A stretch of 62,948 bases of DNA from contig CAZECR010000002.1 in assembly GCA_964510495.1 (NCBI GenBank), positions 13,767 to 76,714 on the forward strand, in the 5' to 3' direction. Positions 1-62,948 of the stretch are shown here, piece after piece (position 1 is the first letter of the stretch; each line of letters starts with the position of its first letter). The notes under the pieces are model-generated. The model did no database searches and was not told the DNA's origin. It was given only the letters and a program-made list of their open reading frames with translations. The position numbers were made by a program, and so were the translations under genes. Source of the stretch: an uncultured Gammaproteobacteria bacterium. Lineage in GTDB: Bacteria; Patescibacteriota; Patescibacteriia; Magasanikbacterales; GWA2-37-8.

Positions 1-1177
1 TAAACTTCCATTCATTAATCCGATTTGCCAGGATTACAGTAAGACCGGCGACAATCGATTCTGTTGAACCGACGGCTGCAAGCACAAAACCATTATGCAT
101 CACCCCGGAAAGTGCCGCAATCATACCCATGATAGGAGCCAGACAAGCTCCGATTAAAAGACCCAAACGAGCAGGATTGGTAAAGTCCTGGCGCAAGGCA
201 ATATGATAGAGGCGTTCGTGGTGCACCTCAGCAAGCTTACTTGCTTGCTGCAATTTATGAGCACTTTTTTGATACAAAAACAAAGACTGTATTGCCGTAG
301 TAAGCGACAGAGCCACTGCGGAAAGACCAAAGACAATACCGGCTAGTGCCGTATGCCCGGTTTCAAGTAAATGCTCGACTTGAAAAGCCCCATAGGTAGC
401 TATGGCGAATACCGGTATAAGAATAATCGAACGACGAGCCAAAACTTTCCAGCCAAACCCGGAACCACGCAGGGCCGTCATTTCAGCGGCTTCACCCAGG
501 AGATCATCTGCTGATGCGGCAAAAACTTTACCTATGCCTGAAGCGTATTTTTCAAGCACATGCGCGATGGGGCCGACGATAAATAAAATTTTAATAATCG
601 ACTGCGCAATTTCAGTGCGCTCATGAGCGTTATCGTTGATAATTCTAAAAACAGAGTAATCAACCGAAAGGGGGTACAAAATTTCTGTCAGTTCAGTCAT
701 CAGCTTTTGCTCTTCCGGTTTAATACCGACATTTTCTTCATCAACCAAAACTAAACGTTTGAAACGCAAACGATCACGCAAAAGTATTTCAACCGCTTCA
801 TCTAAATTTTCTTTGTGCTCATTGGCCTTTTGACGATCAGCTTCGGTAATACGAGGTAAGTGTTTATTTCTCAATAACTCTGGCAGCCACGTAATAATAT
901 AGTTTTCTTGAGAGAAGACGCTAATAGTGTGAACTGCTTTCAAAATATTTTCGGGAGTTTTAAGAACCGTACGCACACCAATTGCCTTACCTTCAGCAAG
1001 AATCTGACTAATCTTTGGTTTGTAGTCCGGATATTTTTTGAGAATATATCGTAATTCAATCGGTAAATATTCTTCAAACTCCAATTCTTTTTCAAGAGAA
1101 ATAACATCAATCCGGTAGGTACCAATAAGGGATTCTTCAGGCGGTTTACCCATGAGACGAGACAAGAATTTTGGCAT
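1..1177 (-). CDS. hypothetical protein, 3'-truncated by the window edge (soluble N-terminal region, hydrophobic C-terminal helices)
   Basis: Manual minus-strand translation from ATG at 1177 (MPKFLSRLMGKPPEESLIGTYRID...) gives 392 codons with no in-frame stop down to position 2. It is absent from the ORF track because its stop lies outside the window. No family recognised. Confidence 0.6.
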   Translation of the reverse strand, partial: MPKFLSRLMGKPPEESLIGTYRIDVISLEKELEFEEYLPIELRYILKKYPDYKPKISQILAEGKAIGVRTVLKTPENILKAVHTISVFSQENYIITWLPELLRNKHLPRITEADRQKANEHKENLDEAVEILLRDRLRFKRLVLVDEENVGIKPEEQKLMTELTEILYPLSVDYSVFRIINDNAHERTEIAQSIIKILFIVGPIAHVLEKYASGIGKVFAASADDLLGEAAEMTALRGSGFGWKVLARRSIILIPVFAIATYGAFQVEHLLETGHTALAGIVFGLSAVALSLTTAIQSLFLYQKSAHKLQQASKLAEVHHERLYHIALRQDFTNPARLGLLIGACLAPIMGMIAALSGVMHNGFVLAAVGSTESIVAGLTVILANRINEWKF

Positions 1178-1190
1178 ATATAGCTAGATT

Positions 1191-2276
1191 TTATAATTCA
1201 ACAAATGTTTGGTCCCCAATAATGAGGCGATGGGGTGTATTTTCAGGATGCGCGAGCACCTTTGCTTCTTTGCCGATGATACTATCCGTAATATGCACAT
1301 TTGCCTCCAGGCGGCTATCACTGAAGACAATAGAATTTTCAATTGACATATTTTTGACAATCGAATTTGAGCCAATAGTTGTATATGCTCCAAGCGTACA
1401 GTTTTCGAGATAACAGGTATCTCCAACTAATACCGGGCCATTAATAACTACATTTTTACCAATAACCGTGTTTTTTCCGATACCGATTTTTCCACTGTAT
1501 TTTGTATCCGCAAGGCAAGCGCATTCCAATTTAAAATCTTTATCCGGCATTTCTTCAAAAAGAAGCCTGTTTGCAGCAATAAGATCATTCGGTTTACCAG
1601 TATCTTTCCACCAGCCAGTAATTTCACGATACCCAACTTTATAATTGTTTTTTAGAAAGTAGGAATGAATACTCGAAATTTCATATTCACCCCGATCTGA
1701 TTTAGCGATCTGACTAAAAGCTTTAAAAAAATTACTGTTATAGAGATAGATTCCCGTGACCGCAAAGTCGCTTGGCGGATTTTTTGGTTTTTCAATAATA
1801 TCCACCAAAATTCCTTTGCTATCAAACTCAGGAACACCAAAGCGTTCTGGGTCAGGAACTTTCGACAATGCCAACATACAATCCAGATTTTCCTCGTCAA
1901 ATGTTTTAAAAAGTGGCGCAAGACTTCCTAGTACAATATTATCCGACAAATAAAACATAAAAGGGTCGTCACCGATAAATTTTTCAGCACACTTTACCAC
2001 GTGAGCAATTCCTTGTGGTCCTCCTGTCTGTTCAAAACAAGTGATCGTAACCCCCCACCTGCTTCCGTCGCCGACGACTTCTTGAATTTGTGTTTCACCT
2101 GGGTTCGTATTAATAAAAATTTCTTCTACACCTGCTTCAACAGCCTTTTCAATCGCATGAAAAATCATTGGTTTACCAGCCAGCGGAATAAGGTGTTTAT
2201 TAATAGTGGTAGTGATAGGACGCAAACGTGTCGCTCGTCCCCCACCAGTTAAAATTGCTTTTTTAATCTGAGCCAT
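1191..2276 (-). CDS. rmlA: sugar-1-phosphate nucleotidyltransferase, long form with C-terminal left-handed beta-helix (glucose-1-phosphate thymidylyltransferase-like)
   Basis: 361 aa. AILTGGGRATRLRPIT matches the GxGxRL nucleotidyltransferase signature. The C-terminal third has hexapeptide-like repeats (IGKNTVIGKNVVINGPVLVGD). Same operon as RmlB. Confidence 0.75.
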   Translation of the reverse strand: MAQIKKAILTGGGRATRLRPITTTINKHLIPLAGKPMIFHAIEKAVEAGVEEIFINTNPGETQIQEVVGDGSRWGVTITCFEQTGGPQGIAHVVKCAEKFIGDDPFMFYLSDNIVLGSLAPLFKTFDEENLDCMLALSKVPDPERFGVPEFDSKGILVDIIEKPKNPPSDFAVTGIYLYNSNFFKAFSQIAKSDRGEYEISSIHSYFLKNNYKVGYREITGWWKDTGKPNDLIAANRLLFEEMPDKDFKLECACLADTKYSGKIGIGKNTVIGKNVVINGPVLVGDTCYLENCTLGAYTTIGSNSIVKNMSIENSIVFSDSRLEANVHITDSIIGKEAKVLAHPENTPHRLIIGDQTFVEL

Positions 2277-2280
2277 AGAA

Positions 2281-3387
2281 TTACCAAAAGAGAATTTTTT
2301 TTATTTTCCGCCAATAAAAGGATAAAATCGGATTACCAATTGAATTTAACAGAAAATTATTAATCATCGGATCATCAAAAATAATTTCACCAACTGCTGT
2401 TTTTAACAGTTCGCGATCGGTGACGTGGCGTAGACCCTGAATATAGTGTCTTTTTTTAAGCCAAAAAACCCAATTACTCGGATTAAGCCAATACCAGTAT
2501 ACCCTGATTTTTTCCTTTAGCCAACCCTTTTTGGCTGCAAAAAAGCACAAACCCAGTTCAGTTACCAAAGCCGCCGGTAACAATAGGAGTATCGTTCGCC
2601 AACGATAATACATAAGGATAACCGCCTGACGATTCCGCTCCATCAGATACATCTTTTCTGCATTCCGACTGAAAGCATATTCATGATAAAAATATGATGT
2701 TGTAGCCACACTTACCCTGAAACCGGCTAATTTTAAACGCAATGAGTATTCCAAATCTTCATGATATAAAAATAGGTCTTCATCAAGCGCGCCGTACTTT
2801 TTAATCAGATCACTGCGAAGCAGCAAAGCCGCCCCACTGGCATATCCTGCTTCTGGTATTTTTAGGGGGTGAGCGTTTAAATAATCCTTAAGGTTTACTT
2901 TATACTTATCACAATAACCGAAACCCAAAAAATGAAAGTTGTTGCCAAAACTGTTAATTTTCTCTTTTTCATCATGAAGCAATACTACCGACTGAAGTGC
3001 GCCGATATTTTTATCTGCCTCGGCGGCAGCAACAATGTGCGTTAATGCGCTTTCTACCAAATATCCGTCTTGATTATGTAAAAAAATATACTCACAACCA
3101 AGCTCAAGCGCCTTTTGAATACCAATATTATTACCTTTTGCAAAACCAGTATTTATTTTTTGCGGTAAAATATGTACTTCAGGCAAAGTATTCCCCGATA
3201 ACGACCGCAGCGTATTTTCAAGATACTCGGCTGCTGATCCAAAATTAGGGTGCGGATTATCTACCACAATAAAAACTAACCTATCCTTGGGATAGGTAGT
3301 TTTTGCCAAGGCCTCAATCGCCCGAGCTAAAAACGGTTCGGGATGATAGGCAAGGTAGACGATACCTACCTTAGGAAATCGGTCCAT
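2281..3387 (-). CDS. family 2 glycosyltransferase (rhamnosyltransferase-like)
   Basis: 368 aa. GT-A pattern: VGIVYLAYH, FIVVDNPH, YHEDLEYSLRLKLAGF. Hydrophobic C-terminal segment. Confidence 0.8.
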   Translation of the reverse strand: MDRFPKVGIVYLAYHPEPFLARAIEALAKTTYPKDRLVFIVVDNPHPNFGSAAEYLENTLRSLSGNTLPEVHILPQKINTGFAKGNNIGIQKALELGCEYIFLHNQDGYLVESALTHIVAAAEADKNIGALQSVVLLHDEKEKINSFGNNFHFLGFGYCDKYKVNLKDYLNAHPLKIPEAGYASGAALLLRSDLIKKYGALDEDLFLYHEDLEYSLRLKLAGFRVSVATTSYFYHEYAFSRNAEKMYLMERNRQAVILMYYRWRTILLLLPAALVTELGLCFFAAKKGWLKEKIRVYWYWLNPSNWVFWLKKRHYIQGLRHVTDRELLKTAVGEIIFDDPMINNFLLNSIGNPILSFYWRKIKKILFW

Positions 3388-4252
3388 AGTATTTATGCGT
3401 ACCGCGCCACTTCCACATATATTTAAGCCAGCTTAAAAGATGGAGGCGAGCCAAACGATTTTTAAACAGGGCGCGCCAGACACCGGGGATCTTGGCCGAT
3501 TCGCGTTCATGGCGGTGCTTGATAACAATGTCATGCACAAAATAGACCGGCCACCCCTTTTCCCACATCGATCGACACCAATCGCAATCTTCCATATAAA
3601 TAAAATACCGCTCATCAAACCAACCAACGTCCATCGCTACTTCGTGGCGCACAACCATTGCTGCGCCCAAAACCCAATCCACTGGGCGAGTAGAATTACG
3701 ATCAAAATCAGCCATCAGCAAACGATCCGTATATTTTTTAACCCAGGCGTATTTTTTATCCCAGTTAATTTGTTTAAAGGGCTTGATCAGAATTGAGCTG
3801 AGGTCAAAACGAAAACAAGCTTGCTGCACGCTCTCATCCATGCCGATTAATTTGGGACCAATGCAACCGATTTTAGGATGCTCGTCCATAAAAGCAACAA
3901 GCCGATCAATTGTTTTGGCATTTTCGGGAATAATCGTGTCGCGGTTGAGTGCAAAATAATAACGGGCCGGTACAGCCTTAAATCCGACCGCGTTTCCTTT
4001 TCCAAAACCAACGTTGTCTTTCAGATTGATATACTTTACATTGGGAAATTTTTGGTACAGATCTTTACCGATACTGTCCTGATTGTTTGAATTATCAACT
4101 ACCGTAATATGAATATCATAAAGCGATCCTGTAATATCTTTATATACGGAATCTAAAGCGCGCAAGATATCATCCTTGCAAAAATAATTCAGAAATACAA
4201 TGTTGAGATCTTTCACAGTTTTGTCATTGCGAGGAGAGCAGCGACGAAGCAA
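3371..4252 (-). CDS. family 2 glycosyltransferase
   Basis: 293 aa. Motifs LNIVFLNYF, ITVVDNSNNQD, FIYMEDCDWC. The start at 4252 is TTG; GTG at 4216 is an alternative. Overlaps the downstream GT2 by 17 nt. Confidence 0.8.
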   Translation of the reverse strand: MLRRCSPRNDKTVKDLNIVFLNYFCKDDILRALDSVYKDITGSLYDIHITVVDNSNNQDSIGKDLYQKFPNVKYINLKDNVGFGKGNAVGFKAVPARYYFALNRDTIIPENAKTIDRLVAFMDEHPKIGCIGPKLIGMDESVQQACFRFDLSSILIKPFKQINWDKKYAWVKKYTDRLLMADFDRNSTRPVDWVLGAAMVVRHEVAMDVGWFDERYFIYMEDCDWCRSMWEKGWPVYFVHDIVIKHRHERESAKIPGVWRALFKNRLARLHLLSWLKYMWKWRGTHKYYGPIS

Positions 4253-4288
4253 TCCCCTGGCTTAAACAGAATTATTAAAAAGTATTTA

Positions 4289-5323
4289 TTAGTTCCACCA
4301 TTTTCTTAAATCTTTCCAGGTTATCTTTTTACTTGCCTGAATACTTTTTCGGGCCTGCCTAAGTTCTGCCCGACGACTCCATAGTTCTGATAAACCTTTT
4401 AAAATAGCCGGTTTAAATAATAAAAAATACCCAAACTTCTTTGTTTCATACCATAAAATGGCTAAAAAATCAAGGGTTAGGTTCTGCCACAGCTCGTTCT
4501 TGTAGAGTGTCGCCAGATGATTTTTATAGCTATTGAAAGCCACCAAGTCAGACTGGTGACGTTTACCAGCTGATGCCGCCCGGTCGTCTAAGGCTGCATC
4601 GTGGGCTGCGCTGCGGTCGTGATAGGCAGCTGCGCCCATGACTGCGTACGCTGTAAACCCCGCTAAACGGAGACGAAAGGCCAGATCCACATCTTCTTTA
4701 TACGATTCATACAGATTGTCAAAAACTGTGCCAGCAGGCAGGACGGTCGCTGTAAGACTGCTCCGTCTGAAGAAGGGCAGCGCTCCTGAAACACCGAATA
4801 CTTCCACTGTTTCCGGCTGATTTTTAGGAAGCCACGTCTCCCCTGCTCCAAGCTCAATAACGCGGCGGTTTTTGAGCACCCTAAGACCCAAAGAATCAAT
4901 CGTGGTTGTAAAACCACTTTCTAATCCCTCCGTCACTGAGCGATCAAAATTCCAACGCATGAGGCGTGGTGCAACTACCGCAGCATTCTTATTTGCTTCA
5001 ATAGCTGCCATCAACTTTTGCAGACAGTCCGAAGCAAGATACATGTCTTGATTGATAAGCACAACAAACTCGCTACTACTTTGTGAAAAAGCCTGATTGT
5101 GCCCACCAGCAAAACCTATGTTATGAGCGTTTTCCATCAATCGATACAAACAAGAAAACCTCGGCAATTCTTTTTTAAGAAGCGCAACGGTTGCGTCTTT
5201 AGAAGCATTATCGATAATAAGTAATTCCCAATCAGTAAATGTTTGTCTTCGCAAAGACTCACACAAAAACGGCACATACTTCGCGCCGTTCCAGGTAACT
5301 AATTGTACCGTGAGTTTAGCCAT
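4289..5323 (-). CDS. family 2 glycosyltransferase
   Basis: Motifs MAKLTVQLVTWNG, LLIIDNASKDAT, KEDVDLAFRLRLAGF. The ORF-track start at 5368 runs into the upstream gene. The ATG at 5323 abuts the upstream stop at 5325. Confidence 0.8.
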   Translation of the reverse strand: MAKLTVQLVTWNGAKYVPFLCESLRRQTFTDWELLIIDNASKDATVALLKKELPRFSCLYRLMENAHNIGFAGGHNQAFSQSSSEFVVLINQDMYLASDCLQKLMAAIEANKNAAVVAPRLMRWNFDRSVTEGLESGFTTTIDSLGLRVLKNRRVIELGAGETWLPKNQPETVEVFGVSGALPFFRRSSLTATVLPAGTVFDNLYESYKEDVDLAFRLRLAGFTAYAVMGAAAYHDRSAAHDAALDDRAASAGKRHQSDLVAFNSYKNHLATLYKNELWQNLTLDFLAILWYETKKFGYFLLFKPAILKGLSELWSRRAELRQARKSIQASKKITWKDLRKWWN

Positions 5324-5324
5324 A

Positions 5325-6176
5325 TTAGTATTTGAACCACGAATACATACGAACCAACAAAATTCCAATAGGGCTGAGAATTTGTACTATCAACGGTTTA
5401 ATTCCTGGTTCCCATTTTTTAAAATACACCACGCTACTAGTAAAAAATTGTTTTTGACGAGCGCTATGATTACTTTTCTTAAAACTTTGGCCCACATAAT
5501 CCCGAGCGGTCGCCTCTGGCACATGCCACACTTCATAACCGTGGCGCTTGGCTTCTCGGCACAGATCAACATCTTCAAACCACAAAAAATAACGAGGATC
5601 AAAAGCAAAACCTAATTGCTCCAAAAAAGAACGTCGTACGAGCATACAAGAGCCTCGCACTGAATCAACTTTGGTATTCTTAGTAAAATCAGTACCGTAA
5701 TACTGATAAGTATTAAGGAAGCTTGGAAAAAGATGCGGCAACTTGAATAACTGAAGCATCAACACTCCGAACGTAGGGAATCTGCGTGGCAGTGTTTCAG
5801 TATTTATTGCTCCGACAGCATTTGTGAGGAGTGGCGCCGCAACAGCACAGATTGGATGCTCACGCATGAAAGAAACGAGTGTTGCTATGCTTTCGGGAGC
5901 AAGCTGCATGTCCGGATTGAGAAATAAAATAAATTCTCCTTTTGACAAAGTCAAAGCTTGATTGTTTGCAGCAGCAAAACCAACGTTCACAGCATTTTGT
6001 AATACCCTAACTTTAGGAAAGTCGGTTGTAACAACTGAGACAGTAGTGTCTTTAGAAGCATTATCAACCACCAACTGCTCAAACATAAGTTTGGAAACAG
6101 CTGGCGCAACTGAAGCGAGCTGAGCCGCAATAAATTCAGCAGAATTCCACGTAACCGTAATAACCGAAACATCCAT
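5325..6176 (-). CDS. family 2 glycosyltransferase
   Basis: 283 aa. Motifs MDVSVITVTWNS, LVVDNASKDTT, FLWFEDVDLCREAKRHGY. Confidence 0.8.
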   Translation of the reverse strand: MDVSVITVTWNSAEFIAAQLASVAPAVSKLMFEQLVVDNASKDTTVSVVTTDFPKVRVLQNAVNVGFAAANNQALTLSKGEFILFLNPDMQLAPESIATLVSFMREHPICAVAAPLLTNAVGAINTETLPRRFPTFGVLMLQLFKLPHLFPSFLNTYQYYGTDFTKNTKVDSVRGSCMLVRRSFLEQLGFAFDPRYFLWFEDVDLCREAKRHGYEVWHVPEATARDYVGQSFKKSNHSARQKQFFTSSVVYFKKWEPGIKPLIVQILSPIGILLVRMYSWFKY

Positions 6177-6178
6177 AC

Positions 6179-7252
6179 TTATTTTTTGAGCTGTGCTTTA
6201 AAAAAATCGACAACAGGAATAGCCGTTGGATCAATACCCTCAAGAAGCGCTGAGTAGTAACTAGCAAAGCTTGTAAAAAGCAATACTTCAAATACCTGTG
6301 CTAGAGCATTCTTTTCTTGAGCAATATAGGAAACAGCCGCAATCTTACGCTGGTCTAAAATCTGTTTACCAATTTCATAGCGTTTTTGAATACGTTTATC
6401 GTAAAGATTGGATTCAACAAAAACAAATAACAAATTTTGAGTATTTGTTTTGGGATATAAGAGACCTTCCATAAGATGATGATTAAGTTCTGGTACTACA
6501 AAATATCCTCCAAATCGTTTAGCATTTTCATTCATTTGGTTGGCGCCAATATGTACATTACCCGCCAAGTGTTCGCTGGCTGCATACCAAACTGTTTTGC
6601 CTACAGTTCCCCAAGCCAAAGCTTTAGCAAAATTATGAGCACTTGGTGTATCAACACCAAACAAAGCTTCGTATTTGGAAATGGTTGTAAGGATTATTTT
6701 TATTTCTTTTTCGCCAAAAGTAATTAACCCAGCAGCAGCAAAAATAAGCAGTTGCCCCACGATTGAATACCCTAGCCCCATGCGCGGAGAGCCGCAAGGG
6801 TTATTTTCAGTCGTAAACAAAAAAGCAGGTATCTTATTCTTTTCAGCCCAAATTTTAAGCGTGCCACCGGAAGAAATGGTTATAACTTTAGCTTTTTTAG
6901 CGAGCGCTTCTTTGCCAGCAGCAACCGGCTCTTCAGTTGTACCTGAATAACTAGAAACAATCACGAGCGTGTTCTCAGTTACTGAAGCCGGAACATGATA
7001 GCCATTAACGATGTCTACCGGCACACCAAGTGAGCTTGCATACAATGCTTTTATGACATGAGAACCAAGCGTTGAACCGCCCATACCGAGCACAACAACG
7101 TTTCTAACTTGAGTATATGCCTTAGGCAAGGCAAAACGTTTACCTGAAGTAATTTGCTCGACTTGTTTACCAAGCAGCTCTAAGCTTCCCAGCATATTTT
7201 GAGTATCCAATTTTTTTATTTTTTCACGTGAATTGAGAATGGCCTGATTCAT
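6179..7252 (-). CDS. bifunctional phosphoglucose/phosphomannose isomerase (SIS-domain)
   Basis: 357 aa with two SIS-type phosphosugar-binding segments (VVVLGMGGSTLGSHV; VIVSSYSGTTEEP). Length and layout match the archaeal-type PGI/PMI family. Confidence 0.7.
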   Translation of the reverse strand: MNQAILNSREKIKKLDTQNMLGSLELLGKQVEQITSGKRFALPKAYTQVRNVVVLGMGGSTLGSHVIKALYASSLGVPVDIVNGYHVPASVTENTLVIVSSYSGTTEEPVAAGKEALAKKAKVITISSGGTLKIWAEKNKIPAFLFTTENNPCGSPRMGLGYSIVGQLLIFAAAGLITFGEKEIKIILTTISKYEALFGVDTPSAHNFAKALAWGTVGKTVWYAASEHLAGNVHIGANQMNENAKRFGGYFVVPELNHHLMEGLLYPKTNTQNLLFVFVESNLYDKRIQKRYEIGKQILDQRKIAAVSYIAQEKNALAQVFEVLLFTSFASYYSALLEGIDPTAIPVVDFFKAQLKK

Positions 7253-7278
7253 ACAACAAAAATTAAAAGTAAGCCTAT

Positions 7279-8130
7279 CTATGCAGCGCTCTTTTTGCTC
7301 GCCGCATATTTCATCATCGCGTCGCGCACCGCTTCCTTGATCGGTCGCATGGTAATACCAAACTTGCCTAGATTTTCTGATTGCAAAATAGTATTAGAGC
7401 GTTTTTTGTCAGCCAATCCATTTGAAACAAGTTCTTCGGCAGTAATCCATTCGTTGGTGTGAGTTGGGTCAACCAACTCATGATACAATTCTAAAATTTC
7501 ACGGTGACGAATGCTGCCTGGATTAGTAACATGAAATATTCCTGTTGCGCGTGCGCTGAGTAGTTTATAAAATACATCAATCATATCCTCAACAACGGTA
7601 GCGCTATTTACAACATCTACAACTTTAGGATAACGGACGAGTTTATCAATTAAATTTTGTGGGACTGAAACACTATCAATTGGCATGCGAATTCGGCCAA
7701 TACCGATATTTGGTAACGTCGAAAGTGCCAAGTCAGCCGCATATTTCGCTTTGGTGTAGACAGCCAATGGATTGGCAGGATCGCTTTCTGTGTAGCCATG
7801 TGGATCTGCTGCATAACCATAATAAATACAGCCTGTTCCCATATGGAGCAGATAGATTGATCGCTCCTGGCACGCCTGAGCAATCTTGAGCGGCAAAATA
7901 GTATTGCCAGCAATTGTTTCTAGTTGGTGCGTTTCACACCAATCTACATTCGGTTTTCCGACTACCCCAGCGGCATTCAGGACAACATCTGGATTATGAG
8001 CATCCAGCAGCGCGCGAACATCAGCAACAGTTTCAACACGGCCCTCAGCCACAACAGCTTCATCTTTCCAGACTGCAGCACATCGTAATCCTAAATAACC
8101 TTTACCAATAATAAGAATTTTCATAAGCAT
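7279..8130 (-). CDS. NRS/ER-like nucleotide-4-keto-6-deoxyhexose 3,5-epimerase/4-reductase (usually auto-annotated as dTDP-4-dehydrorhamnose reductase)
   Basis: NAAGVVGKPNVDWCETHQLETI, MGTGCIYYG, YTKAKYAAD, RIRMPI, RYPKVVDVVNS and TNPGSIRHREILELY line up block by block with plant NRS/ER (UER1). Start is ambiguous: TTG 8133, ATG 8130 or ATG 8124. Confidence 0.7.
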   Translation of the reverse strand: MLMKILIIGKGYLGLRCAAVWKDEAVVAEGRVETVADVRALLDAHNPDVVLNAAGVVGKPNVDWCETHQLETIAGNTILPLKIAQACQERSIYLLHMGTGCIYYGYAADPHGYTESDPANPLAVYTKAKYAADLALSTLPNIGIGRIRMPIDSVSVPQNLIDKLVRYPKVVDVVNSATVVEDMIDVFYKLLSARATGIFHVTNPGSIRHREILELYHELVDPTHTNEWITAEELVSNGLADKKRSNTILQSENLGKFGITMRPIKEAVRDAMMKYAASKKSAA

Positions 8131-8133
8131 CAA

Positions 8134-9132
8134 TTAAAAACGTTGCTGAACTCCCGGATCTATATTTGGTCGTCCGGCTTTAAGTGGTCGCCACCACGCT
8201 TCGTTATTTTGATACCAGACAACTGTTTCTTGAAGCCAGGTATCAAAATCATGCTCCGGACTCCAACCTAATGCACGAAGTTTGCTATCATCAAGCGCAT
8301 AGCGAAAATCATGGCCTAATCGATTAGGAACATACTCAATCAACTTTTCAGATTTACCCAGTAAACTCAATATTTTTTGGGTAACAGTAAAATTAGTTTC
8401 TTCAGCTCCTCCCACACAATAGGTTTCCCCGACGACGCCTTTTTCAATAACAGTTTCAATCGCTCGACAATGATCAAGGACAAAAAGCCACGAACGAATA
8501 TTCTCTCCTTTGCCCATGAGCGGCACTGATTGATTGTCGATCAAATTAGTAACAAATCGGGGAATTAATTTTTCGGGATCGCACCAAGGACCAAAATTAT
8601 TAGCACAATTAGTAATCGTACTAGGAAGACCGTAGGTAGAAAAATAACTTTTAACCAACAGATCTGCTGCAGCTTTGGATGCGGCATATGGTGTACGGGG
8701 CTCGAGCGGTGTGCTTTCGGTAAACGGCGCGTCTGTTGGACCCAGATGACCAAAAACTTCGTCAGTCGAAATGTGATGGAAACGTTTAATTTTGTACTTA
8801 AGAGCAGCCGCTAACAGAACTTGCGTACCAAGCACATTTGTTGTTACAAAAATACTTGGATCCATAATTGACCGGTCAACATGACTTTCGGCGGCAAAAT
8901 GAACTACAAGATCCGTCCCCGACATGAGACCATCAACCACTTTTGTGTCAGTAATATTACCACGCACAAAAGTATACTGAGGATTATTTTCCACATCCCG
9001 AAGATTTTCGAGATGCCCAGCATAGGTAAGCGCATCGAGATTGGTTACCTGGTCATGAGGGTGTGCAAGAAGCCAATACCGAATAAAATTTGATCCAATA
9101 AATCCGGCGCCGCCGGTAACAAGTACGCGCAT
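8134..9132 (-). CDS. rmlB: dTDP-glucose 4,6-dehydratase
   Basis: MRVLVTGGAGFIGSNF Rossmann fold, HISTDEVFG, and PYAASKAAADLL (YxxxK). About 330 aa. ATG at 9132; the ORF track extends to TTG at 9138. Confidence 0.9.
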   Translation of the reverse strand: MRVLVTGGAGFIGSNFIRYWLLAHPHDQVTNLDALTYAGHLENLRDVENNPQYTFVRGNITDTKVVDGLMSGTDLVVHFAAESHVDRSIMDPSIFVTTNVLGTQVLLAAALKYKIKRFHHISTDEVFGHLGPTDAPFTESTPLEPRTPYAASKAAADLLVKSYFSTYGLPSTITNCANNFGPWCDPEKLIPRFVTNLIDNQSVPLMGKGENIRSWLFVLDHCRAIETVIEKGVVGETYCVGGAEETNFTVTQKILSLLGKSEKLIEYVPNRLGHDFRYALDDSKLRALGWSPEHDFDTWLQETVVWYQNNEAWWRPLKAGRPNIDPGVQQRF

Positions 9133-9141
9133 AAGCAAAAA

Positions 9142-10269
9142 TTAAACAGTTGTTTCAATAGTACTGACCTTACTGACATTCGTCACGAGCCCCATGGCCG
9201 CCATGAGCGCCATGAGCGCCGAACCTCCTTGGCTAATAAACGGCAAAGGTACACCGGTCAGCGGCAAGGCGCCGACCATTGCTCCAATATTCAAAAAAGA
9301 TTGCCACATGAACCAAACCATGATTCCACCCACCAATACCCGGCCGGCTTCGTCCGGAGCCCCGGCAGCAATTTTAAGACCACGCCAGCCAATTACTAAA
9401 ATTAGCAGTATAATTCCCGCAGAAATTAAAAAACCAGTTTCTTCGCTCATGACAGCAAAAACTGAATCAGTATTCACTTCAGGCAAATATTGGAACTTCT
9501 GGCGTGATTGCCCAAGGCCCAGCCCCCACCAACCACCCGAGCCTACCGCTAAAAACGCTTGGTTAATTTGATATCCAACTCCCTGTGGATCGAGCTCTGG
9601 GTGCAAGAAAGTAGTTAAACGTTGTATGCGATAGGGCGCAGCAATAACCAGTACCAAAAAACCAACCAAACCAACCAAACCCAAAATGGATAGATATTTA
9701 AAAGGTATTTTTAGCAGATATAAAATAACAAAAATAATCATCCCAATAATCGAGAGTGTTCCTACGTCTCCCGTTAAGAGTATTGCGGGACTCAGGGCTA
9801 ATAAAATCGGCGTTAAAGTATTTTGCCAGTCATTCCAGTCTCTACGCCTATCTGCCAATAAGTATGCAAGAATAAAAATAACTCCCAGCTTTACCAACTC
9901 AGAAGGTTGAAAACTAAATCCGGCAATACGAAGCCAATTGCGTGAACCGTTGATTACTACTCCGATACCAGGCACAAACCTGAGACATAAAAGAAATAAT
10001 GAAAAACCATAAAACATCCAGGCATATTTTATGGAACGATGGTAATCAACCTTTGAAAAAAACAAAAATAATACTGTCCCCGGTAATAATCCGAACAAAA
10101 TTTGTCGCTTTACAAAAAAATAACTATCATGAAATTTGAGATACGCTAATGGCGCGCTAGCGGAGGTAAGTGCAATTAGACCACAGACAATCAAAATACC
10201 GATATACAAAAGTAATCGGTAATCGGCTCGAGCAGTATCTTTGTGCTTGTGAGCAGGCGGGCGAACCAT
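9142..10269 (-). CDS. ftsW: SEDS-family peptidoglycan polymerase (FtsW/RodA/SpoVE)
   Basis: 375 aa, about 10 hydrophobic helices. Conserved C-terminal block GALPLTGVPLPFISQGGSALM. Confidence 0.8.
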   Translation of the reverse strand: MVRPPAHKHKDTARADYRLLLYIGILIVCGLIALTSASAPLAYLKFHDSYFFVKRQILFGLLPGTVLFLFFSKVDYHRSIKYAWMFYGFSLFLLCLRFVPGIGVVINGSRNWLRIAGFSFQPSELVKLGVIFILAYLLADRRRDWNDWQNTLTPILLALSPAILLTGDVGTLSIIGMIIFVILYLLKIPFKYLSILGLVGLVGFLVLVIAAPYRIQRLTTFLHPELDPQGVGYQINQAFLAVGSGGWWGLGLGQSRQKFQYLPEVNTDSVFAVMSEETGFLISAGIILLILVIGWRGLKIAAGAPDEAGRVLVGGIMVWFMWQSFLNIGAMVGALPLTGVPLPFISQGGSALMALMAAMGLVTNVSKVSTIETTV

Positions 10270-10276
10270 ATCTGTA

Positions 10277-10630
10277 TTAAATATTTAACCCGACAATCAG
10301 GACTATGGCATACGCCAAAAAACAAATAATGGGGACGGTTAAAACCGAAGTGATACGAGCCAAAACAGCATTATTTCGATGTAAAAAAAACGAGAAAACA
10401 TAGTTAGTTACAACGAGCAGTGTTGCCCCGCCACCCAGATAGTACATTTTTTGCCAACTTCCGGCTAGATCAATGCCAAAAATAATATTATAATGTAAAA
10501 AAATCTGATCATCCGTGGGATGAATATGCCTAATAATATACCACCAGACACCCCCTAAAATAAGCATCGTTAAGGCTAATGGTAGCCAAATGAAAATATC
10601 TCGAAAATAGATTTTTAAGGCGTAAAACAT
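10277..10630 (-). CDS. small integral membrane protein, unknown function
   Basis: 117 aa with 3-4 hydrophobic segments. ATG start. It is the first gene of the FtsW-rhamnose operon. No family recognised. Confidence 0.5.
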   Translation of the reverse strand: MFYALKIYFRDIFIWLPLALTMLILGGVWWYIIRHIHPTDDQIFLHYNIIFGIDLAGSWQKMYYLGGGATLLVVTNYVFSFFLHRNNAVLARITSVLTVPIICFLAYAIVLIVGLNI

Positions 10631-10691
10631 GCGGAAAATAGCTTAAAAACTGGTTTAGTTTGGTATTCAGCTTAGGTCTTTGGTAGCCCTT

Positions 10692-10720
10692 AGCATACCA
10701 AATTAACCACATCTTGACAA
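10692..10720 (-). promoter_or_regulatory. candidate sigma70-type promoter for the 10630-to-1 operon
   Basis: The minus strand reads TTGTCA-17 nt-TATGCT. Its -35 box is the reverse complement of the rpmA -35 box (TTGACAA/TTGTCAA). Confidence 0.35.
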
Positions 10721-10743
10721 TAATCACCTCTATCAGGTATACT
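10714..10743 (+). promoter_or_regulatory. candidate sigma70-type promoter of rpmA
   Basis: TTGACA (10714-10719), 18-nt spacer, TATACT (10738-10743). Lies about 43 nt upstream of the rpmA ATG. Confidence 0.5.
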
Positions 10744-10785
10744 CTCTTTACTTATTACACATCTTTCAGTTAGTTACTTAAATCT

Positions 10786-11058
10786 ATGTCCCATAAGAAA
10801 GCCGGTGGTTCTACAGACCTGGGCCGCGATTCGCGAGCCCAGCGACTCGGTATTAAGCTCCACCAAGGTCAAGCTGCTAAAACTGGCATGATCATCGTTC
10901 GCCAGCGAGGCACCCGCATCCACCCTGGAAAAAATGTTAAAAAAGGCAGTGACGACACCTTGTTCGCAGCTGCTCCAGGAAAAGTCGCCTTTACTTCTCG
11001 AAAACGCCGTCGCTTTGATGGTAGTCTCAAATTAAGCAAATTTGTCAGCGTTGTCTAA
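10786..11058 (+). CDS. rpmA: 50S ribosomal protein L27
   Basis: [24 protein letters not shown]...[13 protein letters not shown] is the canonical L27 sequence. 90 aa. Confidence 0.95.
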
Positions 11059-11065
11059 AAACAAT

Positions 11066-11097
11066 AAAAAAAGCGACCTTAATGGTCGCTTTTTTTA
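11066..11097. terminator. bidirectional intrinsic terminator
   Basis: AAAAAAAGCGACC-TTAAT-GGTCGCTTTTTTT: a perfect GC-rich stem flanked by an A-run and a T-run. It sits between convergent rpmA and the 11133-12047 gene. Confidence 0.8.
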
Positions 11098-11132
11098 TTG
11101 TTCATTTTAAATTCCGAATTGAAGACTCTTGA

Positions 11133-12047
11133 TTATACCAGGCCAGCATCTTTTTTTAACCGAGCAACACCTTCGACAAGTTTAATAGTCGGCTTCCATC
11201 CAAGCAGGCGCTCGGCCTTGCTGTTATCAGCATGGGTATACGGCATTTCACCAGCGAGTGCCGGTACAAAGACCGTTTCTCCGCCAATAAGTTTAGCCAG
11301 CTCATTAACTGAATGCGGGTCACCATTACCAACATTGATCACTTCCCCTTTGCCGACGGTATCTTTCGTCATAGCGGCAATATTGGCTTTTACAACATCG
11401 CTTACATGAGTGTAGTCACGGTACATTTCCCCGTCGCCCCTAACAGTGAGCGGCTTGCCTTCCTGACGTAGTTTTATAAAGCGACCAATAACAAGCGCGT
11501 ACGCCCCTTCAGGATCAAAATACGGTCCATACACATTAAAATAACACAGGGCAACTGTTTCGAGGCCGTAGAGTTCAGAAAAGATACGGCAATATTCTTC
11601 ACCAATAAGTTTATGAAGCGCATACGGGCTCAGCGGTTTTTTAAGTACCCCGTCTTCTTTAAATGCTCCTGGAGGCTGGATACCATACGCCGCAGACGAA
11701 GTAGCAAACACGACACGCTTTACTCCAGTGTCTCGTGCGGCGATAAGCACGTTCAAAGTACCATTAACATTAACATCATGTGTTTCGATCGGATTTTCTA
11801 CTGAAAAAATAACTCGAGGCAACGCTGCCAAGTGAAAAATACCCTCTACTCCAGCACAAGCTACTTTGAGCGCAGCAAGGTCGCGAATATCGCCGGTAAT
11901 ATATTCGGCTCCCGGTAAAATCCGGTCAGCTTTTTTCCCACCAGCATAATTATCAAAAACTTTTACGGTGTTGCCCGCTTCGAGGAGCGCCTTCACCAAA
12001 TTTGTCCCAATAAATCCAGCGCCGCCAGTAACAAGATAGGTAGCCAT
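11133..12047 (-). CDS. NAD-dependent nucleotide-sugar epimerase/dehydratase (UDP-hexose 4-epimerase family)
   Basis: MATYLVTGGAGFIGTNLV, ATSSAAYG, SPYALHKLIGEEY (YxxxK). 304 aa. Confidence 0.8.
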   Translation of the reverse strand: MATYLVTGGAGFIGTNLVKALLEAGNTVKVFDNYAGGKKADRILPGAEYITGDIRDLAALKVACAGVEGIFHLAALPRVIFSVENPIETHDVNVNGTLNVLIAARDTGVKRVVFATSSAAYGIQPPGAFKEDGVLKKPLSPYALHKLIGEEYCRIFSELYGLETVALCYFNVYGPYFDPEGAYALVIGRFIKLRQEGKPLTVRGDGEMYRDYTHVSDVVKANIAAMTKDTVGKGEVINVGNGDPHSVNELAKLIGGETVFVPALAGEMPYTHADNSKAERLLGWKPTIKLVEGVARLKKDAGLV

Positions 12048-12056
12048 AGTAGTTAA

Positions 12057-13463
12057 TTATTTCTTACCTTTAATAAAAGGTGAGCCAACGGTAATGAGAT
12101 CAAATCCTTGCTCCTGTAAAGCTTCCATTTGACTCACAAGCATGCGTCGCCCATCCATGATCAGATACGGCGCTACCACTGTTTCTCGAAGAATAGTGGC
12201 GAGGCCTTTAAACTGAATCCAATCTGTACAGATAATTGCCGCATTTGTGCCATCGACAGCTTCTTGCTCGGAAGAAGCATAGGTAAGTCTCGAATAAAGC
12301 TCGTTGCGATCAGTTCGGAAATATTTTTTACATTCTTCCATGGCTGCCGGATCATAGATTTTAATTTCGGCTACGCCCGCTCCGAGGAGCTGTTGAATGA
12401 TACCAATCGCTCCGGAATTCCGGATATCATTCGTATCATATTTAAAAGCCACACCGAGAAGAGCGACTTTTTTACCAGACCATTCAAAATGAGCTTCGGT
12501 TTCAGCTCGACCAAAAAAATGATCACGCTGAAAAACATTAGCTTCCAAGGTTGAACGAACAAGATTAGCGTGTGTTCCAGCTTGTTCGAGCTGGTGGGCC
12601 AAGGAACCAGCATCTTTAATAAAACAACTACCCCCGCAATAAAGACTATCGTAAAGACCCCATTTTCCAATACGTGGGTCTGCTACAATAATTTTGCGCA
12701 CCTGTTCGTAAGCAACATTCGGGAAATATTCGCACGTGCGCCCAATCACATCGTAGGTCGTAACAACTTTATTAAACAAAACATAGTTAGCTAGAAGTTT
12801 TGAACAGGCTGCTTCGTACGGATTTACTTCAAAATAACTTATACCGGTTGCATCATAAAATCGGCGGTATACTTGACGCATTACTTCAAAATCTTCTTCA
12901 CTATGAGCACCAACAACCACACGATCTGGGTGGATAGAATCCTGAATTGCTCTACCCTCTACTAAAAATTCAGGGTTAGCTACAATACCAAAATTTTTGA
13001 CCCCTTGATGCGTAAACAAATCGTTTGTGTAATCGATCATTCTGATAGGTACCGTGCTCTTATTGATTACCACCAAATGTCGTGTCTGCGCTCCGCCGTC
13101 ACGAGCGGCCAGAAGCGGCCCAATCATTGAAACTGCGTTCTCATAATACGACAAATCGGATTCACCTGCCGCCCCTTCCTTTTCAGGAGTTGGAAGGCAC
13201 ATAAAAACTGCGTCCACAGTTTCGATAAAAGTTGCTAAATCGGCACTGCTTGTAGTAAAGCTAATACGCTCCCGATTCCGGATAAGCAGTTCGGCCAATC
13301 CTTGTTCGTGCAGCGCTGACTGGATAATATTAGGATCATTACTCGATAATTTGGCAATTTTTTGCTCATCGATATCGTAGACTAAAACAGTGTGGCCAGA
13401 ATCAGCTGAAACAGCTGCTGAGCAAGCTCCTACAAAACCACCACCGACATAGAGAATTTTCAT
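12057..13463 (-). CDS. nucleotide-sugar 6-dehydrogenase (UDP-glucose/GDP-mannose dehydrogenase family)
   Basis: MKILYVGGGFVGACSA NAD-binding N-terminus. Catalytic-Cys block CGGSCFIKDAGSL. 468 aa. Confidence 0.85.
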   Translation of the reverse strand: MKILYVGGGFVGACSAAVSADSGHTVLVYDIDEQKIAKLSSNDPNIIQSALHEQGLAELLIRNRERISFTTSSADLATFIETVDAVFMCLPTPEKEGAAGESDLSYYENAVSMIGPLLAARDGGAQTRHLVVINKSTVPIRMIDYTNDLFTHQGVKNFGIVANPEFLVEGRAIQDSIHPDRVVVGAHSEEDFEVMRQVYRRFYDATGISYFEVNPYEAACSKLLANYVLFNKVVTTYDVIGRTCEYFPNVAYEQVRKIIVADPRIGKWGLYDSLYCGGSCFIKDAGSLAHQLEQAGTHANLVRSTLEANVFQRDHFFGRAETEAHFEWSGKKVALLGVAFKYDTNDIRNSGAIGIIQQLLGAGVAEIKIYDPAAMEECKKYFRTDRNELYSRLTYASSEQEAVDGTNAAIICTDWIQFKGLATILRETVVAPYLIMDGRRMLVSQMEALQEQGFDLITVGSPFIKGKK

Positions 13464-13508
13464 ATATAACCTGTAAGTTACCGTACTAATCTGTTGTGAA
13501 TAAAGCCC

Positions 13509-13537
13509 ATACTATCATGGAGTTACGAGCGAGTAAA
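13509..13537 (-). promoter_or_regulatory. candidate internal promoter upstream of the dehydrogenase gene
   Basis: The minus strand reads TTTACT-17 nt-TAGTAT inside the 104-nt gap, which is one of only three gaps over 40 nt in the 30-gene train. Confidence 0.3.
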
Positions 13538-13567
13538 CTACAAAAGTGAATAAAACGTACGAATATT

Positions 13568-14308
13568 TTATTGTAATATTTTGCGAATTATTAAATCTTC
13601 GCGTGAGTTTGCAAAGGGCAAGGCCTTGTTTTGTTCAAGAAAAGTATATCGTATATTCTGAAATTGTTTAAGTATTTCGACTAGTTCATCTCGAGTATAA
13701 TTTCTTGTTTTATTACCACTGGAATCAATCTTTTTAAACCTCAAGAAAAGCTCGGTAACGAGACGTTTCAGATAGTATTTTTGATTTAAAATAAAATTTT
13801 TGAGTGGAAATTTTTTACGTTCTTCCAGACTTTGAGAATATTTTTCAGAAAGTGGAATGTCACCAATACAAATAACGCCACCATCCTTAACACTACGAAG
13901 AAGTTTACCAACAAACTCTTTAAATTGCTCCGGACTTTCCAGATACATTGCCATCTGATAGCAGACAATTTTGTCAAAACGCTCGGTAAACGGAAATTCA
14001 TCAATGGTGAAATTAAAAACACTGTAGGTAATATTGGTATAATGCTTTAATTTTCTTTGTGCTGCAGCAATCGCTTTGTCCGCACCGTCAGCAAGTGTAA
14101 GCGCTTTAACCCGAGGAGCAATATGTTGGGCAATCTCTCCGGTCCCACCGCCGAGATCTAGAACGGTATCCTCAGCACTAAAATGAAGCTTGCCGTCCAG
14201 ATCCTTGAAAATATCAAACGTATAATTTTTTAACGAAAAATAACGACCCGAAGCCATTCGGGATGATGTTTTTTCTCCAAGTTTATTATAATAATCAAGT
14301 GTCGCCAT
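13568..14308 (-). CDS. class I SAM-dependent methyltransferase
   Basis: Motif I VLDLGGGTGEIAQHIA. 246 aa. Confidence 0.8.
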   Translation of the reverse strand: MATLDYYNKLGEKTSSRMASGRYFSLKNYTFDIFKDLDGKLHFSAEDTVLDLGGGTGEIAQHIAPRVKALTLADGADKAIAAAQRKLKHYTNITYSVFNFTIDEFPFTERFDKIVCYQMAMYLESPEQFKEFVGKLLRSVKDGGVICIGDIPLSEKYSQSLEERKKFPLKNFILNQKYYLKRLVTELFLRFKKIDSSGNKTRNYTRDELVEILKQFQNIRYTFLEQNKALPFANSREDLIIRKILQ

Positions 14309-14317
14309 AAACCTATA

Positions 14318-16138
14318 CTATACAGATATTGTATTTACTTTGTAAAAATAGGATTCTTTATCAGCTAACAGCGCTTTCGGCTCACCTGATTCCACAATCA
14401 TACCTTCCTGCAAGACCAAAATTCGATCCGCACCCATGACTGTCGACAAACGATGGGCGATCATAAAAACAGTAATCGTACCTTTAAGATTTTTAATAAC
14501 TTCCTGAATTTGATACTCGGATTCATTATCAAGAGCGCTTGTAGCTTCATCAAGGATTAAAAATTCCGCTTTTTTCGCTAAGACCCGCGCAATAATAACA
14601 CGCTGGCGCTGACCAGATGACAAAAGAACTCCCCGCTCTCCGATAACTGTTTTAAAACCTTGGGGGGTTTTTATTATAAAGTCATAAATATTAGCCTTCT
14701 TGGCCGCATCAATTATTTCTGATTCGGTAATTGATTCGTTATAAAACCTGATATTATTCTCGATGGTATCGTTTATAAGATAAATATCTTGCGAAACATA
14801 CCCAATCTTACTTCGCCATTCACTCAGATTAATTTCCGCACTATCAATGCCATCAAGTAAAATCTGACCGCTTGTTGGTTTAAAAAGACGAAGAATGAGG
14901 TCGACAGTCGTAGTTTTGCCACCCCCCGACGGACCAACCAAGCCGATTGTCTCACCTTTACCAATAGTAATATCTAACTGTTTTAAAATAGCTGATCGCT
15001 TTTTCACACTACTTTGGCTACCGTATTCAAAAGATACTTTTCTAAACTCAAGCGTTTTATTAAAATGGAATGGTTTGCCAGAGCGCCCTGATTCCGCGTG
15101 CTGGGCAGCTTCTGCTTGGTACTCCAACACGCTTTCGAGGAACGGTACACGCTCTATTACTGACTGAATGGTGGATTGGAGTTGTCCAACATACGTAAAT
15201 ATTCTTTGAATAAGGTAAATAGTCGCCGCTAAAGTTGCAAAATTAAAATTGGGCAACTTGTACGAAACAGCAAAAATAATACAAACGAAAATGAGTCCGA
15301 CCGGCTCAATCAAACTAGTAATACTGCTACGAAGCAAGACCATCTTGAGCCTTTGACGGCTTAATTCCTCAAAGCTAACTTTAGCTTTTTGCATGAGCGC
15401 TTCCCCCACCCCCATCACCTTAACCGTTTTCATTCCAAGCGTGTTTTCATTCACAAAGTTTGAAACTGCTCGATTGGATTTTTCCGCCTCTCGTGAAATT
15501 GCGCGAGTCCAACGATAGATGGGTTTGGTAATAACAAACGTCAAAAGGCCAAGCCCAATAGCAATGATGGTAATCCAAAAAGAAATATTTATGGCTACCA
15601 ACAAATAAATCAGCAGGCTCGTGATAATTGAGGCGATCATACTGATATTTTCAAGCAGCAGTGAATTCATCCGGACATTCGATACAAGAATTGTTTCAAG
15701 ATATCCCAAGCGCTGGCCGAGAAGGTACCCCCAATTGGCTTTAAATGTTGTTGAAAGGAGACTTGTCCGTGTAAGCTCTTCATAATCAGAACTAACCTTG
15801 GCACGCAGATAGTTACTAAGGATAAGCACTACAGCCCGTAAAAGAAACAAACAAAAAATAAAAATGAGTAGATACTTGAGGCTGAACGTGAGATTAAAAA
15901 AACCAAAAAAACGCTGGATCAAAACAGTGATACGATCGTCTGGTGAGCCCGGCGTCTTAATAACGAGTGAGAACAAGGGAATGAGGGCATTGATCCCGAT
16001 ACCTTCGAGTATGCCGCCGCCAAAACCAAGAATCATTAAAATGATGATGGCTTTTTTATAATTACCAAAACCTTTATATAAAAGTTTAAACAAAATATTC
16101 AGTGAACCAAATAACTTCATAAACTGTTTACTTACCAT
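14318..16138 (-). CDS. ABC exporter, fused permease/ATPase (MsbA/PglK-like)
   Basis: 606 aa. N-terminal 6-helix exporter domain. Walker A GPSGGGKTT, signature LSSGQRQR, Walker B FLILDEATSALD. Confidence 0.9.
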   Translation of the reverse strand: MVSKQFMKLFGSLNILFKLLYKGFGNYKKAIIILMILGFGGGILEGIGINALIPLFSLVIKTPGSPDDRITVLIQRFFGFFNLTFSLKYLLIFIFCLFLLRAVVLILSNYLRAKVSSDYEELTRTSLLSTTFKANWGYLLGQRLGYLETILVSNVRMNSLLLENISMIASIITSLLIYLLVAINISFWITIIAIGLGLLTFVITKPIYRWTRAISREAEKSNRAVSNFVNENTLGMKTVKVMGVGEALMQKAKVSFEELSRQRLKMVLLRSSITSLIEPVGLIFVCIIFAVSYKLPNFNFATLAATIYLIQRIFTYVGQLQSTIQSVIERVPFLESVLEYQAEAAQHAESGRSGKPFHFNKTLEFRKVSFEYGSQSSVKKRSAILKQLDITIGKGETIGLVGPSGGGKTTTVDLILRLFKPTSGQILLDGIDSAEINLSEWRSKIGYVSQDIYLINDTIENNIRFYNESITESEIIDAAKKANIYDFIIKTPQGFKTVIGERGVLLSSGQRQRVIIARVLAKKAEFLILDEATSALDNESEYQIQEVIKNLKGTITVFMIAHRLSTVMGADRILVLQEGMIVESGEPKALLADKESYFYKVNTISV

Positions 16139-16183
16139 GTATTAATCGTTTTCACGACTTTGTTTTTTAAGTAAAAACAGGAT

Positions 16184-16378
16184 TTAGCGCTCTTTTTCAA
16201 TCTCGGGCGAAAGCAAGCGAAGTATTTCTTTACCCAGAATACGGTACTGACGCCCAACCTTATTTGCCCGAAGTGAGCCTTTCTTGAGAAGACGTTTCAT
16301 GGTGCTACTACTGATTTTAAGTATTTTTTGAGCCTCGCTCATTGTATAGACTGAATGAGGCAAAATTTCTTTTTCCAT
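16184..16378 (-). CDS. small helix-turn-helix DNA-binding protein (excisionase/MerR-type HTH)
   Basis: 64 aa. MSEAQKILKISSSTMKRLLKKGSLRANKVGRQYRI fits the excisionase-family HTH pattern. Confidence 0.65.
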   Translation of the reverse strand: MEKEILPHSVYTMSEAQKILKISSSTMKRLLKKGSLRANKVGRQYRILGKEILRLLSPEIEKER

Positions 16379-16406
16379 ACTCTACATATATATCTATTTG
16401 TAGAGT
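16379..16406. promoter_or_regulatory. perfect 8-bp inverted repeat abutting the HTH gene start codon (candidate operator or 5'-UTR hairpin)
   Basis: ACTCTACA (16379-16386), 12-nt AT loop, TGTAGAGT (16399-16406). Sits immediately 5' of the ATG at 16378. Confidence 0.4.
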
Positions 16407-16514
16407 ACACTACGGTTCACAAGGTGTCAATATTTTTTAACATTGTCATTATCAGATGTGTTATTACCAGTACACTAAAGAGTATTGAGGCTAAAAAGGG
16501 TGTGGGGCAACTTG

Positions 16515-17309
16515 CTATAATTTTTGCAGAGCTTCGACTATAGGAGTGTGCTTCGTTCCATTACTCATCACAAAACCGTACAGGTTGTGCGGATCAGGTT
16601 TATTAAAAACTAACGAATAACCCCGCGTGTCAGTCACGATGCCCCCGGCTTCGGCAACGATAATTGCCCCGGCAGCGATATCCCACTCACCTGTCTTTGG
16701 ACTCGGCGAAACGTATATATGAGCTCGTCCATTAGCTACTTCTATACTTTTGATGCCCGCGCTCCCCTTTTCGACTATCGTTAATCCGAGCGCCTTTGCC
16801 AAAGATACTTGCTCCTGTCCATTATGAAAACGACTCATGAGTATTTTCATTTTAGAAAATTCATCTTCTGATGAAACTACAACTCGCTGCACCTCTCCGC
16901 TTTGTTCGACAAATGCTCCTTCACCCCTCAATGCATAGGTGAAACTTTTTTGAAGTGGATTATAGATAACGCCAAGAACAATTTCCTGGGCCTTCGCCAA
17001 AGCAATCATTACACAAAAATCACCTGTCTTTTCTACAAAATCTTTGGTCCCATCCAATGGATCAACAATCCAAACATACTCAGTATCGAGGCGGCTCCGA
17101 TCATCAACAGATTCTTCACTTAGAAACGCAAAAGAAGCGTTCGTTCTAAGAATGCCTTGTATAATTCTGTTTGCCTGCGTATCCACAGCGGTAGTAGGAA
17201 AAAGTTCCTGAGCAGAACCAGCTCGAACAGTTTTTTTATAATTCCGAACGATTTCTTCTCCAGCTAACTGTGCAGCCTGTTTAGCCTCTTCAAGACATTC
17301 ACGAAGCAT
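16515..17309 (-). CDS. inositol-monophosphatase-superfamily phosphatase (IMPase/SuhB/CysQ-like; possible 3'(2'),5'-bisphosphate nucleotidase)
   Basis: Motifs FLSEES, WIVDPLDGTKDF, GSAGIK, WDIAAG. 264 aa. Confidence 0.8.
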   Translation of the reverse strand: MLRECLEEAKQAAQLAGEEIVRNYKKTVRAGSAQELFPTTAVDTQANRIIQGILRTNASFAFLSEESVDDRSRLDTEYVWIVDPLDGTKDFVEKTGDFCVMIALAKAQEIVLGVIYNPLQKSFTYALRGEGAFVEQSGEVQRVVVSSEDEFSKMKILMSRFHNGQEQVSLAKALGLTIVEKGSAGIKSIEVANGRAHIYVSPSPKTGEWDIAAGAIIVAEAGGIVTDTRGYSLVFNKPDPHNLYGFVMSNGTKHTPIVEALQKL

Positions 17310-17312
17310 ACA

Positions 17313-18314
17313 CTATACTTGTACTTCCTTGCCGCTCTGATCAGCACTTTTCTTGAACGCCTGCAATATTTTAAGGACCGCCAGACCATCTTCACCTATT
17401 CCGTAGGGTTTTAATTTTCCGTCTAAACATCTCACCACCGTATCTACGGAAGCGATGATCAAACTACGAGGTTTGCCTTCGCTTTTAATATTCTTCGATA
17501 ATTCAAAATAGCCTTTGTAGTTAGCGTTCTTTACTTTTGATCGATACTGAACTTCAAACCCTAGATTCGTTACCCCAATCCAGCCTTTGTCGCCAAAGAG
17601 TGAAAAGCCAAAGTGACCATAATTCTTGGAAAGCGACTGTAGCGTAGCGACAGCGCCATTTTTAAAAAACATCATGCCGTCAATATTGGGGTCATTCTCC
17701 TGAGATGACGTAGTCTCATTATACTTGGCAATTACGCGCACCGGTTCGCCTAAAAACATTCGAAGCAAGTCAATCAAGTGTGTAGCCGCGTTAAAAAAAC
17801 CATTATAGTAATTGGCAGTAGCCTGAAACGGCGCACCTAAAAAACCTTTCTTAATTTTTTGACTCCAGTCATTCAGGAGCGGGTCATAACGACGTTGGTG
17901 GTTGATAAATAATACCGAATTACTTTTCTTACATGCAGCAATCATTTTCTCAGCTTCGGGAATCGTATAGGCAATTGGTTTTTCGCAAAGAATCGCCGAC
18001 GTTTTATACCGAGCAGCCATGAGAACCAAATTGTAGTGCAAAGCAGTGGGCGTAGCAATTGAAACTACATCTGGTTTGATCTCTTTAAACATCTGTTCTG
18101 GGTCAGCAAAAAGTTGAACTTTGGGAAAGTTTTTTTTCAAAAACGCATGCCGCTCGATATTATTTTCAACCAAAGCAACGAGAGTCGTACGTTTATGTTT
18201 TTGGTACGCACCAGCATGCGTACCAGGCTGTACTGCCTTATTGTAGTTACCGACTGCCGCACCAATATTACCGCAACCGATGACCGCCGCTCGATACATT
18301 TTTTGTTTTGCCAT
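17313..18314 (-). CDS. Gfo/Idh/MocA-family NAD(P)-dependent oxidoreductase
   Basis: AAVIGCGNIGAAVG Rossmann N-terminus. EKP motif (ILCEKPIAYTIPEAEKM). 333 aa. Confidence 0.8.
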   Translation of the reverse strand: MAKQKMYRAAVIGCGNIGAAVGNYNKAVQPGTHAGAYQKHKRTTLVALVENNIERHAFLKKNFPKVQLFADPEQMFKEIKPDVVSIATPTALHYNLVLMAARYKTSAILCEKPIAYTIPEAEKMIAACKKSNSVLFINHQRRYDPLLNDWSQKIKKGFLGAPFQATANYYNGFFNAATHLIDLLRMFLGEPVRVIAKYNETTSSQENDPNIDGMMFFKNGAVATLQSLSKNYGHFGFSLFGDKGWIGVTNLGFEVQYRSKVKNANYKGYFELSKNIKSEGKPRSLIIASVDTVVRCLDGKLKPYGIGEDGLAVLKILQAFKKSADQSGKEVQV

Positions 18315-18317
18315 ATA

Positions 18318-18902
18318 TTAGTTTATTGAAAATTTTTCCGAGTATTTTTTAAATAAATCAGGATAATAATCCTTACGCAGCAGCGCCATATTTACACAGT
18401 CGTAATAACGACTATTTCTAAATAAATCATCCTTAAGAACGCCTTCATGCGCAAAGCCGGCTTTCTCATATGCCTTTACCGCCTTAATATTTTCTTCCAT
18501 GACTCCTAAATACACTTTATTAAGTTGTAAACGGTCAAATCCATAATAGGTAATCAGTTCAACCGCTTCAGTACCAACACCTTTTCCCCAATATTCTTTT
18601 TCACCAATGATAATCCTCATTTCTGCTTTTCGAACTACCATATCCATATCATAAAGGCCAACCAGACCGAGCGGCTTTTCCGTGGCACTATCCACCACCA
18701 CAAAAACAACATGTTCTTCCGATCTAACTTGCGCTTCGAGAAGCGCTCTCGCCTGAAGTTCAGTCGTTGGGTAACGTCCAGTAACCATAAAATGAGTTAC
18801 TTCCGGATCATTGAACCACTGGTGTACTTTTGCAGCATCTGTCTCCGGAGCATAGGGGCGGAGGTAGACTTGCGTACCTTTGAGAAAAGCTATATTTTGC
18901 AT
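18318..18902 (-). CDS. GNAT-family N-acetyltransferase (RimJ/RimL-like)
   Basis: 194 aa. WGKGVGTEAVELITYYGFDRLQLNKVYLGVMEENIKAVKAYEKAGF is a typical acetyl-CoA-binding core. Confidence 0.8.
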   Translation of the reverse strand: MQNIAFLKGTQVYLRPYAPETDAAKVHQWFNDPEVTHFMVTGRYPTTELQARALLEAQVRSEEHVVFVVVDSATEKPLGLVGLYDMDMVVRKAEMRIIIGEKEYWGKGVGTEAVELITYYGFDRLQLNKVYLGVMEENIKAVKAYEKAGFAHEGVLKDDLFRNSRYYDCVNMALLRKDYYPDLFKKYSEKFSIN

Positions 18903-18911
18903 AGATAAAAA

Positions 18912-19724
18912 CTATTGAATACTATTTTTTAATTCACTCCACGCTTTACTCCGAATCCCTTGCACCATCGTTGTGTCGATCCATTTTTCATTTATCGCCG
19001 GGAGCTCAGGATGTGTCTGGTACAATTTCAAAATATCCGGCCATGTAAATACCTCACCATCCCGGTGTAAAGCTTCAAAAATCTTAGCCACGAGATCCAA
19101 ATCTTCCTGATAATCTACGGTAAGGCGAAAATCAGATTGATCGTCCTGTTCATTAGCAACATTTACTATAGCAAATTTATCGGGATTCTCCATAATCGTC
19201 GTCGTAATCCACTCACGATACAAGGGATCGGTGACCTCGCGGTTCAATCGTTCAAGTACCGCAAAGGACATAACCTCAACATCAAGGCCATCAGGAAAAG
19301 TTGGCGGCAAGACATTGCAAACATACTCCACCTCTTCTGCCTGACGATATGTCTGTACTAACTTATCAACAATTGCTGGATCAACCAAAGGACAGTCTCC
19401 GGTGATACGCACGATCGCGTCAGCGTTAAATTGCTTGGCTGTTTCGTAGATACGACTAACCAAATCAACTTCGCTCCCCCTAAAAACAGGTAGGCCGATC
19501 TTTTCTGCTAAAGCCGCCAAAGGGTCACAATCAACGCCGGATGAAGTGCTAAAAACGACTTGATCAATTTCTTTGCAAAACGATAGACGGTAGTGTATCC
19601 ACTCGATAAGCGTTCGCCCTGAGACGGTAAGAAGCGCCTTCCCTGGTAAACGAGTTGACCCCATGCGCGCCTGAATAATTGCCACGACTTTTTTTCTAGT
19701 ATTGGGCATATTTTTGCTGAACAT
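18912..19724 (-). CDS. cytidylyltransferase (SpsF/NeuA/PseF-type, CMP-sugar synthetase family)
   Basis: VVAIIQARMGSTRLPGKAL N-terminal signature. An alternative ATG lies at 19709. Overlaps the upstream paralog. Confidence 0.75.
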   Translation of the reverse strand: MFSKNMPNTRKKVVAIIQARMGSTRLPGKALLTVSGRTLIEWIHYRLSFCKEIDQVVFSTSSGVDCDPLAALAEKIGLPVFRGSEVDLVSRIYETAKQFNADAIVRITGDCPLVDPAIVDKLVQTYRQAEEVEYVCNVLPPTFPDGLDVEVMSFAVLERLNREVTDPLYREWITTTIMENPDKFAIVNVANEQDDQSDFRLTVDYQEDLDLVAKIFEALHRDGEVFTWPDILKLYQTHPELPAINEKWIDTTMVQGIRSKAWSELKNSIQ

Positions 19725-20436
19725 GTGAGTTATGTTTGGTAAGTTCTGGATCTTCTTCCAAAATTACTACGATATCCGAGAGCCTAAAGTTTTCTATATC
19801 AGGTAACCGATTGCAGATTTCTGTAAGCAAGACATAATCCGCATCCTCATCTAGGGTTAAACGATACTCCGAATAGTCTACAGAATTTTCAACATTAATT
19901 GCCTTAAATACTTGTGGATTTTTTAACAGGTACTGAGTGACATGCTCGCGATCTTCCGGATCCTGCGTCTCAGTCCACATACGCTTCAGGGCCTCATAGG
20001 TAAAAGCTTCTACATCTAGCCCACGGGGATAGGTTCTCTTTCCAAGGACATTAGCAGCATAATCGGCATCGCTATTTACTAGTGCACCAATAACTGTATC
20101 GACTACATCCGGGTCAATAAACGGGCAATCCGATGTTATCCGCACAACGTAATCGGCACGGTTTGTTGTGGCCGCCTGGTAGTAACGATCGAGAACATCT
20201 TGTTCACTTCCCCGAGATACGTTTACTGCTGGATAATTTTCAGTAACATATTTTTCAATCACGTCATTCTCGGCGCTGGCTGGACTTGCCACCACAATCC
20301 TATTAATACGTTTAGATTGCCCTAGACGCTCAAGCACCATATCAAGCACTGTTTTTGTGCCAAGTTTCAAAAAAATTTTATTGGGCAGACGGGTGGAACC
20401 GGTTCTAGCCTGAACGATGCAAACAACTTTTTTCAT
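19696..20436 (-). CDS. cytidylyltransferase (SpsF/NeuA/PseF-type), second copy
   Basis: VVCIVQARTGSTRLPNKIF signature. 246 aa. Paralogous to the adjacent gene. Confidence 0.75.
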   Translation of the reverse strand: MKKVVCIVQARTGSTRLPNKIFLKLGTKTVLDMVLERLGQSKRINRIVVASPASAENDVIEKYVTENYPAVNVSRGSEQDVLDRYYQAATTNRADYVVRITSDCPFIDPDVVDTVIGALVNSDADYAANVLGKRTYPRGLDVEAFTYEALKRMWTETQDPEDREHVTQYLLKNPQVFKAINVENSVDYSEYRLTLDEDADYVLLTEICNRLPDIENFRLSDIVVILEEDPELTKHNSHVQQKYAQY

Positions 20437-21503
20437 ACAATAGAATCATTAACTACACGAATAACGCGATCAATAGCTTTTGAATCTACGTATTGATCTC
20501 GAATTTTTTGTATTCGATCTGCGCTTTGTTTATTTTTAAATACATTCAAAAATATTTTTTCCAGCTGAGTAATCGTATATGCAGCACGCGAAAGCCCCAG
20601 ATGGTTGCTGATAAGGGAATCCTCTTTCTGCTGAATTCCCGGCTGATACGAAATCGTGGGAATACCAAGGAGTGCCGCACGGAACAAGACGGCGGAGTTA
20701 ATACCGAGCACCAAACGAGCCTTTGGCATTAGGAGATCAGTTGCCTGTGAAGCAATAGTAATTTTTAGTTTAGATCGCTTGATAATTGTATCGAATTTTT
20801 TTCTCTTGAGCGCGCGTGGATGAAAGGCAATAGAAACCTTTTCCTCTGGATAGTACCTTTCAAGCAAACGCACATAGGTCGCAAAAATCTCAATCTCATT
20901 ATACCGCGGCATACGGGCTACTCGGCCAAATTCTTTAAGCATTTCCGTAAATGGCTGACACACGAATAGCACTCCTCTTTTTTTAACAGTATTATTTTGC
21001 TTGCACTTAGCAAAACTTGGATTACCCGTAACAACTATACGCTTTGAAGGGAGTCCTTCCTCGATCATCTGGCGTTTCATGAGATTGTCTATTGCACAGA
21101 TTGTTGTTGGCAAAAAAACTCTATCATCAGTCGTAGGAGTAGAAAAATTTATAGCATAGTTAGTTGACCAAAAATCAAGCAATGTTATAACGGGTATGCT
21201 GTTTTTCCTTGCTAATGCAATAACTCTTTTATCAGGGCTCATTCCATCACTAACTCCGGTTACGATTACTGACGGAAGAACAAGCGCTAATTTTTTTTTA
21301 AACGCTGCAGCTGACCAGCCTGTACAATCAACATGTTTTTCTCGCAACCGAGAAGCTATCACAACCGACGACTTAGAAACCCAAAGTACCGGGGCAAATC
21401 CCTTACGGCGAAGCCTCTGAACCACGGGCACGAGCGCCATAAGCCCACCCGGATCCTGAGCAACAAAAAGATATTTATTTTTTTGCTTTCTTTTTAAGCT
21501 CAT
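20433..21503 (-). CDS. GT-B-fold-like protein (PseG/SpsG- or 2-epimerase-like), function uncertain
   Basis: 356 aa. It has a two-Rossmann-like layout and sits between an aminotransferase and the cytidylyltransferases, as in sps/pse loci. No sharp motif recognised. Confidence 0.35.
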   Translation of the reverse strand: MSLKRKQKNKYLFVAQDPGGLMALVPVVQRLRRKGFAPVLWVSKSSVVIASRLREKHVDCTGWSAAAFKKKLALVLPSVIVTGVSDGMSPDKRVIALARKNSIPVITLLDFWSTNYAINFSTPTTDDRVFLPTTICAIDNLMKRQMIEEGLPSKRIVVTGNPSFAKCKQNNTVKKRGVLFVCQPFTEMLKEFGRVARMPRYNEIEIFATYVRLLERYYPEEKVSIAFHPRALKRKKFDTIIKRSKLKITIASQATDLLMPKARLVLGINSAVLFRAALLGIPTISYQPGIQQKEDSLISNHLGLSRAAYTITQLEKIFLNVFKNKQSADRIQKIRDQYVDSKAIDRVIRVVNDSIV

Positions 21504-22794
21504 ATTTTTTTAAGTCTTCGACCTGGCTTTCAATTCGAGCGAATACATCCACCAACACATCGATGTCTTTGCGTGTTTGTGGAGGGTGACAAATAGTCGT
21601 AAACATCATTTCCTCTTTTTCCAGGTACTCAACCTGGGGGCAAATCCCCTCTTCATAACTTACCGAAGTCGGAAATTCTTTGGATTCAAAAGGAAATTTA
21701 GTATTAGGAAATATTTCGCGGCGTTGAAAAATCTGCATCAGGTAGATGGGCTTTACATAGCCAGCGTGGATGGGAAGATTTTCAGCCAAGACCGCTCGCT
21801 CAAAAGTTGCGCGGCTAATACCAATTGCATCTTTATGAAATTTAAACGGAAAAACATAATAGGCGTGCGTCGTATTTTTTAAGAGCTTTGGCGGCTCTAA
21901 CCAACTGAATTGCTTCATTTTACTACTCAGATACTCAGCCAGTTCAACACATGGTTTCATGAGCTTATCCATCTTTTTAAGCTGTTCAACAGCGACTGCT
22001 GCATGCAGCTCACTGAGACGTAGATTATTACCAGCAATAGCTTCATAGGTTTTACCATCCTCATCATAGAGCGCGTCAACCACGGCTTCACCGTGATTAC
22101 GGACCAACTGAGCGCGGAAAGCCAATTTTTTATCATTCGTTACCAAGACACCACCTTCGCCACACTGTAAATTTTTGTGGACATTAAAACTGAAGACACC
22201 AATGTCACCCACAGTTCCTAAAAATTTTCCACGGTATTTTGCCCCGATCGATTGAGCATTATCTTCAATAATTTTTAAGTTATGTTTTTTAGCGACCGGC
22301 AAGAGTTTATCAAAATCAGTTGGACCACCGTACAAATTCACCGTTAGAATCGCTTTGGTACGCGGTGTAATATTTTTTTCTACCGAAGCAGCGTCCAAAC
22401 AAAAAGTATTCATGTCAACATCGGCAAAAACCGGAATAGCATTATTCAAAAGGATTGCTGTTGCTGTTGCCGCCATAGTGTAAGGCGACGTGATCACTTC
22501 GTCCCCAGGCCCGATGCCGAGTGCTGCGACGGCTGCCTGGAGCGCAGTTGATGCAGAATTAAAGCTAACCGCATACTTGACCTTAAACATTTTACACATC
22601 ATTGCCTCAAATTCTTGCACGTGTTTACCACCTAAAAATTTTTTTCCTGGACGACCTAAAAAATCAGAGATGACTCTTTCATCCATCACTTTAAGTGCCG
22701 CTTTTTTTTCTTCTTTTCCCAGAGAGTTAGTTGGCGGATACGGCTTTGATCGAACGGGTGTACCACCAAGGATCGCTAATTTTTTTTGTGGCAT
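21475..22794 (-). CDS. DegT/DnrJ/EryC1/StrS-family PLP aminotransferase, long form
   Basis: 439 aa. N-terminus LAILGGTPVR. FSFNVHKNL carries the Schiff-base lysine. Confidence 0.85.
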   Translation of the reverse strand: MPQKKLAILGGTPVRSKPYPPTNSLGKEEKKAALKVMDERVISDFLGRPGKKFLGGKHVQEFEAMMCKMFKVKYAVSFNSASTALQAAVAALGIGPGDEVITSPYTMAATATAILLNNAIPVFADVDMNTFCLDAASVEKNITPRTKAILTVNLYGGPTDFDKLLPVAKKHNLKIIEDNAQSIGAKYRGKFLGTVGDIGVFSFNVHKNLQCGEGGVLVTNDKKLAFRAQLVRNHGEAVVDALYDEDGKTYEAIAGNNLRLSELHAAVAVEQLKKMDKLMKPCVELAEYLSSKMKQFSWLEPPKLLKNTTHAYYVFPFKFHKDAIGISRATFERAVLAENLPIHAGYVKPIYLMQIFQRREIFPNTKFPFESKEFPTSVSYEEGICPQVEYLEKEEMMFTTICHPPQTRKDIDVLVDVFARIESQVEDLKKYELKKKAKK

Positions 22795-22795
22795 A

Positions 22796-23554
22796 TTAGA
22801 GATTTTTAAAATACTGAATATTTTTTAGATCGTTTTCAAGTCCAGCCCCTTCCTTGGGTGTTTCAAATACAACACGAACCTCTTGCTCTACAGCAGCGCT
22901 CTCAATCAATTTTTTGATATAACCGAAATCATAGTCTCCATCACCAAGACTCAAATGCTCGTCATCTCCGCTCTTCTGGTGCGCATCACTAATGTGGAAA
23001 TAACTCGGCTTAAGTATGCTCACCGCGTCGCGGATAAATTCCTTATAGGCAACACCTTGTTGTACAGCACTGATAATCGCATGGCTGAAATCAAAACAAA
23101 TCTGATAGCCACATTCAGCATGTATAAACCGGAGTTGTTCCAGAGAATACCCGTAGCAGAGCACTTCGTGCATACCTATTTTTGGCTTGTTTTCTATAAT
23201 AATCCGATTATCATGAATTTTTTTAACATTCTCCGCAAAAATCTGATTCTCCGATCCAACTCCGGCATGCACAACAATCTGATGACTACTTAGGAGATCT
23301 GCGGCGGGTATCACTTCGCTTTTAAAAAGCGAAATCATCTCATTATTCAATTGGTGAATATTGAATCCATGCTCAAAATAAGGAGCGTGGATGGTGACCT
23401 CAACCTCTTTTAGAACTTCAAGCGCTTTAAAATCAACTTTGGCAGGAACCAAATAGACTTCAACAAAATCTGCCTGACCGTTTTTAACGGCAGCCACTGC
23501 TTCAGGGAACAGAGCATGGTTGATTGACCAAAGTTTTATTCCGTACTTAATCAT
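22796..23554 (-). CDS. sugar phosphate isomerase/epimerase (xylose-isomerase-like TIM barrel)
   Basis: 252 aa. Spaced blocks FVEVY, IHAP, VHAGV, IENKP and CFDFSHA fit the AP-endonuclease-2/xylose-isomerase-like barrel. Confidence 0.6.
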   Translation of the reverse strand: MIKYGIKLWSINHALFPEAVAAVKNGQADFVEVYLVPAKVDFKALEVLKEVEVTIHAPYFEHGFNIHQLNNEMISLFKSEVIPAADLLSSHQIVVHAGVGSENQIFAENVKKIHDNRIIIENKPKIGMHEVLCYGYSLEQLRFIHAECGYQICFDFSHAIISAVQQGVAYKEFIRDAVSILKPSYFHISDAHQKSGDDEHLSLGDGDYDFGYIKKLIESAAVEQEVRVVFETPKEGAGLENDLKNIQYFKNL

Positions 23555-24218
23555 GTAATTCTCTTAATACCTGAAAGGCCTCCGCATGAGCAAAACCTAC
23601 TTCAAGTCCACGAAACTGTGAAAGTATTTTTACTCCTTCCAATGAACGAGGGTGCGGATAGTCTCGCAATTCCTGACTGTATGATTCTAAACCATGCAAT
23701 TTTTTCTCAATAACAGATGAAATATCAACATATACCATAGGCGCGAAAACTGTTCCTCCAGCACGATGCTGCCATTCAGTCGAAGAAAGTGTTTCAAAAG
23801 CCCATATTTTCTTAACACAAAAACCTGGTTGTGGCCGACACGCAGTCATAACCGCTTCAGCTGTAAGGCGATGATCAACATTTAAATCAAAAGGGTAATG
23901 AGTATAGACTATTTCCGGTTTTATTTCTTCAAGAATCTTACTTATTTCTTTTATAATCGTTAAGAGTGGAATCGAGTCAAATTGATTGTCGGGCAATCGC
24001 TTAAAAATCGTCTGAAAGGTGCCAAGACGTCGTCCAGCTTCCAAAGCTGCTTGCTCTCTCTGCGCGACATCCGCAGTAACATCTCGTGAAGTCTCACCGT
24101 CTCCGAGGAGGAGCACGTGCACAGCATCACCCTTTTCAACATGTTTTAAAATCGTTCCCCCGACGCCCAGAATTTCATCATCAGGATGGGCCGCTACTAC
24201 TAAGACAGTTTTTTTCAT
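23547..24218 (-). CDS. PIG-L/LmbE-family N-acetylsugar deacetylase
   Basis: VLVVAAHPDDEILGVGGT signature. The ATG at 24218 avoids the overlap produced by the ORF-track start at 24254. Confidence 0.8.
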   Translation of the reverse strand: MKKTVLVVAAHPDDEILGVGGTILKHVEKGDAVHVLLLGDGETSRDVTADVAQREQAALEAGRRLGTFQTIFKRLPDNQFDSIPLLTIIKEISKILEEIKPEIVYTHYPFDLNVDHRLTAEAVMTACRPQPGFCVKKIWAFETLSSTEWQHRAGGTVFAPMVYVDISSVIEKKLHGLESYSQELRDYPHPRSLEGVKILSQFRGLEVGFAHAEAFQVLRELHD

Positions 24219-24222
24219 AGTA

Positions 24223-24900
24223 TTAAATAAAGCTGATTGATTTTGGCCCTTCATTAAACAACAGGTCTATAGCCGCGAGACATGGAATAAATTCACCAAA
24301 TAATTGCTGATATTTTTGTGGCGCATACTCCTGATAGCTGAGACTAATACCAGCCTCCCGAAAGGCTTCCTCATGTATGTAGTCTTTGCCCATGGCCCCT
24401 GAGATATAATGATCTGCTCCCACATGCTTCAGTATGTCCAAAAGTAGATAGTCTTTTTGAGAGCTGAAAACCGGGAGATCGGATGACCGAACAAGCCTGG
24501 TTTTGAGATCAAAAGCTTTAACCAGAATTTGGAGCATATCCCAGCAAACATCGGATAATTTAGTATACGGCTTTTGATAAAAAAGCTCAAGTTCAGGGCT
24601 ATATTCGTTCCAAAAAGGAGCTTTTTTATAATTATCCATAATTTGAAACCAATGCGACTTTTGCCAAGTATCAGAAGCAGTCTCAACGTCCTTAATAAGA
24701 CTTTTTCGCAGGTCACCACCGGTTTTGACTGGAATAGTCAGCCATTTTGGTCCCTGCGGTGTTTTTATCTTATTCCGATTCGAAAAACTCCTATCCCCCA
24801 TAGGGACAGTGTCAAAAAAAACATATACATCAGAATTTTTGATCTTATCAAAATAGCCGAGCCATGGTAGGTACGCGGGTTGACTGATGGTAACAATCAT
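24223..24900 (-). CDS. WbqC-family protein
   Basis: The N-terminus IVTISQPAYLPWLGYFDKI matches the WbqC-like family signature. 225 aa. Confidence 0.7.
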   Translation of the reverse strand: MIVTISQPAYLPWLGYFDKIKNSDVYVFFDTVPMGDRSFSNRNKIKTPQGPKWLTIPVKTGGDLRKSLIKDVETASDTWQKSHWFQIMDNYKKAPFWNEYSPELELFYQKPYTKLSDVCWDMLQILVKAFDLKTRLVRSSDLPVFSSQKDYLLLDILKHVGADHYISGAMGKDYIHEEAFREAGISLSYQEYAPQKYQQLFGEFIPCLAAIDLLFNEGPKSISFI

Positions 24901-24917
24901 ATCAGACGTCTAACGCA

Positions 24918-25523
24918 TTAAATCTTTTGAGCAACAACAACATACGAAGCATACCGATAGTGCTTTGGTACACTGCTGTCGCGGATAACATGCTCCAGAT
25001 GAATAATTTTAAATTGATTTTTAAGCAACTGCTGTAATTCTTTTTTTGCCGTAAAGTGCACGTAATCGTAATGTTTAAACGTAGGTGCCTTCAAAAAATT
25101 TTTTGCCGCGGAATCTTCTTGTGATCGCATATTGACAATCATAAAAAGCCCTCCTTTTTTAAGTACACGCGCTGCTTCAGCAATTATTTTTTTAATCTTG
25201 GGAAGCTGATTATGTTGAATCGAACCACGATCAAGTACGATATCAAAAAAATTGCTTTTGTAAGGAAGCTCCGCCATATCCGCAACAGCCACAGTTGCTT
25301 TTACTTTTTTCTCACGTAAGAAAATTTTTGAATAACTAAGTGCTTCAATGTCAATATCTATACCGTGTGTTTCATAGCCATTTTCAGCAAAAAAGACGAG
25401 GTTATTCCCGGTTCCCGAGCCGATCTCGAGGACTCTCCCTTTCTTTTTAGCGAGATTCTTAACCAATGAGACAACATCAGAATAAGGGTAGCGCGCGGCT
25501 TGAAACTGTTTGGGAGCACTCAT
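24918..25523 (-). CDS. class I SAM-dependent methyltransferase (tandem paralog A)
   Basis: VLEIGSGTGNNLVFFA motif I. 201 aa. Colinear with the next gene. Confidence 0.8.
   Translation of the reverse strand: MSAPKQFQAARYPYSDVVSLVKNLAKKKGRVLEIGSGTGNNLVFFAENGYETHGIDIDIEALSYSKIFLREKKVKATVAVADMAELPYKSNFFDIVLDRGSIQHNQLPKIKKIIAEAARVLKKGGLFMIVNMRSQEDSAAKNFLKAPTFKHYDYVHFTAKKELQQLLKNQFKIIHLEHVIRDSSVPKHYRYASYVVVAQKI
25219..25280. repeat. 62-nt exact repeat, copy 1 (inside methyltransferase paralog A)
   Basis: atcgaaccacgatcaagtacgatatcaaaaaaattgcttttgtaaggaagctccgccatatc is identical to 25853-25914. It encodes DMAELPYKSNFFDIVLDRGSI. Confidence 0.9.
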
Positions 25524-25551
25524 AGAAAATAACTAGGCAATAATCTAATCT

Positions 25552-26157
25552 TTAGATCTTTTTAGCAACCACGATATACGAAGAATACGTCGATTTTTTT
25601 GGCGCACTAACATCTCGAGTCACTAATTCCAAATACTCAATTTTAAACTTATTTTTTAGGAGGCCGCGTAATTCCTTTTCTGTCGTAAAATGAATATAGT
25701 CGTAGTACCTAAAGCTTTTTTCCTTAAGATAATTTTTAGCCACCGAATCCTTTTGCGTACGCATGTTAACAATAACAAACATACCGCCTTTTTTGAGAAC
25801 CCGAGCAGCCTCGGCTACTATTTTTTTAATAACATCAATTCTATTAGCTTGTATCGAACCACGATCAAGTACGATATCAAAAAAATTGCTTTTGTAAGGA
25901 AGCTCCGCCATATCAGCAACATCAAGCGTGGCTTTCAATTTTTTCTCACGTAAAAAATTCTTAGCATATTCTATGGCGTCCGTATCCAGATCCATACCAT
26001 AGGTGTCATAACCATTTTCCGCAAAAAAGACCAGGTTATTACCTGTTCCACAAGCAACTTCTAGAGCTTTACCTTTTTTAGGACAAAGATTCTTAACGAG
26101 CGATACTACGTCAGAATAAGGATACCGTGCAATTTGAAAATGTTTAGGAGCGCCCAT
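25552..26157 (-). CDS. class I SAM-dependent methyltransferase (tandem paralog B)
   Basis: ALEVACGTGNNLVFFA motif I. 201 aa. Same length as paralog A and alignable with it end to end. Confidence 0.8.
   Translation of the reverse strand: MGAPKHFQIARYPYSDVVSLVKNLCPKKGKALEVACGTGNNLVFFAENGYDTYGMDLDTDAIEYAKNFLREKKLKATLDVADMAELPYKSNFFDIVLDRGSIQANRIDVIKKIVAEAARVLKKGGMFVIVNMRTQKDSVAKNYLKEKSFRYYDYIHFTTEKELRGLLKNKFKIEYLELVTRDVSAPKKSTYSSYIVVAKKI
25853..25914. repeat. 62-nt exact repeat, copy 2 (inside methyltransferase paralog B)
   Basis: Identical to 25219-25280, offset by 634 nt. The flanking codons of the two paralogs differ frequently. Confidence 0.9.
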
Positions 26158-26181
26158 AACGATGAAATTTAAAGATAAATT

Positions 26182-26613
26182 CTAAACTTTTAAATAATAC
26201 CCCTCTTTAATAATCGGGGGATTCCCTATAACGAGAGAGTACGGAGGAATGCTGCACGGTTTACTAATAATTGTGCCAGCTGCGACAACACTGTGATGCC
26301 CAATAGTAACCCCACCACCAACAAAGCAATGTGAACCGATAAAGACATTATTTTCAATAGTGATAGGCTGACGAGCAATTTCCGTGGAAAGTTCCAAGGC
26401 TTTTCGATGAGAGTCTGCAACATTTACCGAAACAAAAGAAGCTATATCACAATGGTCTCCAATCGTAACCTGCGAACCCTTTGCGTTAACTTCAGAAAAA
26501 AATCCAATGTAGACATTTTTACCAATTTTTGGAGCACCGCTAACATACACCAGGGGATGAAACTGATTTTCTGGCACTTGCAGCAATTCGGAAATATTTA
26601 ATGGATCAGACAT
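26182..26613 (-). CDS. hexapeptide-repeat (left-handed beta-helix) acyltransferase
   Basis: 143 aa. Repeated [LIV]-G-x4 turns (IGKNVYIGFFSEV, IGDHCDIASFVSV, IGSHCFVGGGVTIGHHSVVAAGT). Confidence 0.7.
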   Translation of the reverse strand: MSDPLNISELLQVPENQFHPLVYVSGAPKIGKNVYIGFFSEVNAKGSQVTIGDHCDIASFVSVNVADSHRKALELSTEIARQPITIENNVFIGSHCFVGGGVTIGHHSVVAAGTIISKPCSIPPYSLVIGNPPIIKEGYYLKV

Positions 26614-26617
26614 AGCC

Positions 26618-27682
26618 CTATTTCAAATCACTAAGACTCAGAACCTGATCTTTCTTAATATCCTTTTTAGCAGTACGACCAACAATAAACGGCAGATATT
26701 TTGGCGGCAAACCAAAGCCCGGTCTTTTGACATCCACCATCTCTTTGGTAATCACTGTGCCTTTAGAAATCTCCTGCATTGCCATGACGCTGCGGCGACA
26801 GTCTCGTTTCATAACCGCTTCCTCTTTTGATAAAATCAGCTGAGGAATACCCAAGATTTTTTCTGCCTCACGAACCTGATCAACCAACTGTTTCATTTCT
26901 ACCGGGTCGGCTGAAAACCAATGATCCGGACCAGCCATTTCTTTACTAAGAGTAAAATGCTTCTCGATCACCACCGCGCCGAGAATCGTTGCGACTACCG
27001 CGGCTGTGGCTCCAACAGTGTGATCAGAATATCCCACCATAACATCAAAGGCAGATTGCAAAGTTTTAATTTGGAGCAAGTTAGCTTTTTCAGGTGGGGT
27101 CGGGTAGAGCGAGGTGCATTTTAAAACAATTAATTTTTCATTACCCGCCTTCTTAACCGTCTCGACTGCGTCATGGACTTCATCAATAGTCGCCATGCCA
27201 GTAGAAATAATCATGGGCTTCTTCTTTTTTGCATAATGCTCCATGAGCGCCAAATTAGACAAATCGTCTGAGCCAACCTTAATGGCAGGCATATTTATTT
27301 CACTGCTACAGAGAAAATCTACCGTTTTGAAACTATTATCCTGAGGTGTTGAAAAAAGAATAATACCGATTTTTTTAGCGTACGCAAATAGCTCTTTTTG
27401 CATACTTCTCGTCAGTTCGTAGCGTTTAAACATACTAAACTGACTTTCAGTGACTTCTTTACCCTGACTCTTGTACGTATACATGAGTTCTTTGTCACCA
27501 ACAAAATCCTCGGTAATAAAAGACTGCAGTTTGACCGCATCGGCGCCAACGCGTTTCGCTTCGCGCATCATTTCCTTGGCTACCGACATGTCGCCTTTGT
27601 GATTAATACCAAGCTCGGCGATAATAAACACCGGGTGCCCTGGTCCAACTTTTTTGTTGCCAATGGTAATAACTTGCTGCAT
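26618..27682 (-). CDS. nonulosonic acid synthase (NeuB/PseI/LegI family) with C-terminal SAF domain
   Basis: FIIAELGINHKGD, VGYSDHTVG, and C-terminal ISKGTVITKEMVDVKRPGFGLPP. 354 aa. Confidence 0.9.
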   Translation of the reverse strand: MQQVITIGNKKVGPGHPVFIIAELGINHKGDMSVAKEMMREAKRVGADAVKLQSFITEDFVGDKELMYTYKSQGKEVTESQFSMFKRYELTRSMQKELFAYAKKIGIILFSTPQDNSFKTVDFLCSSEINMPAIKVGSDDLSNLALMEHYAKKKKPMIISTGMATIDEVHDAVETVKKAGNEKLIVLKCTSLYPTPPEKANLLQIKTLQSAFDVMVGYSDHTVGATAAVVATILGAVVIEKHFTLSKEMAGPDHWFSADPVEMKQLVDQVREAEKILGIPQLILSKEEAVMKRDCRRSVMAMQEISKGTVITKEMVDVKRPGFGLPPKYLPFIVGRTAKKDIKKDQVLSLSDLK

Positions 27683-27693
27683 AAGGTTATATG

Positions 27694-28986
27694 TTATCGT
27701 ACTTTAAAAATATTAGTTATCGGCGCACCTTTGATAGCTGAACTAAGCTTATTCGTAATTAATAATTTTTTCAGGTTTGCAAAAACTTCGGCATACACAC
27801 CAATGAGACCATCAATGTCTTTCTGCGTATGGCTGAAACTGATATTATGCTGACCGTGCCAAAAATATCCTCGGCCAATAATTTCTTGCTGCAGGTAACT
27901 ACTGATGATGAGTGATGAATATTTTTTATAGTCACTTACGTCAAGCATCGTCCAACACGGCAAACCTTTGATCTTGAGGACATCTTCAAGGCCATTTTTT
28001 TGTATAAGCTCGGTTGTTTTTTGAGCGAGATAGGCACCCTTTATCCAAATAAATTCGGGAACCCGCTTCTGTTCAAGTTCTTTAATAGTCGCAACAGCGG
28101 CAGCCATAGAAAGTGCCTCACCCCCATTGGTAAAGGAGTAAAATATATTACAAACCTCCTTCATGTATTTTTTCTTTCCAACGAGCGCGGAGAGTGGCAT
28201 ACCATTAGACATCGATTTACCAAATGCAGCCAAATCCGGCGTTACTCCAAACAACTTCTGTGCACCGCCAAGACCATACCGGAAACCTGTTATAACTTCA
28301 TCAAAAATAAGGAGCGCACCATTTTCATGAGCCAGCGCCTTTACTTTCTTCAGAAAATCATTGGTTGGCTCGGTAAAATTTACTGGCTCCATGATTACGG
28401 CTGCAATCTTGTTTTTGTGTTCTTTAAAAATCTTTTTGAGGGATTCAATATCATTATAAACAAATTTATGGGTGAGCTCTCTGGTAGCAGCCGGAACACC
28501 CTGATTGCGGGTCGTTGTTCCAATATACCAATCATGCCAACCATGATATCCGCACGCCGCAATATGATCTCTGCCCGTCGCCGCTCGAGCAACACGAATC
28601 GCGCCCGTCGTTACATCTGATCCGTTTTTACCAAAACGTACCATCTCAGCACAGGGAATATGCTTAATGAGGAGCTCAGACAGTTCATATTCAAGCGGTG
28701 AGGCCATGGAAAAGATAATGCCTTTTTCAAGCTGCGTCTTAATTGCATCATCAACCGCTTTATACCGATAGCCCAGAATAACAGGCAGGAGACCGTTTAT
28801 AAAATCAACGTACTTATTACCATCAATATCCCAGATATGCGCCCCCTGACCTCGCTCCATAAAAAGTGGCGCCTGCCCTTTGATATACTGGAGCGAACTT
28901 TTACTAAACGTCTGTGAACCAAGTGGAATTATTTTCTCCGCTTTCGCAAATAATTCATGACTTTTTTTATACCGAGGGTTAAGCAT
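27694..28986 (-). CDS. class-III PLP aminotransferase (glutamate-1-semialdehyde aminomutase-like)
   Basis: IPLGSQTFSKS, LIFDEVITGFR, AAFGKSMSNG (Lys). 430 aa. Confidence 0.85.
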   Translation of the reverse strand: MLNPRYKKSHELFAKAEKIIPLGSQTFSKSSLQYIKGQAPLFMERGQGAHIWDIDGNKYVDFINGLLPVILGYRYKAVDDAIKTQLEKGIIFSMASPLEYELSELLIKHIPCAEMVRFGKNGSDVTTGAIRVARAATGRDHIAACGYHGWHDWYIGTTTRNQGVPAATRELTHKFVYNDIESLKKIFKEHKNKIAAVIMEPVNFTEPTNDFLKKVKALAHENGALLIFDEVITGFRYGLGGAQKLFGVTPDLAAFGKSMSNGMPLSALVGKKKYMKEVCNIFYSFTNGGEALSMAAAVATIKELEQKRVPEFIWIKGAYLAQKTTELIQKNGLEDVLKIKGLPCWTMLDVSDYKKYSSLIISSYLQQEIIGRGYFWHGQHNISFSHTQKDIDGLIGVYAEVFANLKKLLITNKLSSAIKGAPITNIFKVR

Positions 28987-28993
28987 ATATGTG

Positions 28994-29530
28994 TTAGTTA
29001 AGACCTGAATTATACATTTTCATGACGACCATGTCAAAGTATTTTTGGCCATGTTTCTTGGCTTTTTTCTCTACATGATCAACTACAAAACCAACTTTTT
29101 CATACGTTCTGATCGCTGCTGCATTCTCTGAAATTACACCAAGCTCAATTTCAATGAGACCAAGAGTTTTAAAAGCAAATTGTATCATCACCTTAATAGC
29201 GTCGGTTGCGTACCCTTTCCCCCACTCTGCCTTATCACCAATAATAATGCCGATCAGTGCCCCACGAGTCTGCCAATCGATAGGTTCTAGTTTTATATTG
29301 CCGATATGCTTATTGCTTTCCTTTAAAAAAATACCAACAAAAAATGAGTTGGGGTCCTCCATTTGCTTACGGATATATTCTTTCACTTCTTCAATAGTCG
29401 ATTTTCTCGTTTCAAGATAGACATTTACTTCGGGATCATTCAGCCAATTACAATACTCCTGCGTGGCATTTTCAGGGGCAAGTGTTTTAAGATAAATCTT
29501 TTCTCCATTAATAATTTCTTCAAAAATCAT
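28994..29530 (-). CDS. GNAT-family N-acetyltransferase (PseH-position candidate)
   Basis: WGKGYATDAIKVMIQFAFKTLGLIEIELGVISENAAAIRTYEKVGF. The ATG at 29530 (MIFEEII) abuts the upstream stop at 29532. The ORF-track start at 29557 is an over-extension. Confidence 0.8.
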   Translation of the reverse strand: MIFEEIINGEKIYLKTLAPENATQEYCNWLNDPEVNVYLETRKSTIEEVKEYIRKQMEDPNSFFVGIFLKESNKHIGNIKLEPIDWQTRGALIGIIIGDKAEWGKGYATDAIKVMIQFAFKTLGLIEIELGVISENAAAIRTYEKVGFVVDHVEKKAKKHGQKYFDMVVMKMYNSGLN

Positions 29531-29531
29531 A

Positions 29532-30296
29532 TCACGCCTTAATTCGGACCGGCACACCGTGCGTGTGCAAATAATTTCTCATTTTAATAACATTTTGATC
29601 AGTAAAGTGAAGCAGGCTTCCGAGTGATACCGCGGAAGCGCCACTTTCCACAATCGCTCGGCGTAAATCTTCAAGGTCTCCCGCTCCGCCCGAAGCAATC
29701 ACCGGAATACCGACTGCGTTCGTCACTTTTTTTAACATTTCAAAATCATACCCTTTTCGCATTCCTTCGTGATTTATGCTGGTAAACATAATTTCACCCG
29801 CGCCTAGTGCTTCGACCTTTTTTGCAAAGGAGATGGGATCAAGGCCAGTCGCCACAGAGCCGCTGTGAGTAAAGACTTCAAAAACACCAGCATCGTTAAG
29901 TTTATAATCAATCGAGACAACAATACACTGCTTACCATATTTTTCTGCTCCCGCAGTAATGATTCCGGGGTTTTCCACTGCTGCTGTATTGATAGCCACC
30001 TTATCTGCGCCGATTCTGAGCAGGTTATGTATATCTTCCATAGTTCTAACTCCCCCACCGACGGTAAGCGGCATAAAACACTCCTCAGCTGTAGCCGAAA
30101 TAATGTCGTACAAAATACCCCGCTCAGCTTCGCTCGCGGTAATATCCAAAAAAATCAACTCATCAGCCCCTTGGGCGTCGTAAATTTTAGCATTCGTAAC
30201 GGGGTGTCCGGTGTCGCGATGACTGTCAAAATTAACGCCTTTGACACAGCGCCCCCCTTTGACGAGTAAACAAGGAATGATTCTGTTTTTAATCAT
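29532..30296 (-). CDS. hisF: imidazole glycerol phosphate synthase cyclase subunit paralog (HisF-like, WbuZ/HisF2 type)
   Basis: RIIPCLLVKGGRCVKGVNF, DELIFLDITAS, GADKVAINTAAV, IASGGAG. ATGA overlap with the HisH-like gene. Confidence 0.9.
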   Translation of the reverse strand: MIKNRIIPCLLVKGGRCVKGVNFDSHRDTGHPVTNAKIYDAQGADELIFLDITASEAERGILYDIISATAEECFMPLTVGGGVRTMEDIHNLLRIGADKVAINTAAVENPGIITAGAEKYGKQCIVVSIDYKLNDAGVFEVFTHSGSVATGLDPISFAKKVEALGAGEIMFTSINHEGMRKGYDFEMLKKVTNAVGIPVIASGGAGDLEDLRRAIVESGASAVSLGSLLHFTDQNVIKMRNYLHTHGVPVRIKA

Positions 30297-30943
30297 ACAT
30301 TCCACGGGCTACCGAGTGCTATAAAATTCTCTAAAATAGTGAGGCCAACTTTCTGACTCTTTTCAGGGTGAAATTGTGTGGCAAAAATATTTTCTTTTTG
30401 AACGGCAGCTACAAATTGTAAACCATACTCTGCTGTAGCGACGACCTCAGCGGGGTTCGCACATACCATATGATAACTATGCACGAAATAAAAATCTGTT
30501 CCCGCAGCAATATTTTTAAACAGTGGCGATACCGTTTGAGTAAACTGTAGATCATTCCAACCAACCTGAGGAACTTTTAAAGAACTGCCCGGTAACGCAA
30601 ATTGCTTAACCTCAGCATCAAGCCAACCAAGTCCAGCATGTTTGCCGAACTCATCACTTTCCCGAGCAATAAGCTGCATACCAAGACAAATACCCAGGAA
30701 AGGTTTTTTTTCTACAAGAACAGCGGTCGTGAGCGGCTCAATCAGGGCGAACTCGCGCAAATTTTTCATCCCGTCTCCATACGCACCCACTCCCGGCAAA
30801 ACAATATGGGTAGCATTTTTAATTACCTCGGAATCTCTTGAGACAATTGCGCTGGCGCCCAAATATTCAAAGGCTTTCGCCACTGAGCGCACGTTCCCCA
30901 TGTCATAGTCGACAATTACGATTTCGAGTTTTTCTTGTCCCAT
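30293..30943 (-). CDS. hisH: glutamine amidotransferase subunit paralog (HisH-like, WbuY/HisH2 type)
   Basis: IVIVDYDMGNVRSVAKAFEYLG, GICLGMQL (catalytic Cys), QFHPEKS. Confidence 0.9.
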   Translation of the reverse strand: MGQEKLEIVIVDYDMGNVRSVAKAFEYLGASAIVSRDSEVIKNATHIVLPGVGAYGDGMKNLREFALIEPLTTAVLVEKKPFLGICLGMQLIARESDEFGKHAGLGWLDAEVKQFALPGSSLKVPQVGWNDLQFTQTVSPLFKNIAAGTDFYFVHSYHMVCANPAEVVATAEYGLQFVAAVQKENIFATQFHPEKSQKVGLTILENFIALGSPWNV

Positions 30944-32061
30944 ATATCTTGATCCCAGAGCGGCAACCCCTTACGAGTAGTCGAAAAATCATGCTGATAC
31001 GGAGCCACCTGGTTGCTGATTGCCATCTGGTTGAACTCATCCTCGGTTATATTAACATACTTAAGAAAAGAATCGAGGACAGCCGGACGAAGACCATCGT
31101 ATTCGAGCATTAATTTTTCTCCTTCGTCGCGGGTCATGCGGCCGTTACGAATATCAATACTGGCCAGGTGCGCAGTCCGACCGAGTCCACGTTTGATAAA
31201 CTTAAGATAATCACGAACACCCTGGAACATACATTCGATTTTTTCATACGAGTAGTTTGGCGGCACGCCTTCAACCTGATCACCCTGCCAGTCCAGTTCT
31301 CGCTGAATAATTTCTACCTGCTTTTTGACATCCCAAGGAATATAGCTCCCCAGACACACCGAACGATACTTAATTGCCCTGAGGTCCTTTAGTGCTGGGT
31401 AGCGGAAAGGTTCAAGGTCACGCAGCGTAATGCCCGGTATCATACCAGCCATATCTTCCGCATTAATCCCCAGGTTCACAAAACGATTAAACCGCTTTTC
31501 ATCAACCTCTTCCTTTTCCTCATACGAATAATAACCACCGTATTCAGCGCTCGGTTCACCCCAGATAATGAGTGGGATACTATACTTCACCGCAATTTGC
31601 ATGGGGTAGGCAAAGATTCCCGTATGACAATGCCAACAAAAATCGCCTTTTCGTTTTAAAGATTCAAGCATTAATTTTTTTACCACTTTAACGTTCGGGC
31701 GGAACGAAAGAAAATCTACCCCCATCTGCATAAGCGTATGCTGACGATTTTCAAGTGTTTTTGGTCGATAAAATCCATGATCAAAACTAACAACCAACGG
31801 TTTGAGGCCAAAATTTTTCACCAGCTCAAGAACAGTATAGGTGCTATCCTTCCCACCACTAAACGGAACGATACAATCATACGCACCCTTACCACGGTAC
31901 TCATCAAGCAATTTGACGAATTCTGCTTTTCTGCCTTCCCAGTCAATCTCTTCCTGTTTCACCTGCACATTTCTACAAACATTGCAGATCCCTTCAGCAT
32001 CATAGGTGATTGATTCCCAAGTTTCAGGCATGAGGCAGCGGGTACATCGTTTTAATTCCAT
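30916..32061 (-). CDS. N-acetyl sugar amidotransferase (WbuX/WbpG/PseA-type PP-loop enzyme)
   Basis: N-terminal zinc-ribbon CTRCLMPETWESITYDAEGICNVCRN. PP-loop PFSGGKDSTY. 381 aa. Lies directly upstream of the HisH/HisF paralogs. Confidence 0.85.
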   Translation of the reverse strand: MELKRCTRCLMPETWESITYDAEGICNVCRNVQVKQEEIDWEGRKAEFVKLLDEYRGKGAYDCIVPFSGGKDSTYTVLELVKNFGLKPLVVSFDHGFYRPKTLENRQHTLMQMGVDFLSFRPNVKVVKKLMLESLKRKGDFCWHCHTGIFAYPMQIAVKYSIPLIIWGEPSAEYGGYYSYEEKEEVDEKRFNRFVNLGINAEDMAGMIPGITLRDLEPFRYPALKDLRAIKYRSVCLGSYIPWDVKKQVEIIQRELDWQGDQVEGVPPNYSYEKIECMFQGVRDYLKFIKRGLGRTAHLASIDIRNGRMTRDEGEKLMLEYDGLRPAVLDSFLKYVNITEDEFNQMAISNQVAPYQHDFSTTRKGLPLWDQDIWDKKNSKS

Positions 32062-32079
32062 ATGTACAAAATTAGAAGT

Positions 32080-33414
32080 TTAAAACTGCTTTTTATAGAC
32101 AAAATCAACTAATCCTTTTTCTTTAAACCGCACTAAATAAGTATACACTTTTTCAAACGATACTTCATGCTTAATCGCGATATCAAGAATAGACATATTT
32201 TCTTCCATGTACCGAAAGACATGATTCATGAGCTCGTTCCAGCGCTTTTGATCTTCTGCTCGATCCTCGGTTCGTTGCGACGGATCATCCCCCGGCGATA
32301 TATACAGATCATACTTTGGATTGCTGAGCGCGATCAAACCAGTAAACTTTCTTTTTAAGAAACAATCTTTTTCAATAATATCCACCATACTCATAATTAT
32401 ACGATCGGTTTCTTCCAGACGTCCTTCATTCATGAGATTGATATTATCCGAATCAAGATGGTATTCGGGATACAAATAATCCATGGACTGACAACGTGAA
32501 ACTGAAATCATCGGCACTTCATAACCAGGGGCCTCCCATACACATTCGTCATTTCCTAAAAATTTTCGATACCCCGCGCTCCAATAACCAACAGCTTCGT
32601 GCTTAAGCACGTGATGACCAACCTTATCAATATAGCTAGTACCGGTAAAACTTTCTTGTAGAGAAAAAACCGGATTATCATGACCCACCATCTCCATAAA
32701 GATTCCGAGTTTCATTTTTTTGATTTCTTGCGGATCTTTATTGGCCAAGTAAAAAACCGTACCCATATGCTCTGGAGCGACGACGAGGCGATATGTGTAC
32801 CTCGTTTTGCGTTGCAATAACTTTTCCATGACACTCATAAAAACAACATACCCGGCTGGCCCGTCATTCAACTGAGCAGCATGACAATTATGAGCGTTAA
32901 AGATAATCATATCTTCACACTCACCCTGGTGAGTTATTTCGAGCACCTTCATTTCTCCATCGGCGTGTTCGGTAACGAGCTCTACTTCGTAATCCCCTTC
33001 TTCGAGTTTCAAAAACTGGTTATGCGGCATTGAAAAACCCCAGTTCTGTATAAATGGTTTATAATACAAATCACAATGATACACGATATTATCCGGTTGT
33101 TCAGCCGAATAAAAAAGATGCTTTTTTAATTCTTCTAAAGAGACAGTGCCGGTAAAAGACTGTGAGGAACCAATCACCGCTAGCGGATGCTGCATACCAT
33201 CATAGACCACCTTACCGTTCTTCTTGATGAGTGCTTTTTTAACTTCCCACTTTTTCGGAACATACCAACCATTAAATTCAGCACCTGACGGATATTTAAA
33301 AACCGTAAAAGGAAGCTGCGCGCACAAAATTTTATTTTGCTCATCAGCACCATCAGAAACTGGCGTAGTGAATAAGCCGTTAATTTTTCGTAAAACGTCC
33401 ATTTTTGCTTCCAT
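32080..33414 (-). CDS. aminopeptidase-like domain protein of polysaccharide loci (DUF4910/DUF2172-type), C-terminal winged-helix-like tail
   Basis: 444 aa. The assignment rests on remembered family features (N-terminal PFTVFKYPSGAEFNGWYVPKKWEV region, about 440 aa, glycan-locus context). Needs HMM confirmation. Confidence 0.5.
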   Translation of the reverse strand: MEAKMDVLRKINGLFTTPVSDGADEQNKILCAQLPFTVFKYPSGAEFNGWYVPKKWEVKKALIKKNGKVVYDGMQHPLAVIGSSQSFTGTVSLEELKKHLFYSAEQPDNIVYHCDLYYKPFIQNWGFSMPHNQFLKLEEGDYEVELVTEHADGEMKVLEITHQGECEDMIIFNAHNCHAAQLNDGPAGYVVFMSVMEKLLQRKTRYTYRLVVAPEHMGTVFYLANKDPQEIKKMKLGIFMEMVGHDNPVFSLQESFTGTSYIDKVGHHVLKHEAVGYWSAGYRKFLGNDECVWEAPGYEVPMISVSRCQSMDYLYPEYHLDSDNINLMNEGRLEETDRIIMSMVDIIEKDCFLKRKFTGLIALSNPKYDLYISPGDDPSQRTEDRAEDQKRWNELMNHVFRYMEENMSILDIAIKHEVSFEKVYTYLVRFKEKGLVDFVYKKQF

Positions 33415-33421
33415 ATGTCTT

Positions 33422-34450
33422 TTAATTAGTAGCTACAAGCCCGCTGGCACCATAGACAGCCTTAAAAGTTGCAGCTTTTTCAAGGACTACACTCGAAGTA
33501 TAAAACCGATCGCCAAGGCAGAGGGCATCTTTAATATCTACACCTTGTTCATTCACTACGTGCGCTATTTTTAACAAAGCCCCGACCGTAGCGACATACA
33601 CCGCTTCAACATCTTTCCGCACAATTAAACCTGCTGTAAAGGGGTGGTACGATTCTTCACCTGACATTTTTTCACAGTCTTTAAGTACCACTTGAATATT
33701 TTGTATCGTAGTTGCAGCGCCCGCGTACGGCTCATCAAACGCACAAATAAAACGATAAATATCACTTCCTGACCACGCCCAATTAATAAAACCGTTAGTG
33801 GCAGTATGCAAAAAGGGATAGTAGGAACTGTGCGATTCATCTAGCCCAGTAATTTCAAAATTTTTACCATCTTTAATTTCCTGTAAAAATTCATTCAAAA
33901 AATCAAGTTCAATTCCTAACTGATAATTAATATAGTCAATCGGCTTTCTTAAGCCCACCGGAAAATCAAAGGCTCTCATTTTAACAATTTCACCTTTATG
34001 AAACATTTTTTCTCCCCCATAAATGATTTGTAGGTTTACGGACCCGTGATTATTACCATGTAAAATCCTCCAGGTATGATGTGCGCCCCCGCGGTACATA
34101 GGCAAATCTATACTCATGAAATCCAAAAAGTATCTGGGTTTAAACAGCCTGGCTGTTTCCTCGGTGAAGGGCCAAGCCGCTCCCATGCCGATTCCAAGGA
34201 CGTTTCCAACCACTTCTCGGCGCAAGTGCTCGTCATTGTTTATATCTTCTGACTCATAGTACCGCACACCTGCTTTTTTGAGTACCTGGCGGAGAGTCAT
34301 ATCGTACATTTCTTCTTCTAGATGACGCTTCGCACTAAAAACAACAACTTCCACACTTAAGGTAGCGTGTGCACGTTTTATAAATTCACTCACCAGATAC
34401 GATCCGCCGAGTACAATTATTTTTTCAATTTTTTCGTACCGAAATTCCAT
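33422..34450 (-). CDS. formyltransferase-like protein (Fmt/ArnA N-domain type)
   Basis: 342 aa. It starts with a Rossmann-like strand (KIIVLGGSYLVSEF). DLPMYRGGAHHTWRIL occupies the place of the HxSLLPxxRG block. The match is degenerate. Confidence 0.45.
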   Translation of the reverse strand: MEFRYEKIEKIIVLGGSYLVSEFIKRAHATLSVEVVVFSAKRHLEEEMYDMTLRQVLKKAGVRYYESEDINNDEHLRREVVGNVLGIGMGAAWPFTEETARLFKPRYFLDFMSIDLPMYRGGAHHTWRILHGNNHGSVNLQIIYGGEKMFHKGEIVKMRAFDFPVGLRKPIDYINYQLGIELDFLNEFLQEIKDGKNFEITGLDESHSSYYPFLHTATNGFINWAWSGSDIYRFICAFDEPYAGAATTIQNIQVVLKDCEKMSGEESYHPFTAGLIVRKDVEAVYVATVGALLKIAHVVNEQGVDIKDALCLGDRFYTSSVVLEKAATFKAVYGASGLVATN

Positions 34451-34462
34451 AATTTGAAAAAA

Positions 34463-35572
34463 TTAACGTGCTGCAAAAAATTCTTTAATTAAATCACAGA
34501 CATAGCTAACGTCGCGACGGCTAAGATGGGTGAATAATGGCAGTGTTATGGCCGTCTCATGATACAGGTCAGCAACCGGACAGGCTACTTTTGTATATCC
34601 TAATTTTTTATAAAATGGATGCGAGTATACCGTTGGGTAATGAAAATTAACACCAACACCTTTCTTTTGCAAAAAATGATACAGGGGCAAACGCTGACGA
34701 GAATCACTCGTACGAATAACATAGATATGCCAGCCGCTATAGGTGTGGGAGAGTTCGAGGGGCAGGATTATGTTTTTTTCTTTCGACAATAGTTGGTTAT
34801 ATAATTTAACGAGACTGTGGCGGGACTTGATAAAGGAGTTGATTCTCGTAAGCTGACTTCTGCCAAGCGCCGCCTGAAGATCATTAAGCCGATAATTGTA
34901 ACCCAGCTCACTCATAACATTAAAACCATTCTTATCTTTAACAAGACCATGGCTTCGAAGTAGTTTCATTTTGGTATAGAGAGCTTTATCGTTAGTCACG
35001 ATCGCCCCACCTTCTCCTGTAGTAATTGCCTTAACCGGATGAAAACTAAAAACCGTCGCCGCACTTTTAAGGTTACCGACGGGCTTGCTTTTATATCGCG
35101 CACCAAGGGCATGACAGGCATCTTCGATAACAACGAGGTGATACTTCTTGGCGATACGATAGATGGCATCCATCTCACAAGGATGACCAAAAATATGAAC
35201 GGGGACAATTGCTTTGGTTTTTTTGGTAATCAGCTCTTCGATCTTAGTTTCATCAATATTGCAGGTGTCGCTTCTAATATCGCAAAAAACAGGTTTAGCG
35301 CCAATTGCAACCAGCATATTAGCAGTACCCACAAAAGTATTAGCAGTGGTGATTACTTCGTCACCAGACTTAATTCCAGCGGCTAGATAGGCAGCATGTA
35401 ACGCCACCGTTCCATTAGCTACAGCGACTGCATACTTGGCTCCTGTGTACCGTGCAAGCGCCTCTTCAAACCGACTAACCTCCGGACCCTGGGTCAACCA
35501 ATCAGAACGTAGTACTGTTGAAACACGTTGAATATCTTTTTTGGATATCGATTGATGCCCGTAAGGAATCAT
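34463..35572 (-). CDS. pseC: UDP-4-amino-4,6-dideoxy-N-acetyl-beta-L-altrosamine transaminase-like (DegT family)
   Basis: MIPYGHQSISKKDIQRVSTVLRSDWLTQGPEV is the typical PseC N-terminus. FSFHPVKAIT carries the lysine. ATGA overlap with pseB. Confidence 0.8.
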   Translation of the reverse strand: MIPYGHQSISKKDIQRVSTVLRSDWLTQGPEVSRFEEALARYTGAKYAVAVANGTVALHAAYLAAGIKSGDEVITTANTFVGTANMLVAIGAKPVFCDIRSDTCNIDETKIEELITKKTKAIVPVHIFGHPCEMDAIYRIAKKYHLVVIEDACHALGARYKSKPVGNLKSAATVFSFHPVKAITTGEGGAIVTNDKALYTKMKLLRSHGLVKDKNGFNVMSELGYNYRLNDLQAALGRSQLTRINSFIKSRHSLVKLYNQLLSKEKNIILPLELSHTYSGWHIYVIRTSDSRQRLPLYHFLQKKGVGVNFHYPTVYSHPFYKKLGYTKVACPVADLYHETAITLPLFTHLSRRDVSYVCDLIKEFFAAR

Positions 35573-36549
35573 ACATTTTCAAGTAATTCTTTAAACTCTT
35601 CAATTGTGAGCCAAACAGCATTGGAATCACTTGCAAATTGAAAATTCTCAGGAACCTTAGGAAGAGCAGCGTATTTCTGGTAACGCTCCGAAGTAGTATC
35701 TAAAAACTCAGGCAAAACTATATAATGATTTTCTGTTTCGACAGCATGCCGTGATTCCTGATTTGTTAACAAAACTTCGTGCAACTTTTCCCCAGGACGG
35801 ATACCGCTGATAACCTTTTTAGCCGCCGGGACAAGCGCTTCAAACAAGTTTTTAACGAGCTGACTAGGAGCTTTCGGAATAAAAATTTCACCACCCTCAC
35901 CCTCTTTAAGCGCCTTCATAACGAGCTCCATACTCTGCTTGAGAGTTAACCAGAACCGGCTCATGCGTTCATCAGTAATATAGACCGTATCAACATCTTT
36001 CTTCTTAAGAAGTGTTTCAACAATACTACCGCGACTACCGATAACATTACCGTAGCGCACGACAACAAATTTGCATCGGTTAGCAGAGTATGAATTTGCT
36101 CCAATAAATAATTTTTCGGCGCACAATTTGGTGGCTCCGTATAAATTTACCGGGTGTGCCGCTTTATCAGTTGAAATCAGCACTGCTTTCTCCACCCCCT
36201 GATCAATACAAGCTTCCAAAATATTTTGCGTTCCTAGTATATTGGTTTTTACCGCCTCAAAAGGATTGTATTCGAGTGCCGGAACCTGCTTAAGGGCTGC
36301 AGCATGAATTACTACGTCTACACCACAGAGTGCACGCTGCAATCGCGGCAAATCACGCACATCGCCAATAAAAAAGCGCAACCTTGGATCAACGATCTCT
36401 TTCTCCATCTGGAATTGCTTGAGCTCGTCACGACTAAAAACAATCAACTTTTTCAAGTTAAAATTCTCAAGCAAATACTTGGTGAAACTCTTGCCAAAAG
36501 AACCTGTTCCACCGGTAATTAATACTGTTTTGTTATCAAGGCTAAACAT
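35569..36549 (-). CDS. pseB: UDP-N-acetylglucosamine 4,6-dehydratase (inverting), PseB/FlaA1 type
   Basis: KTVLITGGTGSFGKSF, LKKLIVFSRDELKQ, YGATKLCAEKLF. 326 aa. Confidence 0.9.
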   Translation of the reverse strand: MFSLDNKTVLITGGTGSFGKSFTKYLLENFNLKKLIVFSRDELKQFQMEKEIVDPRLRFFIGDVRDLPRLQRALCGVDVVIHAAALKQVPALEYNPFEAVKTNILGTQNILEACIDQGVEKAVLISTDKAAHPVNLYGATKLCAEKLFIGANSYSANRCKFVVVRYGNVIGSRGSIVETLLKKKDVDTVYITDERMSRFWLTLKQSMELVMKALKEGEGGEIFIPKAPSQLVKNLFEALVPAAKKVISGIRPGEKLHEVLLTNQESRHAVETENHYIVLPEFLDTTSERYQKYAALPKVPENFQFASDSNAVWLTIEEFKELLENV

Positions 36550-36554
36550 AGTCC

Positions 36555-37796
36555 TTATTTAAGTACAATCAAATTTCTAATTTGCCGGGTTTCAGGCATG
36601 CTATAAAATTTGCCAGCTTTGGAAACTTCATCGAACAGATAAAAGCCCCCGTTCAGCGAGATATAATTTTTAATACCTTTTAACTTATCAAAATAGCGGC
36701 TCTCGCTCTGCCCAACATAGAAATACTCACCATCATGAGCAAGCCCGCGAATGAAACCAGAAAATTCTCCAACAATTCTTTGATTACCACGATACAGGAT
36801 GCTGCGCATACTATCGAGATAAAAAAGTTCTGAGCCGATAAATTTGGGACTATGTGGCATCCAGGCATTGGTTATTAATGGACGACGCACAGCATAGTCA
36901 TCAAGGTCAATTTCCATGATTCCCCCATCGTAGACACCCCAAGACCAATTACCGGAATGAGAAAAAAGTGAAACGTACAAATAACGATCCGTAACGAACA
37001 AATCGTTAATGTGGTGCATGTCTTTTTTATAATAAGTATATTTATCTGAAATCATGATATCAGTGACATGATCGAGTGTTTCAGATGAATATACGGAAAT
37101 TTTATCTAATCCAGATTTGGCGATAAAAATAAGTTTTCGCTCCGGGCTATAGGCCATACCGTGTGATTTTGCATCCATTTCAAAACCAAATTCTTTAACG
37201 ACAGTGTAATCATTTTTTGAAACCACTAGGCCACCACGAACCTCATCTAATACATAATACTTGTCACCAGCATCAATAATCTGGTGCAACGTGCCTTCTA
37301 AAACCTTGGTCGATTGCCTAAGCGCAATGTCATAGAGATACAAACCGCCGCCACCACTCTTACCTTTGTCGAGTTCCGTGTAAATTTTGTGATCAGCAGA
37401 GCAAATAAGGAGTTTTGTCGTACACGCGTCAATATCACCTAAAATTTTCAGATTATTTAACGCCGGTGTGCAACAAAAATCCGCGCCCGGCTTTAAACCA
37501 TAACTGACTAGCTGTGGAATAATTGATTTATAAGCACCGCTCGTAATAACAATATAAATATCAGCATCTTTCTTTTTTAATACTTCCGGATCGAATACAT
37601 CAAATTCACTTTTTTTATCCGTGACCATGTATTTTTTACCCTTGCGCGACTCACTATTGTCAACAATATAGGCCAAGTTTGGGTTAGAGTATTGAAAGGT
37701 CTTTTCAAACCAATCATCCGCAACACCAAAAAAAACAACTCGCTTGTCTTTGACGCTTTGATTAAATTCTTTCCAGTCTTGCCAAAGGGTAAACAT
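36555..37796 (-). CDS. two-domain protein: N-terminal Rossmann-like module plus C-terminal TIGR03032/DUF4915-like (beta-propeller-like) domain; function unknown
   Basis: WMPHSPKFIGSELFYLDS and GFIRGLAHDGEYFYVGQSESRY resemble the conserved blocks I remember for TIGR03032. MHHINDLFV resembles an H-x-N motif. Needs HMM confirmation. Confidence 0.45.
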   Translation of the reverse strand: MFTLWQDWKEFNQSVKDKRVVFFGVADDWFEKTFQYSNPNLAYIVDNSESRKGKKYMVTDKKSEFDVFDPEVLKKKDADIYIVITSGAYKSIIPQLVSYGLKPGADFCCTPALNNLKILGDIDACTTKLLICSADHKIYTELDKGKSGGGGLYLYDIALRQSTKVLEGTLHQIIDAGDKYYVLDEVRGGLVVSKNDYTVVKEFGFEMDAKSHGMAYSPERKLIFIAKSGLDKISVYSSETLDHVTDIMISDKYTYYKKDMHHINDLFVTDRYLYVSLFSHSGNWSWGVYDGGIMEIDLDDYAVRRPLITNAWMPHSPKFIGSELFYLDSMRSILYRGNQRIVGEFSGFIRGLAHDGEYFYVGQSESRYFDKLKGIKNYISLNGGFYLFDEVSKAGKFYSMPETRQIRNLIVLK

Positions 37797-37800
37797 ACAG

Positions 37801-38874
37801 TTATGAATTCGTAGAATTAGCTTGGATTAAAGATATATAGTCACGAGCAAACGCAGCATTGTCTCGTTCAAATTGGTCGGCCGAAAAATACTTAACCCCC
37901 CTAAAATTTTGAACAAAAGTGCCGGGAAAACCAGATTTGAAATGAGCGATCTGCAACTGCTTTTGATCGGGAAGAGAATCGTACTGGGCTGATGGCGTTG
38001 AAGGTTGTTCCATATCAACCAGACGAATGCCTTTATTTTTATAATACTCGAGTGCTGAGTAAATGAGCGCGTGGTACAGGGGAAGCCGATCATATTCGGG
38101 ATCATCAGCCGCCGAGCAGTACGCTGCCACATTGCCGTTATGCTCAAAATAGACATAGGCAATATCTTTTTCCTTATATTTAAGACCAAAGAGCGCCGCC
38201 TGTCCGTCGATCAATTTTTTAAACTGGAGGTCAAATGTTTCTTTGGGCCTTGTTACCCTACCGGAACAACGTCGATGGAGTTCGCGATATTCTTCATGGC
38301 TCTCATAGGACGGATTACTACTATCGATCGTAAAAATTGAGTACGCAGCATCATTCAAAATCCTTTTTATATTACGCCTGTGATTTTCCCTGCACTGTTT
38401 ATAAATATCGGGAACCGTCAAATCAACTACATAATTCAGTATCGAGGTATCCAAATAACCATACTCTTGTAAAAAATTATAATTGAAGCGATCGGTCTCG
38501 AGTGGATCAACTTGAAATAGCATCTTATCGACACGATGCTCCAGAGCGAGTTCGTCGATCAGTCTAAAAACATCCTTTTCAATAGCCTTATCGAGGATAA
38601 GGGGTGCGTCGACATAATCGCCAAGGCAGCTTACCGCACATACTTCTGCACTTTTTTCAATGGGCAAAAACACTCCGGCTAACGGTTTATTATTAACCAA
38701 ATACACAAAACTGGCGTTTACATAGTCCACGCCCTTTTCTTTCGCTGTCAAAGGATACGCCGCAAGGCTGGTCAGTAAATAACGCGGACTAGGCCTATAC
38801 TGATTAAGTATTTCCTGCCAATATGTACTGAATAAATCTGGTCGATCCCTTTCTAAAATAAGCTGTATCGACAT
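37801..38874 (-). CDS. FemAB-family / Acetyltransf_6-like (aminoacyl-tRNA-dependent transferase-like) protein
   Basis: 357 aa. CRENHRRNIKRILNDA (RxNIRKA-like) and IAHFKSGFPG (FKxGFG-like) blocks. First gene of the 30-gene train. Confidence 0.5.
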   Translation of the reverse strand: MSIQLILERDRPDLFSTYWQEILNQYRPSPRYLLTSLAAYPLTAKEKGVDYVNASFVYLVNNKPLAGVFLPIEKSAEVCAVSCLGDYVDAPLILDKAIEKDVFRLIDELALEHRVDKMLFQVDPLETDRFNYNFLQEYGYLDTSILNYVVDLTVPDIYKQCRENHRRNIKRILNDAAYSIFTIDSSNPSYESHEEYRELHRRCSGRVTRPKETFDLQFKKLIDGQAALFGLKYKEKDIAYVYFEHNGNVAAYCSAADDPEYDRLPLYHALIYSALEYYKNKGIRLVDMEQPSTPSAQYDSLPDQKQLQIAHFKSGFPGTFVQNFRGVKYFSADQFERDNAAFARDYISLIQANSTNS

Positions 38875-38913
38875 GTGAATGGCACGTTATATTGCCATGG
38901 TAAAATCAAACAT

Positions 38914-38942
38914 AGCTTACCAATACATAGCTATACTGTCAA
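38914..38942 (-). promoter_or_regulatory. candidate sigma70-type promoter of the 38874-to-11133 gene train
   Basis: The minus strand reads TTGACA-17 nt-TAAGCT, about 40 nt upstream of the ATG at 38874. Confidence 0.45.
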
Positions 38943-39085
38943 CCTAATTCCCCTGTTTAAGTATGGCTTCAACCGACAACCGGTATGACGAACCCTTAGG
39001 GCCAGGGTAGCCTTGGAATAGGCCGAGCACATTTGCGGAAAATACACCTCTGACTTATCGAACAGTAAACTGACCTGACTGCAAG

Positions 39086-39114
39086 TTGACCCTAATTTTG
39101 TTGTAGGATATACT
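39086..39114 (+). promoter_or_regulatory. candidate sigma70-type promoter of cysD-cysNC-cupin
   Basis: TTGACC (39086-39091), 17-nt spacer, TATACT (39109-39114). Lies about 33 nt upstream of the cysD ATG. Confidence 0.55.
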
Positions 39115-39147
39115 AAAACAACTCAATTATAAAAACTCTTCGTACGT

Positions 39148-40056
39148 ATGGTCGAAGCCTACAATCTCAATTATTTAAAGCAACTCGAAGCTGAAAGTAT
39201 CCATATATTCCGGGAAATGGCCGCTGAATTTAAAAATCCGGTCATTTTGTATTCAATCGGAAAAGATTCAGCTACCCTGCTTCGCCTAGCCGAAAAAGCC
39301 TTCGCTCCTGGCAAGATCCCCTTTCCCCTTCTCCATATTGATACCGGTTTTAAATTCAAGGAAATGATCGCCTTTCGCGATTATTATGTTAAAAAGATTG
39401 GCGCAAAATTACTGGTAGAGAAAAATGAATCCCCCGAAGCTCAGGCGCTTGGACCGGAAGAAGCTCGAACAGACATCTATATTTATCACAAAAAAACAAA
39501 ACCGCTCTTAGACGCTATTAAACGAAATAACTTTGATGCCGCTGTTGGTGGTGCCCGTCGTGAAGAAGAAAAGTCCCGAGCTAAAGAGCGTGTTTTTTCC
39601 TTCCGCACAGAACTTGGCGGCTGGGATCCAAAAAACCAACGTCCTGAACTTTGGTCGCTCTACAATACTCGAATCAAAGAAGGACAGAGTGTCCGTGTTT
39701 TCCCCCTCTCCAACTGGACCGAAGCTGACATCTGGGCCTATATTCTGATGGAAAAAATTGAAATCGTGCCCCTGTACTTTGCGGAAAAAAGAAAAGTATT
39801 TCAGCGCAACGGCATTTTACTTCGCGTGGACGAATTTAACCAACCAAAAGAAGGTGAGGAGGTCATCGAAATGATGAGTCGCTACCGAACACTCGGCTGT
39901 TCGCCATCGACTGGAGCCGTAGCTTCTACCGCAACCACTTTGGAAGAAATATTAGAGGAAGTGCTCGTGGCCCGTAAATCAGAACGTGAAAACCGAGCGA
40001 TTGATTACACATCCGATTCTTCGATGGAACAAAAAAAGAAAGAAGGCTACTTTTAA
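39148..40056 (+). CDS. cysD: sulfate adenylyltransferase subunit 2
   Basis: [17 protein letters not shown]-loop. 302 aa. Canonical CysD/NodP sequence throughout. Confidence 0.95.
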
Positions 40057-40059
40057 TAT

Positions 40060-41895
40060 ATGAATGGAGCTGAAAAAAAATATAATCGAGATATCGAACT
40101 TTTAACCTTTGTAACAGCAGGCAGTGTTGATGATGGAAAATCGACGCTTATTGGGCGGTTACTCTACGATTTAGACCAGATTTATGACGATCAGATCGAG
40201 GCTGTTAAAAAAGCGGACAAGGTAGAAGGCGAAATGGACTTTTCGCTGTTTACCGACGGCTTATCAGCCGAACGAGAACAAAAAATCACTATCGATGTTG
40301 CCTATCGCTATTTTTCTACCAATAAAAGGCGATTCATTATTGCGGATGTACCCGGTCACGAACAATATACCCGCAATATGGCTACCGGCGCATCTAAAGC
40401 AGCGGCCGCGCTTATTTTGATTGATGCCAGAAAAGGTTTATTGCCCCAGACAAAACGTCATTTATTTATCGCCACGCTGTTTGGCATTCCCCATATTGCC
40501 ATCATAATTAACAAGATGGACATGGTAGGTTACGATGAGAATATTTTTGAGTCTATCAGACAAGAATGTATCGACTTTACTTCAAAATTACAAATGTACG
40601 ACCTCCAATTTATCCCGGCCTCTTCGCTCAAAGGAGATATGATCGTGAGCCGCGGTGAAAACATGCCTTGGTATGGCGGCCGCACAGTCATGAACTACCT
40701 TGAAAACATTGAGATTGCGAGTGATAGGAATCTGATTGATTTCCGCTTGCCGGTTCAGTACATAATTCGGCCCGACCAAGATTTTCGAGGGTATGCCGGA
40801 ACAATCGAGGGAGGTACTATTTCCGTTGGCGAAACCGTAAAAATACTACCTTCAAACCGGACAACAACAGTCAAAGAAATTTTTGTTGCTGGAGTAAAAC
40901 GAGAATATGCATTTAATCCCGAAGCTGTTGTTGTAGCACTGAACGACGAACTGGATATCAGCCGGGGCGATATGATCGTACGGCCTAACAACCTGCCTGA
41001 AATTTCGAACCAGCTCGATGCCATGATTTGCTGGTTTAGCGAAACACCACTCCAAAAAGGTAAGCGATACCTACTAAAACACATGACGACTACGGTACCA
41101 GTCTTTGCTACTGATCTAAGGTATAAAATTGACATCAAAACGCTCCACCGAGACAAAGGCACCGAGTTACAGTTTAATGATATTGGACGAGTCAGTTTAG
41201 AAACGCTCAAACCCTTATTTTTTGATTCGTATACCCAGAATAAAAACACAGGATGCTTTATCATCATAGATGAAATGACCAACGACACTGTTGGAGCAGG
41301 TGTTATTAAAGAGAAAGTAGAGGCTGGAGAGAGCCAAGAAAAGCTTGCTGAAAACAGTGAAAAAACACAGAATATCGGCCACGTTCTATGGTTTACTGGG
41401 TTATCAGGCGCTGGCAAAAGTACTATCGCTGAAAAAGTAGCTACTGAACTAAAAAAACAAGGCGTGCCGTTTGAACATTTGGACGGCGACACAGTTAGAG
41501 AACTGTTAACAGCACATTTAGGTTTTAGCCATGAAGACAGAAAGAAAAATGTTGAAATTGTTGCTTTTGCAGCCAAACTTCTAGCCAAGCACGGCGTAAT
41601 TGTTTTGGTCACGATGATTTCTCCTTATCAGGAACAGCGAGAACAGTTGAAAAATAAGATCGGGAATTGCAGTGAAATTTTTGTTAATGCTCCGCTCGAA
41701 GTATGCGAAGCGCGCGACGTAAAGGGTTTGTATAAAAAGGCACGAGCCGGAATCCTGGAGATGTTCACCGGAATAGACCACCCATACGAAGCACCAAGTA
41801 ATCCTGACCTAGAATTAAACACCGACCAAGAGTCTATCGAACAATCCGCAGCAAAGGTTTTGGAACATCTCAGAAGTAAATCAAAGTCTCATTAA
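40060..41895 (+). CDS. cysN: bifunctional sulfate adenylyltransferase subunit 1 (GTPase) / adenylylsulfate kinase (CysN-CysC fusion, NodQ type)
   Basis: G1 GSVDDGKSTLIGRL and DVPGHEQY. C-terminal APS-kinase P-loop WFTGLSGAGKSTIA. 611 aa. Confidence 0.95.
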   Translation: MNGAEKKYNRDIELLTFVTAGSVDDGKSTLIGRLLYDLDQIYDDQIEAVKKADKVEGEMDFSLFTDGLSAEREQKITIDVAYRYFSTNKRRFIIADVPGHEQYTRNMATGASKAAAALILIDARKGLLPQTKRHLFIATLFGIPHIAIIINKMDMVGYDENIFESIRQECIDFTSKLQMYDLQFIPASSLKGDMIVSRGENMPWYGGRTVMNYLENIEIASDRNLIDFRLPVQYIIRPDQDFRGYAGTIEGGTISVGETVKILPSNRTTTVKEIFVAGVKREYAFNPEAVVVALNDELDISRGDMIVRPNNLPEISNQLDAMICWFSETPLQKGKRYLLKHMTTTVPVFATDLRYKIDIKTLHRDKGTELQFNDIGRVSLETLKPLFFDSYTQNKNTGCFIIIDEMTNDTVGAGVIKEKVEAGESQEKLAENSEKTQNIGHVLWFTGLSGAGKSTIAEKVATELKKQGVPFEHLDGDTVRELLTAHLGFSHEDRKKNVEIVAFAAKLLAKHGVIVLVTMISPYQEQREQLKNKIGNCSEIFVNAPLEVCEARDVKGLYKKARAGILEMFTGIDHPYEAPSNPDLELNTDQESIEQSAAKVLEHLRSKSKSH

Positions 41896-41900
41896 GCAAT

Positions 41901-42323
41901 ATGCAAGGCGTTACCGTACAGACGATGAATCCAATTTCAACTTCTGCTAAAGGAGAAACTTTTGAGCTGTTTAAGGGTCTGCCCGGTCAACAGATCACTT
42001 TATATCACCGTAATAAGGGTGTTAGTTTTGGCAACCATTTCCACAAAGGTGTTGACCAGGCCAAAGATCCAGAATACTTTTTTCTCATTTCCGGACAGGT
42101 CACAGCTTCATTTTATAACGGCTTAACCGGTGAACGGGAGACTTTGGAGATCGGTCAGAGTGACCTGCTAACCATTAATAAAAATATTTACCACTCTCTT
42201 ACTGCCCTTACCAAAGTGACTTTTATTGAATATCGCAGTCAGGTATTTGACGAAAAGAAAAATGATTGTTGGCCGCTCGAGGAGTACGAGGCATATTTAG
42301 AAACACTAAAAAAACAGAGATAA
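41901..42323 (+). CDS. cupin-fold protein (sugar isomerase/epimerase-like), function uncertain
   Basis: 140 aa. FGNHFHKG and YFFLISGQV are cupin motifs. Same HFHK block as the edge-truncated cupin at 62626-62948. Confidence 0.55.
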   Translation: MQGVTVQTMNPISTSAKGETFELFKGLPGQQITLYHRNKGVSFGNHFHKGVDQAKDPEYFFLISGQVTASFYNGLTGERETLEIGQSDLLTINKNIYHSLTALTKVTFIEYRSQVFDEKKNDCWPLEEYEAYLETLKKQR

Positions 42324-42336
42324 CTCTGTTTTTTTT
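42308..42336 (+). terminator. intrinsic terminator of the cysDNC-cupin operon
   Basis: AAAAAAACAGAG-ATAA-CTCTGTTTTTTTT. The stop codon lies in the loop and a T8 run follows. Confidence 0.6.
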
Positions 42337-42424
42337 AACACTGCATAGGGAATTTACTCCTCAGCTTTTGATTGTACACTTTTTTCAATATTCAATCCCC
42401 CTACTCGTTTCCTCAAGCTTATTT

Positions 42425-42473
42425 AAAAAAACGAGTAGTGGAGGGACTGAGGTCGCAACTGTCCGACCACTAC
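42425..42473 (-). terminator. candidate intrinsic terminator of the DUF2061-like gene
   Basis: The minus strand reads GTAGTGG...CCACTAC (7-bp stem with an inner GTCG/CGAC helix) followed by TCGTTTTTTT. Confidence 0.45.
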
Positions 42474-42520
42474 GTAACAGCTAAAAAGTGAACATCCTCG
42501 GCCAGGCGATTACAGGGAGA

Positions 42521-42721
42521 TCATTTTCTACCCCATTTCACCCTGCCCCAAAAGTACTCGTACAGATTGTGCACCACCAACTTGACACACACATCGATTG
42601 CTCCTGCACCCAAGGAGAAATCTAGACGTCGAGTTGCAGCAAACACAATAAGTGTGGTCATGAGGCTCCCAATGAACCTCCACAGGCTGGTTCGAATCAG
42701 TCTGCGCGTATGTGTTTCCAT
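42521..42721 (-). CDS. small membrane protein, DUF2061-like
   Basis: TSLWRFIGSLMTTLIVFAATR resembles the DUF2061 core. The ATG at 42721 is preceded by AGAGGG with a 6-nt spacer. The ORF-track start at 42793 is probably over-extended. Confidence 0.55.
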   Translation of the reverse strand: METHTRRLIRTSLWRFIGSLMTTLIVFAATRRLDFSLGAGAIDVCVKLVVHNLYEYFWGRVKWGRK

Positions 42722-42914
42722 GTTATGCCCTCTATCATTTCTTGTTCGAGCATACGTACTTGTCATTTTTGACAAATGGCTAAGCTCGAACAAAAAATTC
42801 CACGACTACCTTAGCATCTTACAAGTAATCCGTCAATCATTCTGGCCCACAAAAACTATAAGAACAAAGGCGGAAGCATGAAATAAGGTCTAGGCACGCA
42901 TCACATCTGCGAAC

Positions 42915-42944
42915 TTGCGCAGTACGACCCCATCTTGCTATACT
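42915..42944 (+). promoter_or_regulatory. candidate promoter of the 42971-49098 operon
   Basis: TTGCGC, 18-nt spacer, TATACT. Lies about 26 nt upstream of the ATG at 42971. Confidence 0.4.
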
Positions 42945-42970
42945 GAGTCAGACTTAAGGCATGATTAATT

Positions 42971-44497
42971 ATGAACGCATTTAACGGTAAAAGAATTTTT
43001 ATATTCCAACAGCGTGGTTGGGCCACCACGATTGGTCAATTTTTGGCTGAAAAACTGACTGCTGAAGGCGCGGAACTTGGCGCGCTCACACTAAAACGCA
43101 CCACGCATGATTTTATCTTAAAACAAACCAAACCCGCGTACAGCTTAGTTATCAGCCATGATGATATCATGAGCGAACCGGAAAAATACCTTGATAATGA
43201 CACCTTTACTCTAGCTGAAATTTGCCGAGAACTCGGAATTGACTCTATTTGGCCTATTGTCTACAGCCTTCGGAATCACGTTAAATCCTACAAAGATAAA
43301 TATTACTACAGCTTTAAACAAAATGTTTCAGACGAAGCCATAATTGATTATGTTAAGGCTATCTATAAATGTATTCGCATCGTTTTTAAGGATTTTAAAC
43401 CAGACCTGATTTTAACACCCAATTTTGTTGCGCTGCCGCATATTATGTTTAATTTGTATGCAAAAAAGCATGGCGTGCCAATGATTGGGGTAACTGACAG
43501 CAAGGTACAAGGCAACTATATTTTTACCTATGACTATCAAGAGAGCACCGGGCCATTCCACGACCGCCTCGACGCCCTGAACCAAGGCTTACTACCACCC
43601 TCACCCAATCTTACGCGAGCCAAGATCTACATACAGGAATTTCGAACAAATTTTAAAGCACCCGAAACCTCTAGGTATTTACCGCAAAAAACTTCTTTCT
43701 ACCGTAGGCTGCGCCACGAGATTGCCCCCTATTATTATTGCTTGCGTTGGTTTATTGACCCACAAATTAATGTACTCAAAAGTACCGGTATTACCGCTGA
43801 TTATCGCCCGCCGCACATTATTCTGCGCGACCACTACGCTCATGCCTACAACAAATACCGCGCGGAAAATTTTGGCTACTATCCACTTGAAAAAATTGGC
43901 CCAGCAATTTATTTTCCTCTTCAGTTCCAACCGGAATCCTCCATTGATGTTAGTGCGCCTTTTTTCAATAACCAAATGGAAACAGCCCGGCAGGTAGCAA
44001 TGTCGATGCCTGATGATTATACACTCATCGTAAAAGAACACCCGGCCATGATTGGTTACAGGCCTGCTTCGTGCTTCGAAAAACTATCTCGAACGGTTAA
44101 CGTAAAATTGGTCGATTACCGTATTCCTAGTCAAAAAATTCTGGAAAAAGCCGCTCTTGTTGTAAGCCCCAACAGCACGACCATTGCGGAAGCTGCATTT
44201 TTACATAAACCCGCTATCCAGCTCGGAAATATTGGCACGCTACTCAAACTGCCGAATGTTTTTCATCACACAAACTTTTCAACATTAGCCAGTGCTATCA
44301 AAACTGCTTTAGCCGCAGATCTACATACACCAGAATACGAACGTCGTCTCGAGAATTATGTGACGAGCGCTTATGATGCTGGATTTAACTTTGATTACAT
44401 CATGGCTTGGGAAACTGGTAAGAAAGATGATCTCGAAACACTGTGGGTACTCTATCGCAGTGAAATTGAACTCGCCTTCGGTATCTCAGTCATTTAA
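42971..44497 (+). CDS. capsule polysaccharide biosynthesis protein (Capsule_synth, KpsS/KpsC-like ulosonic-acid transferase family)
   Basis: 508 aa. IYFPLQFQPESSIDV and LIVKEHPAM resemble the conserved LQ-x-D/E-S and KxHP blocks of the KpsS/KpsC family. Confidence 0.55.
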   Translation: MNAFNGKRIFIFQQRGWATTIGQFLAEKLTAEGAELGALTLKRTTHDFILKQTKPAYSLVISHDDIMSEPEKYLDNDTFTLAEICRELGIDSIWPIVYSLRNHVKSYKDKYYYSFKQNVSDEAIIDYVKAIYKCIRIVFKDFKPDLILTPNFVALPHIMFNLYAKKHGVPMIGVTDSKVQGNYIFTYDYQESTGPFHDRLDALNQGLLPPSPNLTRAKIYIQEFRTNFKAPETSRYLPQKTSFYRRLRHEIAPYYYCLRWFIDPQINVLKSTGITADYRPPHIILRDHYAHAYNKYRAENFGYYPLEKIGPAIYFPLQFQPESSIDVSAPFFNNQMETARQVAMSMPDDYTLIVKEHPAMIGYRPASCFEKLSRTVNVKLVDYRIPSQKILEKAALVVSPNSTTIAEAAFLHKPAIQLGNIGTLLKLPNVFHHTNFSTLASAIKTALAADLHTPEYERRLENYVTSAYDAGFNFDYIMAWETGKKDDLETLWVLYRSEIELAFGISVI

Positions 44498-44502
44498 ATT
44501 AT

Positions 44503-45738
44503 ATGGTTTTCAACCGAGCCACTTATTTTACCAAACTTGCTTTGCATTATACAGAGCGGCAATGGCAAAAATACTTGGCCAAAAATTTTGCACACCATCT
44601 GGAGCAACGAATCAATATTCCAACCAAACATGATGCGCTCCGTGCAGCTATTGATTGGCTGTGTAACGCGCAAGACAACAATCGGGATGGTGGAATTAGT
44701 CGGGGCTTTAGTTTGGTATATGACCCTAAGTTTAATAAGACTGGTTGGCAACCTTCTTATCCTGAAACAAGCGGTTATATCATTCCCACCTTACTCCGAG
44801 CGGCTCAATTTCTTAAAGAGCCAAATCTGATCGAACGAACTAAAAAAATTGCTGCCTGGGAAATAAGTATTATGACTTCAGAAGGGGGAATTCCTGGCGG
44901 AAATATTGGAAAAGATCCGAAACCAGCCGTTTTTGACACGGGTCAAGTCATCCGAGGTTTTATTGCATTATTTGAAGAAACAAAAGATACGCTCTACTTA
45001 GATGCAGCAACGCGAGCAGCCAATTGGGTCTTAAAGAACGAATTTTCTAATACTGGACAATGGCTTGCACATAATGCCGACTCAGTAAACCCTACCACAA
45101 CGGTCTATAATATATACGCCATAGTTCCAATTGTTTATTTGGGACAGCTTACACACAACACTCTTTTTATTGATCTCGGTAAAAGAGTTGCCGAGTTTAC
45201 ACTGAAACAACAGAATGCGGTTGGCTGGTTTAAATATTGTGATTTTGAAGATAGAACGGATGCCTTACTCCATACGCTTGGGTATACCATCGATGGATTA
45301 TGGGATATTGGAATACTGCTTAATGAAGAAAGATACCTCACCGCAGCTCGCCTATCCGTAGACAATCTGCTACGGCACCTAGACTCAAAGGGCTTGCCCA
45401 AAGGACGTTTTAATAATATTTGGCAAACCACAGTTGACACATATTGTTTAACAGGAATAGCTCAAATTGCTATTACAGCGATTAAAATTAGAAGTAGATA
45501 CTCTGATCCCAGCTATACAGAATTTATTGAGCGTTCAATAGCTTTTCTTACGTCTAAGCAAAATATGACAGACCCCTCTTTTGGAGGTCTTGGAGCTCTA
45601 TGGGGCAGCTGGCCAATAAACGGAGACTACCAACCGTATCAGGCACTAAACTGGGCAGTGAAATATTTAACCGATCTCTTACTCATGCACCAACAAACAT
45701 CGAGCACAGCTTCTTTATCTTCAACATTTTTATTATGA
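44503..45738 (+). CDS. predicted (alpha/alpha)6-toroid protein (prenyltransferase / six-hairpin-like), function unknown
   Basis: 411 aa. Periodic helical repeats with aromatic/Gly turns (DGGISRGF, SGYIIPTLL, GGIPGG, TGQVIRGF, NAVGWF). Fold call only. Confidence 0.35.
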   Translation: MVFNRATYFTKLALHYTERQWQKYLAKNFAHHLEQRINIPTKHDALRAAIDWLCNAQDNNRDGGISRGFSLVYDPKFNKTGWQPSYPETSGYIIPTLLRAAQFLKEPNLIERTKKIAAWEISIMTSEGGIPGGNIGKDPKPAVFDTGQVIRGFIALFEETKDTLYLDAATRAANWVLKNEFSNTGQWLAHNADSVNPTTTVYNIYAIVPIVYLGQLTHNTLFIDLGKRVAEFTLKQQNAVGWFKYCDFEDRTDALLHTLGYTIDGLWDIGILLNEERYLTAARLSVDNLLRHLDSKGLPKGRFNNIWQTTVDTYCLTGIAQIAITAIKIRSRYSDPSYTEFIERSIAFLTSKQNMTDPSFGGLGALWGSWPINGDYQPYQALNWAVKYLTDLLLMHQQTSSTASLSSTFLL

Positions 45739-46829
45739 AGATTGTTCACATCGCTTGGCTTGGCGCTCAAAATTATGGAGATGACTTAATGGCTGAAGCA
45801 GTTCAAAATTATTTGAATACTCATTTTCAGATAGAAAAATACACCATCTGGTCGCAGGCACACCCAACCATTCATAAGAAATACACTTGGATATATCCCC
45901 CACTCTTAGGAAACCGTTTTAAACCCACCTTTTTCGAAAATCGTGCGCTTAAAAAAGCAGATCTTCTCCTCGTAGGCGGAGGATCAGTACTTCATTCCAG
46001 CGCGAGCTCCCTCTGGAAAGAACGAGGGATAGCTTTTTTTAAGCAAAATACTTCTGGAGCAGCTCTTGGCATCAATGTATCAGTTGGACCGTTTAAAACT
46101 ACGGCCGATGAAGCAGCTTGCAGTCGCGTACTTAAACTGCTTGACGCTTGCACATTTAGAGACAAGGCAAGCTTTGATTTTGCCTGCGCCCTCAATCTTC
46201 CTTATCAACCAGAATTAACATTTGATCTCGCCGCTTGCTATTTAGAAGACCAAAAAATTCTTCCACGCGAAAAGGTCGCTACCATAGGCACTATCGGCCT
46301 TACACTGCGGGAACCCGAACGAGCTGGGTATCAAGAAATATTTAATAACTATGTAGCACTTCTCAAACTCGTTTCAACAAAATACCCTTGCATACGACTC
46401 TTTTGTTTTTCGGGAGCACTTTCCAAGAATAATGAATTCGTTTTTTGTCAAAAACTATTAAACGCAGCTCAAATCAAAGCGCAAATCATTATCTATACCG
46501 GCAACGCACAGAGCTTTACTGAAGAGATCAAAAAATGTGATTTCTTTATTTCAACTCGTTTACACGGACTGATTGTTCCTTATCTTCTAAATATTCCATT
46601 CATTAGCTTGGCACACAAATCTAGTTCTGATCATAAAAAATTTGGTGATTTTAATGAATACATTCAACTTCCTAAAGACGTTCAATTCGAACAGGACAAT
46701 TTTACTCCTTCAGAAATTATACAGCGCATAGTACCCTATGAACTACCACACCAGACACCTTTTTTTGAATTAGCTAGAAAAAATTTTACAGTATTTAAAA
46801 AAAACCTCTATAAAGATCAACGCTTATGA
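45735..46829 (+). CDS. polysaccharide pyruvyl transferase (CsaB/WcaK family)
   Basis: MKIVHIAWLGAQNYGDDLM, LLVGGGSVLH, ISTRLHGLI. The ATG at 45735 forms an ATGA overlap with the upstream stop. The ORF-track start at 45600 is an over-extension. Confidence 0.75.
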   Translation: MKIVHIAWLGAQNYGDDLMAEAVQNYLNTHFQIEKYTIWSQAHPTIHKKYTWIYPPLLGNRFKPTFFENRALKKADLLLVGGGSVLHSSASSLWKERGIAFFKQNTSGAALGINVSVGPFKTTADEAACSRVLKLLDACTFRDKASFDFACALNLPYQPELTFDLAACYLEDQKILPREKVATIGTIGLTLREPERAGYQEIFNNYVALLKLVSTKYPCIRLFCFSGALSKNNEFVFCQKLLNAAQIKAQIIIYTGNAQSFTEEIKKCDFFISTRLHGLIVPYLLNIPFISLAHKSSSDHKKFGDFNEYIQLPKDVQFEQDNFTPSEIIQRIVPYELPHQTPFFELARKNFTVFKKNLYKDQRL

Positions 46830-48019
46830 CAGATCATTTCAAGCCACTCTGTCTGAGTTTCTGGGTACCACCAGTAGTGCGTCCCCAAGCTATTTTAATT
46901 GGCAAAATGATTCCGGAATGGATCAAGCAAGGAACTACTCCGACCATCGTAAGTTATGCCGGAGACACGGCTTGGGATATTGCTGCAACGAAGTATTCTA
47001 TTGATCAGTGGAAAATAAACAAATACGTTGCACGATTACCGATCGTGCCCAAAATTCTCAAAAATAAATATTCGGAACGCATTTTTCGAAGGCTTTGTGC
47101 AGTTGTGAAAAAAGAAAAACCTGATCTCATATTTTCTTTTGCCAACCCTCAAGACAGCAACATCTTCGGCGCGCGACTTAAAAAACATTTTGGCATTCCT
47201 TTTATTAGCCACTTTAGCGACCCTTGGGCTGACAATCCTTATTCTAACTGGAGCAATCATAAGCGAGCTGAAATAATCAAACTCGAACGTTTTATTATTG
47301 AACAAAGCGATAGAGTCGTTTTTACAAATATAGAGCTCCGTGATCTTGTACTACAAAAATTTCCAGCCAGCTGGAAAAATAAAACAGTGGTTATCCCTCA
47401 TTGTTTTGACGAAAAAGAATACCCGGCTCGAGTTAAAAACAACGAACCCTTTATTTTTAGCCATATCGGAGCTCTCTACGGGAAGCGAACCCCGGAATTT
47501 CTCTTTTTAGCACTGCAAGAACTTCTTAAAAATTCACCCAAACTTAGAGGAACATTCTGTCTAAAACTTGTAGGCGCAGCTAATAGCTACGCAGGCTACA
47601 CCGAAGCTCGAATTAAAGAAATGGCTAAAAAATATGGTTTGGCAGATCTTACTTCCATCATTCCTCCAGTAAGTTACACGGAAAGTCTTCGCTACATGAA
47701 ACAATCAGACTGTCTTATTGTTATTGATGCCGATATTGAAAACAGCCCTTTTTTGCCTTCTAAAGTAGTTGATTATGCGGGGAGCAAGACAGCGATACTT
47801 GGTATTACACCCAGCAACAGCCCGACCGATACTTTCCTTAAAGAATTGGGGCAAAAATGTTTTAACTACAAAGAAAAAAATACGCTGATCACTTACTTGC
47901 GAAAATTAATTCAAACTAAAACAGGCCCCGCATATAACGAGAAATTTCGCGCCAACTACTCTGTTGAAGCTACTTCCGCCAAGCTATTACAACTTTTTAA
48001 AGATTGTACCACTCTATGA
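46826..48019 (+). CDS. GT-B-fold glycosyltransferase (GT4-like)
   Basis: 397 aa with a two-domain GT-B layout. C-terminal FLPSKVVDYAGSKTAILG sits in the place of the E-x7-E block. ATGA overlaps at both ends. Confidence 0.55.
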   Translation: MTDHFKPLCLSFWVPPVVRPQAILIGKMIPEWIKQGTTPTIVSYAGDTAWDIAATKYSIDQWKINKYVARLPIVPKILKNKYSERIFRRLCAVVKKEKPDLIFSFANPQDSNIFGARLKKHFGIPFISHFSDPWADNPYSNWSNHKRAEIIKLERFIIEQSDRVVFTNIELRDLVLQKFPASWKNKTVVIPHCFDEKEYPARVKNNEPFIFSHIGALYGKRTPEFLFLALQELLKNSPKLRGTFCLKLVGAANSYAGYTEARIKEMAKKYGLADLTSIIPPVSYTESLRYMKQSDCLIVIDADIENSPFLPSKVVDYAGSKTAILGITPSNSPTDTFLKELGQKCFNYKEKNTLITYLRKLIQTKTGPAYNEKFRANYSVEATSAKLLQLFKDCTTL

Positions 48020-49098
48020 AAATCGCTTTAATTCTAGGCACGCGTCCGGAAATAATTAAAATGTCACCGCTTGTTCGTGCGTGTGAAAAGCATGCAATCG
48101 ACTACTTTATCCTACATACCGGTCAACATTATAATCATGAAATGGATCAACAATTTTTTGATGATCTTGAGCTGCCAAAGCCACGTTATAATCTGAACAT
48201 TGGTAGCAAACCGTATCACGAACAAATCGCAACAATGATTCAAAAAATAAGCGCCATTTTAATTAAAGAAAAACCTGTGGCAGTGGTTGTGCAGGGTGAT
48301 ACTAACACAGTCCTGAGCGGGGCTCTCGCAGCCAACAAACTTGGTATTATGGTGGTCCATCATGAAGCGGGATTACGGAGTTATGACCTCAAAATGTTAG
48401 AGGAGATAAATCGGACACTGACCGATCATATTAGTGACTATTTGTGCACACCCACTAAAGAGACAGCAAAACATCTGCGCGAAGAAGGAATTGCAAAAGA
48501 AAAAATATTCCTTAGCGGCAATACGATCGTTGATGCCGTTAAACAAAATTTACAATTAGCTGCCAAAAAATCAACTATTCTTAAACGTTTTAAGCTTGAA
48601 CCAAAAAAATATATTATTGCTACCGCTCATCGGGCTGAAAACGTTGATGATCCTGAGCGCTTGAACAAAGTACTGAGAGGACTTGAATTGGTTGCGGCAA
48701 GCACGGAGCTTCCCGTTATATATCCCATTCATCCAAGAACGCAAAAAAATATTAAAAAATTCAAACTAACTGTACCCGTTGGAGCAACCATTGTTGCGCC
48801 GCTTGGATATCTAGATTTCCTATTGCTTGAAGCTAACGCCGCGCTGATTATTACCGACTCAGGCGGCATGCAAGAAGAAGCATGTATTCTTCGTGTTCCT
48901 TGTGTAACTATCAGAGATACCACCGAACGCCCCGAAACACTTCACCTGGGTATTAATATTCTTGCCGGGGTAGAACCTGAACAAATACAGAAAGCAGTTG
49001 AAAAAATGCTTCGTTTTAAAAAGACCAAATGGATTAATCCATTTGGTCGGGGTGATGCTGGAGAAAAAATCATCCAATACATCAAAAGATGTATTTAA
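48016..49098 (+). CDS. wecB: UDP-N-acetylglucosamine 2-epimerase (non-hydrolysing)
   Basis: MKIALILGTRPEIIKMSPL, HHEAGLRS, ITDSGGMQEEA. The ATG at 48016 forms an ATGA overlap. Confidence 0.9.
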   Translation: MKIALILGTRPEIIKMSPLVRACEKHAIDYFILHTGQHYNHEMDQQFFDDLELPKPRYNLNIGSKPYHEQIATMIQKISAILIKEKPVAVVVQGDTNTVLSGALAANKLGIMVVHHEAGLRSYDLKMLEEINRTLTDHISDYLCTPTKETAKHLREEGIAKEKIFLSGNTIVDAVKQNLQLAAKKSTILKRFKLEPKKYIIATAHRAENVDDPERLNKVLRGLELVAASTELPVIYPIHPRTQKNIKKFKLTVPVGATIVAPLGYLDFLLLEANAALIITDSGGMQEEACILRVPCVTIRDTTERPETLHLGINILAGVEPEQIQKAVEKMLRFKKTKWINPFGRGDAGEKIIQYIKRCI

Positions 49099-49099
49099 G

Positions 49100-50872
49100 T
49101 TATAACTCGTACAAAAATAAACCTTCAAAAGCACCGATTAATTTTAGTTTTGGTAAAGACTCCATAACAACAGAACTCAATTCATTTTCAGAAACCAGGT
49201 AGTTTACTTTGTACTTGTACACTTCATCGGAAAAATTATTTTTGAGGAAATCTCGATATTCATTCGGCAGCTGTTTTCGGACCTCAATTAAACGCGACGA
49301 TAATCTTGAAGAAAATAATTCATCCCAGTTCTCAAAAAAATAATTGATCACTTCTCCATCATGCTGATCCAAGTATGTTTCGATTCCTTCGGAACGAACC
49401 CCTCGTAGTCTCATCAGTAAAAAGAAATTATGTTTTTGACGATCATCGGGTACAGCATAGAAACGCTCGGTATTGGCAACATATAAGTTACACCGTGTGA
49501 ATGCACGGATCATAAGGCTATACTGCTTATTAGGCTCAAGAGGGAGGACTACGCACGGATCAGGTGCATGCGTATTTAACCAATCAAAAACTACACGATA
49601 TTTTTGTATTTCCTTAAACTCTGCAAGATTAGAGCGATATGTTGTTGTTGCTGCCAGACCATAGGCCAAGGAACACATGATACCTAACAGCGAAACAGCG
49701 TACCAAACCTGTATGCGCCACAATTTAAGAAGACGTTCACCCAACAAGGTCATTATGACCATCATGAGTGGGATAGTATATTGAACAAAATGTGGATACC
49801 ACACCACTCTTCCAGTAATAATTTGCTGATTAAAAACCAACCAACTTGCTCCTAACATATAGACACTCCAATTCCAGGCATCATCTTCGAGTAAAACTTT
49901 TTTTCCTTGTTTTAAATATCGCACTAATGAAACAAGGATAAAGACGATTGTTACTGCTAAGACTAGCCAATTAACTATCGGAGCATGACTATAGAATAAA
50001 CCATTACGCTGCGACAATAGGGCTCCTTGAGCAGAATGCAGAGACGTAAACACTCGCAGCAAGATTGGCAAGCTCATTAAAAAAGCAATCACTCCAATTA
50101 AAATAATTTTTTTACTCAAATGGTATTCGCGTCGCAAAAGTGTCCCAAAAAAGATAACACCTACTAAGGCTAAAATCATGCCCCAAGCAAAAAAATATCC
50201 AATACTCAGCGTTATTGCTAGTCCACAAATTACAAACAAGTATTTTGTGTTTACAGCATTCTTATCGAGAATCTTTTTTAAGAGTAACAAAAAAGTAAAT
50301 ACTAAAAGCGCCCCTGTAACTGGATTAACAGGCCTTGTCCACACTATAGCATGGAAGCCGGGCGACCCTTGCAACCAATGAAGCACCGACCTCACATCAA
50401 CCAAATCATATCCTAGAGTAACCAAAAAAGCTGCTAATAGCGGTGCCAACTTATCAACCCATAAAGAGCTTCGGTCACCAAATTGATAGACAAAAAAATA
50501 AATTAAAAGAAATAATACTGACGGAAACAAAAATTTAGCCAGAAGGAGTGTCGCTGATAAAGAGGTTTGCGTGAGGATATTAAGTGCAGCATACCAATAT
50601 TCACCAAAGGGCGGTATGATTGGTTTTGCATCTTTATACTCATATAAAAATGGCGAACCAAGCCACCCATGTCCCTCGACTACTTCCCTAACTCGAGCCA
50701 TGTACCCAGGTTCATCATCCATAAACACATAATGAACTCCTCGATACTCATTACCAAGCGCGCGCTGTGCTAACAGGTACGGCGCCACTGAAATAGCCCC
50801 AACTCCCAGGGCACAAACTAATACTAAAGCATGTTTTGTCAGAATTGTTCTAATCTTTTTTAAAAAAAACAT
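49100..50872 (-). CDS. polytopic membrane protein with C-terminal soluble domain; GT-C-like glycosyltransferase candidate
   Basis: 590 aa with more than 10 hydrophobic helices. An acidic motif (VFMDDEPGY) sits in the first loop after TM1, as in GT-C enzymes. No sharper family call. Confidence 0.4.
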   Translation of the reverse strand: MFFLKKIRTILTKHALVLVCALGVGAISVAPYLLAQRALGNEYRGVHYVFMDDEPGYMARVREVVEGHGWLGSPFLYEYKDAKPIIPPFGEYWYAALNILTQTSLSATLLLAKFLFPSVLFLLIYFFVYQFGDRSSLWVDKLAPLLAAFLVTLGYDLVDVRSVLHWLQGSPGFHAIVWTRPVNPVTGALLVFTFLLLLKKILDKNAVNTKYLFVICGLAITLSIGYFFAWGMILALVGVIFFGTLLRREYHLSKKIILIGVIAFLMSLPILLRVFTSLHSAQGALLSQRNGLFYSHAPIVNWLVLAVTIVFILVSLVRYLKQGKKVLLEDDAWNWSVYMLGASWLVFNQQIITGRVVWYPHFVQYTIPLMMVIMTLLGERLLKLWRIQVWYAVSLLGIMCSLAYGLAATTTYRSNLAEFKEIQKYRVVFDWLNTHAPDPCVVLPLEPNKQYSLMIRAFTRCNLYVANTERFYAVPDDRQKHNFFLLMRLRGVRSEGIETYLDQHDGEVINYFFENWDELFSSRLSSRLIEVRKQLPNEYRDFLKNNFSDEVYKYKVNYLVSENELSSVVMESLPKLKLIGAFEGLFLYEL

Positions 50873-50875
50873 ATT

Positions 50876-51736
50876 TTATTTTTTCTGAATTACATAATAC
50901 ACTTCGGCTGCCATATTGATGGCAAAAGGTAAGTGGCCAAAAATACTATCTAAATATTTTATTGGAAAAAAAATAAAAGTAGCCATATTTACCAGCAACC
51001 AATAGAGGCTCTTATTGCCAAAGGAAAAAAGGGTGGCTACCAAATAACACAGGTTCACGGTTAGAGTAGAAAAGGGACCGCTTCTTACCCCTTTTTTAAC
51101 GATAGCGAAACCACTCAATAACCGATCTAAACCCGGCTCTGTCCATCGATTAAAATCATGCGGTGAGGCATGAAAAGGGTACATAAAAGGAACACTAATA
51201 TACGCACAAGCTTGTGGCTTAAGCACCCTAAATAATTCTTGAACTACCCGCTCAGGATCAGACACATGTTCAAAAACATCTGCACAAATTATTCCGGCAC
51301 TGCTCGCATCGGACAAAGGAAGGTTGCCAATATCCGCCACAACTGAAACACCTTCATAAGGAAAGAGGTCGACATTGATAACCTCAGGGCTTATGATGCG
51401 CGGTCCAGAACCAAGATTAAAAACAGGAGATTCGGAACAATATTTTTTTAGAAACTTTTTCGGACTGAGACCCATAAAAAAGACTGGGCCAAAGAGAATT
51501 ACTATGGTGTAATAAAAACGTGGCCACCGTTTAAAGAAATCACGAAGCCCGTTACTTTGCTTGTCGTAGGAACCAGCGGTATTCAAAAAAATATACGTGT
51601 CGTCATCTTTTAAAAATGTTGTCTGACAACGTTCACAAGATAATTTTTTTCCGCTCTCTTGCTCGCGTAAACCTGTTGATGCGCATGATGGGCAGCGCCA
51701 GATATTATTTTTCAAAAAAGTCTTCTTTGTAAACAT
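50876..51736 (-). CDS. SAM-dependent methyltransferase with N-terminal zinc ribbon and C-terminal hydrophobic tail
   Basis: CPSCAS...CERC ribbon, VFNLGSGPR, ADVFEHVSDPERVVQELFRVLKP. C-terminal helices. Confidence 0.75.
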   Translation of the reverse strand: MFTKKTFLKNNIWRCPSCASTGLREQESGKKLSCERCQTTFLKDDDTYIFLNTAGSYDKQSNGLRDFFKRWPRFYYTIVILFGPVFFMGLSPKKFLKKYCSESPVFNLGSGPRIISPEVINVDLFPYEGVSVVADIGNLPLSDASSAGIICADVFEHVSDPERVVQELFRVLKPQACAYISVPFMYPFHASPHDFNRWTEPGLDRLLSGFAIVKKGVRSGPFSTLTVNLCYLVATLFSFGNKSLYWLLVNMATFIFFPIKYLDSIFGHLPFAINMAAEVYYVIQKK

Positions 51737-51751
51737 ACGATCTAACAGTAA

Positions 51752-53599
51752 TTAAAATTGCTCCAAACACCAAGATTGAAAAACCATTAATTTCCACAAA
51801 ATTTTTTTATGATCGGCTTTTTGCTCGAGGTGCTCTTTCATATACTCCCCCACTATTTTGGGATCGATGACACCAAAACGATTGAGTGAATCGGGAGAAA
51901 GTATTTCCGACATATATTCCCGCAATTCACCCCTCAGCCAACTACCAAGCGGAATACCAAATCCCTTTTTTGATCGATTAATAATTGCAGCCGGAAGTTT
52001 GTTGGCCATCGTTTGCTTAAGCAAATATTTTGTTACACTTCCATGAAGTTTATATTTCTCAGGTAAATGATTGATAAAATGTGACAACCGGCTATCGAGG
52101 AAGGGAGCCCTGACTTCGAGCGAGGCGTACATGGCAGCACGATCCACTTTATATAAAATATTATCCGTTAAATAATATCGTAAGAATTGCAGGGCAGTAG
52201 TATCGCTATGAGATAGTTCAGAGTAGCCAGCAAGAAAATCGTCTGAAAAATTAAAAAGTGCTGCGGTATTTACAGGCTTTGAGAACAGAGTATTAACCCT
52301 ACCTTCATACCCCCCAACTAGTAAAAAGTCTCGATACTTAGCTGAGAAAGGCATTGTTTCAAGCAAACGAGTAATTTTATATATTAAGGTCAAATTATCG
52401 TCTGATATCGGCAGAAGACTGACCATCTTTTTCAGCGAGCTAAGCTGATGTGGAACTGCCAAAAACGGTAACTTGTTCACAAGTCTCGCTAGACGATGAT
52501 TGGGATAGCCATAAAATAGCTCGTCAGCACCATCTCCGCCTAACGCCACAGTCACCCCTTCCCGCGCAAAGCAGCTTAATAAAAAAGTTGGTAAAAGCGA
52601 GGGATCGCCAAAAGGCTCATCGAGCTTCTTGATGACTTTTGGGAATACTTCCAGCACATCTTGAGCTTTAAACTGCTTGTGATAATGATCGGTTTTAAGA
52701 AAATTCGCTACTTCCTTGGCATAACCAGATTCATCGTAACTTTTTTCTTCAAACCCAATTGAAAATGTCTTGATTGCCGGAGCATGTTTTTTAGCATAAT
52801 AAGCGATAGTACTCGAATCAATTCCTCCGCTTAAAAAAACGCCTACCGGTACATCGGCAATCAAATGATCTTTAACAGCAGCGTCAAGCAAAACATCCAG
52901 ATCATTTTTTACCTCTCTGTCATTTGGATCAATCGGAGTCAGGTCAATTTTAAAATACGACTCTAGAGAGGTTTTTCCGTCTCGATACGTCAGTATTTTT
53001 CCACTTTCTAATTTACTAATCCCCTTCCAAAAAGTCCGGGGCTGCGGGACATAATCAAAACAAAAAAATTGATACGCTGAAAATTCATCAAGCTGCCGCG
53101 GCAGCCCTGCATACTCAAGCAATGCTTTTGGTTCGGAACCAAAAACAAAAATAGCATCATCCTGATACCAATAGAGCGGTTTTTGGCCATAAGGGTCCCG
53201 AGCTAACACCAGCTCATTATGTCGTTTATCCCAAAGAGCTATCGCAAACATACCATTCAGACGGGCAAAAGCTTTTTTACCAAAATCTTCATACAAGTGG
53301 GCAACTACTTCTGTGTCAGTCTCTGTGGCAAACACATGTCCCTTTTGAAGCAGCTCGTTGCGTAGTGTTTGGTAGTTATAGATCTCACCATTAAAGACAA
53401 CAGCGATCGTTTTATCTTCGTTAAAAATTGGTTGAGCTCCGCCAGCAACATCAATAATGCTAAGACGACGATGTCCAAGACCGCTATGTTCTCCCACATA
53501 AAAGCCTTCCCCATCAGGTCCGCGATGCTTAAGACTACCGGCCATACGCCGCAACAACCCTTCATTCCCATTGCCTACGTAACCGACAATACCACACAT
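51752..53599 (-). CDS. asnB: asparagine synthase (glutamine-hydrolysing) family amidotransferase
   Basis: MCGIVGY (Ntn Cys2). PP-loop VGVFLSGGIDSS. 615 aa. Confidence 0.9.
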   Translation of the reverse strand: MCGIVGYVGNGNEGLLRRMAGSLKHRGPDGEGFYVGEHSGLGHRRLSIIDVAGGAQPIFNEDKTIAVVFNGEIYNYQTLRNELLQKGHVFATETDTEVVAHLYEDFGKKAFARLNGMFAIALWDKRHNELVLARDPYGQKPLYWYQDDAIFVFGSEPKALLEYAGLPRQLDEFSAYQFFCFDYVPQPRTFWKGISKLESGKILTYRDGKTSLESYFKIDLTPIDPNDREVKNDLDVLLDAAVKDHLIADVPVGVFLSGGIDSSTIAYYAKKHAPAIKTFSIGFEEKSYDESGYAKEVANFLKTDHYHKQFKAQDVLEVFPKVIKKLDEPFGDPSLLPTFLLSCFAREGVTVALGGDGADELFYGYPNHRLARLVNKLPFLAVPHQLSSLKKMVSLLPISDDNLTLIYKITRLLETMPFSAKYRDFLLVGGYEGRVNTLFSKPVNTAALFNFSDDFLAGYSELSHSDTTALQFLRYYLTDNILYKVDRAAMYASLEVRAPFLDSRLSHFINHLPEKYKLHGSVTKYLLKQTMANKLPAAIINRSKKGFGIPLGSWLRGELREYMSEILSPDSLNRFGVIDPKIVGEYMKEHLEQKADHKKILWKLMVFQSWCLEQF

Positions 53600-53601
53600 A
53601 G

Positions 53602-54543
53602 TTAGAAACCAATTTTCTCTCGAATTGAATAAGGAGTTGTTGTACTGTAATAACTTCTTAAAATAAGATCTGCCAGTAGCCCCATAGAAAATAATTGTAC
53701 ACCGACCATAACTGAAACCACAGTTAAAAGAAGTAACGGAGTATCAATAAAGGAAATATGATAAAAAATTCTCAGCATAACAGCTAAAATAAAAGAAAGG
53801 CCTCCAAAACCTAAAGACAGCATTCCGATCGTACCAAAAAAATAAATTGGCTTAGCCGAATAGTCGATTAGAAATTTAACAACCAGTAAATCCATCAAAA
53901 CCTTAAAAATTCTTGAAAAACCATATTTTGAATGACCGAAACGACGCGGACGATGGTTAACTACCACTTCCGTCACTCGCGCACCGTGCCACGCAGCGTA
54001 CGCCGGGAGCAAACGATGGATCTCACCATAAAAATTTATTCCCTGTACCGTAGCAGCGCGATATGCTTTAAGCGTACAACCATAATCGTTAAGATGGACT
54101 TTGGTTGTGAGGGAAATTATTTTATTGGCAACATGCGACAACCAGACACGAAAACCTTCATCATAGCGTTGCTTACGCCAACCCGAAACAACATCGTAGC
54201 CTTCTTCCAATTTATCAATAAGGGTAGGAATATCTGCGGGATTATTTTGCAAGTCAGCATCGAGCATGACAATAATCTCTCCAGTTGCATATTTAACACC
54301 AGCACCCATTGCCGCAGTTTGGCCGTAATTTCTAGAAAAAGAAATTACTTTTACACGATCATCAGCTGCTTGCATCTTCTTTAAAACTGAAAGACTCTGG
54401 TCCTTTGAGCCATCATCAACGTAAATCACTTCATAACTATCAGCTCTGTTTCCACCCATTAGGGACCCGATTTCTGATTGCAACAGTAGCAGATTTTCTT
54501 CTTCATTATACAAGGGTATAATAATAGAAATCGCTCTTGACAT
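53602..54543 (-). CDS. polyprenol-phosphate glycosyltransferase (GT2; DPM1/ArnC/GtrB type)
   Basis: ISIIIPLYNEEENL, IYVDDGSKDQS, MLDADLQN, and two C-terminal TM helices. The ATG at 54543 is preferred over the TTG at 54570. Confidence 0.85.
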   Translation of the reverse strand: MSRAISIIIPLYNEEENLLLLQSEIGSLMGGNRADSYEVIYVDDGSKDQSLSVLKKMQAADDRVKVISFSRNYGQTAAMGAGVKYATGEIIVMLDADLQNNPADIPTLIDKLEEGYDVVSGWRKQRYDEGFRVWLSHVANKIISLTTKVHLNDYGCTLKAYRAATVQGINFYGEIHRLLPAYAAWHGARVTEVVVNHRPRRFGHSKYGFSRIFKVLMDLLVVKFLIDYSAKPIYFFGTIGMLSLGFGGLSFILAVMLRIFYHISFIDTPLLLLTVVSVMVGVQLFSMGLLADLILRSYYSTTTPYSIREKIGF

Positions 54544-54592
54544 AACACGCTCGTTAAAAGGAAAATTCAAATTTTTATCAAAAATTACTTAT

Positions 54593-54621
54593 ATCTTAGC
54601 ATATTTATAGTGAAATTACAA
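54593..54621 (-). promoter_or_regulatory. candidate promoter of the GT2-AsnB-MTase-membrane operon
   Basis: The minus strand reads TTGTAA-17 nt-TAAGAT with a TGn extended -10. Confidence 0.35.
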
Positions 54622-54656
54622 TACTTGCATAAACTATAAAATATGTGGTCTGCATC

Positions 54657-54684
54657 TTGTAAAAGGCCGAAACTATGGTAGAAT
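54657..54684 (+). promoter_or_regulatory. candidate promoter of the 54712-56618 gene pair
   Basis: TTGTAA, 16-nt spacer, TAGAAT preceded by TGG (extended -10). Lies about 27 nt upstream of the ATG. Confidence 0.4.
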
Positions 54685-54711
54685 ATGATTACTTTATACT
54701 AACGTTTTTCT

Positions 54712-55575
54712 ATGGAAAAAGGTTCTCCAAACGATACTTTTAAAGAAGTTGAGCATTCGCTAAAAACTAAGGGAATAAGTTTCTTTGACTGTCCTTTTTC
54801 GGATGAAACGCTTTCCAAGTGGAACAAGTTGCTTGATCCTGAATTTGCTAAAATGGGTAATGGATACCGGACTGAGGTAAGCATCGCCAAGCTCTATGAG
54901 CTAGGAATATTCAATGAGTTCTTTAATCCAACAATGCGTTCCTTTATACGCAGCCTCATGCCGGACGCAAACCTTCTAACTTTTCACTGTTATGAGAATG
55001 CTGGTAACCAGAGTTTCACTATTAAAACACGTGACAATAATGTTGAATGGCATCGGGATGTAAGCGATCTGGTAGGGCTCAATAATGACGATCTGAATTA
55101 TCTATCAATTTTTTTCTATCTGACAAATGTTGGTGAAAAATCAGGCGCATTTGAAATTCGACCATTAAGTCCTAATGTGCCGCTTCAAAACTCCGATGAT
55201 TCACTTCGTGTTGTGGGAACTGTTGGGAAGTCTTTTGTATGGAATAGAACTTTTTTTCACCGCCAATCAATTAATGAGTCCCCACAACGCCGAAGGGTTC
55301 TTAAACTTTCAATCCAACACAACTATCTGGAAAACGATTCAATTTTAACAAAAGATTTTAAGGAAGTATTTAACAAGATTGATCCTCAAGAAACTTTTTT
55401 ACGTTACATGACGGGAGAACAATACGAACTTTCGCATCGTGGCAAACTATTACCAAATGTTGATTACCTACCTTTAAAAAGCAGCGAGGATATTACCACA
55501 AATTCAAAGGTAATCATTAGTTCACTAACTCATTTATTTAGAAAAATTAGAGCGAAAATTCGTAAAATGATATAA
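54712..55575 (+). CDS. Fe(II)/2-oxoglutarate dioxygenase-like protein (PhyH-like)
   Basis: 287 aa. EWHRD (HxD), a distal FFHRQS histidine and RRRVLKLS arginine, spaced as in PhyH-type facial triads. Confidence 0.5.
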   Translation: MEKGSPNDTFKEVEHSLKTKGISFFDCPFSDETLSKWNKLLDPEFAKMGNGYRTEVSIAKLYELGIFNEFFNPTMRSFIRSLMPDANLLTFHCYENAGNQSFTIKTRDNNVEWHRDVSDLVGLNNDDLNYLSIFFYLTNVGEKSGAFEIRPLSPNVPLQNSDDSLRVVGTVGKSFVWNRTFFHRQSINESPQRRRVLKLSIQHNYLENDSILTKDFKEVFNKIDPQETFLRYMTGEQYELSHRGKLLPNVDYLPLKSSEDITTNSKVIISSLTHLFRKIRAKIRKMI

Positions 55576-55577
55576 AT

Positions 55578-56618
55578 ATGCAGCGAGTATTACTTATTGG
55601 ATCAGGCAGAAGAATTCAGAATAATTTCGTACCAGCACTCTCGTGTTTAAAAGCTGATTTTAAGATTGTTGGAATACATTCAAAAACTCCTGAGCATTAC
55701 CAAGCCGTTGCGCAAAAATTTCAAATTACACCAATCGAGAGTATAGATGATCGTATTTTGGCGCAAACTGATGTGGTTGTTATATCAGTACCTCGCTATA
55801 TATGGCCCAACATCTTATTAAAACTAGAAAAGCATGCGCAGCGTTTAACCGTCATAATTGACACACCGCTCAACATTCCCTGCATCAACTTATTAAAGAA
55901 ATTCAAGAAAATTATTATTACTGAAGATTATTTTAATTTTCCTCAATTTGAACTACTACGAGAATTCTGCACAGTGGAAACTATCGGAAATATTAAAGCC
56001 GTTAACCTGCACCACAACGGCTATCGCTACCACGGAACATCACTTATTCGCTCCTTTTTTGACTTCAAGCAAGCTCTGAGTATTACTTCAAAAATTCACG
56101 GCTCGTCTGTAGACTTATTTTTACGTTTTCCAAACCATGCAACTGCAAGCATGCTTGAACCATACACTGGAGAAGGTACTATAGAAATCAGCGGTGAGAA
56201 GGCCTCAGTAAGCAATGATGTCAAAAATTCAAACGCGGAGTATATTTTAAAACCTATTTATACCGAAGCTTTTATTACGGCCTTTGAAATTAACGGAAAC
56301 GGGAAAACAGCTCGCAAAGAGCTCTCGTATCTACCAGAACTAATTAAACAAGGGGCTACAGATAATTTCCAAATTCAAAAAATGCATGGCCTCATTACAG
56401 TTTTTCAATCAATTTTGAAAGACAATATTTACAGTAAGTATAATTTTTATCAGGCTTTATACGACACACTGATCTCGGAACCGCTTCGTATTACACAAGC
56501 AACGATTTTCGATCCTGCTGGCAGATACCCCAGCATATTCTATAGCCGGGTGTACTGGTGCTACTTACAGATAGCGAGCAGCCTTATTAAACTAAAAGGC
56601 AGGTTATTTAAAAAATAA
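55578..56618 (+). CDS. Rossmann-fold oxidoreductase-like protein (distant Gfo/Idh/MocA-like), function unknown
   Basis: N-terminal RVLLIGSGRRIQNNFVPAL with a beta-alpha-beta pattern. 346 aa. Its 3' end overlaps the convergent GT4 by 11 nt. Confidence 0.35.
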   Translation: MQRVLLIGSGRRIQNNFVPALSCLKADFKIVGIHSKTPEHYQAVAQKFQITPIESIDDRILAQTDVVVISVPRYIWPNILLKLEKHAQRLTVIIDTPLNIPCINLLKKFKKIIITEDYFNFPQFELLREFCTVETIGNIKAVNLHHNGYRYHGTSLIRSFFDFKQALSITSKIHGSSVDLFLRFPNHATASMLEPYTGEGTIEISGEKASVSNDVKNSNAEYILKPIYTEAFITAFEINGNGKTARKELSYLPELIKQGATDNFQIQKMHGLITVFQSILKDNIYSKYNFYQALYDTLISEPLRITQATIFDPAGRYPSIFYSRVYWCYLQIASSLIKLKGRLFKK

Positions 56619-57732
56619 TAGAGTATATCTTCCGAGCACGTTCTTTCCAGCTACACTCTTTGGCTATCCTTGCTTTAAGCCGAGCTTCATTATTTTTTTG
56701 TATGGTATTATCCTCAAAACTTTTAAGGATAGCTCGGGACAAACTTGTGGTAGTATCGGGTTCAAAATAAAACACTTCATCTTTAGAGAGTGTCGCTTCT
56801 ATAGAAGGAAGGCGAGAAGCTACGATCGGAGTACCAGAAAGAGCATACTCAAATAATTTCATAGGTGAAGTATACTCCCTGCCGATTTTAGTTTTTCCAC
56901 TTGTTGGCAACACAACCACATCAGCTGCTTTATTCCAAAAAGGTATTTCTGAATGCGGTCGCCAACCAATGAGTCTAATATTTAGGGCCTTAAAACAATC
57001 TGCAAATTTTTTCAGATCACTCGTGGTGCCGCCTACAAAATAAAAAGTATATTGAGGAAGACTTGTTGCCACTTCAGCGATAAGATGTGCCCCTTTCCAT
57101 TCATACAAGTGTCCGGTATAGAGAACTATTTTTTCATTAGCTGGAAGATTTAATTTTTTTCGACACATCATCTTATCTTCTGTAATTAAAAACGCCTCTG
57201 GATCAACGGCGTCAGGAACAACTACAATTTTTTCCTTTGCAAAACCTAACTCTAACAATGCTCGCCTAATTCCTTCGCTAATAACTATAATACCTTCTAC
57301 ATTTTTTAAAAATGCCAAGCGACTCATGGTAAGCTTGTCTGGTAACGTGTGAGCCTCATAGTACAGGCGGGGTATTTTTTTGCCAAACCAAGAAGCGAGT
57401 AAAGCGTCGCGTGTATAATATGCCGCCGCTGGATGCAAAGCTATATATTTTTTTACTGATCGATAAAACGTAAAACTCTCCACCCAAAAACCAACCGCTT
57501 TAAAATAATTATTGGTGATCAAATCCCAGACAGGCAATCGTGTTATGGCAAACTTCTTTGCTATACCATAAAAAATAAAAGGGTCTTCTTTAATATGATT
57601 AACCCTGTCTGGAATTACCAACTCAACCTCGACCCCCTCTACAGCCAAGGCCTCACAGGTCTTCATAATCTGTAAACCATGGGCCCTTTCGGTTGGAAGA
57701 CGAATATTAGCTATATAAAGTAGGCGTTTCAT
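56608..57732 (-). CDS. family 4 glycosyltransferase (GT-B)
   Basis: MKRLLYIANIRLPTERAHGLQIMKTCEAL N-terminus. C-terminal SPMKLFEYALSGTPIVAS (E-x7-E-like). 374 aa. Confidence 0.8.
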   Translation of the reverse strand: MKRLLYIANIRLPTERAHGLQIMKTCEALAVEGVEVELVIPDRVNHIKEDPFIFYGIAKKFAITRLPVWDLITNNYFKAVGFWVESFTFYRSVKKYIALHPAAAYYTRDALLASWFGKKIPRLYYEAHTLPDKLTMSRLAFLKNVEGIIVISEGIRRALLELGFAKEKIVVVPDAVDPEAFLITEDKMMCRKKLNLPANEKIVLYTGHLYEWKGAHLIAEVATSLPQYTFYFVGGTTSDLKKFADCFKALNIRLIGWRPHSEIPFWNKAADVVVLPTSGKTKIGREYTSPMKLFEYALSGTPIVASRLPSIEATLSKDEVFYFEPDTTTSLSRAILKSFEDNTIQKNNEARLKARIAKECSWKERARKIYSIIF

Positions 57733-57735
57733 ATC

Positions 57736-58404
57736 CTAGTTTTTTACCGCTATAAAGAAATGCCCCAACGGAAATTTGGCAGCATTAATACGTGGACGAA
57801 ACTTAACCAATACTGAATCAAAACTACGTGCTATCGGGATGGCAATAAGTTTGAATATACGAGGCATGATTGGTTCAAGCTGCGACCAAGCAGCAGTAAA
57901 AGGACCTTTGCCAAAGGGGCGTACAATTACTTCTTTAAAACCAATTTTAGTAAAAATAGTAAATAATGTTTCGCTCGTATAACGCCAATAGTCGTGGGGA
58001 TCAGGATGATATGCTACCAAGAAGGGCACAGCCCCCAAAATCGTACCACCAGGCTTTAAGATGCGACTGACTTCACTAAGAACCCATTCGTAGTTATAGA
58101 CATGCTCAAGCACATTGAACATAAGCACTGTGTCACAACTTGCGTCAGCATATGGAAGCGCATCTGTTTCTAAATTTACCGCCTTTCCTCCCCCGTTAAC
58201 TTCGGACGCAACTCCAAAATTAAGACACTCTACCGTTACCACTACATCTTTTTTAAGATATCGATGATAACTCGCGAGTTTGGTACCGCTTCCGATATCA
58301 ATCGTTTTACCATGAATAGTATAATGCGAACTTTCAATATTCATGAGTAATCGGTACACATTTTTTCCATGCCAAATTTCTCGAACGTCTTTAAAAAAGT
58401 GCAT
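57736..58404 (-). CDS. class I SAM-dependent methyltransferase (paralog of 50876-51736)
   Basis: TIDIGSGTK, MFNVLEHVYNYEWVLSEVSRILKPGG. It shares the VPF...H..PHD..R.T block with the 286-aa methyltransferase. Confidence 0.8.
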   Translation of the reverse strand: MHFFKDVREIWHGKNVYRLLMNIESSHYTIHGKTIDIGSGTKLASYHRYLKKDVVVTVECLNFGVASEVNGGGKAVNLETDALPYADASCDTVLMFNVLEHVYNYEWVLSEVSRILKPGGTILGAVPFLVAYHPDPHDYWRYTSETLFTIFTKIGFKEVIVRPFGKGPFTAAWSQLEPIMPRIFKLIAIPIARSFDSVLVKFRPRINAAKFPLGHFFIAVKN

Positions 58405-58407
58405 AGA

Positions 58408-60264
58408 TTATTTTTTAAAATATTCATTAAACCATACCTGCCACATCACTATAGCCCAAATACTATTTAAATTATAGCGCTGGCCACTAAGATGGTCTCG
58501 CCACATTTTTTGAACCCCTTCACGATCAAATATATTTTCATCAAGATTTCCGGGAGTCAAAATCTCTTCAACCGTACTTCTAAGATCGGTCCGTAGCCAC
58601 TTAGCCATAGGTGTAAACCAGCCCCGTTTTTTTTGATTAAGCACGTGCGGAGGCAGATATGGCATAATCGCGTCACGCCAAATTGATTTTCCCTGGAAAT
58701 TACGTGGTGTACCCTGAAACAAATCAATCTTCCATGCGGTCGGAATTTGATAAGCTAGCTCAACAAGACGCTTGTCTAAAATAGGGACACGCTCTTCAAG
58801 GCCAAAAGCCATAGTCATAGTATCGGTACGCTGCAGCGACTCATCAACCAGCCAACTCTGTCGGTCGAGATTCATAAATTGCTTCTCAAAGTCATTTACT
58901 TGATTTTCTTTAAAATACTTTTCACTAAAATGTTTCTTAATTATTGTTTGATCCGTATATGGAGAATGAAGAAACCGACCCACCGTTTGAGAGTCTTGAG
59001 CTAAAAAGGCCAACGCTCGAACGGTATTAGGCGGTAAGTTGCTCTTATGGGCAAGCTTAGCATACCCTGCAGCGTTCAAAAGGCGCGTTATCAGTACCTG
59101 AAATGATCTAGGGAGCATCTGATACTTACTGAGCAATCGACTGTAATAATAACGCGGGTACCCCCCAAACAGCTCATCCGCCCCGTCTCCCCCCAAAACC
59201 ACTGCCACCTGCTTTTTAGCGGCTTCAGCTAGTAGAAAAATAGCTCCTGCGGTTGGATTAAAGTTAGGCTGGTCCAAATGCCAAGCAATCCGAGAAAGAT
59301 TATTTTTAATATCATTGGCCGACACAACCAATTCGTTATGTTCGGTTCCATAGTAGGCCGCAGTTTTGCGAGCCAACATAAAATCAGCATTAAATTTATG
59401 ATTTTCTTCTGGAATGTCAAAACCAACTGAGAATGTTTTTACTGAACCACTACTATATTTTTTTGCGGCTCCGACTATTGCTGTGGAATCAAGCCCTCCA
59501 CTAAGAAAAACACCAACCGGCCGATCCGAAATTAACTGACCTCGAACTGCGTCATCAAACAACGTAGCAATTTCATCAACAGCAGCCGTGCGATCCTTGA
59601 GGTCATTAAAATTAGTCACTTTCCAATACCTGGTCAGCTGCATTCTTCTTTGTTTCCACAAAGCATAGTGTGCTGCAGGCAATTTAAAAATTCCTTCAAA
59701 GAGAGTTAAAGGCTCGGGAATGTAGAGCAAATTAAAGAAAAAAGTCGTCGCTTCTTTATTAATACTTTTTGGAACACCGGCCGCAAGCAAACTTTTAATC
59801 TCAGAGGAAAAAAATAGTTTTCCTTCATGAACAGAATAATATAACGGCTTAATACCCATTTGATCACGTGCCAAAAAAAGTTCGCTCGTCGCAGTGTCCC
59901 AGATAGCTAGGGCAAAAATACCATTAAATTTATTAAGGCAGGCCGCGCCGTATTCGCGATACGCGTATAAAATTACTTCAGTATCACTCTCTGAAACAAA
60001 CGTATATTTTTTTTGTAATTCAATCTTTAATTCAGCGAAATTATAAATCTCACCATTAAACACGATCACATAACGACCATCAGCGTCACGCATAGGTTGC
60101 CGTCCGCGATCGGACAAATCAATAATCGAGAGTCGGTCGTGACCAAATGAAATACCGTCGTTACACCAAAAACCAGTCTGATCAGGACCGCGGTGTTTGA
60201 TACACGTATTCATTTTCTGAATGAGTGCATCATCTTTAAAAGTAAACCCATTTATACCACACAT
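58408..60264 (-). CDS. asnB: asparagine synthase (glutamine-hydrolysing) family amidotransferase, second copy
   Basis: MCGINGF (Ntn Cys2). PP-loop VGVFLSGGLDST. 618 aa. Confidence 0.9.
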   Translation of the reverse strand: MCGINGFTFKDDALIQKMNTCIKHRGPDQTGFWCNDGISFGHDRLSIIDLSDRGRQPMRDADGRYVIVFNGEIYNFAELKIELQKKYTFVSESDTEVILYAYREYGAACLNKFNGIFALAIWDTATSELFLARDQMGIKPLYYSVHEGKLFFSSEIKSLLAAGVPKSINKEATTFFFNLLYIPEPLTLFEGIFKLPAAHYALWKQRRMQLTRYWKVTNFNDLKDRTAAVDEIATLFDDAVRGQLISDRPVGVFLSGGLDSTAIVGAAKKYSSGSVKTFSVGFDIPEENHKFNADFMLARKTAAYYGTEHNELVVSANDIKNNLSRIAWHLDQPNFNPTAGAIFLLAEAAKKQVAVVLGGDGADELFGGYPRYYYSRLLSKYQMLPRSFQVLITRLLNAAGYAKLAHKSNLPPNTVRALAFLAQDSQTVGRFLHSPYTDQTIIKKHFSEKYFKENQVNDFEKQFMNLDRQSWLVDESLQRTDTMTMAFGLEERVPILDKRLVELAYQIPTAWKIDLFQGTPRNFQGKSIWRDAIMPYLPPHVLNQKKRGWFTPMAKWLRTDLRSTVEEILTPGNLDENIFDREGVQKMWRDHLSGQRYNLNSIWAIVMWQVWFNEYFKK

Positions 60265-60278
60265 ACTTCCAAGATAAC

Positions 60279-61604
60279 CTAAAATATTTTTAAATGCGCT
60301 ATAACTTGTTCAAATGCCAACACGCTATCAATACAACTTATTAGTCCTAAAATTAGGACGATCCAGATCAAAGTTTTTTTCATGATGCTCGGTTGCACCT
60401 TTAGCCAGTAGACGCTATATGCAAATCCAATTACTAAAAAAGGATATATTTGGAAGCGATACCGTGATTCAACCACCGTAGGCAACAGAAGGAGCGGACA
60501 ACTGAGTGCCAGCAGCACAACGACCAACCACCCTTCGCGACGTTTCGATACACTGGCAGCGAGCCCGGTATAACCACCAATAAAAGTAAGCGCAATCCAA
60601 ACACCCGAACAAGCAACAAACACAGCTTGCTTAACTCCGTGTTGGTAAAACCAAAAACCCATCGGTCTAATCAGGCTAAAATAACGAATGAAACGTAAAA
60701 AACAAAGTTTAATGAATATTAAAGGATAATGAGTAAGAAAAAACAAAAATTCTTGTTTTGCTTTTTGGGGTAAGGTGTAGAAACCATGAACAGCCGTATA
60801 GTCAATTAGTTGATTTATCCCTCCAGCGATTTGTCCCCCTGTGCTTTCGAGACGATTACCAATCCACAGATTGTACTGCCCAATCATAGTCGTAAACACC
60901 ACCTGATCATAGATCAAAAGATTTCGATACATCCAAGGAAAAAGAGCGGCGGCTAAACCGGCAATAAATAGAGCTAGGACAAGGTACTGTTTTTTAATTA
61001 AAAAATAACCACAAAAAATAATACCAAAGAGTGCTACTGGTGGACGGGTTAGAATAGTAAGACCCGTGACCAACCCTAGAACAAGAGCAGTTATTTTTTG
61101 ATGCCGAGCGCTCTGCAAAAAAACAAACAACCACCACGTTGCTATGACTAAAAATAGATAGAGTGTTTCAGTCAGAAGCATGGCAGAAATCTCAATTAGG
61201 TCCGGAGAAAGCGTAAACCATGCGGCAGCTAGCAAGCCGACAAATAGACCTTCGTCCCCTGGCAATAAGCGACGAGCGATAGCATAGAGTAGACCTGCTG
61301 AAAGTGCGTGCAAAAGTGCCTGAAGCACCCATACTATTTCGTAATGGTGGCCAAAGAGACCATAAATACCAGCCAAAAAAAACTCGTATCCCGGGCCAGC
61401 GCGGGTAATGGCAGTATCAAATTTATAACTTTCCGTACACACTTCCTTAAAACCACACCCTGCTAAAATATTTACAGCAATAGTATCGTAGGCCCTCGCA
61501 TCTACTACTGGCCTAATCTGATAAAAAAACGAATATACAAGCGGCAGCACAAACGCTACGACCAAGATGCACGCTAATATTTTATTTTTTGCCGCAAAAG
61601 ACAT
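60279..61604 (-). CDS. GT-C-fold glycosyltransferase (ArnT/PMT_2-like, polyprenol-P-sugar dependent)
   Basis: 441 aa, about 11 helices. The first-loop motif VVDARAYDTIAVNILAG resembles the DEARYA block of the ArnT/PMT_2 family. Confidence 0.65.
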   Translation of the reverse strand: MSFAAKNKILACILVVAFVLPLVYSFFYQIRPVVDARAYDTIAVNILAGCGFKEVCTESYKFDTAITRAGPGYEFFLAGIYGLFGHHYEIVWVLQALLHALSAGLLYAIARRLLPGDEGLFVGLLAAAWFTLSPDLIEISAMLLTETLYLFLVIATWWLFVFLQSARHQKITALVLGLVTGLTILTRPPVALFGIIFCGYFLIKKQYLVLALFIAGLAAALFPWMYRNLLIYDQVVFTTMIGQYNLWIGNRLESTGGQIAGGINQLIDYTAVHGFYTLPQKAKQEFLFFLTHYPLIFIKLCFLRFIRYFSLIRPMGFWFYQHGVKQAVFVACSGVWIALTFIGGYTGLAASVSKRREGWLVVVLLALSCPLLLLPTVVESRYRFQIYPFLVIGFAYSVYWLKVQPSIMKKTLIWIVLILGLISCIDSVLAFEQVIAHLKIF

Positions 61605-61607
61605 AGT

Positions 61608-62606
61608 TTATAGTTTTATTCCGAGTGCTGCACAATCAGCCTCAAGCATGAGCTTAACTAATTCCTTAAAAGTAGTTTTTGGCTGCCAATGTAATTGTTT
61701 TTTGGCCTTACGAGCGTCCCCAATTAAAAGATCGACTTCGGTAGGGCGAAAATATGTTTTATCAATACCAATGTGTGACTCCCAGTCAAGACCGGCTAAC
61801 CGGAATGCTTCAATAACAAATTCTTTTACTGAATGCGTGGATCCTGTGGCAATAACATAGTCATCTGGTGTATCTTGCTGAAGCATAAGCCACATTGCCT
61901 CGACATACTCAGGAGCATATCCCCAATCACGCTTAGCTTCAAGATTACCAAGTAAAATTGTATCGCGCAATCCTTTTTTGATTTCCGCAATTCCTTTGGT
62001 AATTTTTCGCGTTACAAAGTTTTCACCTCTACGAGGTGATTCATGATTAAATAAAATACCGTTACAAGCAAACATGCCGTAACTTTCACGATAGTTAACT
62101 GTCTGATAAAATGAAAAAGCTTTTGCGCAAGCGTAGGGACTTCTTGGGTAAAACGGGGTTGTTTCGGTCTGCGGTGTCTCTTGCACTTTACCGAACATTT
62201 CACTACTTGAAGCTTGATAAAATTTTGTTTTTATTCCACTATTTCTTATTGCCTCAAGCAGACGAAGAACGCCAACAGCATCGATGTCCGCAGTGTATAC
62301 AGGTACTTCAAAACTAATTTTGACATGACTTTGAGCAGCTAAATTATAGACCTCATCCGGCTGAATAGCGTGCAAAAGGCCTGAAATAGCCGTGCCATCA
62401 GCTAAATCCCCATAATGGAGAAACAAACGGCCCCCCTCACGCTCAGAGTTTTCATACTCAGGCAAAAGGTGTTCAATACGCGAACGAAACACGGTGCTGT
62501 TTCGTCTAACGATACCATGTACTTCATAACCTTTTTGTAATAAAAATTCAGTAAGGTATGAACCATCCTGACCGCTAATACCTGTAATGAGAGCTTTCTT
62601 TTTCAT
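61608..62606 (-). CDS. gmd: GDP-mannose 4,6-dehydratase
   Basis: [42 protein letters not shown]. 332 aa. Confidence 0.95.
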
Positions 62607-62625
62607 ACTGCAAACTTAAAAAATT

Positions 62626-62948
62626 TTAGGATAAACTTACAAACATTTTTTCTTCGTCCTTACCGCGGTAAGGACCTTGTTTAATATTAATAAATTGCGT
62701 ATCTTCCAAAAAAATTATTTCGTGTCCTGAATTGAGAACGATACTGTCCCCTGCCCCCATTTTAATTTCAGCAATTTTTATAATTTTCTGCTGTATTTCG
62801 TCGTTATAATATAAATAAATTAAGATACTTCCGGTGAGTACGTATAAAAACTCCTGCACCTCAAGTCTTTCAAATGCCGGAAGCGGTTTATGGAAATGCG
62901 CTGGAGCACATTCACCTTTTAAGCGATTTTGTAAACCTGCCTGAAAAG
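62626..62948 (-). CDS. cupin-fold protein, 5'-truncated by the window edge
   Basis: The reading frame stays open from 62946 down to the stop at 62626 (...CAPAHFHKPLPAFERLEVQEFLYVLTGSILIYLY...). The GTG 'start' in the ORF track is an artefact of the edge. Cupin motifs HFHK and GHEIIF. Confidence 0.55.
   Translation of the reverse strand, partial: FQAGLQNRLKGECAPAHFHKPLPAFERLEVQEFLYVLTGSILIYLYYNDEIQQKIIKIAEIKMGAGDSIVLNSGHEIIFLEDTQFINIKQGPYRGKDEEKMFVSLS

Follow-up and report, generated by a model that had tools for sequence, protein, structure and literature searches.

Rhizobial NodP and NodQ, which comprise a CysD-like subunit and a CysN–CysC fusion, function together with NodH in the sulfation of Nod factors. 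The nodPQ genes lie beside glycoconjugate-modification genes rather than reductive sulfur genes, represent an extra copy besides the housekeeping cysDNC, and are accompanied by the gene for NodH, a canonical sulfotransferase. In Mycobacterium tuberculosis, the same three activities are carried by two polypeptides, CysD and CysNC, and the presence of an APS-kinase domain is the mark of the PAPS (sulfation) branch (PMC4373884). APS in this organism is also passed to CysH for the synthesis of cysteine, and Stf sulfotransferases are known. The capsule cluster of Vibrio sp. KMM 8419, in which PAPS-synthesis genes reside within a surface-polysaccharide cluster, contains a second cysNDC copy and three annotated sulfotransferases, and its sulfated capsule is chemically proven; the authors regard PAPS genes combined with sulfotransferases in a polysaccharide cluster as a hallmark of the synthesis of sulfated polysaccharides (PMC11641403).

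Here we analysed a cysD and cysN–cysC pair (cysDNC) of a Patescibacteria (CPR) bacterium, encoded in a 63-kb window (the whole stretch of DNA that was analysed) of an 80.3-kb contig, of which ~17 kb fall beyond the window. As with nodPQ, the genes stand beside genes for glycoconjugate modification and not for reductive sulfur metabolism, and, as in Vibrio, they are embedded in a surface-polysaccharide cluster. However, the window encodes no counterpart of NodH or of the Vibrio sulfotransferases, and neither of the two M. tuberculosis branches is represented in it. The lineage and the glycan, here of the pseudaminic-acid type, also differ from those of the rhizobial system. Furthermore, whereas nodPQ is an additional copy, the operon described here is known from the 63 kb alone, and its island, unlike the Vibrio capsule, from genes alone. 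We lean towards viewing the operon as a dedicated sulfate-activation unit that provides PAPS for glycan sulfation by a sulfotransferase encoded elsewhere. Because PAPS genes inside glycan clusters are already a known hallmark, the interest of this assignment is moderate.

A complete sulfate-activation unit in an operon with a cupin gene

The cysD gene, an intact cysN–cysC fusion and a gene for a 140-aa cupin form a single operon (Table 1), and the family assignments and motifs bear out the initial annotation of this three-gene unit. CysD exceeds the TIGR02039 cutoff (444.6 versus 396.6 bits), matches the Pfam family PAPS_reduct (3.6e-45) and carries the ATP-pyrophosphatase PP-loop SIGKDS at residue 36. 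The fusion protein scores above the cutoff for bifunctional CysN/CysC (NF004035, 802 versus 715 bits), and its CysN part above that of TIGR02034 (536 versus 336 bits), with Pfam matches to GTP_EFTU (1.4e-40) and APS_kinase (5.7e-57). The G1, G3 and G4 motifs of CysN (GSVDDGKS, DVPGH and NKMD) are intact, as are the kinase motifs of CysC (Walker A GLSGAGKS, DGD, MISP, KARAG and FTGID). Judging from these motifs, the cysDNC unit is complete.

The cupin gene starts 5 nt past the cysNC stop. Although left unassigned initially, as were several other ORFs of the window that can be assigned to folds (see below), its product matches the Cap5F cupin domain in a profile comparison (E = 1.9e-4, residues 14-127), with Pfam and NCBIfam scores under cutoff. 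The AF2 model (pLDDT 84) displays a jelly-roll fold, and its best Foldseek matches are CapF, QdtA, FdtA and RmlC. The predicted fold is the same as that of the C-terminal cupin domain of Staphylococcus aureus CapF and of the QdtA/FdtA ketoisomerases, but the protein of the window is a stand-alone polypeptide, and its Foldseek alignment with CapF gives an identity of only ~21%. Sequence profile and structural model thus predict a nucleotide-sugar epimerase or isomerase resembling CapF/QdtA. A 55%-identical cupin homologue is encoded within a glycan gene train, without cysDNC across the 15.8 kb seen. Co-transcription of cysDNC with a nucleotide-sugar cupin speaks for glycan-directed use of PAPS.

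Of the near-consensus promoter proposed earlier, the site itself is found upstream of cysD, but such sites are not enriched in the region (9 versus 8.3 in shuffled sequence), so that the presence of a promoter is only weakly suggested. As to the terminator proposed for the operon, two hairpins are located within the convergent gap. The first, which overlaps the cupin stop codon, has folding energies of -11.8 kcal/mol (z = -6.0) on the plus strand and -13.1 kcal/mol on the minus strand, with z about -5 to -6 over both; the second is stronger (Table 1). The gene converging on the operon indeed encodes a DUF2061 protein; its reading frame continues without a stop as far as a TTG at 42793, and a DUF2061 gene also immediately follows cysNC in one of the CPR relatives (L010; see below).

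Table 1. Coordinates of the cysDNC operon and of neighbouring features in the 63-kb window
Feature	Position	Strand	Basis or detail
IMPase-family phosphatase, CysQ-like, 264 aa; last sugar-train gene before a 376-bp gap	16515..17309	-	Pfam, motifs
Continuation of the glycan gene train	17313..26613	-	Pfam
Pseudaminic-acid-type core genes	26618..36549	-	Pfam and NCBIfam
DUF4915 protein, N-terminal Rossmann-like domain and six-bladed beta-propeller	36555..37796	-	Pfam, model pLDDT 95
FemAB-like acyl/aminoacyl transferase, heading the divergent train	37801..38874	-	Family profiles
Promoter-like site TTGACC-17-TATACT	39086..39114	+	34 nt upstream of cysD start; 10/12 positions match
cysD, ATP sulfurylase small subunit, 302 aa	39148..40056	+	TIGR02039, PP-loop
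cysN-cysC fusion, GTPase subunit and APS kinase, 611 aa	40060..41895	+	NF004035, motifs
Cupin, 140 aa, third operon gene, predicted nucleotide-sugar 4-keto epimerase/isomerase type	41901..42323	+	Profile, AF2, Foldseek
A/T-flanked hairpin overlapping the stop codon of the cupin gene, resembling a terminator in either direction	42308..42335	.	Folding energy
Strong hairpin between cupin and DUF2061 genes	~42400..42458	.	-31.6 kcal/mol, z = -5.5
DUF2061 small membrane protein, 66 aa from ATG at 42721	42521..42721	-	Pfam 3.6e-9
KpsC-like transferase with HP motif, 508 aa	42971..44497	+	KpsC match E = 1e-4
α/α-toroid protein, pyruvyl transferase, GT4, UDP-GlcNAc 2-epimerase	44503..49098	+	Pfam
Polytopic membrane protein, 590 aa, without Pfam family	49100..50872	-	Pfam scan
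PhyH-family Fe(II)/2-oxoglutarate dioxygenase (287 aa) and GFO/IDH/MocA oxidoreductase (346 aa)	54712..56618	+	Pfam, homologues

The glycan island around the operon

The operon diverges, as noted initially, from a train of ~30 glycan genes, which is of the pseudaminic-acid type. The train begins with the FemAB-like gene, which shares 54% identity with the gene that lies upstream of DUF4915 in locus L012 of a CPR relative. The core of the train encodes PseB, PseC, a formyltransferase-like protein, DUF4910, a WbuX amidotransferase, HisH/HisF-like proteins, a GNAT, an aminotransferase and a NeuB/PseI-type synthase. PseB, PseC and WbuX score above the NCBIfam cutoffs, with 434 bits for the PseB dehydratase (TIGR03589, cutoff 407.75) and 446.5 bits for the PseC aminotransferase (TIGR03588, cutoff 423.5), whereas the NeuB-family synthase, at 312-345 bits, falls under both equivalog cutoffs. 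The continuation of the train encodes acetyltransferases, two methyltransferases, WbqC, PIG-L, a TIM-barrel protein, DegT, a PseG-like protein, two CMP-transferases, a GNAT and a GFO/IDH/MocA protein; the PseG-like ORF (20433-21503) has weak Epimerase_2 matches only. As candidates for the PseF CMP-transferase and the PseH acetyltransferase, Pfam identifies two CTP_transf_3 proteins and two GNATs. The true start of the pyruvyl transferase gene on the other side of the operon is probably at 45735.

The train also contains a phosphatase that the initial annotation assigned to the IMPase/CysQ superfamily. Membership of the Inositol_P family holds (Pfam 1.5e-50, with the metal motifs DPLDGT and WD present), but the best NCBIfam match, to CysQ (TIGR01331), reaches 158 bits, under the cutoff of 228.8; the CysQ role is a putative one. 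Orthologues with 43-46% identity are encoded close to cysD or cysNC in the CPR relatives L005 and L008, in keeping with PAPS-dependent glycan modification; the sub-threshold CysQ score and the 22 kb between the phosphatase gene and cysD in the window count against it.

Sulfotransferase and reductive sulfur genes are absent from the window

Pfam scans covered every ORF of at least 117 aa, together with the two ORFs truncated at the edges of the window. No sulfotransferase families (Sulfotransfer_1-5, Stf0) and no cysH, sulfite reductase or sulfate permease families were detected in these ORFs, and no cysteine synthase was found in the 63 kb. A six-frame scan of the window for [KR]xG[ST][ST] loops recovered only the two cytidylyltransferases and no PAPS-binding loop. 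The absence of both reductive genes and PAPS-loop proteins reported initially is therefore upheld for the window. Furthermore, the sulfotransferase of L005 had no match in the window by tblastn, and those of L005 and L010 had none among the window ORFs by blastp. The lack of reductive genes in the window accords with a sulfation role, and the lack of a sulfotransferase, in the 63 kb as in the seen parts of the syntenic relatives, does not.

Conserved linkage to glycan genes in CPR relatives

The closest relatives of CysNC, with 57-64% identity, belong to CPR bacteria. Recurrence of the linkage between cysDNC and glycan genes, which had been set as a test, was observed in 6 of the 8 CPR relatives examined (L005, L007, L008, L009, L010 and L094), where cysD-cysNC or cysNC is located among glycan genes at positions that differ between the islands. 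Two relatives (L012 with L007, and L013 with L094) share the island gene order of the window; since cysDNC occupies different places in these syntenic islands, its linkage to the island has survived rearrangement. The DUF4915 gene, by comparison, keeps its place in both L012 and L013. No sulfotransferase was found in the sequence available from these two relatives, which for one is a contiguous 43 kb and for the other 43 kb interrupted by a gap of 7 kb.

The relatives L005 (Logan SRR22388088) and L010 (Ca. Andersenbacteria, GCA_023131785.1), with CysNC 60-62% identical to that of the window, likewise carry cysD-cysNC among glycan-island genes, there for glycosyltransferases, DegT and methyltransferases. 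L005 also shares the orthologous IMPase, and L010 the DUF2061 gene. Unlike the window, both contain the gene for a canonical sulfotransferase, situated 2-6 kb upstream of cysD (Sulfotransfer_1/3 in L005 and Sulfotransfer_3 in L010), with GRSGTT and PRTGTT loops, respectively, and L005 additionally has Rrf2 and TauE genes.

The operon could instead serve general sulfur activation, with APS/PAPS feeding a cysH-type reductase encoded elsewhere and yielding sulfite for cysteine or other uses; its location in the island would then merely reflect the small, tightly packed genomes of CPR bacteria. In L006 and L011, the neighbour of cysDNC is an NMT1-type ABC transporter and glycan genes are missing from the surroundings, and in L009 an APS-reductase-type cysH (CC...CxxC and ECGLH motifs) is located immediately upstream of cysD, inside the glycan cluster. 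Rrf2 regulators adjoin cysDNC in L005, L007 and L011. Rrf2-family regulators have a known role in cysteine metabolism, and their presence could thus fit ordinary sulfur regulation. These transporter, cysH and Rrf2 neighbours speak against a function in glycan sulfation, and general sulfur activation would also fit a window devoid of sulfotransferases. However, APS reductase does not need an APS kinase, yet this domain, intact in the window, is conserved in all CPR relatives seen. The linkage to glycan genes at varied positions is hard to put down to chance, canonical sulfotransferases are encoded near cysD in two relatives, and the 63 kb contain no reductive genes; moreover, CPR bacteria, to our knowledge, generally lack amino-acid biosynthesis. 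We consider general sulfur activation a distinctly less probable explanation, although, because of the cysH gene directly upstream of cysD in L009, an assimilatory or sulfite-making role may exist in the lineage.

The L009 arrangement, with cysH beside cysDNC in a glycan cluster, could also be taken to indicate that activated sulfate is reduced to sulfite and ends up in the glycan as a sulfonate, be it a sulfoquinovose-type sugar or some other compound, and the window encodes several SDR-type nucleotide-sugar enzymes. However, these are assigned as RmlB (above cutoff), RmlD-like, TviC/GalE-like, PseB and GMD, none resembling sulfoquinovose synthase, and cysH is missing from the window, which makes this route very improbable.

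Candidates for a sulfotransferase within the island

The initial annotation had named five ORFs among which a new sulfotransferase might be found; none of the five yielded a positive sign of such an enzyme. Four of them belong to unrelated folds or families: the cupin, with its CapF/QdtA-like jelly-roll; the DUF4915 protein, a Rossmann-like domain joined to a propeller; the KpsC-like protein, a CMP-ulosonic-acid transferase by similarity; and the ORF 55578-56618, a GFO_IDH_MocA oxidoreductase according to Pfam. The fifth (44503-45738) yields weak sequence matches only, to α/α-toroid families. An additional ORF, 54712-55575, encodes a PhyH-family protein (PhyH match in 47 of 47 aligned homologues). 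A P-loop-like α/β fold with a PAPS-binding loop was found neither in the four assigned ORFs nor in this one, nor is it indicated by the toroid matches of the fifth.

A sulfotransferase of non-canonical fold could nevertheless be sought among the proteins common to the three pseudaminic-acid-type islands carrying cysDNC, namely DUF4915, the KpsC-like protein, the 590-aa membrane protein and DUF4910. These islands, 43-63 kb in size, independent of one another and each with cysDNC embedded, contain no P-loop sulfotransferase, neither its domain nor its PAPS-binding loop, so that a sulfuryl transferase of new fold can be argued for. The KpsC-like gene always lies 0-3 kb from cysDNC, its counterparts upstream of cysD in L094 and L007 encoding proteins with 61% and 49% identity, respectively, and the 590-aa membrane protein (35% identity to its L013 counterpart) has a homologue in L005 encoded immediately after the canonical sulfotransferase. 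However, none of the candidates displays a positive sign of PAPS binding, and each has a simpler role within a known fold class. For the CMP-activated sugar, no transferase other than the KpsC-like protein is evident, and this protein probably transfers CMP-activated nonulosonic acid. DUF4915 is widespread in other phyla, and one of the islands is seen with a 7-kb gap, the rest of each genome being beyond view. An in-island enzyme of this kind is thus unlikely. Just as doubtful, or slightly more so, is the broader proposition that, in CPR bacteria, pseudaminic-acid-type islands with cysDNC specify an enzyme that transfers the sulfuryl group of PAPS or APS and whose fold has so far had no connection with sulfation. 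Candidates may be the DUF4915 protein, with its Rossmann-like domain and propeller, and the HP-motif transferase resembling KpsC, a type that normally uses nucleotide-activated donors.

A putative route to a sulfated surface glycan

We found no paper on sulfated glycans in CPR bacteria. The proposal that the island makes a sulfated surface glycan is strengthened by the completeness of cysDNC, its linkage to glycan genes and the sulfotransferases of L005 and L010. Of the two places it allowed for the sulfotransferase, outside the window or among the unassigned proteins, the second gained no positive evidence. We infer both the use of PAPS in glycan sulfation and the location of the sulfotransferase gene, which would lie in another part of the genome, outside the window; the enzyme would most probably be of the canonical P-loop type.

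Under the preferred reading, in which the operon supplies PAPS for glycan sulfation, CysD and the CysN GTPase would form APS from sulfate and ATP, and the fused CysC kinase would convert APS into PAPS. A cytoplasmic sulfotransferase would then use PAPS to place sulfate esters on the surface glycan specified by the island or on a glycan-modified surface protein, and the CysQ-like phosphatase would remove the PAP by-product. The CPR bacterium would thereby produce a sulfated glycan containing a pseudaminic-acid-type sugar.

A sulfate-activation operon beside a glycan gene train

The cysD gene, the cysN-cysC fusion (cysNC) and the cupin gene lie consecutively on the + strand, with gaps of 3 nt between cysD and cysNC and 5 nt between cysNC and the cupin gene. 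CysD and CysNC both scored above the NCBIfam cutoffs (see table), and a motif check found all of the G1, G3 and G4 motifs in the CysN part as well as complete Walker A, DGD, MISP and KARAG/FTGID motifs in the APS-kinase part. The three-gene operon proposed in the initial annotation is real. The near-consensus promoter assigned to it fared less well: the site TTGACC-17-TATACT is present at 39086-39114, but such sites were no more frequent in this region than in shuffled sequence, making it weak evidence. A regulatory RNA or riboswitch upstream of cysD was rejected, as there was no Rfam match in the window at the gathering threshold, and matches across the window at E ≤ 1 were only at chance level.

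The gene converging on the operon was confirmed by Pfam as encoding a DUF2061 protein, and the convergent gap holds two stable hairpins. This small membrane protein gene adjoins cysNC both in the window (42521-42721, convergent) and in an Andersenbacteria locus (L010:11917-12126), where it is co-directional and directly 3' of cysNC. Its presence next to cysNC in two genomes may reflect a conserved association with sulfate activation; the literature mentioning DUF2061 yielded no link to sulfur metabolism.

Coordinates of the operon, of ORFs cut by the window ends and of further genes in the window
Feature	Position	Strand	Remarks
cysD	39148-40056	+	TIGR02039 444.6 vs cutoff 396.6 (NCBIfam); PP-loop present
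cysN-cysC fusion, 611 aa	40060-41895	+	NF004035 802 vs cutoff 715 (NCBIfam)
Cupin, 140 aa	41901-42323	+	Third operon gene
Membrane protein, at least 392 aa, no family	2-1177	-	ORF cut by left end
Cupin-like protein, C-terminus	about 62640-62948	-	A further cupin-like protein; ORF cut by right end
RodA/FtsW	9142-10269	-	Within the minus-strand train
Ribosomal protein L27	10786-11058	+	Alone on the + strand amid glycan genes
Two CMP-transferases	18912-20436		Tandem paralogues
Two methyltransferases	24918-26157		Tandem paralogues
Asparagine-synthase-type amidotransferase pair	51752-53599 and 58408-60264		About 5 kb apart

Judging from its gene content, the train that runs on the minus strand from 38874 specifies a pathway of the pseudaminic-acid type: three of its products (PseB, PseC and the amidotransferase WbuX) exceed their NCBIfam cutoffs, and it also encodes a NeuB/PseI-type synthase, two CMP-transferases, HisH/HisF-like proteins, acyl-, formyl- and methyltransferases, PIG-L and WbqC. 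Located 3' of the operon, the + strand unit begins with the gene for a KpsC-like transferase with an HP motif, which probably transfers the CMP-activated sugar; its other products are a putative α/α-toroid protein, a pyruvyl transferase, a GT4 glycosyltransferase and a UDP-GlcNAc 2-epimerase. The pyruvyl transferase ORF, listed as 45600-46829, shares 139 nt with the gene preceding it, and its domain begins only at residue 58; translation therefore probably starts at the ATG at 45735. The phosphatase gene at 16515-17309, initially annotated as belonging to the IMPase/CysQ superfamily, is genuine, and CysQ is its best NCBIfam match, albeit under the cutoff.

No recognizable sulfotransferase in the window

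The Pfam scan covered all window ORFs of at least 117 aa plus the two that are truncated at the window ends, the left one of which accounts for 1.2 kb that had no listed ORF. None of the scanned ORFs matched sulfotransferase, cysH, sulfite reductase or sulfate-permease families, and a six-frame search of the window for loops of the PAPS-binding type retrieved only two cytidylyltransferases, in agreement with the absences initially reported. Furthermore, the sulfotransferases of two relatives (L005 and L010, see below) had no match in the window. Two other ORFs were considered and rejected. The PP-loop ORF at 30916-32061, a potential hidden cysH by virtue of a weak PAPS_reduct match (E = 0.069), is the WbuX N-acetyl-sugar amidotransferase (357 bits vs cutoff 203), and the sole sulfotransferase-sized ORF without a family match, at 54712-55575, is a PhyH dioxygenase.

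The suggestion that one of five unassigned ORFs might itself be a sulfotransferase gained no support: four were assigned to other folds or families, and the fifth (44503-45738) matched only α/α-toroid families, weakly. The ORFs at 42971-44497 and 55578-56618 are KpsC-like and a GFO/IDH/MocA oxidoreductase (Pfam), respectively. The cupin matches the cupin domain of Staphylococcus aureus Cap5F in profile comparison (E = 1.9e-4), and its predicted model matches CapF, QdtA, FdtA and RmlC; with this fold, it was rejected as a sulfotransferase. Only 6 homologues were found. One of them (55% identity) lies between formyltransferase and aminotransferase genes in a glycan train, where the 15.8 kb of sequence seen contained no cysDNC, and none of the 8 cysNC relatives carries this cupin gene downstream of cysNC; the cupin was therefore also rejected as a cysDNC-specific partner. 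A copy 99% identical to the cupin, on an 8.9-kb Logan contig (P0236) from another sequencing run, indicates that the same or a sister strain was present in a second sample.

The DUF4915 protein (36555-37796) was modeled with a pLDDT of 95 as a Rossmann-like domain joined to a six-bladed propeller. An arylsulfotransferase-like propeller was rejected, since the best 50 Foldseek matches were generic YWTD/BtuG propellers, with no sulfotransferase among them. The family (about 410 aa, 115 homologues) occurs in CPR, Bacteroidetes, Desulforapulum, Planctomycetes, Aliarcobacter and Virgibacillus. Its invariant residues (N264, D265, D290, H315, R350 and D389) suggest an enzyme, and the gene is located just upstream of PseB in 3 CPR islands; a literature search for DUF4915 found nothing.

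Sulfate-activation genes in CPR relatives

The exact CysNC protein was not on record in the database searched; its nearest relatives share 57-64% identity, and those that are named come almost entirely from Candidatus Magasanikbacteria, Andersenbacteria, Falkowbacteria, Peregrinibacteria or the "Patescibacteria group". The DUF4915 and cupin relatives likewise point to CPR. A metagenome scan with the GDP-mannose dehydratase (GMD) near the right end gave relatives of at most 69% identity. No relative above 53% identity came from a genome-contig scan. The source of the window is therefore a CPR bacterium that the reference collections do not contain. Among 80 unrelated GMD metagenome loci, 2 (L067 and L085) carry a cysN or cysNC homologue beside GMD; in these, too, PAPS genes may be part of a glycan cluster.

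We compared the genomic contexts of 8 CPR CysNC genes (L005-L011 and L094), and glycan genes surround 6 of them (L005, L007, L008, L009, L010 and L094), showing that the linkage extends to relatives. Canonical sulfotransferases with GRSGTT and PRTGTT loops are encoded 2-6 kb upstream of cysD in L005 and L010, and orthologues of the window's IMPase-family phosphatase (43-46% identity) lie near cysD or cysNC in L005 and L008. The gene order of the island recurs in two genomes (the contigs comprising L012 and L007, and L013 and L094), in which cysD-cysNC follows the epimerase gene or directly follows the KpsC-like gene, unlike the window, where the operon has the opposite orientation and diverges from the train. 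The persistence of the linkage despite this rearrangement argues for a functional tie. No sulfotransferase was found in the parts of these syntenic relatives seen (43 kb contiguous on JGI contig Ga0129287_10000013, and 43 kb with a 7-kb gap, positions 55653-62733, on ENA contig k141_4362067). In L094, two genes without homologues in the window follow cysNC (11882-13862). One encodes a 404-aa protein whose P-loop resembles that of thymidylate kinases; the product of the other (258 aa) was taken as APH-like from its HGD...IDW motifs, with no Pfam support.

We regard it as somewhat probable that the operon supplies PAPS for sulfating the island glycan. PAPS made by CysD and CysNC would then be used by a sulfotransferase whose gene lies beyond the window. 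In favor of this reading, the kinase domain is intact, the operon is co-transcribed with a gene for a sugar enzyme, its linkage to glycan genes is conserved, and two relatives carry canonical sulfotransferases.

The main rival, which we consider rather unlikely, is that the operon performs ordinary sulfur activation for a reductase encoded elsewhere. It is kept alive by three relatives. In L009 (8388-9056; Ca. Magasanikbacteria, GCA_002716765.1), the gene immediately 5' of cysD-cysNC, where a glycan train ends, encodes a 222-aa APS-reductase-type CysH with CC...CxxC and ECGLH motifs, by which at least one CPR bacterium would be able to make sulfite. In L006 and L011, an NMT1-type ABC transporter adjoins cysDNC instead of glycan genes (L006:6542-9081; L011:484-3412, with an Rrf2 regulator). 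An Rrf2 regulator and a TauE-family permease also flank cysD-cysNC in L005 (7822-9049) and L007 (11973-13192). These flanking genes are possible modules for sulfate or sulfonate uptake or control; Rrf2, TauE-family and NMT1-type genes are all absent from the window. A sulfotransferase of non-canonical fold within the island, suggested by nothing beyond the absence of a recognizable one, seems less probable still.

Implications for CPR cell surfaces

PAPS genes are found inside glycan clusters in rhizobia, where NodPQ accompanies NodH. Mycobacterial CysDNC with the Stf enzymes is another known case (PMC4373884), and a Vibrio capsule cluster combines PAPS genes with sulfotransferase genes, a combination regarded by its authors as a "hallmark" of sulfated polysaccharides (PMC11641403). 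The window resembles all three in having PAPS genes in a glycan cluster and is therefore a further case, in a poorly known lineage; our literature search retrieved no study of CPR sulfation. CPR bacteria account for much of the diversity of the bacterial domain, and a life attached to host cells is assumed for most of them; to our knowledge, almost nothing is known of their surface chemistry.

If the sulfotransferase is an ordinary one encoded elsewhere in the genome, the operon is merely another example of a known arrangement. A recognizable sulfotransferase is missing from all three such islands seen, leaving a small, defined set of conserved unknown proteins as candidates for PAPS binding. 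From the conserved PAPS supply in CPR glycan islands, we would expect surface glycans or glycoproteins that are sulfated and strongly anionic; if real, such surfaces could influence host attachment, phage recognition and metal binding.
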